DNA of 64,000 nt from Macrostomum lignano (lineage: Eukaryota), in assembly GCA_002269645.1 (NCBI GenBank), contig NIVC01001190.1, positions 62,001-126,000 of the forward strand, in the 5' to 3' direction. This document shows, piece after piece, positions 1 through 64,000 of this stretch. A model generated the notes under the pieces. That model was not told where the DNA came from. It made no database searches and worked only from the letters and a program-made list of their open reading frames with translations. Numbering within the stretch: the first letter of the stretch is position 1; each line of letters opens with the position of its first letter. The position numbers and the translations under genes were made by a program.

Positions 1-526
1 CAATCGGCACATATACATGTAGATAAGCTACAGAAACCCATTTTTTCTGTATCACCATCATTTTCAGTAGTCGTTTTGATTATATTCTCATACTACGAGC
101 GTACAAGCGGAACCTGTAGATATCCTAGTTTGCATCTAAATAATTTACACACAGCTGTATCTAAACTTCTAAGCCAAAGGTAGTACATTCTCGTAATATT
201 TTTTTTGAAAAAAACTTTAAAAACATCTCAAAATTTGACCAACTATTCTCGTTTGAGTCATGATTCGCGCATTGTGACGCCTACGCTCTTCTAGTTGACG
301 TGGGGTGCTTGCGCGCTTGTTTTGACCTTTGGCCTCTAGGTTCTGGATGGTCGCTAGTCGATTGGCTGGGTTGTGGCGCCCCTCTCTCTCCTCTCTCTCT
401 CTCTCTTGTACCCCTTGATTGCGACCTAGCACCTCCTCAACTCTCTTCCCCCTTTGTCTGTGACCATCCTTCTGATTGGCTGATTGCTCTGATTGGCTGG
501 GCTTTGCTGTCGTCTGTTTTCTCTTT

Positions 527-770
527 TTGATTTATAGAGGCAGTTAGCTGCGCGCACCCCGGCGCACATAAGTGACATTGTCACACTGGCCCATTCTGCC
601 TACTCCCCTGAGCAGGCAAACAGTCACACAGGAGTGTACAGCGGCCCTAACTTTTTATCGTCAGGCATGTAGACTTCACTGTGCTTTCTGAGTTGCCTGT
701 CAAGGACGTTATTTTCACGACCAAAGCCAAGCCGAGATTCCAATTAGCTCAAAACTAAATATAACCATGA
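527..770 (-). repeat. Dispersed ~250-300 bp SINE-like/LINE-3'-tail repeat, copy 1
   Basis: Shares blocks (gacattgtcacac; tactcccctgagcaggca; cttcactgtgc; gccaagccgagattccaatt) with 4322-4603 and 4621-4870. The T-rich left end reads as an A-rich tail on minus. Confidence 0.55.
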
Positions 771-980
771 GAGCACCGCACTAGTCCACTTGGATACGCT
801 ATTGTTCTCTCTCCCTTCCCCGATTAGTATTTTTTATCTCTTCTGGCTGCTCCACTAACTTTGGCTCGTGTGGCGACATCTTGAGTGATTTTTTTTTATA
901 ACTTGGCGTGTGTTAACAATGTGTCATTGCAAAGACTCAATCTATGCATGTTAAAATTGTAAATCCAGTGATTCATATAG

Positions 981-1700
981 TTACTGGGGCTTGAAGCTGG
1001 AAGCCACTCCTGTTGCCACAAAATGTTTATTTGGCTGCTTGATGGTTACGATTTGTTTGAATAATTTCTGCGCAAATGCCAAAAACCTCCCCCACGCACA
1101 GAGGCAGTAGGCGGATAGAGATGGAAAGCAGATATCGAGAAGGCAGTAAATTGACAATAAATTAGGAGTGCACTTGGCCCATTGAATGCGTGGCTTGATA
1201 TTGCAAAACTGAAAAACTGGGGAAGCAGAAAGGAACACCAAGGCTAAAAAGCCATTGCCAAAAACGGATGTAGATCGGGAAAGCATGGCTGACTGGGTTA
1301 TACTTTTACCATGGCTGATACAGACTTCGAAATCTGAAGTGAAGCAGTTCGATGATTCATCCTTTCTAGCCAGAGATCCGTCCTTGATATGCCAGGTCGG
1401 GGTGACAGACAACTTCATCTCAGTAGGAGGCTGGGGATTATAGGAGATTGGAGCGAACTCCCCTATCTAGCGTGGGTGGAGCGGTCGTTAGGACATCAGA
1501 AAAAAGTTTAAGCGCTCATTAGTTCGGCAGTAAAAACGGTTGGAAGAAGATTTGCGCATTGAACGGAGAAGGCAGCAGTGGAGGGCATTAAGCTATCGAG
1601 GCTATAGAATGACGGGATTTGCAAGGAGGACACGTTAGAAAATTATCACACCGCAATCATGCCGGGCAGCAGATATTGCACTCCACCCGGTGCCGCCCTG
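981..1700 (-). mobile_element. Highly decayed non-LTR reverse transcriptase remnant
   Basis: Broken frames give weak RT-like motifs (SRHSIAS ~RPISIAS; RFYCRTNERLNFFL; DFEVCISH). Many stops. Confidence 0.3.
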
Positions 1701-2627
1701 CATTCCGCCTGCTATTATTGATCCCCGGCGGGCAAATTTCGGTCGCTCACCCTTGGCTATGCGGCCTTCTGGAGGCGAATGGAACTCGCGTGTAGGACAG
1801 GGGAGACGGTTATAAGTGTCGGCAGGGGGGGGGAGATACGAGAGAGGGTCAGTCAGTGGATGGAGGGAGGTTCCGGTCGGCGGCAATTGAACAGTTTTTT
1901 GGTATAGTTGGCAGCCTGGCTAGGGCGATCTGGAACGCCCACCCTCCCTCGCTCTCCTTTTTTTCTCCTGGGCGTTTTGCGCAAATCATATTTCGCTACG
2001 GGGTTCCGAACATCCTCCCTTTCCATTGCGCCCAAGCTTATCCGCTTGGCAAATGCAATCTAGACCGCTGCGTCTTCAGTGCGGCTTTTCTCTTGTTCAG
2101 CTCCATACTTTCTTTTCTCTCGGTTAGGCTAAGGACGCCGTTATTTAAACAAGCCGGGCAAATTTTTCTGCTACACGTGCCACCTCCATCTTGGCCTTTC
2201 TTTTTTAGTTTCTGCCTTTCTCTCTGTATTTGTTTTTATCTCTTGTCTTTTCTATCGACATTGATTCTTCACTATCCACAGTCTCAGTAAGAAAACTAGG
2301 GGATCAGATCGGTGCCCCCAAAATAATAGACCGAGAAAAAGAATCAGTTTAACTGAATTCTTTTTCCTTGGATCCTTGTTATCGTTAACTGATATTATCA
2401 CTTTCGATATTAACGCCTTTTGCTCATTCGCTGTAGCGCTTCACTTTAGCGTTTTCACATTTATTTTAGTGATAGGCAAAAACCACTTTTCTTTGTCAGA
2501 TATTTTTCTATTAGCTAACATTTCGGTTTCCGAATGGAAGACAAACGACTTTTCAGTTCGGCGTTTCACGGTGAGAAGTAAATTGCTTGGCGCATGCTGG
2601 CTTGCTTGGTTCGAATCATTTGCAGTC

Positions 2628-3490
2628 TCATTTGTAATCTGCTGAATCATTTGGAATCTCCTGAATCATTTGGAATCTGCTGAATCATTTGGAATCTCCT
2701 AAATCATTTGTAATCTGCTGAATCATTTCGAATCTCCTGAATCATTTGGAATCTCCTGAATCATTTGGAATCTCCTGAATCATTTGGAATCTCCTGAATC
2801 ATTTGGAATCTCCTGAATCATTTGGAATCTCCTGAATCATTTGGAATCTCCTGAATCATTTGGAATCTGCTGAATCATTTGGAATCTCCTGAATCATTTG
2901 GAATCTCCTGAATCATTTGGAATCTCCTGAATCATTTGTTATCTGCTGAATCCTTTTGGAATCTGCTGAATCATTTGGAATCTGCTGAGTCATTTTGAAT
3001 CTCCTGAAGCATTTGGAATCTGCTGAATCATTTGTAATCTCCTGAATCATTTTGAATCTCCTGAATCATTTTGAATCTCCTGAAGCATTTGGAATCTGCT
3101 TAGTCATTTGGAATCTCCTGAATCATTTTTAATCTCCTGAAGCATTTGGAATCTGCTGAGTCATTTGGAATCTCCTGAATAATTTGGAATCTCCTGAATC
3201 ATTTGGAATCTGCTGAATCATTTGGAATCTGCTGAATCATTTGGAATCTACTGAATCATTTGGAATCTCCTGAATTATTTGGAATCTCCTGAATAATTTG
3301 GAATCTCCTGAATCATTTGGAATCTCCTGAATCATTTGGAATCTCCTGAATCATTTGGAATCTCCTGAATCATTTGGAATCTGCTGAATCATTTTAAATC
3401 TGCTGAAGCATTTATAATCTTCTGAACCCCTTGGAATCTTCTGAATATTTTGAAATCGGATGAATCATCTTCTGAATCTCTGGAATCTTT
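2628..3490. repeat. 19-bp tandem satellite (TCATTTGGAATCTCCTGAA)n
   Basis: Period 19 read directly; about 45 units, degenerate at the right end. Confidence 0.95.
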
Positions 3491-3889
3491 TGAAGCTATT
3501 AGGATCTATTGACTTCATATACGATCTAAAATATTTTAACTTGTCTGCACTGTGCAGAATTTATTTAGCATTCATTTTTCAAGATTAATCTGCGCATTTT
3601 GAATCAGTAGCGATGTCCAAGATGGATTTTGCTGGTGCCGTCAGTGATTGCTAGTTTTCTAAATAGCAATTGCATGTAATCAGTGCTACAAGCTATCGTG
3701 GTAGTGGGATCGCATTTTAAGATTTTACCGTCCTAAAAGATTTGAAAAGCAGATTTTCATTTCCCTGACTCCATTCCAGCAAGCGGCGGAACTTCCGGCA
3801 GCTTTGGCAGGCAGCAGCATTCGACGAATAGCCAGTGGAGCCACCAGAGTCACCCCACAGCAGCCAGTAGGGTCTCCCACCTAGCCGCA

Positions 3890-6800
3890 GGCGGTGTCAG
3901 CAGGCAGCAGGACTTTGGCGACCCGCTGCAAGATCTGGAGCGACTTTTGAATCGTCTTCTGAACGATGCAGATGTGGATGGGGAGCCCCAGACGAAGTCT
4001 AAACGGCATCCTGAAACGTTTCAGCAATCGAAAAAGCACGGAAACATCGATTGGAAGATTCGGCAAGATGCGATTGTTAAAGACAGGGAACTGAGGGATG
4101 GCGTTTCAATGCGCAGGAAAGAATTTGTAACGAGTGAGTCAGTTGTTAGAACTGTTAGCGTTTACTATAACAACCAATCATGATTAATTTAAAATTAAAA
4201 TTAATTAAAATTACTGATATCTGTCAGTGAGCCTGCAGGGTTAGTCTCTTAGACACTCATCACCTTGAGTTGAAACTTTATTTATTATTCTTGTACTTAC
4301 GAGCGCATATGTACGAACTAGATTTTTTATTAGAGGTAGTGGGCTGTGTGAATTCTGGTACACTTAAAGCGACATTGTCACACAACGGGCGAGAGGCTTC
4401 ACTGCCCTGCATTCCGCCAACTACCCCTGAGCAGGCACACAAACGCGCGGATACATACGCAGTCATACGCACAGGTACACACTCACACAGTAGTATACAG
4501 CTTTATTTATCGTTAGGCATGTACACTTCACTGTGCCTTGGGGTTTGGTCATCAAGGGCGCTAATTGCGAGATTCCAATTTAGGCCCAAATTAATGTTAT
4601 TGCACTTTTAAATGGTCCCTTTTTTATTTTTTATTAGAGGCAGGGGGGTTGTATGCACCCTGGCGCACTTTAAGCGACATAGGCACACAACCGGCGAGAG
4701 GCATTACTGCCCATTCCGCCGACTCCCCTGAGCAGGCATACAAGCGTGCGGATACGTACGCAGGCACTTCACTGCGCCTTGGGGGTTGGCTCTCAAGGCC
4801 GTTAGTTGCACGAGCAGAGCCAAGCCGAGATTCCAATTCAGCCCCAAATTAATGTGACTGCACTTGGAATCGAGCCTGGGTCGCTGGCACACCGCTACCG
4901 CTACCGCGCTACCGCTGGGCTACGGCCCCCCTTAAATGGTCCCTTACGAACTGGATACCGGATATAAGATATTCAAACACTTTGCGACATTGCAATTAGC
5001 TCGTAGGTTTTTGTAACACACACAGGCTTCATTAAACACTTGATAGGATATTTAAAGATGTCAAAGCTTTCCATCTTCTACCAGGTAAAAAGACTTTTAA
5101 AATATGAAACAATACTATTGTGGGATGCTTGGCCAAATTTAACACAATTGACATTTTCAGATCGGCCCAACAACCATCATCGTTCACGTCGTAGTGCAGT
5201 CGAAACGGCTGCCACCAGCAATTATCAAATTGAGAAACCTGGATTCACCGAACAGAATCTAGGTACCGCAGGAAATTATGATCACTGTAAGTGATCATAC
5301 TTACGAAATGCATCTGATTGAGTAGTGTGATAGATTTCAGGAAAAAGTCGAACATTCCAACTCCATGCAGGGTTCGCTGGTCAGCAAATTTCGACAGATC
5401 ACACGAATAATCCGCGGCATTCGAGATATCGATCCGATTTCGGAGGCGATGAGCTCAAAGCTCCAGAACAGAAAATGGTCGGCCGGGTAAGGTCATAGTT
5501 ATAGCTCTTTATGAAGCTCTAGATGTCAGATGGTCTCTTAGATGGTTACTTATCAGTTGGTCTCAAATCATTTCTTAGATTTTACATCGTTTCTTAGATG
5601 TCAGTTATTCTCTTAGATGTCAGTTGGTTTCTTAGATGTCAGATGGTTTCTTAGATGTCAGTTGGTCTCTTAGATGTCAGTTGGTCTCTTAGATGTCAGT
5701 TGGTCTCTTAGATGTCAGTTGGTCTCTTAGATGTCAGTTGGTCTCTTAGATGTCAGTTGGTCTCTTAGATGTCAGTTGGTCTCTTAGATGTCGGTTGGTC
5801 TCTTAGATGTCAGTTGGTCTCTTAGATGTCAGTTGGTCTCTTAGATGTCAGTTGGTCTCTTAGATGTCAGTTGGTCTCTTAGATGTCAGTTGGTCTCTTA
5901 GATGTCAGTTGGTCTCTTAGATGTCAGTTGGTCTCTTAGATGTCAGTTGGTCTCTTAGATGTCAGTTGGTCTCTTAGATGTCAGTTGGTCTCTTAGATGT
6001 CGGTTGGTCTCTTAGATGTCAGTTGGTCTCTTAGATGTCAGTTGGTCTCTTAGATGTCAGTTGGTCTCTTAGATGTCAGTTGGTCTCTTAGATGTCAGAT
6101 GGTTTCTTAGATGTCAAATAGTTTCTTAGATATCAGATGGTTTCTTAAATGTCCCATTGTTTCTTAGCTGTCCCATTGTTTCTTAGATGTCCCATTGTTT
6201 CTTAGATTTCCCATTGTTTCTTAGATGTCCCATTGTTTCTTAGATGTCCCATTGTTTCTTAGCTGTCCCATTGTTTCTTAGATGTCTTTGGTTTTAAATA
6301 TTTTATCTTTTAAAAATTGTTTGAAAATGAGATCACTAACCAGACTTCGCATAGTTTTTGAGTGACTAATAACTAAACTGCGCATTTATTTATATCTTTT
6401 CAAGATTATGTTAAAGCATTTTTATCCTCACTAATACAAAAGTAAGCAAAAATCCAAGACCTATTATTTTATTTTTCTTAAAAGCCATAGCAAATACTTG
6501 CATGAACAAAGGCAGCCATTTTTTCCAGTTTAGAATAATATTTATTACTGGCCAACTACGCAGCTGGCTACTTTATTAAAACAAATTTACTCAAACCCCG
6601 TCGCAGGTACCACCGTCGCCTTCTTGGCCATTTAACTGCGTGAGTTTCGGTGTGCTCCAGGTGCATGCAGCGATATTCATTATCAATGTGACTTGTCAAT
6701 AGCTACCTGTGTTACATCGCTTGAAAAATATCGACAGACATTATATATTCCCCATGTAGTGCAAGCCGTGAAACATGATCGAGTCTGCTAGGCTGATTTT

Positions 6801-7676
6801 AAAACTTCGTAGGTGTCCGAAAATGCATTAAAATTTGTTTTATACATGTACTTTCGAATTGATGAACTTTATGACACGTGTATTTTTATCGACTGAGACG
6901 AATTTTGTTACTGCGTCATCTTCTACGATGCCTAAAACCAATTATCTAAAGTGTGGTTATTGCAAATGACAGCCCATATGCTCAGGTGTAAATTTGTCCA
7001 ATGGGCAGCACCATTTTGGCAGCACTATTTCGGATGTGACGATGTGCGTAAAGGCAATGTAAGCATGTCAGTGTCAGAAGATTATTGAATAGCATGACGG
7101 GTGTAGTAGTAGTGAATTAAAACTACAATTGCAAGTTTATATTTAAGAAGGTTGATTAATTTTCTAAGCAACATAAAGAAACTTTTTTGTTTAAACTGAC
7201 AGCCAATTCACAATCCGGAAACATTAAAGGAGCAGGAGCGTCAGGTTGGTCGCGAGATTGAGATCACAGATCTGCGAAATCAGCGCGAACGAGCTCCACG
7301 GCAGAGCTCCACGGCTGCATTTGGATCCGATGCTTCCGTTGCCGGGGGAAGCCAGCGGGCGGTCAGTCATCGCAGAGGTAAAAACCCGTTGCTCAGCTTG
7401 ATGATTTCAGCATGTTTTTTCTAGAGCTAGTTTTATTTTCCACTCGGTTGTCTTAGATATGAGATGTTAAATATATTTTAGAAACAATACGTAGTATGCC
7501 TGCCATTTGATAAATATTCAGCATTCAGATGAAACAACCTACTCTGCTACATCATGAGGTAGTAAAGCCATTGCCTTGCAGCTGTAGAACTCAACAAGTC
7601 CACCCAAGATGATGAGAATTTTAGAAAACATAAAGAAAATACTGCCGTTTTTCAGTTAAAACTTGGCAATACGCTC
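3890..7676 (+). CDS. Putative upstream exons of the tensin-like host gene: 3890-4133, 5161-5262, 5341-5486, 6607-6639, 7203-7377, 7582-7676
   Basis: All have AG/GT boundaries, and phases chain without stops (QQDFGDPLQDLERLL...FVT/NRPNNHH.../KSRTFQL...VGR/VPPSPSWPFNC/PIHNPETLKEQERQ.../AVELNKSTQDD...GNTL). No domain recognised. The link to the exon at ~10080 is unresolved (phase mismatch). Confidence 0.55.
4322..4870 (-). repeat. Two tandem copies of the SINE-like repeat (4322-4603, 4621-4870)
   Basis: Both begin ttttttattagagg on plus and share the cccctgagcaggca core with 527-770. Confidence 0.6.
5560..6290. repeat. 19-bp intronic satellite (CTCTTAGATGTCAGTTGGT)n grading into (TTCTTAGATGTCCCATTGT)n
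   Basis: Period 19 read directly; homogeneous core with a variant block at the right end. Confidence 0.95.
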
Positions 7677-8089
7677 GTAAGTCACTGTCGGTGACCTGTT
7701 TCACAAATTTTAGAATATAGAATTTATTTATGTAAACTTGTTCGTATTTGGACCCATTATAGCTGGGCATCGAACAAAGTTGATTCAGGACAGAACTTTA
7801 TTTCTATAGTAATCGAGTCTACATTTGAAAATACAGCAGATTTAGCAGCAGATTGAACATTTTCACCAGGCACACTTTGCATATTACGAGTAATTAGATT
7901 TGAGTTGCGCTCTAATCGCTAGCGTCTGGAATATCGAAATTCAGAGAATTTCTTCAATAAATATTTGGAATAAAAGTTTCAACAGTAAACTACTAATATC
8001 TTCTCAATTTAGCCCGATGTTGAGCTTAAGTGACAAACAGTTCAGTTTAGTAAACTACAGTAGGAATAGAGCCTTCGAGGTGAGAATCA

Positions 8090-9194
8090 CTATTCTATGT
8101 CAAATGGTGACACGCATTCACAAAACGTGCCATCTACGTAGTCATGGCCGATACTCCGTAGAGATATCGGACAGTCGTTCATCAATGACATGCCTTTCCA
8201 TGTGCACGCATAATTCTCAGATTTCCCACCGTTGTCAGGCTGTTCTTTCTGCCACAGACTGGGATCGATGGGGATCCGGCAGGTGTGCCAAAACCAGCCG
8301 CCTGCTGGTTCCTTGCTTCCGGGATCTTAACGGCCTCCAAGGAAGAAACTTCTGGAACCTCGTGGCGGTCTGAACCATCTGGCATGCAGCTCCTCCAAGA
8401 AAAAATACTTGGCCTTGTCGATCGGCTCGGCCATGATGGTGAGTCCCCGCTCCGCGTTGCAGCTGGCCAAGGCCGAGTCCCAGCGACGCGAGCGCGGCCG
8501 AACGAACTTGTACTTCACGCCACACCTGGCGAATGATTGGGTAGAAAAGCGTTATCGCCTTTGACTCTCGTAACAAGGACACTCGTTAAAAAGTCAGCAA
8601 ACCCATTGGCCGCCCTCGGAAACACATCGCTGTCTGGCACACAGGAAACCCAAAAGACAGCCCAGGGCGCTAAACGAAACAAAAACGCACGCACCTGTCG
8701 TGATGAAAGTCGGCCGGACACAAGGCGCCCGGTCGCAAGCCCGGCTGTCGCCTCACGTACAGCTTGGCAGCGCGATTGCAGCTGCACTTGCGCACGTTCT
8801 TGCTGCACTTGTCAAACAAAAACAGTCTGCAGTGTCCACCCATCGTTGTGAAGGCTTGGCAGGTCTTGAATAAACTGCAGACTGCTGCGCATCTCTTGCG
8901 CGATTTTATGAAAACGAATCTTGAAACGTACTTGGACTCGATGCAGTCCCAGCCGAAAACTGGATGGTAGTTTTTCAGATAAGCTGGCTTGTCTGAATCT
9001 GGCTTGTCTGAAATCGGTTCAAAGCGGTATCAGAGGCTTGCACAAAGCTATCTGTGCGGTACCTGGTTCAAAGAAGATAATACTCTTGGAAATGTGGGAC
9101 CTTCTTATTAGCTCTCACCTGCCCAGTCAGCGGCTGCAATCAGGCTCAGGGCGAGAACAACCAGTCCGATGGCGAGCTTGTTATAATTGCTCAT
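8090..9194 (-). pseudogene. Secreted PAN/apple + C-type lectin gene, copy 1, with a premature TAA (exons 9194-9119, 9007-8695, 8525-8090)
   Basis: Signal peptide MSNYNKLAIGLVVLALSLIAAA; PAN-like CAAVC...CQAF...CRLF; CTLD CPADF..CGVKYKF...FLGG..WFW..QPDN..C..MND..FCE. TAA at 8327-8329 where copy 2 has CAA. Confidence 0.8.
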
Positions 9195-10079
9195 GTTGGG
9201 CAGCAATTTTGGAGTATTGTATTTTCCAGATAGAATGCTTCTTGAGCAGTGCGGTAGCCACTGCTTATTGCACACACACTGCTGTGAATTCACCTGTATA
9301 TATATTCAATAATGCAGTTTTAATTCAGGGATATGTAAGAGGGACGAAAGCGAAATCTTTGCCACTCACAAAAAACGTTAGGTTTCCCGGTTTTGTTCAG
9401 GCCGGATATCTTGGATTTCCGAACTCGTAAATTCGCGGCATCCTGTGTGGAATATCCCGGCTTCTTAGCATATTTAATAACACAATGAGAGCGCCAAAGT
9501 AAGTGCACTAATTCTGTTTGAGCTTGGAATAGGTGTACAGTTTATTTTTGGGCTGGAGTGGAGAGAGAAGAAAAAAGAGATGGTCGCGCGCTTCACCTTG
9601 GCATGATGCTGTGATGCCCAAGAAGCGACGAGATGAAATTCTTTCAAATGCGTTAGCTATTTTTTCCAACTTACAATAGTGAGTCGCGTAAAGTGCGTAG
9701 GCAGCACAAGGACCACTAGAAGTAATCTGGAAGCAACACCCATTTTGTTAAACTATTAGAAGGCTCATTTGTTAGCATTGCACCTAAGATTTAAGTGCTC
9801 ATAATTCTGGATTAACTGCGCTTGACATGATAAATTTTCGGCAGGTTGCTTGAAATTTTGTTCTCTCTAAGACTGCAACTTCTGGGTTGGAGATACGGCT
9901 ATCTGAAATTGACTATAATTTGCAGCCATACAACTAAAATTTAATTTTTTGTTTTTCTAAACTAGCATTGCGTAGCGTAGCAGCCTATGCGGAGTGCCTT
10001 GATACTTTTTCTTCCATAGATGTAATAGTCAGTGAAATAATTAGCAAGTCCGCGCATGTGAATTCATCACACAATTCAG

Positions 10080-12647
<2,568 letters not shown>

Positions 12648-13214
12648 TGCCATTTGCTTCAAGCCTGAGTGACTCACCTGCAAAGCAATGCATTGCTAGC
12701 AGCAATTATTACTGCATCTCGCTAGTTCTAATGAAAGGCGTTCCCCTTTTCATCGGAGATCTGGAAGGCTTCTGCTCTCCCTCTCGTGGGCCAGCGCATC
12801 CCAGGCTCCATCGGCTCCCTCATCAAGGCTGACTGACACCGGGGCTGACACACGCAGGGTCTGAGGGGATTTTTATCCCATCCCAGTTTTTTCCAGGCGT
12901 TTTTTTTCTAGCGATCCCAATTTTTCCTTCTCTAACGTTATTGCAGTCTTCGTGTTGGACCAACTTGTTAAACATATGCATAGCAATTATAGCAGCCTAA
13001 CAACGCATATTTATGTACCCTATAAGTGGTTGTAATGTTTTTGCACACTTTTTTTCACGAGTTAATTAATACTTTAGAGCTCACTTCAGCTCGAATTAAT
13101 TCAAAAACTGCTTCTTCCAATGATGCTAACTATGTTAAATCTGACACGATATTTATTTATTTATTTATTGATATTCTTTAGGACCGACCGTCTTAGCTGA
13201 TGAGTGCCAATTGT

Positions 13215-13990
13215 CTTAGAGAAGAGAGGCTGGGGTGTGAACAACGATCCAGTCACGAGTGTACATTGCTTTGGAGAAGAGAGGCTGTTGTGTGAACAAC
13301 CATCCAGTCACGAGTGTACATTGCTTTGGCGAAGAGAGGCTGGGGTGTGAACAACCATCCAGTCACGAGTGTACATTGCTTTGGCGAAGAGAGGCTGGGG
13401 TGTGAACAACCATCCAGTCACGAGTGTACATTGCTTTGGAGAAGAGAGGCTGTTGTGTGAACAACCATCCAGTCACGAGTGTACATTGCTTTGGAGAAGA
13501 GAGGCTGTTGTGTGAACAACCATCCAGTCACGAGTGTACATTGCTTTGGAGAAGAGAGGCTGTTGTGTGAACAACCATCCAGTCACGAGTGTACATTGCT
13601 TTGGAGAAGAGAGGCTGTTGTGTGAACAACCATCCAGTCACGAGTGTACATTGCTTTGGAGAAGAGAGGCTGTTGTGTGAACAACCATCCAGTCACGAGT
13701 GTACATTGCTTTGGAGAAGAGAGGCCGTTGTGTGAACAACCATCCAGTCACGAGTGTACATTGCTTTGGAGAAGAGGGGCTGATGTGTGAACAACCATCC
13801 AGTCACGAGTGTACATTGCTTTGGAGAAGAGAGGCTGTTGTGTGAACAACCATCCAGTCACGAGTGTACATTGCTTTGGAGAAGAGAGGCTGTTGTGTGA
13901 ACAACGATCCAGTCACGAGTGTACATTGCTTTGGAGAAGAGAGGCTGTTGTGTGAACAACCATCCAGTCACGAGTGTACATTGCTTTGCG
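13215..13990. repeat. 55-bp tandem array, about 14 units
   Basis: Unit GAGAAGAGAGGCTGTTGTGTGAACAACCATCCAGTCACGAGTGTACATTGCTTTG, preceded by an (ATTT)n tract at ~13151-13168. Confidence 0.95.
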
Positions 13991-14724
13991 GAAACAGTAG
14001 GTTTTAGTCACAGAAGTACAAGCCAGCCTAGATGTCAGATTTGTCAGTCCTTTCTTAAGATGTGATATGTCGGATCGCAGAACAGAAATGCGGAATAAAA
14101 ATCGATCGCAGTTGGTAGACCGATCTTTATTTCGAGCACTTCTACATGCAGCTTGTAGATTAAAGCTTTATAAGTGTCCAAAAATGAAATAAAATCTGTT
14201 ATATAAAAAAATTGATGCAGTTTTTTTACATTTTCGATAAAATTACGAGTGCACCGACTTATGAAACTTTTTTACTTTCATCAATTGAATCAACTATTTG
14301 GTGCTTGAAGTACATTAGCTCTTTAACTCCAAAGCAAAAAGTGAAGAACCGCACAGAATCAGTGTCTCACAGTGCGATTTCAAAATTCTAAATAAGGAAA
14401 AAGCGTTAGATAATAGAGAGAAGCCGTTTTCGGGGTAACACCTCCGATTCCTTGCACAAAAAGAATGTTATATTTTGAATCTTGTTCAAGCACGTATTCT
14501 TATCAGTACATTTAGGTTAACTTCAAAATCACCAACGTTCTATGATGCTTACAGCCAATTATCTGAGGCAGAGTAGAGCAAATGGTATCCCATATACTCT
14601 ATGTATACAATTTTCCGATGGGCTCAGTTTTTATAGCACTATTTGAGATGCGACGATTGTAAAAGCAACAACTGTCACTGGAACATTTGTTGAATTTTTG
14701 GATTTTGCTGACTTTAAACAATGT

Positions 14725-15230
14725 GCTGGCACTGGTGCCGGATATTGCCAACGACCTGCTGGCGAGACGACGAAGACTGGCCTGGGCTGCGTTTCGTTCT
14801 GTGCGCTCCGAGCTTTATTCTGAGGCCCTGGATGACGACACAGGGCTCGGCTGGTTCAGGCAGTCGTTGAGACTGTCTTTTTGTACAACGCCGAGACCTG
14901 GATCCTGACGGATGCCTTTGAGAGGCAGCTGGACGCTGCGTGCGACGTTCGGAGAGCGCAGTGGTCCAGGCAGCGCGACCAACGCCGCACTTTCCGCGCT
15001 CTATGCAAAGGCGCGCCCGATGCGGCCTTCTGACCTGCTTCGCGGGCGACGACTTCCGACTGACTGGCCACGTCATGCTCTTGAGACGCTCGATGGTCAG
15101 CGGCTTTGCCTGTTTGCATAGCACGCCCAGATGACGTTTGGCGCCGCGGAGAGCCAGCTGCACGGTGAAGACTTTTGATGCGTCAGGGGCGCTAGTGACT
15201 TGGTGCAGAAACGAGACGGCGTGGACGCAG
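14725..15230 (+). mobile_element. RTE-clade LINE 3' fragment
   Basis: LVPDIANDLLARRRRLAWAAFRS...VETVFLYNAETWILT, RTE-type post-RT motifs, frameshifted. Confidence 0.75.
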
Positions 15231-16043
15231 GCTCAGAGACTGGAGAAGAACGGAGCCAGGTGCTCAGCAGGTGCCCGATGTAGCGGCACAGGAGGTCAGT
15301 GGAGATGAAGGGCGGCCTGCGCTAGCACAGAAGACTTCCCAAGGAGCGCAGCTGGCTGAGGTAGGATCGCCAGGAGTTCTCCGCCAGGCCGAGGCGGCAC
15401 AGGTGTCCGGCGGACACAGCGGAGGGACGGGCGGCGTCTCCGGAGGGCGAGGTCGACCTGCAGAAGGAGAGGAGATAGAGAACGCGAACTGAAGCGGGCA
15501 GATCACGAGCGTACGGTAGTAGCGGCAGCAAAAGTTATTGAGCTCAGATTGCGAGGCAAACATGCGGGAGGCGGCATCAGCAAAAATCTGCATGCGACCA
15601 AGTAGGTGAAAGGCCTCCAAACTGATGCTGTTCCTGATGCACAGCAGAGCCACAGTCTGGTACACCTGCAGGAACCGGGAGTAACGCCAGCTCAGCCGAT
15701 TGATCATGCCGGTGAAGATGACAATTTTGCAGTTTTTCAGCTGAGAGCGACGGTGCAGGATGATCAGTGTTGTAAAGTGAGTTTACTCACTGGTTTGTTT
15801 TGCTAGTCGGTGTTTGGGGGTCAAGGGATGCGATGTACATGCGCGCTCTGTTTGTATATGTACATGCGTTTTCGAGTAAATATAAGAATAGCTCCACCCT
15901 TCGGGTGAGGGTTTGAATTTTGTTTTTTGGACTAAACCTGACTGGCTTTCTCTCGCTCACTACATTTTGGCGTCGCGCGGAGAAATCAATTGATTTGGGC
16001 CAGCGTGATTCAGCACAAGCGCGAACTCTAAATCTGCCAAGTC

Positions 16044-16985
16044 ATGAGCAGCACAGAAGGCGCAAATGCAAGTGCAATTGGCGACCCACAGCGAGGGTCC
16101 CAACAAGCAGCAGCCCAACAGTCAAGCAGAGATACAGCCAACAGAATGAGTATCAACATTTCGCCACCGCAGCCGTTTCTGCCAGCCGCTGGAGCACCGC
16201 TGATTGAATGGAACCGATGGAAAGCAATGTTCAGCAATTACCTGCTAGCATCGGGAGCCATCGATCTGCCGGAGCAAAGAAAACAAGCGTTGCTCATCCA
16301 CTGTTTGGGTGCAGAGGGACAAAACATCTCCATGTCTCTACAGGCCAGCAGCAATCAGGAGGAAGGAGAGCAACCGCCATCAACAGTTGATGACACGCTG
16401 GAGCTTCTGGACACGCACTTCGGACCCAAGGTCAACGTAGTTGCTGAGAGGCACAGATTCCGACAGAGAGCTCAGCGACCGGGCGAGAAGATCAGCGACT
16501 TCGTTGCCGCGCTGCGAAACCTGGCTTCAAACTGCGACTTCAAGACCTTCCAGGAGGAGATGCTGCGTGACCAGCTCGTCGAGAAAGTGCTCAGCAACCA
16601 CATCAGGGACCGACTGCTTATGGAGCCGGAGCTGACCTTGGCGACAGCTGTGCAGTCGGCGGAGCGACTGGAAACTGGACTGCTGGAGGCCCAGGCCATC
16701 AAGGGAGGCAGCCACGCAGACCCAAGCAGCTCGTGTGGAGTCCAGCAGATCAGCAAGGCCAAGAACAGTGGAGCAGCGGCAAGACAGCACGAGGCACTGA
16801 AGCCGACAACCGACGGCCGGAGCTGCGGCTACTGTGGCTCAGTGGCGCATTTCGGTGGACAGACTTGCCCAGCGAATGGGCAGAAGTTCAAGTCCTGCGG
16901 CAAGCGCGGGCACTTTGCCAGAGTCTGCAGGAGCGGCAACCGAGTGCGGCAGCTTCAGGATGAGTACTCCATCTGCACTGTGTAG
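16044..16985 (+). CDS. Gypsy Gag
   Basis: WNRWKAMFSNYL..RKQALLIHCLG..ERHRFRQRAQRPGEKISDFVAALRNLASNCDF..MLRDQLV; C-terminal Cys/His knuckle region, with C>F in the second knuckle. Confidence 0.9.
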   Translation: MSSTEGANASAIGDPQRGSQQAAAQQSSRDTANRMSINISPPQPFLPAAGAPLIEWNRWKAMFSNYLLASGAIDLPEQRKQALLIHCLGAEGQNISMSLQASSNQEEGEQPPSTVDDTLELLDTHFGPKVNVVAERHRFRQRAQRPGEKISDFVAALRNLASNCDFKTFQEEMLRDQLVEKVLSNHIRDRLLMEPELTLATAVQSAERLETGLLEAQAIKGGSHADPSSSCGVQQISKAKNSGAAARQHEALKPTTDGRSCGYCGSVAHFGGQTCPANGQKFKSCGKRGHFARVCRSGNRVRQLQDEYSICTV

Positions 16986-17015
16986 ACAGCTGCGGCAGCA
17001 AGCAAGCACTGCGAA

Positions 17016-17894
17016 GTGCTGCTGAACGGGAGGCCTGTCAAGCTGCTCATTGACTCCGGTTCGCGAGTCTCCATCATCACCAAGACGACGTACAACAGAC
17101 TTCTGTCCAACGTGCCCCTGCAGGCGTCATCACGGAAGCTGGTCGCTTTCAACGGCAGCAAGATCTGCGTGCTTGGTGACATCCTGACCTCGGTGCAACT
17201 CAAGGACAAAGTACTTGACGTAATGCCTTACGTCAACCTTAGCGTGGTCAATACTGGATCTGACATCCTGGGGTGCGACCTCATGGATCAGCTGGGACTG
17301 TGGATCGTCACTGCAGACGGTGGGCGAGTGCAGACAGTCGGCACCAGAGCCCTGCCTGACTGGATCCCAGGCCGGTTCGACCAGTTGACTCAGGGACTCG
17401 GACACATCAAAGGATTTCAGCACAGGCCGCGAGTCAACCCCGCGGTGCAACCGACTGCTCAACCGTTGCGCAGAGTGCCGCTCAGCTTAAGAGAGTCGGT
17501 TCAAAAGAAGTTCAAGTGTCTCGAAAGAACCCGACCGCCCCAATTCCGGGTCGGCAACCTGGTGCGAGTGCGATCTCCGCGGATGCGAGGCAAGCTGCAG
17601 AGCCACGTGTCACCACCTCTACGGGTCAGCGACATCATCAGCCAGACGATCGTCAGGTTAGAGGACGGCTCAAGGTGGCACACCAGCCTCTGTATGCCTC
17701 ATACGGAGCCCGAGGGTGCCAGCACGACTTCGGCAACGGCAATGCCGCCACAGCCGCTAGTGGCTGCAGAGCCGGCAGCGCCAGAAGGCCCGACGGACCC
17801 GCCGCCGGCGACCGCTGAGGCCGACGCGGAGCTGCGGCGCAGTACGCGACTGCGGGCACCACCGTTGTGGTACGGCCAGGTCGTGACGCATTGA
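17016..17894 (+). CDS. Gypsy aspartic protease + RT start fused in frame to a post-integrase tail
   Basis: LLIDSGSRVSII protease motif; PTAQPLRRVPLSLRESVQKK (RT start) joins FRVGNLVRVR..RLEDGSRWH (IN tail). RT, RNase H and IN cores are absent. Confidence 0.85.
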   Translation: MLLNGRPVKLLIDSGSRVSIITKTTYNRLLSNVPLQASSRKLVAFNGSKICVLGDILTSVQLKDKVLDVMPYVNLSVVNTGSDILGCDLMDQLGLWIVTADGGRVQTVGTRALPDWIPGRFDQLTQGLGHIKGFQHRPRVNPAVQPTAQPLRRVPLSLRESVQKKFKCLERTRPPQFRVGNLVRVRSPRMRGKLQSHVSPPLRVSDIISQTIVRLEDGSRWHTSLCMPHTEPEGASTTSATAMPPQPLVAAEPAAPEGPTDPPPATAEADAELRRSTRLRAPPLWYGQVVTH

Positions 17895-20139
17895 TTGCCA
17901 GCTGTGAAGGGAATTAGTGACTGTTAAGTAGGAGGGTGAATGTTGTAAAGTGAGTTTACTCACTGGTTTGTTTTGCTAGTCGGTGTTTGGGGGTCAAGGG
18001 ATGCGATGTACATGCGCGCTCTGTTTGTATATGTACATGCGTTCTCGAGTAAATATAAGAATAGCTCCACCCTTCGGGTGAGGGTTTGAATTTTGTTTGT
18101 TGGACTAAACCTGACTGGCTTTCTCTCGCTCACTACAATCAGCAAAGGTGCCGGAGCCTCCTTGAAGTTGATATGAAAATCCTTGAACACACCACCGCAG
18201 TCCAGCTCCCAGTCGATGGCACTCCAGAAACTCTCGGCACCCCAGATGACTGCGGCTGCGCCCGACCGGCTGCTGTCAGTCTCCATGGCAAACTCCTCAT
18301 CAAAGCGCGGCCACAAAGCCACCGGGAGAGCCAAGCCAGGGCTCTGAGCCACCAGGACAGGTTGGCGCGGGTCTCATCGGTCACCCAAAGCTTGCAGTCA
18401 ACAGCAGTTGTCAGCCAGTCGAAGGCGGACGCAGGAAGACTCTGACATGAGGGACAATCTGACAGAACCAGCAAAGCTTGCTAATTAGCTTCTGAGCAGA
18501 ACGCAGGTGCACCCGAGTCTCCGAGCAGGTTTAAGTCAGCAGCTTCGTCGCCTCGAGATTCTTCTCCTCGGGCAGCGACTTGGTGTCGGTAGCGGTGTTG
18601 ATGCGCACGTCAGGGAAGTCGATGCATTGCGTAGGCCTGACAACCTTATCCCAGTTGATGGTCAAGCAGAGGTGCTGCAAGATGTCCAGCAGGCAATTGA
18701 AAGCAGCAAAAGCCTCGGACTCAGATTTCTCAGCAGCTGCCCAGTAATCCAGGTAGTTCACCGTAGCAGAAAAGCCAAGCCGGCGCATGTGCCGGGTAAC
18801 GGCGGCTGAAAGACGGTGGAAAACTTCGCAAGCAGCTTTGGCGCCAAAGGAAAGCCTGGTGTCGCAGATCAGACTGTCCTGTCTGTCTGAGTCAAACCGC
18901 CAGGCGAGGCCGACGAGCCGGTAGTCAACAGGCCTGATTGGCACGGACTTGTAGGCGCTTTTGAGATCACTTTTGGCCATGTAGCGTCCCGGACGGAGAT
19001 GACGGACCAGCTGCAGGACAGTGCAGTACTTGATGTGCTTCCTTTGGTCGTAAAAGTCCTTGACAGCCTGGCCGGTCGGATAGGACAGATCATGGATCAG
19101 GCGGACCCGCTCGTCGGACTTGGGAAGGGCGCCGATGGGGCTGACTTAAGTTGATCTGGCCTTTTGGTTCAGCTGAGGGGGCTCCTCACCCCACGCCATG
19201 CCCGTCTCCGCCACCAGCCTCCAGTAGTCCTCGTCAAACTCTCAGATTACGGACTCCGGGTAGTCAGCGGCCAGCAGCTCTCCAATCTTGTGATTGTACT
19301 CAAGGGCAGCTTCGGCTCCTGCTTTTTGAATGTGTGAGAGCAATTCTCTAATGTAGCGACCAACTGCTCCTGACTAGCTGAGCCAGGTCTTCTGGATAGC
19401 TCGATGTAGTCTCGGACCAGATGCAGCTTGCGACTCGGAGCCTGAAAATTAGCGGCATGAAGCTGAGCCGCCTCCCTTATCTCAGGTTCAAAAACCTCGG
19501 ACAACTGCAGGCCGGCATGTGAGTTTTTTCTCACCTGATGATGATGCTGAGCCGTCAAGCGCTGCTGAGTGTGAAGCTGTTGCTGAAGATCCTGACGACG
19601 GCCTTCCAGGACTTGCAGTTCGAGCAGCGCCACATCCTACTGCAGCGCCGCCAGCCGGTCGCTCCCGCCCCCGGAGGCGCCGATGCTGTCCTCGGCGTCA
19701 GGAGTAGAAGAAGTCATCTTGGAGTCGTTGAAGTCTTCGTCAGCTTGCTCTAAGCCGAGTGCAGTGGACAACCGTTTTGCGAGCTGTTTTTTGCAGCTTG
19801 CAGTCTTGCAGCTCAGGCTTGAATTGGCTTGACTTGGCACACGTTGAGTCGCTTTGGGCTGGCGGCAGAGACAAGCCGGGCCGGGGTGCAGAGGCTTTGA
19901 GCCGGCTGGCAAGGCCAACATCCTCATACCTCAACCCCCGCCGTAGTACAGAGGCATGTACAGCGGGACTCTCCGGCGAGTCTAACACACCCTACTCAGA
20001 GAGTAACGATAGCAAGAAAACATGGAGAAAATATTGCAGTTTTTCAATTTGCACTCGCCAAATACTGGTATGTCTTGACTTACGTGACCTAGCTTCATGG
20101 GGCGTCCGGCGGATGCAGCGAGGAGGCGGAGGAGACCGC

Positions 20140-21235
20140 CCATTCAGCTAGTCCCTGGCGACCAATGACTTCCGTTGAAGTGATGTCGCTCATGGGGACT
20201 TGTCGGTCTCACCCACAGCGCGGTCCTCCTCACCGACGGTGGGGAAGAACTCAGCTCGTCCCGTGTCCCTGAGGTACCGGGCGAGCAGCGGGATGCTCTC
20301 GGGTTTGCAAACGTCGGAGAGAACCAGGTTTGGTCGGAGGTGAGTGAGCCTGGCCCTGGTGAAAACCGGGCAGTGGCAGATAAAATGCTCGGCGTTTTCA
20401 CTGCCTGAGCGGCAGAAGGGGCACCGCTCCTCGGGTACTTGGCCCTGGAAGAAGCGGTGGCGAGAGAAGCAGCCATGCCCGGAGAGGGCCATGCTAACTG
20501 CTCTGAGGTCTCTGCGGTTGAGCCTGAGGAGGGCTCTACGCAGGAGAGGAGAGGGGCAGTGGACGGCCGCACGGGATTGCCTACAATTCCGGGGGTCGTG
20601 CCACCTGCGGAGATGCTCGGAGTCAGTCCAGCGCTTAACGCGGGAGTTGATCACCGAGGCGGGGATGGGGGCCCCGGGCCTGGCCCCAGCAGCACGCCGG
20701 CGGAGCCAGCTTTGGCCAGCAGGTCGGCGCGCTCATTGTTGAGGAAACCGGCGTGGCCCGGGATCCATCTGAGCTCCACCTGGTTGCCTGGCGCAAGCCC
20801 GTTGATCTGGGGTTGCAGTCCAGTACGGACCTGGAGCTGGTGGTGCTGCGGCAGAGGGCCCGAAGGGCTGCTTGGCTGTCGGAGTGAAAAATCCAACCGC
20901 TAAGCTGCCTTCGGCGCAGCTCTGCCGCGCAGGAGCTGATGGCAAGCACATCGCTCGAAAAACACTGGAGTTGAGCCCAGTGTGCTGGGAGTAGCTCCAC
21001 ACAACTTCTTCCTTAAAGAAGAGGCAAGCTCCGAAGCCTGAAAGACCATGCCTCATAGAGCCGTCAGTGTAACAGTCGGCTTCGGAATCGCTCCAGCTGT
21101 CACTCGCCTCGTGTCAAGGCTGAATAGTGACCTTATACCTTTGGCTCTGGAGGAGGGTAGTGAGGATGTTGAGCCCGCTACACTCCTCGAGAACCTTGAG
21201 GCAAAGGTCAGAGTGCAGGATAAGCGACCGCCAAA
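20140..21235 (-). mobile_element. 5'-truncated RNase H-bearing LINE (I/R1/Tad1-like)
   Basis: YTDGS...HSDSQAALRAL...VELRWIPGHAGFLNNERADLLAKAG RNase H, then CPFCRSGSENAEHFICHCP C-terminal knuckle; frameshifted. Confidence 0.85.
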
Positions 21236-21662
21236 TAAGTCACTGTTTGTGTCCTCTCACAAATGTTATAACGTACTCCGTAGAAGTTATTTATGTAAAC
21301 TTGCTCGTATTTAAACGCATTCTAGTTTGGCATCAAACAGGGTTGATTCTGGACAGACCTTTATTTCTTTAGTAATCGAGTCTATATTTGAAAATACAGC
21401 AGATTTAGCATTGGATTGAACAATTTCACCAGGCACACTTTGCATATTAACTGAATTTGAGTTGCGCGAAACTGAAGCAGCTCCAATCGCTGGAGTCTGG
21501 ATTAATAAAATTCAAAGAATGTCTTGAATAAATATTTGAATTAAAAGTTTCAACAAAGTGAACTACTAATATCTTCTCAATTTAGAGCGTTTCCGAACTC
21601 AAGTGACGAAAAGTTCAGTTTAGTAACCCACACTAGGCGTAGAGCCTTTGAAGTAAGAATCA

Positions 21663-22871
21663 CTATTCTATGTCAAATGGTGACAGGCATTCACAAAACG
21701 CGCCATCTACATGTATATGGCGATGTTTGCTTCTCAGAAACATCATACAGTCGTTCAGCAATGGAAATGCGTTCACACTGCACGCAAAATTTTCTTCTAT
21801 GTCTTTAGCGTGATAATTATCAGGCTGTCCTTTCTGCCACAGACTGGGATCAATGGGGATCCGGCAGGTGTGCCAAAACCAGCCGCCTGCCGGTTCCTTG
21901 CTTCCGGGATCTTGACTGCCTCCAAGGAAGTACCTCCAAGAATCCCGTGGCCGTCTGAACCATCTGGCATGCAGCTCCCTCAAGTAAAAGTACTTGGCCC
22001 TGTCGATCGGCTCGGCCATGATGGTGAGTCCCCGCTCCGCGTTGCAGCTGGCCAAGGCCGAGTCCCAGCGACGCGAGCGCGGCCGAACGAACTTGTACTT
22101 CACGCCACACCTGGCGACGGGTTGCGTAGAGAAGCGTTATCGCCTTTGACTCTCGTAACAAGGACACTGCGTTCGATTCTTGATTCGTTAAAATCAGCCT
22201 GGGGCTATTCATGGAATTCGAGTTAATGAGGACCAACCCGAAAGCACAGAGTGACAAAGCACCGAGGGCGGCCAATGGGTCAGCAAAGCGGCAACACTTC
22301 CTACTCGCTTGCTGGCACACAGGAAACCCAAAAGACAGCCCAGGGCGCTAAGCGAAGCAAAAACGCACGCACCTGTCGTGATGAAAGTCGGCCGGACACA
22401 AGGCGCCCGGTCGCAAGCCCGGCTGTCGCCTCACGTACAGCTTGGCAGCGCGATTGCAGCTGCACTTGCGCACGTTCTTGCTGCACTTGTCAAACAAAAA
22501 CAGTCTGCAGTGTCCACCCATCGTTGTGAAGGCTTGGCAGGTCTTGAATAAACTGCAGACTGCTGCGCATCTCTTGCGCGATTTTATGAAAACGAATCTT
22601 GAAACGTACTTGGACTCGATGCAGTCCCAGCCGAAAACTGGATGGTAGTTTTTCAGATAAGCTGGCTTGTCTGAATCTGGCTGGTCTGAAATCGGTTCAA
22701 AGCGGTATCAGAGGCTTGCACAAAGCTATCTGTGCGGTACCTGGTTCAAAGAAGATAATACTCTTGGAAATGTGGGACCTTCTTTTAGCTCTCACCTGCC
22801 CAGTCAGCGGCTGCAATCAGGCTCAGGGCGAGAACAACCAGTCCGATGGCGAGCTTGTTATAATTGCTCAT
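21663..22871 (-). CDS. Secreted PAN/apple + C-type lectin, copy 2, intact, about 278 aa (exons 22871-22796, 22685-22373, 22110-21663)
   Basis: Signal peptide; GT-AG introns with compatible phases (76+313+448 nt); CTLD with QPDN and LND motifs and conserved Cys; no stops. Confidence 0.85.
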
Positions 22872-23769
22872 GTTGGGCAGCAATTTTGGAGTATTTGTAT
22901 TTTCCAGATAGAATGCTTCTTGAGCAGTGCGGTAGCCACTGCTTATTGCACACACACTGCTGTGAATTCACCTGTATATATATTCAATAATGCAGTTTTA
23001 ATTCAGGGATATGCAAGAGGGACGAAAGCGAAATCTTTGCCACTCACAAAAACGTTAGGTTTCCCGGTTTTGTTCAGGCCGGATATCTTGGATTTCCGAA
23101 CTCGTAAATTCGCGGCATCCTGTGTGGAATATCCCGGCTTCTTAGCATATTTAATACCGCAATGAGAGCGCCGAAGTGAGTGCACTCATTCTGTTTGAGC
23201 TTGGAATAGGTGTACAGTTTATTTTTGGGCTGGAGTGGAGAGAGATGGAGTGGAGAGAGAAGAAAAAAGAGATGGTCGCGCGCTTCACCTTGGCATGATG
23301 CTGTGATGCCCAAGAAGCGACGAGATGAAATTCTTTCAAATGCGTTAGCTATTTTCTCCAGCTTACAATAGTGAGTCGGGTAAAGTGCGTAGGCAGCGCA
23401 AGGACCACTAGAAGTAATCTGGAAGCAACACCCATTTTGTTAAACTATTAGAAGGCTCACTTGTTAGCATTGCACCTAAGATTTAAGTGCTCATAATTCT
23501 GGATTAACTGCGCTTGACATGATAAATTTTCGGCAGGTTGCTTGAAATTTTGTTCTCTCTAAGACTGCAACTTCTGGGTTGGAGATACGGCTATCTGAAA
23601 TTGACTACAATTTGCAGCCATACAACTAAAATTTAATTTTTTGTTTTTCTAAACTAGCATTGCGTAGCGTAGCAGCCTATGCGGAGTGCCTTGATACTTT
23701 TTCTTCCATAGATGTAATAGTCAGTGAAATAATTAGCAAGTCCCTGTATGTAAACTCATCACACAATTT

Positions 23770-26336
<2,567 letters not shown>

Positions 26337-26904
26337 TGCCATTAGCTTCAAGGCTGCGTGACTCACCTGCAAAGCCGTGCATTGCTGGCAGCAATTAATA
26401 TTTGCTGCATCTCGCCAATTCTACTGGAAGGCGTTCTCCCCTTCATCGGGGATCTGGAAGGCTTCTGCTCTCCCTCTCGTGGGCCAACGCATCCCAGGCT
26501 CCATCGGCTCCCTCATCAAGGCTGACTGACACCGGGCCTGACACACACGCAGGGTCTGAGGGGATCTTTATCTCATCCCAATTTTGTCCAAGGGTTCCTT
26601 TTGCTTGTGCCTCCAATCTTTTTTCACCTAAAGTTGTTGCAGTCTTCGAGTTAGATCAACTTGTTAAACATATGCATAGCGATTATAGCAGCCTGACATA
26701 TTTATGTTCCCAATACGTGTTTGTAATGTTTGTGAACTTTGTTGTTCACGAGTTAATAAATACTTTAGAGCTCGCTTCAGCTGGACTCAATTTAATGACT
26801 GCCTCTTCCAATGATGCTAAATATGTTTAAACTGACGCGATATTTATTTATTTATTTATTTATTTTCTGTAGGACAGACCGTCTTATCTGCTGAGTGCCA
26901 ATTG

Positions 26905-27122
26905 TTTTGGGGAAGAGAGGCTGGGTGTGAAGAACCACCCAGACACGACTGTACATTGCTTTGGGGAAAAGAGTCTGGGGTGTGAAGAACCGCCCAGTCA
27001 CGAGTGTACATTGTCTTGGGGAAGAGAGTCTAGCGTGTGAGGAACCGCCCAGTCACGAGTGTACATCGTCTTGGGGAAGAGAGGCTGGGTGTGAAGAACC
27101 GCCCAGTCACTAGTGTACGTTG
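26905..27122. repeat. Short diverged copy of the 55-bp array, about 4 units
   Basis: Homologous to 13215-13990; cut off at the palindrome arm. Confidence 0.85.
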
Positions 27123-28940
27123 TTTTTGTTTTAAAACGACGTGCTCAAAAAATCAGTTTTTCCCTTTGTTATTTTCGGTCTAATTATTTATCATCACAAC
27201 GATTGACTATTAAATTGAGATATATGTGCTAGACGACTGTATGAAATACATGTAAGAATTTGTTGAGTAAGACATGCCCTAGATTGTTTCAGTTTCAGTT
27301 TCAAGTAGTTTTTCTATTATTAGTTGTAACATAATAATAATTGTTAGAGTCACCACGATTCTCAATGATAGTCAGAAAGTTTCGATGCAATTAAAAACTC
27401 TCTCGATGCTTTGCGTATAAACGAGTAATCGATTGAATCAATTGTGCACTTGACTACGTAGCACGCAGAAACTGCAGGGTTTTCAGATGTTTTGACGCAA
27501 AAAACGCAAATTATACTACTATCTGAAAATGAAGTAAGTAGTATACAAAAACGCTATCCTAAGCGTGATATGCCAATATGTAGTTGTAATAATCCATGTG
27601 CTCATATTAATTCCATGTACATTAATCCCTATCTATCTCAAAATGGATATGTACATTAATTCCATGTACATTAATCCCTATCTATCTCAAATTGGATATG
27701 TACATTATTCCCATGTACATTAATCCATATCTCAAATTGTCTATCCCCAATTCTATATGTATGCAGTATGTGCATTAATCTACAGTGTCATCCCCAGCGC
27801 GCGCGCGCGCACCAAAATTACAACTCGAAAACCTACTACAAGTACAGTTGTACAATCCCATCTAAATGAGTCAACTAATTGTGTAGCCTACAACGTAAAT
27901 GTATATTTCCAATGTACATTTCTCAGACATTTGAATAATACGGGTCGGAGTCTATATGTACATCGATAGCCTCTATACTCATATCCGCTACATACCCCAA
28001 AAATTAGGTATGTACATTTTCACCCTCGGAGAATGTAGGTTTGAATATGCTGATAATTTATTCGAAATCACTTATAAAATACACATACTTTCATATAGAG
28101 GCGGGCCTGTACAAACTCTCGCCAAGCAATGGGGTGGAGGTTGCGTCATTCAAGTCTCTCCCAAGTCTGCCCCCCAAATACAAGACTGTGTTGAAGCAGT
28201 GCTTTATATTTCTATATTGACAGTGTGGATGATACAAGACCTTTAATTGGTAATTATCAACTGCTACTGCTTTACGGTATATCCTCACCCCTCGAAGCCC
28301 CTATACTGAATGTTGAATCACCCTTTAACTCGGACCATAGTCAAATTCAACCCTGTTCGAAAACAGCCACCCCTCCGATGTTTACCAGACACAGCGCAGA
28401 CCCCATAACAAATCGAGCTAAATTTTAACACTCGCCCCTGTTTTCTCTGTCCCCCCTTCTAAATGCCAAGGAATTTCGACCCTCTCTCCATTTTCAGTGT
28501 ACAGACAGATCTTTCCACAGCACAGACCATATATTAAACTTCAAAACCCCTCTCTTCTCCGATTACGTCATCCATGCCGCCCCAGTTAGCAAGAAACCAA
28601 CTTTTAATGCACACATCAACCCCCGCGAGCAAATCCGAGTCCGCCAACCTCTACCTGCATTGACAAACCCCAGCTGCATTTGTAAATGTACACAGCCTAT
28701 GAATCAGTGTCTCCACCGCATGCAATTCTGATTTACTTGATTCTAAACTTTGTAAATAGTATAAGTCACCCTTGCGTTTACTAGAAGTAGTGAAGTCCAC
28801 AAATTTAAATACGTGAGGCTATTCAATTCTGCCTCTCCCCTGCCTTCTCACTTCAAGCGTTCAGACTTGGTCTTTGAGACGGTTTAATCTGTTAGAAGCA
28901 GGAATGAATCATGCACTGACCTCTCCACACAAAGTAAAGT
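27123..28940 (+). repeat. Left arm of a long inverted repeat (1818 bp)
   Basis: Reverse complement of 29444-31210; differs by a ~51-bp tandem unit and a few small changes. Confidence 0.95.
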
Positions 28941-29443
28941 TGGAATTTCAAACAAGAAATTAGGTTATTTTGAAAGCTAAATGACTAGAAATGCACATTT
29001 TTTTTTCATTAAAATGCAGCTTTTCACCGTTTTTTTTACGATTTTAACCTTAAAATGCAGACTTTGTTGATCAAAATCAGTAGTTTCATCACTAGAAACC
29101 ATACTTTCAACAGCTAATTTGTCCAAATATCGCTTTCAACTTGACCTTAGACAGCTTTTAAGCAGGAATGAACCCCACACAAACATCCACAAGCCAGCCC
29201 AAAATCAGCCAAAGACATGGCTATTGAAGCCTAAATTGCTAGAAATGAGCATTTTTTCATAAGAAAATACAATTTTTCACAGTTTTTACGCATTTTTTAC
29301 GTTAAAATTTTTGCAGGTTTTTTTGCATAATTTTTGCAGGTCAAGGAGCATTAATACATGAACTAACACTCCTATTTTACATTCATTGAGAGGCGGCGGC
29401 GCGGGCGGAGGCGGCAGTAGAGACAGGGACTGTGCTGCGCTGT

Positions 29444-31210
29444 ACTTTACTTTGTGTGGAGAGGTCAGTGCATGATTCATTCCTGCTTCTAACAGATTAA
29501 ACCGTCTCAAAGACCAAGTCTGAACGCTTGAAGTGAGAAGGCAGGGGAGAGGCAGAATTGAATAGCCTCACGTATTTAAATTTGTGGACTTCACTACTTC
29601 TAGTAAACGCAAGGGTGACTTATACTATTTACAAAGTTTAGAATCAAGTAAATCAGAATTGCATGCGGTGGAGACACTGATTCATAGGCTGTGTACATTT
29701 ACAAATGCAGCTGGGGTTTGTCAATGCAGGTAGAGGTTGGCGGACTCGGATTTGCTCGCGGGGGTTGATGTGTGCATTAAAAGTTGGTTTCTTGCTAACT
29801 GGGGCGGCATGGATGACGTAATCGGAGAAGAGAGGGGTTTTGAAGTTTAATATATGGTCTGTGCTGTGGAAAGATCTGTCTGTACACTGAAAATGGAGAG
29901 AGGGTCGAAATTCCTTGGCATTTAGAAGGGGGGACAGAGAAAACAGGGGCGAGTGTTAAAATTTAGCTCGATTTGTTATGGGGTCTGCGCTGTGTCTGGT
30001 AAACATCGGAGGGGTGGCTGTTTTCGAACAGGGTTGAATTTGACTATGGTCCGAGTTAAAGGGTGATTCAACATTCAGTATAGGGGCTTCGAGGGGTGAG
30101 GATATACCGTAAAGCAGTAGCAGTTGATAATTACCAATTAAAGGTCTTGTATCATCCACACTGTCAATATAGAAATATAAAGCACTGCTTCAACACAGTC
30201 TTGTATTTGGGGGGCAGACTTGGGAGAGACTTGAATGACGCAACCTCCACCCCATTGCTTGGCGAGAGTTTGTACAGGCCCGCCTCTATATGAAAGTATG
30301 TGTATTTTATAAGTGATTTCGAATAAATTATCAGCATATTCAAACCTACATTCTCCGAGGGTGAAAATGTACATACCTAATTTTTGGGGTATGTAGCGGA
30401 TATGAGTATAGAGGCTATCGATGTACATATAGACTCCGACCCGTATTATTCAAATGTCTGAGAAATGTACATTGGAAATATACATTTACGTTGTAGGCTA
30501 CACAATTAGTTGACTCATTTAGATGGGATTGTACAACTGTACTTGTAGTAGGTTTTCGAGTTGTAATTTTGGTGCGCGCGCGCGCGCTGGGGATGACACT
30601 GTAGATTAATGCACATACTGCATACATATAGAATTGGGGATAGACAATTTGAGATATGGATTAATGTACATGGGAATAATGTACATATCCAATTTGAGAT
30701 AGATAGGGATTAATGTACATGGAATTAATATGAGCACATGGATTATTACAACTACATATTGGCATATCACGCTTAGGATAGCGTTTTTGTATACTACTTA
30801 CTTCATTTTCAGATAGTAGTATAATTTGCGTTTTTTGCGTCAAAACATCTGAAAACCCTGCAGTTTCTGCGTGCTACGTAGTCAAGTGCACAATTGATTC
30901 AATCGATTACTCGTTTATACGCAAAGCATCGAGAGAGTTTTTAATTGCATCGAAACTTTCTGACTATCATTGAGAATCGTGGTGACTCTAACAATTATTA
31001 TTGTTACAACTAATAATAGAAAAACTACTTGAAACTGAAACTGAAACAATCTAGGGCATGTCTTACTCAACAAATTCTTACATGTATTTCATACAGTCGT
31101 CTAGCACATATATCTCAATTTAATAGTCAATCGTTGTGATGATAAATAATTAGACCGAAAATAACAAAGGGAAAAACTGATTTTTTGAGCCCGTCGTTTT
31201 AAAACAAAAA
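29444..31210 (-). repeat. Right arm of a long inverted repeat (1767 bp)
   Basis: Mirror ORFs in the six-frame track; ends checked by eye (tttttgttttaaaacgac / gtcgttttaaaacaaaaa). Confidence 0.95.
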
Positions 31211-31865
31211 TGCAATTGTAGCAGTCCTAAGCCTGCCGAAACGAGGGTGAAAGCAACGATGTCTGCCCGCCAGCAAAAGTTGTCTATGGCCCCAAGTGGG
31301 CACAAAGAAACTATGTGTATATTTTGAGCTAATATTAGCATTAACATGAGATATTAACATTAATTTACAGTTGCTCAGGTTGCACTAAAGTCGCAATCCG
31401 CCGCAATCAACCCGCAGGTGACAGAATCCGCTGCCAGCAGACCTCATGGCTGGCTAGCCGTGGTTTGGCTACTCGGGACGCTGCAGTTCACCTCCCCGAC
31501 TGAACGAGGCCATCGCTGATTTTGTCCGCTAAGATGGCGTTCCGCGACGATGGCCGGCCGGCGGCCACGTTCTGATGCTTGGCGGCGCCGCCTAGTGAGT
31601 TATTGCATCCCACCACAACAGATGAGCACATTCCATCCATAATTGACTCGTCTAAAGCAAATACCCCCAGTCGGAATCCATAAATCCTTATCTGATTACA
31701 ACTGTAACGTAAATTCTGAATTGTACTTATGAATTGTACTTCTGAATTAACACCCCTCGTAAATTGAATTACGAGGTACTTCGAGTATAAAAGTTCAGTA
31801 AAACAGAAATACTAAAGTAACTGACTAAAAATGACACTTTTAAAATCTTTCGCAACAGCTGTAGC

Positions 31866-32580
31866 CAGGGGCGCGGATTTAGGGGTCCGGTGGGAGCGCC
31901 ACTCCTCCCAGCGCTCCCTAGGAACTTTTATTACCTGGATACCTAGGTACTTCTTCCTAGGTACTAGAATTTACCTTGGCTAGTAATCAACATACTGTGA
32001 TTTACTTTGCTAAAATTCTACAGTTTTTGACGCTGGGCCGTTAAATCATTGATGAAACAAGTTACAACCTTATAAACTGTAAATTAATATCACAAAACAG
32101 CCGACATGTATCGAAGCAACGAAACTAACCAGTCAAAAACACATTTTGCTCTCTCATTCAGATTCTGCCCGATCGCTACGAGGGCTTCCAGCGCGCTCTG
32201 CCGTTGCCGGAGTGCAGCGGGTGAGATTGCCACCTGGCCACTCGGCTGCCGGCATTCTTTGTCCAGCCGGACCTGGAGCCCAGGATGTACAACGCCTATG
32301 GCCTGGCCGCTGCGATGTCATGGGGGCACCACAAACCTGCACTTGGATATCGCCTGGATACCCGGATACTTTGGTTACCATAGCAACATTAATAGAAAAC
32401 GAGAAGCAGATGAATGTTTATTTAAAACCAGTTTGATTATTGTTATCCCAGATTTAGACTATGAAACACCCGATGGCCGATATGATACGAACTAAGTTTT
32501 GTTATTTTTCAGTTTTAACTGCTCCTGTCTTTTCGTGGTTCATATTTTCAGAATTTAACTAGCAATCAGCGCCCCCCCCT
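31866..32580. mobile_element. Possible TIR DNA element carrying a gene fragment
   Basis: CAGGGGCGCGGATT (31866) and AATCAGCGCCCC (32564-32575) form an imperfect ~12-bp TIR; no TSD seen. Confidence 0.4.
32162..32354 (+). pseudogene. KDM3: KDM3/JMJD1-family JmjC exon fragment
   Basis: [46 protein letters not shown]...(frameshift)[10 protein letters not shown], versus the KDM3 consensus [36 protein letters not shown]; preceded by a ttcag acceptor. Confidence 0.8.
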
Positions 32581-32783
32581 TGGGGAGCCAAAAAAATGCA
32601 GTACAAGTTTTTTTTTAATAAACTACATGTAGATTGTAGTGTCTCTTTGCAATAACCTCAGCAATCGCTTGTAAGCGTTGACATCTCAGCAATTCCTCCC
32701 CCCACAAGTCTTAACACATCAAACTCCGCCCTTGACATCTGAGCGATGACCCCCATAAGCCTTGAAATCTTAAAAAATCTGTC

Positions 32784-32837
32784 AACCCTAACCCTAAGCC
32801 TAACCCTAACCCTAACCCTAGCCCTAACTAACCCTAA
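32784..32837. repeat. Interstitial (CCCTAA)n telomere-type tract, about 9 units
   Basis: aaccctaaccctaagcctaaccctaaccctaaccctagccctaactaaccctaa. Confidence 0.85.
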
Positions 32838-33139
32838 AGCATTGCTTCCTTTATGTTTTGCATGACGTTTCTTTGTGTTTTACATGATGCTTCTATTATT
32901 TTTTACAAGACTTGAAAAAAAGCAAAAAGGCTTGACATCTCAAAATCCCCCCGTAAACCTTAAAATCTCAGAAATTCTTCCAAAGAGTCACAGCAGAGTT
33001 TACGGAAGGCTTCTTTTATTTTCAACATGAAGCTTTTTAAGTTTTGAAATGACGCTCCTTTTTGACATGACGCTTCTTTTTACATGATGCTTATTGATTT
33101 TTACATGGTGCTTCTTTTTTACATTTTTTCATTTTTACA

Positions 33140-33620
33140 TAAAGCTTATTTTCTTTTCTACATGACGCCTCTGTTATTTTTTCATGACGCTTCTATGATT
33201 TCTTACATTACGCTTCTATGATTTTTACCTGATGCTTCTATGATTGTTTACATGACGCTTCTATGATTTTTACATGACGCTTTTATGATTTTTACATTAC
33301 GCTACTATGATTGTTGACATGACGCTTCTATGATTTTTACATGACGCTTCTATGATTGTTTACATGACGCTTCTATGATTTTTACATGACGCTTCTATGA
33401 TTGTTTACATGACGCTTCTATGATTTTTACATGACGCTTCTATGATTTTTACATGACGCTTCTATGATTGTTTACATGACGCTTTTATGATTTTTACATT
33501 ACGCTACTATGATTGTTGACATGACGCTTCTATGATTTTTACATGACGCTTCTATGATTTTATACATGACGCTTCCATGATTGTTGGCATGACGCTTCTG
33601 TGATCGTTTACATGACGCTT
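33140..33620. repeat. 22-23-bp satellite (TTTTACATGACGCTTCTATGAT)n
   Basis: Read directly. Confidence 0.92.
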
Positions 33621-33932
33621 CTTTTTTTGCTTTTATTAGCTGTGTTTTGATATTAGAATACACATACAGGCGCAGTCCCAAGGCTTTTTGCCGAATTTTG
33701 CGGACACGTTTGTGGACAAGTCTGGCTTGAGTTTATGGTTTGACAGCCACTTTGACTTGTCATTTTCTTCTACCGAAAACCGATTAAAGGCTTTCAAACC
33801 TTTCGATAAAAGTTGCCAGAAAAAATTTATGCGAAGACTACATATATATTTACTTGTATAGCTAAAGCAACTAGAACGTCAGAAGCTTCCCCTCACCATT
33901 CCCCTCTGAGGGATATAAACAAGTGCATCTTA

Positions 33933-34700
33933 TCAGGGATATGGAATTAGAAATCGTGGATTCGGATTCCAAAGTGAGGAATCAGGGATATGGAATTAGG
34001 AATCGTGGATTCGGATTCCAAAGTGAGGAATCAGGGATATGGAATTAGGAATCGTGGATTCGGATTCCAAAGTGAGGAATCAGGGATATGGAATTAGAAA
34101 TCGTGGATTCGGATTCCAAAGTGAGGAATCAGGGATATGGAATTAGGAATTGTGGATTCGGATTCCAAAGTGAGGAATCAGGGATATGGAATTAGGAATC
34201 GTGGATTCGGATTCCAAAGTGAGGAATCAGGGATATGGAATTAGAAATCGTGGATTCGGATTCCAAAGTGAGGAATCAGGGATATGGAATTAGGAATCGT
34301 GGATTCGGATTCCAAAGTGAGGAATCAGGGATATGGAATTAGGAATTGTGGATTCGGATTCCAAAGTGAGGAATCAGGGATATGGAATTAGGAATTGTGG
34401 ATTCGGATTCCAAAGTGAGGAATCAGGGATATGGAATTAGGAATTGTGGATTCGGATTCCAAAGTGAGGAATCAGGGATATGGAATTAGGAATTGTGGAT
34501 TCGGATTCCAAAGTGAGGAATCAGGGATATGGAATTAGGAATTGTGGATTCGGATTCCAACATGAGGAATCAGGGATAGGGAATTAAGAATTGGGGATTC
34601 GGATTCCAACATTAGGAATCAGGGATATGGAATTAGGAATTGGGGATTCGGATTTCAACATGAGGAATCAGGGATAGGGATTAGGAATCGTGGATTGAGA
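33933..34700. repeat. 49-bp satellite
   Basis: Unit AGGGATATGGAATTAGGAATCGTGGATTCGGATTCCAAAGTGAGGAATC, about 15 copies. Confidence 0.95.
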
Positions 34701-35664
34701 TTAAAAATGAGCTTCTTTCAGTTTCTATGATAGCTGGCAGTCTTTCAAACATTTAGAAAAAGGTGCCATAAGCTCCTCTCTGCCTTATGAATTATGATAG
34801 CCGACCCAGTCTTCAAGTTTCTCGCAAAAGGTGCCATATGCCCTATCTGGGAAAGGGAATTAAGAATCTTGGATTCGGATTCCAAACATGATCGAGGAAT
34901 CAGGGATAGGGAATTACGAATCGGGGATTGAGATTAAAAATGAGCTTTTCTCGGTTCTATGATTTCTGGCAGTCTTTCAAACATTAGACATTCAAACATC
35001 AAACATCAAATATTCTTTCAAACATTATATATACTACACCTTGTGGGATTACACGCAGGTGCGGTTTTAGTTGGGGGGGGGGGGTAAAAGCCTATTCAAA
35101 GGCTTAATAAACTTCATAATGAAGATTTACGTCTGCGAAAACTCTGATTCCCGCCCTCATGCGCCACATCTCCCCCCCCCCCTACTCCTGTAGGTTAGGG
35201 TGATGAAATATCAGAAGAGTGATGTACTGTAAAGGAGAGGATCGCGAGATAGGACAATAGGTAGAGATACAGAGAGGGGGGTAGGACGAGAGTAGCATGA
35301 CTGAATGATCTGGAGGAAGGTGATAAAAAGCGATAAAAGCGATATGGGCGATTCTGTGTGGCAACATAACTCATCACTAACAGTGCATCAAGTGAGTAAA
35401 ATGAGTAAAAGATTAAGACAAAGGCATTACACAATTAAGTAGTAAAAGCAAATCATAACTCAATTATAATAACAAGGTAGTAACTTCGTATATACTCAGC
35501 AACATCGAAAAGTCGCCATCACAGAAGTCTGTGGTCGTCACTTTTGAAAGCGCAGGTAAAGTTTCTGAATCTTTGCGAGTGACGCAACTCAGCTACGCCA
35601 CGCGGCAGACTTGAGTTGAGGAATGCAGTGGGGGAGCGGTGTGCGAGGGTTGGACGGATTAAAG

Positions 35665-35870
35665 CTGCGGTTCTCAACCTTTTTTCAGGCGACCCCAATT
35701 TATTCACTCGCATCATTTTTTAATGTTCGCGACCCCTTTTAAAATCAATATATTCTACATGTAATGCATTATTATGTATGACAAACTCACACATTTCTTA
35801 GTGCTGCGACCCCCAGAAAATGGTCACGCAACCCCACTGGGGGTCGCGACCCATAGATTGAGAACCACTG
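35665..35870. mobile_element. hAT (Charlie-like) MITE, 206 bp
   Basis: TIR CTGCGGTTCTCAA...TTGAGAACCACTG; perfect 8-bp TSD GATTAAAG (35657-35664, 35871-35878). Confidence 0.9.
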
Positions 35871-36169
35871 GATTAAAGCTATCCCGATTAGTTTATATCA
35901 TATCTTTTATTTATAATATTTTAAAATAGTCAAAGAGATATTACTCACTGGCGCATAGAGTGGCGACTTTTCAATGTCGCTGAGTAAAGATATTTAGTAG
36001 ATCCTGAACTCTGAGCAAATAGTGATCTAGATGGAGTATACCTTATTGAAAAATAATCAATAACAAAACAATCAACAATAACAAGTCCAAAAATGACACT
36101 TTTGATTTTTATAGTGCCAAATAGATATAAATCTGCGCTGATCCCTGAAGCCATGCCTTTAAGCCCAAA

Positions 36170-37190
36170 ACAGCGCGGAAAACTCAAATTGGCGCCCAAA
36201 GTCAAATTTGGTGCCAGGATCACCAAATCAGCGCCGGTCGGCGCCAGAATCGCCGAATCAGCGCCGGAATGCTGAAATCAGCTTTAGAATACCTTAACCA
36301 GCGCTGGACAGCTCAAACTGGCGCTAGAAAGCTCAAATCGGCGCAGGATAGCTCAAATCGGCGCAGGATAGCTCAAATTGGCGCCGGAAGTCAAATTTGG
36401 CGCCAGGATCGCCGAATCCGCGCCGGAAAGGTGAAATCAGCGCCAAAAAGCCCGGACCGGCGCTGGAAAGCTTAAATTGGCGCGGAAAAGCTCAAATTGG
36501 CGCCGGAAGTCAAATTTGGCGCCAGGATCACCAAATCGGCGCCAGTATCGCCAAATCAGCGCCGGAATGCTGAAATCAGCGCCAAAAAGCCCGAAACAGT
36601 GCTGGAAAGCTTAAATTAGCGCAGGATAGCTCAAATCGGCGCCAGAAGTCAAATTTGGCGCCAGGATCACTAAATCGGCGCCAGTATCGCCAAATCAGCG
36701 CCGGAATGCTGAAATCAGCGCTAAAAAGCCCGGACCAGCGCTGGAAAGCTCAAATCGGCGCAGGATAACTCAAATTGGCGCGGGAAAGCTCAAATTGGCG
36801 CTGGAAGTCAAATTTGGCGCCAGGATCGCCGAATCCGCGCCGGAAAGGTGAAATCAGCGCCAAAAAGCCCGGACCGGCGCTGGAAAGCTTAAATTGGCGC
36901 AGAAAATCTCAAATTGGCGCCGGAAGTCAAATTTGGCGCCAGGATCACCAAATCGGCGCCAGTATCGCCAAATCAGCGCCGGAATGCTGAAATCAGCGCC
37001 AAAAAGCCCGGACCAGTGCTGGAAAGCTTAAATTAGCGCAGGATAGCTCAAATCGGCGCAGGATAGCTCAAATTGGCGCCGGAAGTCAAATTTGGCGCCA
37101 GGATCACTAAATCGGCGCCAGGATCGCCGAATCCGCGCCGGAAAGCTGAAATCCGCATGAGAAGACCTTAACCAGCGCTGGAAAGCTCAA
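36170..37190. repeat. Higher-order satellite of 18-21-bp AAATYRGCGCC monomers
   Basis: The monomer variants recur in a fixed order with a period of roughly 120-140 bp. Confidence 0.85.
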
Positions 37191-37890
37191 ATTCTCTCTT
37201 CTCTCTCACTCTCCTCTCTCCTCTCTTATATCGTCTGTTCACTCTCATCTTTGCTCTCTCATTTCCCTCTCTCTTCTGTCATCTCTACTCTCCTCTCTAC
37301 TGTGTACTCTTCTCTTTCCCCTCTTCTGACTCCTCTCTTTCCTTACTTCTCTTCCCTCTTCTATACTCTCTCCCCTCTATTCTCTTTTCTCGTCTCTCCG
37401 CACTCTGCCCTCTCTTCCTTCATCTCTTATCTCTACTCTACTCTCTCATATTTCCTTTCATCTCACTCATCTCTACAATCTCATCTCCTCTTCCCTTTAC
37501 TCTATCATCTCTCCTTTGTCCTCTCTTCTTTGTCAACTCTCTCTCTTCTCTCTTCTCACTCGTTTCTCCCCCTCTTATCTCCTCCCCTCTATCCTTTCTA
37601 ATCCCCCCTCTCGATACTCTCATCTCCTCTTTGTTCTCTCATCTCACTCTTCTCTACTCTCCTCTCTCATCGATCCTCTGTCTCATCTCTCCCCTCTTCT
37701 CTCTCCATCTTCTCACCTCTACTATTTCCTCTCCCTTCTCTCTCCCCTCCTCTCGCTTCTTCGTCCCATATTCTTTGCTCTCTCCTCAACCTCCTCGTAC
37801 GTCTCTCCTGTTATCTTCTATCTTTTCTTTTATCCCCTCTCGCCCCTCCTTCCTTTCTAATAGTCTATTCCTTTTCCTTTTCACTCTCAT
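37190..37890. repeat. CT-rich polypyrimidine low-complexity tract
   Basis: Read directly. Confidence 0.9.
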
Positions 37891-38053
37891 CTGGCCCGTA
37901 TCTGCCGATCTGCCGATCCCTGCTTCGAAAGCCAGTTTGTGGGACGTAGTATATCATGGTTGTTATCATTTCTCATGCTTTAATCACGTCATCTTTCTGG
38001 TCAATTAGCAGCCCTGAGAGAAATTTGTATATCTCCAGCTCCACCACCACGGT

Positions 38054-38398
38054 TAGCAGATTTCGGCTAGCAGATTTCGGCTAGCAAACTTTGGCTAGCA
38101 GATTTCGTCTAGCAGATTTCGGCTAGCAGATTTCGGCTGGCAAACTTCGGCTAGCAGATTTCGGCTAGCACATTTCGGCTAGCACATTTCGGCTAGCAGA
38201 TTTCGGCTAGCACATTTCGGCTAGCACATTTCGGCTAGCACATTTCGGCTAGCAAACTTCGGCTAGCAAACTTCGGCTAGCAGATTTCGGCTAGCACATT
38301 TCGGCTAGCACATTTCGGCTAGCAAACTTCGGCTAGCAGATTTCGGCAAGCAAATTTCTCGCTAGCAAACTTCGGCTAGCAGATTTCCTGCTAGCAGA
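38054..38398. repeat. 14-bp tandem repeat (AGCAGATTTCGGCT)n
   Basis: Read directly; about 24 units. Confidence 0.92.
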
Positions 38399-38769
38399 TC
38401 TCGTACTCCCACCACCACAGTCTGCAGCAGTCTAACAACCATGGAAATACGCATTTCTTAGGAAGCCATTTAAATTTTAAAATACCTTATGCGAATCTTA
38501 ATGTTAAAATTTTCATGGTGTAACTAATTTACCAGTAGTAGGATTGCATTGTAATCAGTTATTCATTAATTTTTCGATATTTTTACAAACCATCCCACAT
38601 CGCCTTGATTTGCCATCCTTGTTTAACTGCTGCAGACTTGTCTATTCAGAGGACAGTGGTTTGAAATTGAATCTCGCTAAACTCTCTCCTCTCCACGCCT
38701 CTCCACGCGCGGGGGTACAGAGAAGGCTATTAAAAAGTTATTCCAAAACACAGTACATTCGCTATGTAC

Positions 38770-39440
38770 ATTGAGCCCTATCGCCTGACCCTTCGTCTGG
38801 GCTGGGGGAATGAGTGAGTGAGTGGCACAAACAACAGAAAAAGCAGACAAACTTCACATGCTTACAGTTTCTGTTCTGATTGAGTTAGAGAGTTGAAACT
38901 TTACATTTAGACAGAGAATGAATCAAAGAAGAATTGTGTTAAGTTAGAAGTCAATCGCTTCACGTGGAGCAAACTTATGGCAGCCGAAAGTTAGTCATTT
39001 TAAAACCTATTCACACCCTTTGCCCAGATCGGGAAAGAGAGGCAGGCGGGCGGAGGTTGGGGTGGCTGCCTCGCTGAAAAAAACAGCCTAACTTTAAAAG
39101 TGCACAGCGGCTTTCAGGATTAACTTTGAGATTTGAAATTTTACACGATTGTGTCAAAATAGTTGAAAATTGCCTGTGTCAAATTTGAAGAGAATCGGTA
39201 GAAGTGGAGCGGCGCTATGGAGGATTTAGTGAAAAAATCGCGCATTTTGAGCAGTTTTTTGTACTTTTAGATAGGAAGACTTGAGTCTAGGAAATTAAAA
39301 GGTAGCCTAAGACAGTCTCCGTAGTAAGTTTAGGGTGGGTGTAAAGTTTGGTGTAATTTGGTTGAGCGGTTTGGGAGTCCATAGCGAAGTAATTTGTCCA
39401 CAGACAGACAGAGTTTTGATTTTTATAGGTAGAGAAGATA
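38770..39440 (+). mobile_element. HINE/DINE-1-like (Helentron-associated) element
   Basis: 3' block gtgtaaagtttggtgtaatttggttgagcggttt...cacagacagacaga...ttttataggtagagaagat resembles HINE ends (recalled pattern only). Confidence 0.4.
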
Positions 39441-40526
39441 TTATCATTTAAAAATGAGCGACAGGAAATGATGGCTAAGACTATTGTTGCTTTGCATTTT
39501 TTTACTTTACCTGCAGTTAACTATAAAACTGAATGGACAAAACTACGCTCGTGTATTGATGGGGAAGCGCACAGCCTCACCCTACTCACATAGCTTATGA
39601 GTATCAATATCATAGACCAAATTGTACTTTTCTGTTTATAAAGTACAGGCCGAACCTAAGCTAATTGCATATGAAATTCAAACAGCGCAACAGAGACAGT
39701 TTTGACAAACAAAAAGTAAACAAACAAACAAATCAACAAAAACAAAGAAACAGACAAAATCGAAAACGAATGAAAATAAAAAAATAGGTTAATTCGCGAC
39801 AGTTGACGGCATAGCTAATAAGAGTTGGGGATTTGACGCAATTATTGGAGAAGACAAGCTGCAGCAGAGAGACTTAATCAGTTTTTTTACGATGAACAAG
39901 ACCGATAGAAATGAAACATGGGTTCGGTAGCAACAGAAACTGACGCATAAACACACAAATTTTATAAATGCCAAATCGCGTAAACACAAACGGCAGGTTA
40001 ATATATGAAAATACCAATAGTAGTATAGTAGAGAAAATGTCGACAATCGCAAAATAGTTCAGCATGTACTTTTGTTGCGTACATTAAAAGTTAAAAAGTC
40101 AATTATTACATAACTATAACTTTAAATGTTATCTGGGTGCGCCCAGCTGGATGGCCCAGTAATTTTACAATTGATGAGGAACTACGCAATCCTACGCCGG
40201 AAGATCACGTTGGAAACCTGTTTCGTTAATTGACCGAAGAAGAAGAAGCTGGCCTACATCATGTGGAGCAAGAAAGTAAACGGAAGTCGACAGTTAAGCA
40301 AACTGAATTGCATATTCGCAAACTAAAAGTTTCTACGCGCGGAGAATTTACCTGACCACATCGAGAATATGCCAGTGAGGTATCTCAACTCCTATCTACG
40401 CCTGTTCTTCGTTCAGTTTAACTTTAATCAATCAAACTAAGGTCAGAAGGTATACCGCGTGAGAAATCGAGACTTGTCAATGGACTATTTATCTAATGTT
40501 TATCTCATGTTACATAATAATAATTG

Positions 40527-43500
40527 TTAGAGGACATAAAAGAGTTCGTGCCGCTTATAACTGTTCTTATCGTCGTCTGGTACGCTGGGATAGCCGCTGA
40601 CCAAACAGCCGGGATTGCCAATGTATACTGTGTTGTACACCTTCCACATCATGTCGCGCACCTTTCTAGCCGGATGGAATAGGCCAGCCAGGCAGTACTG
40701 CAGCACCCGGGTGTGGCCCAGGCTGACCCGGCAGCCTTCAACAACAGACATGAATGCTTGCACAACGTGCGGCGATGTTTCAAACACGTTTGGCCAGGCA
40801 AAATTAAGCAGGTGAGTGAGCGCGTCCTCGCAGCCGAAACCGTACACACTCAGAGCCATGTGGCTGATGGTGAACATGGCCGTCTGCCTGTGCACGAGGT
40901 CCCTGTCCATCAGGGCGTCCTCCAGCAGAAGGACCACCGCGTAAACGTAGTCCTTGCCCATCTCGCCGATGTATTCAAACATGAATGAAAGCGATTTCAG
41001 TACACCGTTTTGAACGTTAAGCTCAGGTACGCGGTACTCGTTCATTAGGCCAGGCAATACGGTAAACGGCGAGCAGTTCTCAGCGACAATAGCGATGGCC
41101 ACTGTTGTGCAGACACGGTTCTGGCGTTCTTGCACCTGCGGATGGGTTGGATAGAGGTTGAAACAGCGATTCTTTGATTCTGTTTTAAGACGAGATTTAA
41201 AGATGGCGATTCTCAACTACTCAGAAAAAAGCCTTTTAGGACCATATTTTATCAACTTACTACTTATTGAGTAGCTAGAAGACAACAAAAAACGGTGATA
41301 CTCCAAGAAAATAAAACTTTATGGTATGATTTAACATATATTAGCTACAGGAATTGAGTAGTCGTAGGCCTCGAGCTACATAATATTCAAGTACAAAGTG
41401 TATCGTTAAGCAAGCAATATCGGCCTCACCTTGAGATTATTGAGCAGAGTTGCCAGCACATCATGCGGACCAATAGCTTTGGCAATGTAGCCGAACGTGT
41501 TAACTGTGGCCCGTCTGATACTCTTCTTGTGCGCCTTGAGCAATTCGAGCAGCTCGAAGCAGATGCGCATCCACTCCTTGACGCTGACGAACTCGGAGCC
41601 GCGGTCGGCGATGCGGCCAACCAGGTCGATGCAGTTCTCCTGCACTTTCTCGTGCCGGTTCTTTAGAATAGGCGTCAGCCTAGGAAGCAGATCTTTGATT
41701 GGCGGCGTCATCTTGTTCATCCCGATGACATTCACGATGGCTTTCAATGCGCCTAGAATCGAGCCTAGGACTTCCGGGTACTCCTCGCCGAGGTACTCGT
41801 ACAGCACAACGCCAAGATGGCCCATCAAGCGCTCCTCCTGGCAGGCTTTCATAACGCCAGCTATGCGGCTAATGAGATCGGCCACCTGTTGGCGCACTTT
41901 GGCCGACTTGTTGTTCAGGCGCCAGAGAATGTTGCCGCAGATCTGGGGCAGGTAGGGCTTCACCCGCTTGCCCAGAGCGTTCACCAGGGTGCCGAAGCCG
42001 TTCAGCATCACAGCGTCCTCGTTTGTCTGCTCCGAGAAGGCGAACATTACGCCATCGATTAGCTGTTCTTCGAGACGCGAGTCAACCTCAGTGGCACCCA
42101 GATTGTTGAGCACCTTCTCAACCGTATCCATGACCATTTTGCGATACTGCTCAGATGGCTCTTTGAGATCGTCCACAATTCGATTGAGAATCTCTGCAGA
42201 ACCAACTTTGTTGGCAATCTCGACTGTGGTGTCCACCAATTGGCGGTAGTTCCGCCTGTCCGACGCCATCTTCTGTGTCCAGAAGTGCTTGAAAAATGAC
42301 GGCAAAATGTCTTTTTTGATGTAAGCCGGCTCAACACCCTCGGTGGAGCAGCACTGTTTCACTACTTTGAGCACAATTTTCTTCATCTCTTCGTCAGGCG
42401 ACTGGAACTCGCGGATTAAGATGAGCATAACCTCGCGAGTATAATAATTGGCGTACTCAGCGTCCATTAAGGGAATGAGGTAGCCAATGGCTTTGAGAAA
42501 AGCGGCCAGACCTTTGCCTCGGTGGGTACGGATGCCTTTCCATAGCGGTTTGAGCACGGTATCAAACGACTCAATGCCGTAGGGCGTGGCGGACTCGGCC
42601 AGAGCTGCCAGAGCCAGAGCGGTGATAGTTCGCACCTTCTGCTGCTCGTCAACCAGGCCCAGTTCGATAATTTCAACTAGAGAGCGCAGATGCGGCAGCA
42701 CAGCGCAGCCCATCAGGATGGCAATCTGTTGCACTATTTTGATACCAGTGTGCCTGGCCTGCCAGCTGCGCTTCGACTTGCACACGGCCTTAAGAAACAA
42801 TAGCAGACTGGGAATGCCTAGCGCTGAGGCCACCACAGCGAAAGCTCTGGCCGTGGTGTTACGCACGTATTCGTCCATGTTCTCCAGATCCGGACGCATT
42901 GTGGTGATCATGGTTGCCAGGCCGGCCGCCTTGGCCAGGTTAGAAATAATCTCGCGGCCTTCTACACGAGCATAATAGTCTTCATCAATGAGCAGCGGCT
43001 CAATCACTACCAGGATTTTGTGGACGAACGGCCGCACCAAATCGTCCAGCTTGTAGAGTACCCGGTCAATCACCTTCACAAGCAGGTGGCGCTCCTGATC
43101 CTCCAGTGTCGGCGACATCAACAGCGGCAGGATCTGATTGAAGAGCGGGCCGGCACCGAACTCTCTGGCCTTCTCGGTGATCTGGCGGAGCGCGGACTTG
43201 CGCATCGGTGGCGTGCCGTTTTTGATTTTAACAGCAGAGTCATAATGCGACGCTCCCGCAGCTCATCGGCCGACAGGCTGTCCTCGTCAACATCGGTGAG
43301 CAGCTTGTCGAAGTACTGCATATCGTCGGGCTTCAGCATTGGCAGATTGGTGCCTTTAGGCTGCATATCCGACAAGGCTGTGCCTGTCGACGTCCGAACA
43401 TCCGGCGTGGCCATCTTGAAGCCGCCGGGCGTCGCCAGCGGAGTCGGCGTTGCAGTCAAACGACGCGGCGTTCGCAGCGGCACATAGCCGGCCGGCGGAG

Positions 43501-44136
43501 CCAGTACCTTGTAGCCTTCGGGCAGCATGGCGTCCAGGTCTTCATCAGACAGCGGCCGGTTGCGGTCATCCAGCTCCTTCGCCGCCATGACCCCGGAGCA
43601 GATGCAGATATTATCCGCGCAGGTTGCAACTGCTGCACTGGGCGTGGCCATCTTCATTGCCTTCACGCCCATCGGAGTCACCCCGCTCGGGGTCATGACC
43701 CCGCCAGGTGTAAAACCGCTCGGCGTGGCCGACGCCGGCGTTGCGACGCTCGGCGTTGCGTCGGCGACATTTGACGGCGTCTCGTCCCAACGCGAGCGCC
43801 GCTTGCCAGCCTGCGGCGTCTCCTGAATCAGGTCGGCGGCGGTCCGGTCCGCGCGCGGCGTCTCGCCCCAGCCACCGGGAGTCGCTTCGTCCCATCGATT
43901 TCGCCGGCCCATCGGTGTTGTAGCCGACGGCGTGGCGTCGAAGTGGCCCGGCGTTTCACCCCGAGTTGACATATGTACGGGCGTCTCCGCCCACTGCCGA
44001 TTGTTAATTAGCCCCGGTGCCGGCGTGGCGTCGCCACCGCTGATGCGGCCGGGCGTCTCCACCCACTGGCGCACGCTGGCTGACGGGGTGGCGGCGCCGC
44101 TGGCCGATGGGGTGCTGGCATCACCTCGAAGCCGGT
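40527..44136 (-). CDS. SF3B1: Splicing factor 3B subunit 1, 3' exons 44136-41430 and 41135-40527; 1-nt frameshift at ~43226; 5' exons not seen
   Basis: RWDETP ULM motifs; [15 protein letters not shown]; HEAT repeats ([28 protein letters not shown]); LK|VQERQNR phase-0 intron 41136-41429; C-terminal RHELFYVL*. Confidence 0.97.
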
Positions 44137-44219
44137 CTGGAAGAATTACATGTTAGCATTTATGTCATTTATCTGACATGAGCTTAATATCTTATGATCA
44201 AACTTTAGTGTAAAAAGTG

Positions 44220-44480
44220 CCACCTAGCAACCAGTCCAGGCACCTAGAAACCAATCCCTGAACACCTAGCAACGACCTCAGACACCTAACAACCAAACCT
44301 ATAAACACCCTAGTAACCACCAATCCTATAAACACCCTAGCAACCACCGCAGGCACCTAACAACTAAACCCAGAAACTAGGGGTCGGACGGGATCCCGAT
44401 CCCGATCCCAGAAACATGGGATCCCGAGGGGTTGTCGGGATCCCAATCCCGATGATGATACATATCGGGATCATTGGGAT
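44220..44480. repeat. ~20-bp CACCTAGCAACC degenerate repeats followed by a hAT-like end (TAGGGGTCGGACGGGATCCCG with GGGATCCC subterminal repeats)
   Basis: Read directly; no partner TIR found. Confidence 0.45.
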
Positions 44481-45186
44481 TACATTTTAAGTTTTTTTCT
44501 TGTAGAGCAACACATTTTTTACCAAATACATATATATCAAAGTAAATAATAGCAGTCTTGTCATTTAGTCGATCAATTTTAATTATTTCATATGCAAAAA
44601 ATTGTTAATTATGATATGCAAAAGATTGTATTTTTTAGAAGATCGTTAATTACGACAATATGCATCATAAGTTTCAACGACTGTAACAAGATCAACAATT
44701 TTGGTAAGTCTTAGTTTTTTTGCAAGAATTTTTTATTCAAATGCTTATATATAATGTAAAAATCATTGAATGATTCACTCAAATGGTAGTATATTTTTAA
44801 CGTGCAATATTTGAATACTGAGTGAAAAAATGTGTTTTCCTTTACCTTTGATGCTTTAGCTATTTATTGGATTGATATACTTTTACAATGTATGATATGA
44901 ATGTAACAATCCAAATTTTTTGCTGCATTGAGTTACTTCTTTCTTGGTAGATTAAATGACTATACATTTCTAGCCATTTGTACATGTAGTCATTTTGCTT
45001 CTAGCTCCAAATAATTACTACGTGTGCAAGTAAAAAAAACAGTAACACATGTACATGTATTATTGATACAAGCAGATGATAATAAGATATAATCATATGA
45101 ATTCTCTTCTACACATTGTGCATAAGGAACCCTGACTGAATCCTTAACTAACAATGGACAAACTAACAACAGTCCAATCCAATCAA

Positions 45187-45695
45187 GGGTAGCCTGGGAG
45201 GGGTAGCCTGGGAGGGCTGTCTGGGAGGGGTAGCCTGGGAGGGCTGCCTGGGAAGGGTAGCCTGGGAGGGATGCCTGGGAGGGGTGGGCTGGAGGGGCCT
45301 AGCCTGGGAAGGGTAGCTAGGAGGGCTGCCTAGGAAGGTAGCTGGGAGGGGTAGCTGGGTGCGCCTGGGAGGGGTAGGCTGGGAGGGCTAGGCCGGGAAG
45401 GTAGCTGGTAGGGCTGCCTGGAAGGTAGGCTGGGAGGGGTAGGCTGGGAGGGGTAGGCTAGGAGGGCTGCTTAGGAAGGGTAGGCTGGGAGGGGTAGGCT
45501 GGGAGCGTTGCCTGGGAGGGGTAGGATAAGAGGGCTGCCTAGGAAGGGTAGCCTGGGAGGACTGCCTAGGAGGGGTAGCCTGGGAAGGCTGCCTGGAAGG
45601 GTAGCCTGGGAGGGGTAGCCTGGGAGGGCTGCCTGGGAGGGCTGCCTAGAAGGGTAGCCTGGGAAGGGTAGCCTGGGAGGGCTGCCTGGGAAGGC
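45187..45695. repeat. 13-15-bp G-rich tandem repeat (GGGTAGCCTGGGAG / GGCTGCCTGGGAG)n
   Basis: Read directly; a related stretch occurs inverted at ~49650-49750 and in the other triplicate copies. Confidence 0.9.
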
Positions 45696-48504
45696 TTATA
45701 CCAAAAATATATTTTTTAAATGCTTATAATATGGTATACTAGAATTAGAAATAGAAATTTTTAATATAGGCCCTACAAGTATTTTACTAGGCCTAGCACT
45801 AGCAGTAGCACTAATATAAATAACAAAAACTTTTTATAGCCTAAAGTAGCTACTTAGCTATATGAGCTATATGTCCATATAATATATAATACTTGATTAG
45901 ACCTAGGCCTAGTCCTGCCTTTACATGGCTACAATAAAAACCTAAAAACCTAAGACTAGTCATAGGCCTAGCATATGCTATATATAGGCCTAGGGCTAGG
46001 CTCTATAGTATAAATTTCAACCAAGATAGCAAGAAGCCCAGATATAGATTAAAAAGAACTTATCAACTTATCTAGTCATTAATAACCTATAATAGCCTAT
46101 CCTAGCCTTTTAAATAAAGATAATATATCCCTGTCATTCTAAAGTAGACCAGAAAAGGTCAATTGGCCAATATACTATACAGTGCAATTCAATTCCAACA
46201 ATAAAATAGGCCTAGTTGCTTGATATCAAAACTAGCTTTTTGAGCTAGGCCTATTAGTCAATTAGTCTAGTTGTATTTAAGCCTAGTAAAGATTAACTAC
46301 TGGCTTGTTAGTGGTTAACAATAATGAAATGGCTTTGTATTAAACTGTAACGACTCGTGTACTTAACCTTACCCTATCCTAAAACTATATAGTCCAGGCC
46401 CCTAGCTCATTTTAAATTGACGGCAATTTTATTAGCCAATTAAATATTAGTTGGCTTTAGTAGGCCTTGTGAACATGATCTTTGAACACAGAACTTGTTC
46501 GCAACATGCTTAAAGGCAATCAGCGATCATGTTCAATTTGGCTTTATAAAGCTGCGTATCCTGTCAACACGGGTGTTAATTCTTTAAAAAAATGTATTAA
46601 ATACAACGTAAAATAAAGCCAGAAATACATGCAGCGCTACACCGTGTTTTCCGAGGATAGAATGGCCTCACGAGTGGGACACGGCTGAGTTAATACATAA
46701 AAAATTTAACAAAAATTTAACGATTTTTAAAAAATTTAACTAGTTAATTAACTAGTTAAACAAATAACTAGTTAACGCCCAGCACTGACTATATTCATTA
46801 TGATGACAATATCTGAATAGCAATAGCCTAGGTGCTAGGCCTAGGCCTATATTAGGTCTATATGCAATTATGACATTGTCCATATTTAATTCATTAATAA
46901 ACTATATCTTAAACAGACCCACATATTATTCTCTCCTTAATAGAAATAAAGGTTTCTCTTCTATTAAGCAAATCGACTGCAAAAGATTAACTAGGTGTCT
47001 TTGTCTAGGCCTATATGATGCTCAACAATCCAAAGGCAAAATCCTCTCAAGAATCCTTAGTCAGCCAGCCAATTAATTGTCCTAGAATAAGCGCATTTAA
47101 ATTAGCGCTTTATTCCCAGCCCTATGTAAAAGTACCATATATGTTCCGCATTGAAAGCGGTAAACTACCCGTAAAGCTACGACTATACGCGTAGGCTGTG
47201 GCTTTGTAAGCCACGATGCGCACGTAGTTTACCGCTTTATCGTTGTGACACGGGTGATACTAAAAATGAACCTCGTTAGTTGACCGACTTTTCGCAAATT
47301 CATACTGTTAACGATTTTTCACAAACTAAGGCAACAGGGATGATTCTTTTCAATAAAAATAATAATTTCTCATTTAATGTAACTGTTTTTTGCGCTAACT
47401 CTTTTGAATTTCAAAGTTTATAGGAGAAAAAATGAATTATTGATGAGTGTGTCTTTTCCGGAATACGAAAAAAACCTTTACGAAAAAAACAGAAAACTAA
47501 ATTTAAAAAACCGGGCTTAACCTTTTCAAGAAAGTAAAAGTAAAACAAAATTAGTTAAAATGAACTAGTTCTCTACAGTTTAGTAAAAAGATTTTCAGTT
47601 TTAACACATCGGTTGATCAAATATTAAAATTTTGCAAGCTTTTAATATTAGTTGTAGTTTGTAATTTCTATTTTGGCGTATTTTTGTATGCGATAAAAAG
47701 TTCGTTGGCGTACATTGGCGTGCATGAGCTACGGAAGCAATTTTCGTTCCGGCGTACAGCGGTACACGATCGTGACCATGGTAGTATAGGGCCTAATTCT
47801 ATCTAGCCTATGATAGAACTCTATAGCTTTAAGGACTTAATTTTAATGTAGGCCTATTAAGTTTTTAATCCATTTTACACAAAATTGACTATTTGATTTG
47901 ATATCAAACCTATTTTTTATTTAAGCCCTAGGCCTAGCCAAAATAAATCATTGCTAAATAGAATTGAAATTTAAAATTAAATATACTAGCCTACCAAAAT
48001 TTATATATACCAAGTTATATATAGTGCTAGGCCTAGGGCTAAAGAAAAGTTTAACCCTAATAATACTATTTATTATACTAATGAATTAGTGAGTAAACTT
48101 GAAGCCTACCTACTAGGCCTAGGCCTAATATAAATAATTAAGCATATAAGCAAATATTAGAGATTTAGTATATTTGGTTTGGATTAATATATTCTAATTA
48201 GGTCTATATTTGATTCAAAATAGCTAAGCCTACCTAAGCTTTAGCCTAGGCTAAAGATAAAAGCATTAATTTAGCCTTTTTATTGGATTAAAATATGTTT
48301 AGTTAGCATGCTTTGGTGTAACCCTTTTTTCATCTTTCTATATCCTCTTTTCTTATTCTCTTATCCTTGTTATCCTTATACTCTTTTCTACCCTTTTTAC
48401 CCTCCCCTCACCTTTTGATCCTATCCTCTTCAACCTATCTCTACCCTCTTCTACTAGGTTCTACCCTTGTTTATAGCTTTACATTTATTTGTGGCTTCAT
48501 TCTC

Positions 48505-49500
48505 TTAGCCCTAGCCCCAGCTTAGCCCTAGCTTGAGATCAAGCCCCAGCTCAAGCTCTAGCCACACCACAGCCCTAGCAGCCAGCTCTAGCTTAAGCTC
48601 AAGCACTAGCCCAGCCCCAGCACTATCCCACTCTATCCCAGCCCCTAATCTAGCCCTAACCTTAGCCCTAGCCCTAGTTCCTCCCCTAGCCCTGGCCTTA
48701 GCCTTAGTGCTTGTTATCCCTGCCCCAGCTCTGGCCCTATCACTATCCTGCCCCAGCCCTAGCCCCAGCCCTAGAACCAGCCCTAGCCCCAGCCCTAGCC
48801 CCAGCCTTTGCCCTTGCCCTAGCCTTAGCCCAAGCCCAAGCCCCAGACTTAGCCCCAGCCCCAGCCTTTGCCCTAGCCCAAGCCCTTGCCCTAGCCTTAG
48901 CCCAAGCCCAAGCCCTAGCCCTAGCCCTTGCCCTAGCCTTAGCCCAAGCCCAAGCCCCAGCCTTAGCCCCAGCCCCAGCCTTTGCCCTAGCCTTAGCCCA
49001 AGCCCTTGCCCTAGCCTTAGCCCAAGCCCAAGCCCTAGCCCTAGCCTAGCCCTTGCCCCTGCCCTAGCCCCTGCCCTAGCCCTAGCCCCAGCCCTTGCCC
49101 TAGCCTTAGCCCAAGCCTTAGCCCAAGCCCTAGCCCTTGCCCGAGCCCTTGCCCTAGCCTTAGCCTAAGCCCTTGCCCCTGCCCCTGCCCCTGCATCTGC
49201 CCTAGCCCCAGCCCCTGCCCTTGCCCTAGCCCTAGCCCTAGCCCCAGCCCCTGCCCTTGCCCTAGCCCTAGCCCCAGCCCTACCCCACCCAAGCCCTACC
49301 CCACCCCAGCGTCAGCCCTACCCCACCCCATCGCCAGCCCTACCCCACCCTAGCGCCAGCCCTACCCCACTCCAGCCCCAGCCCTACCCCACTCCAGCCC
49401 CAGCCCTACCCCACCCCAGTGCCAGCCCTACCCCATCTCAGCGCCAGCCCTACCCCATCTCAGCGCCAGCCCTACCCCATCCCAGTCTTGGCCCTAGACC
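48505..49500. repeat. Degenerate C-rich hexamer array (GCCCTA/GCCCCA/GCCTTA/GCCCAA)n; G-rich mirrors at 57600-58560 and 63420-64000
   Basis: Read directly. Confidence 0.92.
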
Positions 49501-51099
49501 CCCAGATCTGGCCCTTTCACTATCCTAGCCCTAACCCCAGCAGAATTCTACTTCTTTAACTCCTGCACCCCTGCACTCCCTACACCCCGTGCACTCCACA
49601 TGTGCTGTTTGTATTTTTATGAATACTTTTTTTGTTGCTTTAATCATTAATTCCTCCCAGGCAGTCCTTCTAGGCTATCTTTCCTAGGCAGCCCCCAGGC
49701 AAACCTTTCAAGGCAGCTTTCCCAGGCAAACCCTCCCAGACAGCCCCCCTACCCTCCTCTACTTTTCTATCCTCTCCTTACTCTTCTCTACCCTTTATCC
49801 TCCTACTCTCCTCTACTATCCTACACACCTCTATCCTTCTCTACCCTCTACCCCTTCTCTACCCTCTTCTACCAGCTCCTCCCCTCCTCTGCAGCTATAC
49901 CCTTGTCTATGGCTTTACCCTCCGTTGCCAGCCTCACCCCCTACTCTCCTCTACCAGCTCCTACCCTTCTCTGCCCTTCTACCATTTCCTACCCTCCTAC
50001 CTTCTACTCTCCCCTGCCCTGCTCTACCCTTCGACACTTTCCCTTCTCTCTTCTACCAGCTCCTACCCTCCTCTACCAACTATTACCCTCCTAGCCTCCG
50101 CCATCAGCTCCTACCCTCCTATAACAGGAGGAATAACAGGATAATGAACCTAGATTAGATTCTATCTACTATACTAGGTTAGTAGCCTATCCTACCTACT
50201 AGGCTAGTAAATATAATACCTATCATTCTACCGTCTAGACTTATAGGTGCTAATCTACTTTATAGTCTGTTAGGCTTCGCGGGTCAACCTGCCAGTCTTC
50301 TAGGTACTAATCCACTCTATCTACCTGACTAGTAGTTGCTAAACAACTCTGTACCCTACAAGGCTAGTAGTCCTAATATACCTATCTACGAGCTCGTACT
50401 AGGCAAGTTGTGCTAAACTGCCCTACCTTATATGCTAATAGTTGCTCAAATATTCCTTTTAGAAGCTTCTGAGTAGTTGAAGTCAGTTTGCTTAAGGTCT
50501 TTCACTCTCCCTTTTTCTCTTTGCTATTCTCCCCTAGCCTTGATATTCTTCTCCTTACCCATCCTTGCTATTCTCTTACCTTCCTTCTATTCCTGTTTTT
50601 TCTTTTATATTCCCTGCTGAACTTCCCCTCCTCCTCTATCCTTTTCATTCCCTTCCTCCTCTATCCTTGTTGCTATTTCCCTTCTCCATTCTCCTTGTCC
50701 CCCATTCTCCTTGCTATTCCTCTTTGCTTTGCTCCTTTTTCTCCCCTTCAGACCCAGCCCTTTCCTCCCCTTCAGACCTGACCCTCTCCTCCATTCAGTA
50801 CCCACCCTCTCCTCCCCTTCAGATTCCACCCTCTCCTCCCCTACAGATCCCACCCTCTCTTCCCCTTCAAACCCTCTTCTCCCCTTTAGACCCCAGCCTC
50901 TTCTCCCCTTCAGACCCCCCCCCTTTTCTTCTTTCCAGCCTCACCTCGTAGCTCTGCTAATTAAACTTTAACTATTCTTTTCAGAAGTGAAGAAGAATTT
51001 ATCTCCTTCCTCTTTTCAGAATATCCTCGCATCGGTCTTGTGGTCATTCTACGTGCCGTAGCGACTGGTCGCAGCAACCATAACTCTCTACCGCCGCCG

Positions 51100-51760
51100 T
51101 AATGGCACCTGACGTACTGTCCAACCTGTTCAACACGACCTCAGGGTGCTGCAGAGCGACACACTTGCGGCCTACCTTTTCGTTTTGGTGCTCGATGGGG
51201 TGCTACGGAGGGCCCTGCCAACATATGAGGACGGCTTCCTACTGTGGCTGCAAACAAACAGCCGCCATCTGGAGTCGGCGTAACCCAGGAGCTGTTTGCC
51301 TCTACGGCTGAGGGAGCCCAGCGCATGCTAGACAGCCTGGTGGCAGCTGCGGCATCGGTCGGGCTAGCGGTGAACATCGAGAAGAGGCAGGTGATGTGTA
51401 CCTGCGGAGCTGCCTATCAAAATCACCTGCTGGGACGCCTGACGATCGTGCATTGGCTCTACCTCGCTGCACGCGCTTCACGTACCTCGGCAGTCTTGTG
51501 CCCAGTGTCCAGGAGGACTTGGCGCGACGCAGGGGCCTGGCCTGGGTTGCCTTCCGCTCTATCCGAGTTGTCCTGTAGGACGCCGCGCTGCCAGACTGCT
51601 GCGACGACCTAGCGAGACCCTCCGCAGGCAAAGACTTCAACTGGCGGGCCACACCATTCGGCGGAGGCTTACTGTTCTCAACCAGTGCAGGACGTCCTGC
51701 TACTCACGATGCAGGGCCCCTGGCCCCGAGGCTACGGCCGGGCGAGCCGCTACGCGGATT
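51100..51760 (+). mobile_element. RTE-clade RT fragment in copy A (also at 55340-56000 minus and 61160-61815 minus)
   Basis: TTSGVLQSDTLAAYLFVLVLDGVL; AQRMLDSLVAAAASVGLAVNIEK; FTYLGSLVPSVQEDLARRRGLAWVAFRS. Related to 14725-15230. Confidence 0.8.
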
Positions 51761-52933
51761 GCTTGCTAGATGACGCTGGGGTGATCGGCTAGGAATTCTG
51801 TTGCCGCCTTCAGAGAGCTCGCACCGAGAAAACTGATCTGACACCGCCTCCATTGTGAACTGTACTCTGTTGAGTCCCCGGCGGTTTGCCTTGTTGTTGT
51901 CTCTTCAGAATAATTTGCCCAGCTGCGAACTGTGATGGTGCATATCGCGTACTCGCGATTCAAAAGTTTATGCTTCTTACTGTTTCACTGATCTAATTCC
52001 AAACCTACCACGCAAACTATTTACTTTTAATTCCGTGTGCTTTTCTTGTGTTTTACTTTTTACCGTTTGGTGTCAATGCTATTTATTGCGTGTAATATTG
52101 TCGCAAAATTAAACTTCGGATGTCAATATTTAGCTACTGCCGCTGTTCTGCATTACAAATACTTCCGCATGTACTGACGTAACATTGCGCCAATAATTTT
52201 ACATTGCGTGGCGTCGAAACCAATCTGCTGTTGAATGCTACTAGCGTAGCTAATGGCCGTTTGAATCTCTTGAAATACATTGAAATGTCATGCTGTAGTA
52301 TTGCTGTTGAAGATCTAAACGAGACTAGCCATACTCCCTACTGATCCATATGCTTCTCAAGCAAGGTATACGGAAAGCAGAATGAGCAGCAAACTTAGTA
52401 TTTGATCTTTGGATCCCTTATAGAACCAAGGGAAGGGATCTAGTCTAGATCTAACATTTAAATAAAAATTCTTGATATAATGGAATGCAATAAATGCCTA
52501 CCGGAGTAATTTTTTAACTTCCACTTTCCCCGAGTTTGACCACTTTCTCTGCTACAGGCTTAAGCTAAACCAACGCAAAATACGAGCCTGAATAAAAAAC
52601 TACTCACTCCACAACCTTAACCTTAATATTTCTTTCTGCCACTGCTGTGTCTTGCAATACTCAAAAATCCTGTGACTTCGCTTCACAGATATTGCTTGAG
52701 AAACATATGCCGTCCCATTTGAATTGGCGCAAGTCTCTTTTACATCGTCAAAAGCAATATGTCTGGTGCCAATTATATTTGTGCCGATCAAACTTCCTAG
52801 AGAATGATTTGTTGATAACTACATGTCCCTGTCTTGAAGCTTGCACGCTGTCTTTAACCATTATTTTGTCGGTGTACAACGTGGAACCGATCAGACAAGT
52901 TGGTCGTAAATTCCCTAAAATCCTGGATAGGGG

Positions 52934-53548
52934 CTGAGCTGTTGGGGAAGAGCTAGGCGGCAAGCAGCGGAGCTGTTGGGGGAGCCGCGGTAGGCAGCGG
53001 AGCTGTTGGGGGAGCCGCGGTAGGCAGCGGAGCTGTTGGGGGAGAGCGGTAGGCAGCGGAAATGTTGGGGGAGCCGCGGTAGGCAGCGGAGCTGTTGGGG
53101 AGCCGCGGTAGGCAGCGGAGCTGTTGGGGAGAGGCGGCAAGCAGCGGAGCTGTTGGGGAGCCGCGGTAGGCAGCGGAGCTGCTGGGGGAGAGGCGGCAAG
53201 CAGCGGAGCTGTTGGGGGAGCCGCGGTAGGCAGCGGAGCTGCTGGGGGAGAGGCGGCAAGCAGCGGAGCTGTTGGGGGAGCCGCGGTAGGCAGCGGAGCT
53301 GTTGGGGGAGCCGCGGTAGGCAGCGGAGCTGTTGGGGGAGAGGCGGCAAGCAGCGGAGCTGTTGGGGGAGCCGCGGTAGGCAGCGGAGCTGTTGGGGGAG
53401 CCGCGGTAGGCAGCGGAGCTGTTGGGGGAGCCGCGGTAGGCAGCGGAGCTGTTGGGGGAGAGGCGGCAAGCAGCGGAGCTGTTGGGGGAGCCGCGGTAGG
53501 CAGCGGAGCTGTTGGGGGAGAGGCGGCAATTGCAGTGGAGCTGTTGGG
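52934..53548. repeat. 30-bp GC-rich array with two unit types (GCAGCGGAGCTGTTGGGGGAG + CCGCGGTAG or AGGCGGCAA)
   Basis: Read directly; about 20 units, in the unique spacer between the arms. Confidence 0.95.
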
Positions 53549-53782
53549 TGAAGGAGGAGGTAGCATACATGTAAGTACATGTAGGTTTCTATGCGATCAT
53601 ATTCCACAGAAGTCGCCTTCAAAATTGGATACATGTTCGGCGTTCGAAAAATGAATCCCTCTCAGTGTGCATCCCTCCCTGGTGGTACCAAAGAATACCA
53701 TTTTGTCAATCAAGTTTAGGATTGCCCATTAACCTACAGATAGTAGAAAGCGAAGACAATGAGGAAAGTGAAGCCTTTTGAC

Positions 53783-53978
53783 GGGTCGCTTTCATAAGAC
53801 CGAAATTTTACAACGCCGAAAACTACTGCACGATGCTTTCACAAGACCGAAACTTCATAAGACCGACCGAGACACAACGCTGAAAACTGACCAAGGTCTT
53901 ATGAAGTTTCCGTCTTGTGTAGGGCCCTGCATTTTGAGTTTTTGGCGTTGTGAAATTTCGGTCTTATGAAATCCCCCC
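53783..53978. mobile_element. ~195-bp MITE
   Basis: TIR TTTCATAAGACCGAAATTTTACAACGCC ... GGCGTTGTGAAATTTCGGTCTTATGAAA. Confidence 0.75.
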
Positions 53979-54497
53979 TTTTACGAAGCCGATGAGTTCG
54001 TGCCGTAGTGTACTAAAATATCCGAGTTTAAGTGTATTCTTCTATAATTTAATTCGCTGCCTGTCAGCCACGATGGATCTATACAGGGAGCGGAGATTAA
54101 TTTACATGTATGTACTCGTATAAACATAAAAATTCATATCTTACTTCCTTGGCTCTTTCTTTACCAGTGGAATGGCCGTCTATGGCCAAAAGTCATTAAA
54201 TTGTTGCCTGAGAATTCAAAACGAGACCGATTGTAGAGCCACTCATTAATTTTTTTCTTGAAGCTGAAGTTTTTGATGAATACGCTGAGAATACGCTCGA
54301 AATCACGTGCGACATCACCCTTGGGCAGTCCAGCCCGATGAAGTGTCGTTGCTACAGATTGTCCAGCAGTCAAAAGTTGATATTCATGTCAATGTTTATA
54401 TCCACTTCTTCCATGTTGAAAATTGAATACTGAAGCAATCCACTCGCTCAGCAAATTCAGCCTACCCCTTCATTTTTCACAACTTTTCACAACTTTT

Positions 54498-57400
54498 GTT
54501 TTTTATTCAGGCTCGTATTTTGCGTTGGTTTAGCTTAAGCCTGTAGCAGAGAAAGTGGTCAAACTCGGGGAAAGTGGAAGTTAAAAAATTACTCCGGTAG
54601 GCATTTATTGCATTCCATTATATCAAGAATTTTTATTTAAATGTTAGATCTAGACTAGATCCCTTCCCTTGGTTCTATAAGGGATCCAAAGATCAAATAC
54701 TAAGTTTGCTGCTCATTCTGCTTTCCGTATACCTTGCTTGAGAAGCATATGGATCAGTAGGGAGTATGGCTAGTCTCGTTTAGATCTTCAACAGCAATAC
54801 TACAGCATGACATTTCAATGTATTTCAAGAGATTCAAACGGCCATTAGCTACGCTAGTAGCATTCAACAGCAGATTGGTTTCGACGCCACGCAATGTAAA
54901 ATTATTGGCGCAATGTTACGTCAGTACATGCGGAAGTATTTGTAATGCAGAACAGCGGCAGTAGCTAAATATTGACATCCGAAGTTTAATTTTGCGACAA
55001 TATTACACGCAATAAATAGCATTGACACCAAACGGTAAAAAGTAAAACACAAGAAAAGCACACGGAATTAAAAGTAAATAGTTTGCGTGGTAGGTTTGGA
55101 ATTAGATCAGTGAAACAGTAAGAAGCATAAACTTTTGAATCGCGAGTACGCGATATGCACCATCACAGTTCGCAGCTGGGCAAATTATTCTGAAGAGACA
55201 ACAACAAGGCAAACCGCCGGGGACTCAACAGAGTACAGTTCACAATGGAGGCGGTGTCAGATCAGTTTTCTCGGTGCGAGCTCTCTGAAGGCGGCAACAG
55301 AATTCCTAGCCGATCACCCCAGCGTCATCTAGCAAGCAATCCGCGTAGCGGCTCGCCCGGCCGTAGCCTCGGGGCCAGGGGCCCTGCATCGTGAGTAGCA
55401 GGACGTCCTGCACTGGTTGAGAACAGTAAGCCTCCGCCGAATGGTGTGGCCCGCCAGTTGAAGTCTTTGCCTGCGGAGGGTCTCGCTAGGTCGTCGCAGC
55501 AGTCTGGCAGCGCGGCGTCCTACAGGACAACTCGGATAGAGCGGAAGGCAACCCAGGCCAGGCCCCTGCGTCGCGCCAAGTCCTCCTGGACACTGGGCAC
55601 AAGACTGCCGAGGTACGTGAAGCGCGTGCAGCGAGGTAGAGCCAATGCACGATCGTCAGGCGTCCCAGCAGGTGATTTTGATAGGCAGCTCCGCAGGTAC
55701 ACATCACCTGCCTCTTCTCGATGTTCACCGCTAGCCCGACCGATGCCGCAGCTGCCACCAGGCTGTCTAGCATGCGCTGGGCTCCCTCAGCCGTAGAGGC
55801 AAACAGCTCCTGGGTTACGCCGACTCCAGATGGCGGCTGTTTGTTTGCAGCCACAGTAGGAAGCCGTCCTCATATGTTGGCAGGGCCCTCCGTAGCACCC
55901 CATCGAGCACCAAAACGAAAAGGTAGGCCGCAAGTGTGTCGCTCTGCAGCACCCTGAGGTCGTGTTGAACAGGTTGGACAGTACGTCAGGTGCCATTACG
56001 GCGGCGGTAGAGAGTTATGGTTGCTGCGACCAGTCGCTACGGCACGTAGAATGACCACAAGACCGATGCGAGGACATTCTGAAAAGAGGAAGGAGATAAA
56101 TTCTTCTTCACTTCTGAAAAGAATAGTTAAAGTTTAATTAGCAGAGCTACGAGGTGAGGCTGGAAAGAAGAAAAGGGGGGTCTGAAGGGGAGAAGAGGCT
56201 GGGGTCTAAAGGGGAGAAGAGGGTTTGAAGGGGAAGAGAGGGTGGGATCTGTAGGGGAGGAGAGGGTGGAATCTGAAGGGGAGGAGAGGGTGGGTACTGA
56301 ATGGAGGAGAGGGTCAGGTCTGAAGGGGAGGAAAGGGCTGGGTCTGAAGGGGAGAAAAAGGAGCAAAGCAAAGAGGAATAGCAAGGAGAATGGGGGACAA
56401 GGAGAATGGAGAAGGGAAATGGCAACAAGGATAGAGGAGGAAGGGAATGAAAAGGATAGAGGAGGAGGGGAAGTTCAGCAGGGAATATAAAAGAAAAAAC
56501 AGGAATAGAAGGAAGGTAAGAGAATAGCAAGGATGGGTAAGGAGAAGAATATCAAGGCTAGGGGAGAATAGCAAAGAGAAAAAGGGAGAGTGAAAGACCT
56601 TAAGCAAACTGACTTCAACTACTCAGAAGCTTCTAAAAGGAATATTTGAGCAACTATTAGCATATAAGGTAGGGCAGTTTAGCACAACTTGCCTAGTACG
56701 AGCTCGTAGATAGGTATATTAGGACTACTAGCCTTGTAGGGTACAGAGTTGTTTAGCAACTACTAGTCAGGTAGATAGAGTGGATTAGTACCTAGAAGAC
56801 TGGCAGGTTGACCCGCGAAGCCTAACAGACTATAAAGTAGATTAGCACCTATAAGTCTAGACGGTAGAATGATAGGTATTATATTTACTAGCCTAGTAGG
56901 TAGGATAGGCTACTAACCTAGTATAGTAGATAGAATCTAATCTAGGTTCATTATCCTGTTATTCCTCCTGTTATAGGAGGGTAGGAGCTGATGGCGGAGG
57001 CTAGGAGGGTAATAGTTGGTAGAGGAGGGTAGGAGCTGGTAGAAGAGAGAAGGGAAAGTGTCGAAGGGTAGAGCAGGGCAGGGGAGAGTAGAAGGTAGGA
57101 GGGTAGGAAATGGTAGAAGGGCAGAGAAGGGTAGGAGCTGGTAGAGGAGAGTAGGGGGTGAGGCTGGCAACGGAGGGTAAAGCCATAGACAAGGGTATAG
57201 CTGCAGAGGAGGGGAGGAGCTGGTAGAAGAGGGTAGAGAAGGGGTAGAGGGTAGAGAAGGATAGAGGTGTGTAGGATAGTAGAGGAGAGTAGGAGGATAA
57301 AGGGTAGAGAAGAGTAAGGAGAGGATAGAAAAGTAGAGGAGGGTAGGGGGGCTGTCTGGGAGGGTTTGCCTGGGAAAGCTGCCTTGAAAGGTTTGCCTGG

Positions 57401-59274
57401 GGGCTGCCTAGGAAAGATAGCCTAGAAGGACTGCCTGGGAGGAATTAATGATTAAAGCAACAAAAAAAGTATTCATAAAAATACAAACAGCACATGTGGA
57501 GTGCACGGGGTGTAGGGAGTGCAGGGGTGCAGGAGTTAAAGAAGTAGAATTCTGCTGGGGTTAGGGCTAGGATAGTGAAAGGGCCAGATCTGGGGGTCTA
57601 GGGCCAAGACTGGGATGGGGTAGGGCTGGCGCTGAGATGGGGTAGGGCTGGCACTGGGGTGGGGTAGGGCTGGGGCTGGAGTGGGGTAGGGCTGGGGCTG
57701 GAGTGGGGTAGGGCTGGCGCTAGGGTGGGGTAGGGCTGGCGATGGGGTGGGGTAGGGCTGACGCTGGGGTGGGGTAGGGCTTGGGTGGGGTAGGGCTGGG
57801 GCTAGGGCTAGGGCAAGGGCAAGGGCAGGGGCTGGGGCTAGGGCAGATGCAGGGGCAGGGGCAGGGGCTTAGGCTAAGGCTAGGGCAAGGGCTCGGGCAA
57901 GGGCTAGGGCTTGGGCTAAGGCTAGGGCTAGGGCTAAGGCTAGGGCAAGGGCTGGGGCAGGGGCAAGGGCTAGGCTAGGGCTAGGGCTTGGGCTTGGGCT
58001 TGGGCTAAGGCTAGGGCAAGGGCTTGGGCTAGGGCTAGGGCAAAGGCTGGGGCTGGGGCTAAGGCTGGGGCTTGGGCTTGGGCTAAGGCTAGGGCAAGGG
58101 CTAGGGCTAGGGCTTGGGCTTGGGCTTGGGCTAAGGCTAGGGCAAGGGCTTGGGCTAGGGCAAAGGCTGGGGCTGGGGCTAAGGCTGGGGCTTGGGCTCG
58201 GGCTAAGGCTAGGGCAAGGGCAAAGGCTGGGGCTAGGGCTGGGGCTAGGGCTGGTTCTAGGGCTGGGGCTAGGGCTGGGGCTAGGGCTGGGGCTAGGGCA
58301 AGGGCTAGGGCTGGGGCAGGATAGTGATAGGGCCAGAGCTGGGGCAGGGATAACAAGCACTAAGGCTAAGGCCAGGGCTAGGGGAGGAACTAAGGCTAGG
58401 GCTAAGGTTAGGGCTAGATTAGGGGCTGGGATAGAGTGGGATAGTGCTGGGGCTGGGCTAGTGCTTGAGCTTAAGCTAGAGCTGGCTGCTAGGGCTGTGG
58501 TGTGGCTAGAGCTTGAGCTGGGGCTTGATCTCAAGCTAGGGCTAAGCTGGGGCTAGGGCTAAGAGAATGAAGCCACAAATAAATGTAAAGCTATAAACAA
58601 GGGTAGAACCTAGTAGAAGAGGGTAGAGATAGGTTGAAGAGGATAGGATCAAAAGGTGAGGGGAGGGTAAAAAGGGTAGAAAAGAGTATAAGGATAGAAG
58701 ATAGAGAATAAGAAAAGAGGATATAGAAAGATGAAAAAAGGGTTACACCAAAGCATGCTAACTAAACATATTTTAATCCAATAAAAAGGCTAAATTAATG
58801 CTTTTATCTTTAGCCTAGGCTAAAGCTTAGGTAGGCTTAGCTATTTTGAATCAAATATAGACCTAATTAGAATATATTAATCCAAACCAAATATACTAAA
58901 TCTCTAATATTTGCTTGTAAGCTTAATTATTTATATTAGGCCTAGTAGGTAGGCTTCAAGTTTACTCACTAATTCATTAGTATAATAAATAGTATTATTA
59001 GGGTTCAACTTTTCTTTAGCCCTAGGCCTAGCACTATATATAACTTGGTATATATAAATTTTGGTAGGCTAGTATATTTAATTTTAAATTTCAATTCTAT
59101 TTAGCAATGATTTATTTTGGCTAGGCCTAGGGCTTAAATTAAATAGGTTTGATATCAAATCAAATAGTCAATTTTGTGTAAAATGGATTAAAAACTTAAT
59201 AGGCCTACATTAAAATTAAGTCCTTAAAGCTATAGAATTCTATCCTAGGCTAGATAGAATTAGGCCTTATACTA
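54498..59274 (-). repeat. Copy B (inverted) of the 4.8-kb unit
   Basis: Mirror ORFs; ends checked by eye. Confidence 0.95.
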
Positions 59275-60616
59275 TATCTAGACAAGGCATAGCTAATAGC
59301 TAATATAGGCAACTAATACTATAATGCTTTGGCTAGAAATATATCAACAATATAGACAAATCTGGCTCTGTTAATAAAAAATAATAACCCAGTCATATAC
59401 TAGCAAATGGTTTACTAGTCAAGCTCTATTTTTATTTAGCAATTAGAATTACTATTTATATAGAAATACCATTATATTATATAGATAGGTCTTGGATATA
59501 TGCGCCTTTTATATACCATAACACTAGATGAAGAAAAAGCATAAATTTTAGGGCCCATATTTTTAGGTGCATAGAACTGCTTAAATTAAATTAAGCCATT
59601 GGCATTGCCAATATATATATATAATGTAAAAAGGTGTAACTGTTTCAATGAAAGAACTTTTTCGTGCATATGTGCACAAATGTTTTCAATACAACGTAAA
59701 ATAAAGCCAGAAATACATGCAGTGCTACACCGCTATATTCATTGCTAGGCTGCAAGGCCGTGTTTTCCGAGGATAGAATGGCCTCATGAGTGGGACACAG
59801 CTGTGTCACTGGACTGTCTGGAAGCCGGCCTATTTAATATTATAATATAGCAATGAAATATACACTACTTTATAGCCAAGAACTTTTTCAAAGTCAAATA
59901 TTTTTTAAATGGCCAATACAATATTAGCATTATAGCTTACTTTATAGCAATATCTGGTTATTTTTTCTAATTAGGTCTAAACCTAGAATTGCACTCACTC
60001 TTAGTCTCTCTTACTCTCTAGAATAAAAACTGATATTTTTTGCATATGACTATATGGGAAGCAAAGGCTTACTTTTTTCTACTCAACTCAACTCACTCAA
60101 CTACTAGGCCTACCACCTACCTACTACTCAACTTCTACCTGGCTAGGCCCACTGGGGCTGGCCTAGGCCTAGGAGTAGGAGTAGCCCCCCCCCCTATACC
60201 AAGTGGCTAGATTACCTTTTAAACAACACAATTAACTTGACCTAAATAAACCAGACTTGTTAGTTCGTTTAATACCATAGTATTAGAATTTAGAATTAGA
60301 ACCAATTATTTTATTAAAAAATCTAATTCAATGGTCTAATTCAATGCCTTATAGTAGTAAGCCTAGTTTAGGCATTTCATGTGTAGGCTTAGCCACACAG
60401 CCTTCACCCCAGCTCAGTTTTAGAACTACATGGATTTTAGACCCTAGTTTCCTAGTTGCCGGCCAGCAGCACGCACGCACGTGCACTGCCTTCAGCGAGT
60501 AGAAAGCATTTAAATTTAAGCTGCAAGGGCCTAGGCCTACCGTCATGATGCATGTCTAAAACTAACTAACAAGAAACCCAGAGCAGAAAGAGAGTCCTGC
60601 AACAAGCTACTAAAAC

Positions 60617-63600
60617 ACTACAGCATGACATTTCAATGTATTTCAAGAGATTCAAACGGCCATTAGCTACGCTAGTAGCATTCAACAGCAGATTGGTTTC
60701 GACGCCACGCAATGTAAAATTATTGGCGCAATGTTACGTCAGTACATGCGGAAGTATTTGTAATGCAGAACAGCGGCAGTAGCTAAATATTGACATCCGA
60801 AGTTTAATTTTGCGACAATATTACACGCAATAAATAGCATTGACACCAAACGGTAAAAAGTAAAACACAAGAAAAGCACACGGAATTAAAAGTAAATAGT
60901 TTGCGTGGTAGGTTTGGAATTAGATCAGTGAAACAGTAAGAAGCATAAACTTTTGAATCGCGAGTACGCGATATGCACCATCACAGTTCGCAGCTGGGCA
61001 AATTATTCTGAAGAGACAACAACAAGGCAAACCGCCGGGGACTCAACAGAGTACAGTTCACAATGGAGGCGGTGTCAGATCAGTTTTCTCGGTGCGAGCT
61101 CTCTGAAGGCGGCAACAGAATTCCTAGCCGATCACCCCAGCGTCATCTAGCAAGCAATCCGCGTAGCGGCTCGCCCGGCCGTAGCCTCGGGGCCAGGGGC
61201 CCTGCATCGTGAGTAGCAGGACGTCCTGCACTGGTTGAGAACAGTAAGCCTCCGCCGAATGGTGTGGCCCGCCAGTTGAAGTCTTTGCCTGCGGAGGGTC
61301 TCGCTAGGTCGTCGCAGCAGTCTGGCAGCGCGGCGTCCTACAGGACAACTCGGATAGAGCGGAAGGCAACCCAGGCCAGGCCCCTGCGTCGCGCCAAGTC
61401 CTCCTGGACACTGGGCACAAGACTGCCGAGGTACGTGAAGCGCGTGCAGCGAGGTAGAGCCAATGCACGATCGTCAGGCGTCCCAGCAGGTGATTTTGAT
61501 AGGCAGCTCCGCAGGTACACATCACCTGCCTCTTCTCGATGTTCACCGCTAGCCCGACCGATGCCGCAGCTGCCACCAGGCTGTCTAGCATGCGCTGGGC
61601 TCCCTCAGCCGTAGAGGCAAACAGCTCCTGGGTTACGCCGACTCCAGATGGCGGCTGTTTGTTTGCAGCCACAGTAGGAAGCCGTCCTCATATGTTGGCA
61701 GGGCCCTCCGTAGCACCCCATCGAGCACCAAAACGAAAAGGTAGGCCGCAAGTGTGTCGCTCTGCAGCACCCTGAGGTCGTGTTGAACAGGTTGGACAGT
61801 ACGTCAGGTGCCATTACGGCGGCGGTAGAGAGTTATGGTTGCTGCGACCAGTCGCTACGGCACGTAGAATGACCACAAGACCGATGCGAGGACATTCTGA
61901 AAAGAGGAAGGAGATAAATTCTTCTTCACTTCTGAAAAGAATAGTTAAAGTTTAATTAGCAGAGCTACGAGGTGAGGCTGGAAAGAAGAAAAGGGGGGGC
62001 CTGAAGGGGAGAAGAGGCTGGGGTCTAAAGGGGAGAAGAGGGTTTGAAGGGGAAGAGAGGGTGGGATCTGTAGGGGAGGAGAGGGTGGAATCTGAAGGGG
62101 AGGAGAGGGTGGGTACTGAATGGAGGAGAGGGTCAGGTCTGAAGGGGAGGAAAGGGCTGGGTCTGAAGGGGAGAAAAAGGAGCAAAGCAAAGAGGAATAG
62201 CAAGGAGAATGGGGGACAAGGAGAATGGAGAAGGGAAATAGCAACAAGGATAGAGGAGGAAGGGAATGAAAAGGATAGAGGAGGAGGGGAAGTTCAGCAG
62301 GGAATATAAAAGAAAAAAACAGGAATAGAAGGAAGGTAAGAGAATAGCAAGGATGGGTAAGGAGAAGAATATCAAGGCTAGGGGAGAATAGCAAAGAGAA
62401 AAAGGGAGAGTGAAAGACCTTAAGCAAACTGACTTCAACTACTCAGAAGCTTCTAAAAGGAATATTTGAGCAACTATTAGCATATAAGGTAGGGCAGTTT
62501 AGCACAACTTGCCTAGTACGAGCTCGTAGATAGGTATATTAGGACTACTAGCCTTGTAGGGTACAGAGTTGTTTAGCAACTACTAGTCAGGTAGATAGAG
62601 TGGATTAGTACCTAGAAGACTGGCAGGTTGACCCGCGAAGCCTAACAGACTATAAAGTAGATTAGCACCTATAAGTCTAGACGGTAGAATGATAGGTATT
62701 ATATTTACTAGCCTAGTAGGTAGGATAGGCTACTAACCTAGTATAGTAGATAGAATCTAATCTAGGTTCATTATCCTGTTATTCCTCCTGTTATAGGAGG
62801 GTAGGAGCTGATGGCGGAGGCTAGGAGGGTAATAGTTGGTAGAGGAGGGTAGGAGCTGGTAGAAGAGAGAAGGGAAAGTGTCGAAGGGTAGAGCAGGGCA
62901 GGGGAGAGTAGAAGGTAGGAGGGTAGGAAATGGTAGAAGGGCAGAGAAGGGTAGGAGCTGGTAGAGGAGAGTAGGGGGTGAGGCTGGCAACGGAGGGTAA
63001 AGCCATAGACAAGGGTATAGCTGCAGAGGAGGGGAGGAGCTGGTAGAAGAGGGTAGAGAAGGGGTAGAGGGTAGAGAAGGATAGAGGTGTGTAGGATAGT
63101 AGAGGAGAGTAGGAGGATAAAGGGTAGAGAAGAGTAAGGAGAGGATAGAAAAGTAGAGGAGGGTAGGGGGGCTGTCTGGGAGGGTTTGCCTGGGAAAGCT
63201 GCCTTGAAAGGTTTGCCTGGGGGCTGCCTAGGAAAGATAGCCTAGAAGGACTGCCTGGGAGGAATTAATGATTAAAGCAACAAAAAAGTATTCATAAAAA
63301 TACAAACAGCACATGTGGAGTGCACGGGGTGTAGGGAGTGCAGGGGTGCAGGAGTTAAAGAAGTAGAATTCTGCTGGGGTTAGGGCTAGGATAGTGAAAG
63401 GGCCAGATCTGGGGGTCTAGGGCCAAGACTGGGATGGGGTAGGGCTGGCGCTGAGATGGGGTAGGGCTGGCACTGGGGTGGGGTAGGGCTGGGGCTGGAG
63501 TGGGGTAGGGCTGGGGCTGGAGTGGGGTAGGGCTGGCGCTAGGGTGGGGTAGGGCTGGCGCTAGGGTGGGGTAGGGCTGGCGATGGGGTGGGGTAGGGCT

Positions 63601-64000
63601 GACGCTGGGGTGGGGTAGGGCTTGGGTGGGGTAGGGCTGGGGCAAGGGCTAGGGCAAGGGCAAGGGCAGGGGCTGGGGCTAGGGCAGATGCAGGGGCAGG
63701 GGCAGGGGCTTAGGCTAAGGCTAGGGCAAGGGCTCGGGCAAGGGCTAGGGCTTGGGCTAAGGCTAGGGCTAGGGCTAAGGCTAGGGCAAGGGCTGGGGCA
63801 GGGGCAAGGGCTAGGCTAGGGCTAGGGCTTGGGCTTGGGCTTGGGCTAAGGCTAGGGCAAGGGCTTGGGCTAGGGCTAGGGCAAAGGCTGGGGCTGGGGC
63901 TAAGGCTGGGGCTTGGGCTTGGGCTTGGGCTAAGGCTAGGGCAAGGGCTAGGGCTAGGGCTTGGGCTTGGGCTTGGGCTTGGGCTAAGGCTAGGGCAAGG
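60617..64000 (-). repeat. Copy C, a direct repeat of copy B from 54799; runs off the window
   Basis: Starts actacagcatgacatttc as at 54799; identical ORFs at an offset of 5818. Confidence 0.95.

What the first reader, a model, noticed from the sequence alone, without database searches (positions are those of the whole stretch)
43581..43627. 47-nt in-frame micro-inversion inside the SF3B1 p14-binding segment
Seen: the sense strand reads [32 protein letters not shown]. The opposite strand of these 47 nt reads [15 protein letters not shown], and flipping them gives [32 protein letters not shown] in frame. Both orientations are stop-free; the ends share only a GC microhomology, and a quasi-palindrome (GCAGGTTGCAACTGC) sits at one end. 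Established: MTPEQ(L)Q..EIDERNRP lies in the SF3B6/p14-contacting region of SF3B1 (about human residues 373-415). The flip does not restore the AWRW consensus, so the event may be more complex. Inference: a template-switch inversion that would alter branch-point machinery, or an assembly error.
Basis: partly seen in the sequence, partly recalled or inferred. Interest (0 to 1): 0.7.

Follow-up and report, generated by a model that had tools for sequence, protein, structure and literature searches.

The report
Micro-inversion in a spare SF3B1 copy
A 41-base stretch really is flipped inside an SF3B1-like gene of the flatworm Macrostomum lignano, but the flip sits in a truncated, frameshifted extra copy, while other copies in the same genome have the normal orientation, so it is an ordinary small mutation in a redundant gene fragment.

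Summary
The inverted coding segment is real in the sequence, but its limits need correcting. It is a 41-nt in-place inversion at 43581-43621, or equally 43 nt at 43580-43622 with complementary C/G ends, not 47 nt.

The window is Macrostomum lignano contig NIVC01001190.1 (Mlig_3_7 assembly). Four other contigs carry SF3B1 in the normal orientation (…[29 protein letters not shown]), and two of them give full-length 1217-aa models. Flipping the 41 nt matches them at 40 of 41 bases and restores the conserved 20-residue MTPEQ…DDRNR spacing.

The same inversion occurs in a second Mlig_3_7 contig that is about 1% different. It also occurs in two protein models that are not from the Mlig_3_7 annotation and probably derive from the older ML2 assembly. 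An assembler artefact is therefore unlikely.

The copy that carries it is a 3.87-kb, non-syntenic partial duplicate. It lacks the first ~105 codons, and both contigs share two 1-nt deletions. The two contigs differ by four amino-acid changes, two of them at motif positions that orthologues conserve, against two synonymous changes.

Best reading: a genuine micro-inversion, made by a replication template switch or a two-break rejoining, in a decaying spare copy. It has no effect on the working spliceosome. Interest is low.

The parts
43581..43621 (-). Inverted 41-nt segment. It is equivalently 43580-43622, because the flanking C and G are complementary. The sense strand now reads [13 protein letters not shown] in place of [10 protein letters not shown](F/L)SAQ.
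   Evidence: Best in-place inversion in the exhaustive scan; 40 of 41 bases match the type-A paralogues after reverse-complementing. PF08920 score rises by 16 bits on flipping.
43624..43624 (-). Substitution 2 nt outside the left (sense) junction: GCC in type A, ACC here (Ala to Thr). It completes the 8-nt palindrome GTTGCAAC.
   Evidence: It may be a templated by-product of the same event (inference) or an independent change.
43613..43613 (-). Single difference inside the inverted segment (TTC in type A, TTA here, read in the ancestral orientation).
41430..44136 (-). Main exon of the type-B SF3B1 copy: TP-repeat region, SF3b1 domain and most HEAT repeats. A CTAAC branch-point-like motif and the acceptor ttccag lie just upstream.
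   Evidence: alignment to the M. lignano SF3B1 proteins.
40527..41135 (-). Last exon, including the stop codon; a 294-nt intron (41136-41429) precedes it. Together with 41430-43205 it forms the annotated 794-aa CDS PAA70994.1 (BOX15_Mlig011473g1).
   Evidence: 100% identity to P0241.
44123..44124 (-). 1-nt deletion relative to type A (GAGGCGGATGCC becomes GAGGT-GATGCC), plus an adjacent C-to-T change. It shifts the frame 13 nt into the exon and is shared with the second type-B contig.
43229..43231 (-). Second shared 1-nt deletion (TTGAAGATC becomes TT-AAAATC). It separates the N-terminal reading frame from the HEAT-domain ORF, which is why the annotated CDS starts at Met 43205.
40508..44377 (-). 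Full extent of homology between this type-B copy and the type-A SF3B1 loci (3.87 kb, ~95-96% identity). It starts inside a 44-nt intronic tandem repeat and ends ~20 nt after the stop codon.
   Evidence: The upstream exons (first ~105 codons) are absent from the window and from L004.

Best explanation
This is a genuine 41-43-nt in-place micro-inversion in one of the extra SF3B1 copies of the neopolyploid flatworm Macrostomum lignano.

The carrier ('type B') is a 3.87-kb DNA-level partial duplicate of SF3B1 that sits in a repeat-rich, non-syntenic location. It lacks the first three coding exons and carries frameshifts. It evolved under constraint for most of its divergence from the working copies and now appears to be decaying.

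The inversion most likely arose in one step. Either the nascent strand switched to the opposite-strand template and back during replication, or two breaks were rejoined; either way only 1 nt of complementarity was used at each junction. It replaced the MTPEQ motif and the residues that follow it ([14 protein letters not shown]) with antisense-encoded residues. The neighbouring G-to-A change may be part of the same event.

The type-A contigs keep the normal orientation, and two of them give full-length 1217-aa models, so the change has no consequence for branch-point recognition.

Shown: the inversion, its limits, its presence in several assembled copies, and the truncation and frameshifts. Inferred: the mutational mechanism and the non-functional status.
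For: - Identity of the window: M. lignano contig NIVC01001190.1. Its 794-aa model P0241 matches at 100%.
- Ancestral orientation: four type-A contigs (L001, L002, L003, L005) read GCCGCCGCCATGACCCCGGAGCAG[A/C]TGCAG[A/C]TATTCTCCGCGCAG, i.e. AAAMTPEQ(M/L)Q(I/L)FSAQ. All 183 motif-bearing orthologues have MTP(E/D)Q in the sense orientation with a fixed 20-residue span.
- Limits: the 41-nt flip reduces mismatches from 38 to 7 in 150 nt and raises the PF08920 score by 16 bits.
- Reproducibility: the same inversion is in contig NIVC01001580.1 (L004), which differs from the window by ~1% over 10-12 kb. It is also in UniProt models P0248 and P0249, which come from outside the Mlig_3_7 annotation. Mlig_3_7 was polished with Pilon using Illumina reads.
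- Defective carrier: homology to type A is limited to 44377-40508. Exons 1-3 are absent. There are two shared 1-nt deletions, plus a third in L004.
- Relaxed constraint: between the two type-B contigs there are 4 nonsynonymous changes against 2 synonymous ones. They include P-to-L in AVxPLLEDAL and G-to-V in [10 protein letters not shown].
- Redundancy: models of 1217 aa (P0244, P0246) and 1171 aa (P0242) come from type-A contigs. The genome is known to hold duplicated subgenomes.
Against: - No raw reads or RNA-seq could be examined. The two published assemblies share one PacBio data set, so they are not fully independent.
- The type-B models P0248 and P0249 read through both frameshift sites (TGFEVDASTP; [14 protein letters not shown]). 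Either the 1-nt deletions are polymorphic among type-B copies, or they are errors in one assembly.
- dN/dS between type B and type A is only ~0.11. The 794-codon HEAT ORF carries no frameshift or stop, whereas all six indel or inversion lesions lie in the first ~960 nt. That pattern is not expected of a long-dead pseudogene.
- A transcript-derived gene model is annotated on this locus.
- There are no flanking inverted repeats. This differs from the published human-chimpanzee micro-inversions and leaves the mechanism open.
Confidence: 0.66

Rival explanations
1. Functional variant paralogue. The two shared 1-nt deletions are errors of the Mlig_3_7 consensus or are limited to some haplotypes. 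At least one type-B copy then encodes a ~1105-aa SF3B1-like protein whose MTPEQ segment (the one the reader places in the SF3B6/p14-contacting region) is replaced by the antisense-encoded [13 protein letters not shown]. It could be expressed through spliced-leader trans-splicing at the exon acceptor.
For: P0249 (1105 aa) and P0248, from outside the Mlig_3_7 annotation, are type B. They contain the inverted segment and read through both frameshift sites. dN/dS against type A is ~0.11. A good acceptor and a CTAAC branch-point-like motif precede the exon. Trans-splicing is common in this species.
Against: Both Pilon-polished Mlig_3_7 type-B contigs share the two deletions, and L004 has a third. 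Exons 1-3 and any recognisable promoter context are missing. The near-invariant MTPEQ motif is destroyed. Private changes hit conserved HEAT-repeat motif positions. P0248 also skips a stretch just upstream of the inversion. ML2, the assembly these models probably derive from, was rated only 32% error-free by REAPR.
Confidence: 0.14
2. HEAT-only product. The locus is kept because it expresses the annotated 794-aa protein (Met at 43205 to the stop at 40527), i.e. an SF3B1 HEAT domain without the N-terminal region. The inversion and the frameshifts then lie in a decaying leader and are neutral.
For: All six lesions (three 1-nt deletions, the inversion, two in-frame deletions) fall in the first ~960 nt and none in the 2.4-kb HEAT ORF. 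If placement were uniform, the chance that the four disruptive ones all fall there is ~0.007 (my arithmetic). The annotated CDS is transcript-derived. dN/dS in HEAT codons 320-929 is ~0.04.
Against: The two type-B contigs differ by 4 nonsynonymous against 2 synonymous changes in the last exon, two of them at motif positions that orthologues conserve. Type B is identical to the type-A contig L002 over codons 654-993, so gene conversion can mimic constraint. The TP-repeat region is intrinsically indel-prone, and both in-frame deletions lie between short direct repeats. Reads from type A could multi-map and explain the transcript model.
Confidence: 0.12
3. Assembly or polishing artefact. The genome contains only the MTPEQ orientation, and the inversion was created by consensus calling or by Pilon local reassembly.
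For: The assembly is a draft built from noisy PacBio CLR reads and has other oddities, for example a perfect 1,286-nt palindrome at 27655-30729. Both assemblies used the same PacBio reads. No independent short-read contigs for this species were found in the protein database.
Against: The identical inversion is present in two contigs that differ at many other sites. It is also in two protein models from outside the Mlig_3_7 annotation. It is tightly linked to about 40 type-B-specific substitutions. No known long-read error mode yields a precise 41-nt in-place reverse complement at high coverage (my own knowledge).
Confidence: 0.06

Closest known systems
Micro-inversions between closely related genomes (59 human-chimpanzee cases of 17-33 nt; Potapova, Kondrashov and Mirkin 2022, PMC8755829)
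   Same: Precise in-place reverse complement of a few tens of bases, with the length conserved and the inverted copy almost exact (40 of 41).
   Different: This one is longer (41-43 nt). It lacks the perfect or near-perfect flanking inverted repeats reported for all 'definite' cases in that paper; here only one complementary C…G pair flanks the segment. It also lies inside a coding exon of a duplicated gene fragment.
Short template-switch mutations, four-point model (Löytynoja and Goldman 2017, PMC5453318)
   Same: The model includes a case that inverts a fragment only and predicts clustered apparent substitutions in a linear alignment. The raw alignment here shows 38 mismatches in 150 nt that collapse to 7 after one flip. 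The adjacent G-to-A change completes a palindrome (GTTGCAAC), as in classic quasi-palindrome correction.
   Different: The mechanism is inferred from the product only. A two-break rejoining would give the same sequence. No pre-existing quasi-palindrome spans the breakpoints.
SF3B1 (SF3b155) MTPEQ…RNRP segment, N-terminal to the HEAT repeats
   Same: The affected residues are the MTPEQ…D(E/D)RNR motif, conserved with fixed 20-residue spacing in 183 retrieved orthologues and inside Pfam SF3b1 PF08920.
   Different: Intact M. lignano copies already deviate from the AYRWE/AWRWE consensus (IFSAQ). The inverted version lies in a truncated, frameshifted copy and not in the working gene.
Redundant gene copies and fragments in the M. 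lignano DV1 genome (Wudarski et al. 2017, PMC5730564; Zadesenets et al. 2023, PMC10733133)
   Same: Mlig_3_7 holds 180 Mb of non-repetitive blocks that are at least 95% identical, and three subgenomes are described. SF3B1 appears on six contigs.
   Different: Type B is not a syntenic homeologue. Its homology to the other copies stops abruptly inside an intron and 20 nt after the stop codon.

Membership tests
SF3B1 gene family | SF3b1 domain (PF08920) followed by the C-terminal HEAT-repeat array, with high identity to SF3B1 orthologues | tested here: met
   PF08920 scores 125.5 bits against a cut-off of 25.1. The conceptual translation is 97% identical to M. lignano SF3B1 and 75-78% identical to other metazoan SF3B1 over 1104 aa.
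SF3B1 gene family | Complete, uninterrupted coding sequence including the N-terminal exons | tested here: not met
   Exons for the first ~105 codons are absent from the window and from L004. There are two 1-nt deletions at 44123 and 43230. The annotated CDS is only 794 aa.
SF3B1 gene family | Conserved MTPEQ-x15-RNR motif in the sense orientation | tested here: not met
   The sense strand reads [24 protein letters not shown], and the motif is encoded on the opposite strand.
In-place micro-inversion | The segment equals the reverse complement of the ancestral sequence at the same position, with no net length change | tested here: met
   40 of 41 bases match. The replaced and replacing stretches are the same length. 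This is the best of all possible in-place inversions.
In-place micro-inversion | The ancestral state is established by an outgroup or paralogues | tested here: met
   Four paralogous contigs and 183 orthologous proteins have the sense orientation.
In-place micro-inversion | Flanking perfect or near-perfect inverted repeats (as in Potapova et al. 2022) | tested here: not met
   Only one complementary C/G pair flanks the segment. No inverted repeat of 7 nt or more brackets it in type A or type B.
Template-switch mutation (four-point model) | A cluster of apparent substitutions and indels is explained by one reverse-complement copy of nearby sequence | tested here: met
   Mismatches fall from 38 to 7 in 150 nt. 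A linear MAFFT alignment instead invents two 9-nt indels.
Template-switch mutation (four-point model) | Origin during replication rather than by break and rejoining | not testable with these tools
   Only the product sequence is available.
Processed pseudogene (retrocopy) | Loss of introns, a poly(A) remnant and target-site duplications | tested here: not met
   The 294-nt intron and ~240 nt of the upstream intron are retained, and there is no A-run at the 3' boundary.
Assembly artefact | The feature is absent from independent assemblies or contigs of the same genome | tested here: not met
   It is present in a second Mlig_3_7 contig (L004) and in models P0248 and P0249 from outside the Mlig_3_7 annotation. 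Read-level support was not testable.

The most novel reading that the evidence does not exclude
The type-B locus is not dead. It is retained as a transcribed, possibly trans-spliced SF3B1 derivative. This would be either a HEAT-only 794-aa protein or, in haplotypes without the frameshifts, a ~1105-aa protein whose MTPEQ segment was swapped for antisense-encoded residues by a single micro-inversion. Either product could act as a competitor or variant subunit of the U2 snRNP in a neopolyploid animal.
Probability: 0.15. Interest if true: 0.55.

Novelty: new member of a known kind. Interest (0 to 1): 0.22.

Why it matters
It matters little for splicing biology, because the animal keeps SF3B1 copies with the normal orientation and full-length reading frames.

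It is useful in three smaller ways:
- It is a clean, well-polarised example of a 41-nt coding micro-inversion without flanking inverted repeats. That bears on the debate between template switching and break-induced replication.
- It is a warning for annotation. A linear alignment turns this single event into two 9-nt indels and about 30 substitutions, and one database model skips the corresponding stretch altogether.
- It illustrates how spare gene fragments decay in the highly redundant M. lignano genome.

Tried and rejected
Rejected: the flip leaves 35 ungapped mismatches and gives a lower Pfam score than the 41-nt flip.
- A 'more complex event' to explain the missing AWRW. Rejected: intact M. 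lignano copies read IFSAQ at that place.
- Recombination between inverted repeats, or a hairpin at the site. No inverted repeat of 7 nt or more brackets the segment, and the DNA folds are no better than shuffled sequence (z = +1.9 and +0.4).
- Retrocopy origin. Rejected because the introns are retained.
- Whole-genome-duplication homeologue. Doubtful, because homology ends abruptly at both ends of a 3.87-kb block.
- Looking for the N-terminal exons in the 20 kb upstream. None found.
- Looking for independent short-read or transcript evidence in the protein collection. A 334-aa query and a 120-aa query returned no Macrostomum fragments. P0249 has no contig on record. The ML2 paper is not held in the library.
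- 'Stop-free in both orientations' as a sign of selection. Rejected: 66% of random 41-nt inversions stay open.

Full report
**1. The observation**

The gene lies on the minus strand. Around 43581-43627 the sense strand reads …[39 protein letters not shown]…, and the + strand reads [15 protein letters not shown].

An alignment with fifteen SF3B1 fragments from other animals shows the consensus …[32 protein letters not shown]… at this place.

**2. Whose genome this is, and the other copies**

A search with the full conceptual translation (1104 aa) gave Macrostomum lignano proteins at 97% and 87% identity. All other animals scored 75-78%.

The 90%-identity cluster of the top hit holds 11 M. lignano proteins from six contigs of assembly GCA_002269645.1 (Mlig_3_7), plus UniProt-only models. 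The window is contig NIVC01001190.1. The fetched locus L006 is identical to window 53205-30527, and the annotated 794-aa protein PAA70994.1 (P0241) is 100% identical to the window's translation.

The proteins fall into two types.
- Type A (P0121, P0242, P0244, P0245, P0246, P0247, P0250) reads …[21 protein letters not shown](M/L)Q(I/L)[13 protein letters not shown]….
- Type B (the window, P0248, P0249) reads …[37 protein letters not shown]…. It also shares a set of linked markers: [14 protein letters not shown], no ETPG insert, PLATPGG, ALSDMQ, EKAREFG and ISHMALS.

So the intact gene of this species lacks the AYRWE/AWRWE motif. Across 183 retrieved orthologues that have the motif, the span from M of MTP(E/D)Q to RN(R/K) is always 20 residues. 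The M. lignano type-A version ([20 protein letters not shown]) fits that spacing.

**3. Exact anatomy from DNA**

I fetched the DNA of the four type-A contigs: L001 and L005 ('A1', CTGCAGCTA), and L002 and L003 ('A2', ATGCAGATA). I also fetched a second type-B contig, L004 = NIVC01001580.1.
- Type A2 reads GTTGCAGCC|GCCGCCATGACCCCGGAGCAGATGCAGATATTCTCCGCGCA|GAAGGAG.
- Type B reads GTTGCAACC|TGCGCGGATAATATCTGCATCTGCTCCGGGGTCATGGCGGC|GAAGGAG.

I scanned every possible in-place inversion of a 150-nt neighbourhood. The best is 41 nt, window 43581-43621. It is equivalent to 43 nt at 43580-43622, because the flanking C and G are complementary. It cuts mismatches to A2 (contig L002) from 38 to 7.

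Of the 7 remaining mismatches, five are ordinary A/B differences outside the segment. One lies inside it (43613). One lies 2 nt outside the left junction (43624, GCC to ACC).

After the 41-nt flip the protein reads …[29 protein letters not shown]…, which restores the canonical spacing. The Pfam SF3b1 score is 125.5 bits as is, 141.6 with the 41-nt flip and 137.4 with the 47-nt flip.

No inverted repeat of 7 nt or more brackets the segment in either type. The local DNA folds are no more stable than shuffled sequence. About 66% of all 41-nt inversions in this CDS would remain stop-free, so that property carries no weight.

**4. Real or artefact?**

The identical inversion is in L004. L004 is collinear with the window for more than 12 kb, at 99.1% identity over the longest 10.2-kb aligned block with 23 gap openings. 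It differs from the window at eight positions in the gene region.

The inversion is also in P0248 and P0249. These are UniProt-only models, not part of the Mlig_3_7 (BOX15) annotation. They most probably come from the WormBase ParaSite annotation of the older 1040-Mb ML2 assembly (the link to ML2 is my inference).

Mlig_3_7 was assembled with Canu from the same PacBio reads as ML2 and was polished with Pilon using Illumina and RNA-seq reads. The feature is therefore reproducible across contigs, assemblers and polishing. It has not been confirmed with independent reads, which I could not reach. I rate an artefact at about 6%.

**5. What kind of copy carries it**

- **Extent.** Homology between type B and every type-A locus is confined to window 44377-40508 (3.87 kb, ~95-96% identity). 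It begins inside a 44-nt tandem repeat of the intron upstream of the main exon and ends ~20 nt after the stop codon.
- **Missing exons.** In type A, the three upstream coding exons (about 105 codons) lie within 1-2 kb. They are absent from the 20 kb upstream in the window and from L004.
- **Not a retrocopy.** Introns are retained, so type B is a DNA-level partial duplicate.
- **Indels.** Both type-B contigs share 1-nt deletions at 44123 and 43230 and in-frame deletions of 9 and 12 nt. L004 has a further 1-nt deletion at 44015.
- **Reading frames.** In this assembly the frame that runs through the inverted segment is cut off from the natural exon phase upstream and from the HEAT ORF downstream. 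That is why the annotated CDS begins at Met 43205.
- **Conflict between models.** P0249 and P0248 read through both frameshift sites. Those deletions are therefore either polymorphic among type-B haplotypes or wrong in one of the assemblies.

**6. Selection**

Type B against type A gives dS ≈ 0.055 and dN/dS ≈ 0.11. A1 against A2 gives dS of 0.01-0.024. Type B was therefore constrained, or was homogenised by gene conversion, for most of its history. It is identical to L002 over codons 654-993.

The two type-B contigs differ by 2 synonymous and 4 nonsynonymous changes, all in the last exon. Two of them hit motif positions that orthologues conserve: P-to-L in AVxPLLEDAL and G-to-V in [10 protein letters not shown]. 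This points to recently relaxed constraint.

All indel and inversion lesions lie in the first ~960 nt, and none lies in the 2.4-kb HEAT ORF. This leaves room for a HEAT-only product. It can also be explained by gene conversion and by the indel-prone TP-repeat sequence.

**7. Mechanism**

The product is an exact in-place reverse complement with 1 nt of complementarity at each end and no flanking inverted repeats. Two origins fit:
- an inter-strand template switch and return, which is the 'inversion of a fragment only' case of the four-point model;
- two breaks 41-43 nt apart that were rejoined in the opposite orientation.

The published set of human-chimpanzee micro-inversions (17-33 nt) was always flanked by inverted repeats, and its authors favoured microhomology-mediated break-induced replication. 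This case does not share that feature.

The G-to-A change beside the junction could have been templated by a brief switch at the TGCA palindrome, which would copy 'AC', before the main switch. That is inference only.

**8. Verdict**

This is a real but ordinary micro-inversion in a truncated, probably decaying spare copy of SF3B1 in a highly redundant neopolyploid genome. The working SF3B1 copies are unaffected. The proposed effect on the branch-point machinery is not supported.

Noticed in passing
window 27655-28940 and 29444-30729: Perfect (100%) 1,286-nt inverted repeat with a spacer of about 503 nt. It is either a very young foldback element or a long-read palindrome artefact inside the contig.
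   Followed up: no
window 7718-13437 and 21281-27126; ORFs 16044-16985 and 17016-17894: Direct repeat of about 5.7 kb (85-98% identity) around ORFs that hit PNMA-like gag (PF14893) and, just below Pfam's cut-offs, aspartyl-protease families. This looks like an LTR-retrotransposon remnant or a nested duplication. (TCTA)n arrays sit at 12057-12313 and 25882-26002.
   Followed up: partly
window 47782-52600 vs 59274-54498; 54796-58149 vs 60614-63996: A 4.8-kb inverted duplication (97%) and a 3.4-kb direct duplication (98.8%) lie upstream of the SF3B1 fragment. They are full of CTAGCC hexamer arrays and 22-nt repeats, which explains the extreme GC skew there.
   Followed up: no
window 44123 and 43230; L004 at the position matching 44015: Both shared 1-nt deletions in the type-B copy come with an adjacent substitution (GCGG to GTG; TTGAAG to TT-AAA). 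The type-B protein models P0248 and P0249 read through both sites. This is unresolved: it could be real polymorphism or consensus error.
   Followed up: partly
window 42200-41000 (codons 654-993) vs L002: The type-B copy has no private differences here and shares about nine variants with type-A contig L002 against L001 and L003. This suggests gene conversion between paralogues, or a chimeric consensus.
   Followed up: partly
window 41064-40435 vs L004: All seven substitutions between the two type-B contigs in the gene region lie in the last ~630 nt. There are none in the ~2.9 kb of the main exon, although the contigs differ by ~1% overall. This may reflect homogenisation of the main exon by conversion or by polishing with multi-mapped reads.
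   Followed up: no
L005 (NIVC01000974.1) 7029-7268 and 7748-7839: This type-A contig has the normal orientation but shows frame breaks in an upstream exon and in the main exon, and it ends in the middle of the gene at the contig end. Its model P0245 is a 133-aa fragment.
   Followed up: no
tool behaviour: the search for homologous proteins returned only proteins between about 0.6 and 1.75 times the query length. The first search (334 aa) therefore missed the full-length M. lignano proteins that the 1104-aa query found.
   Followed up: yes
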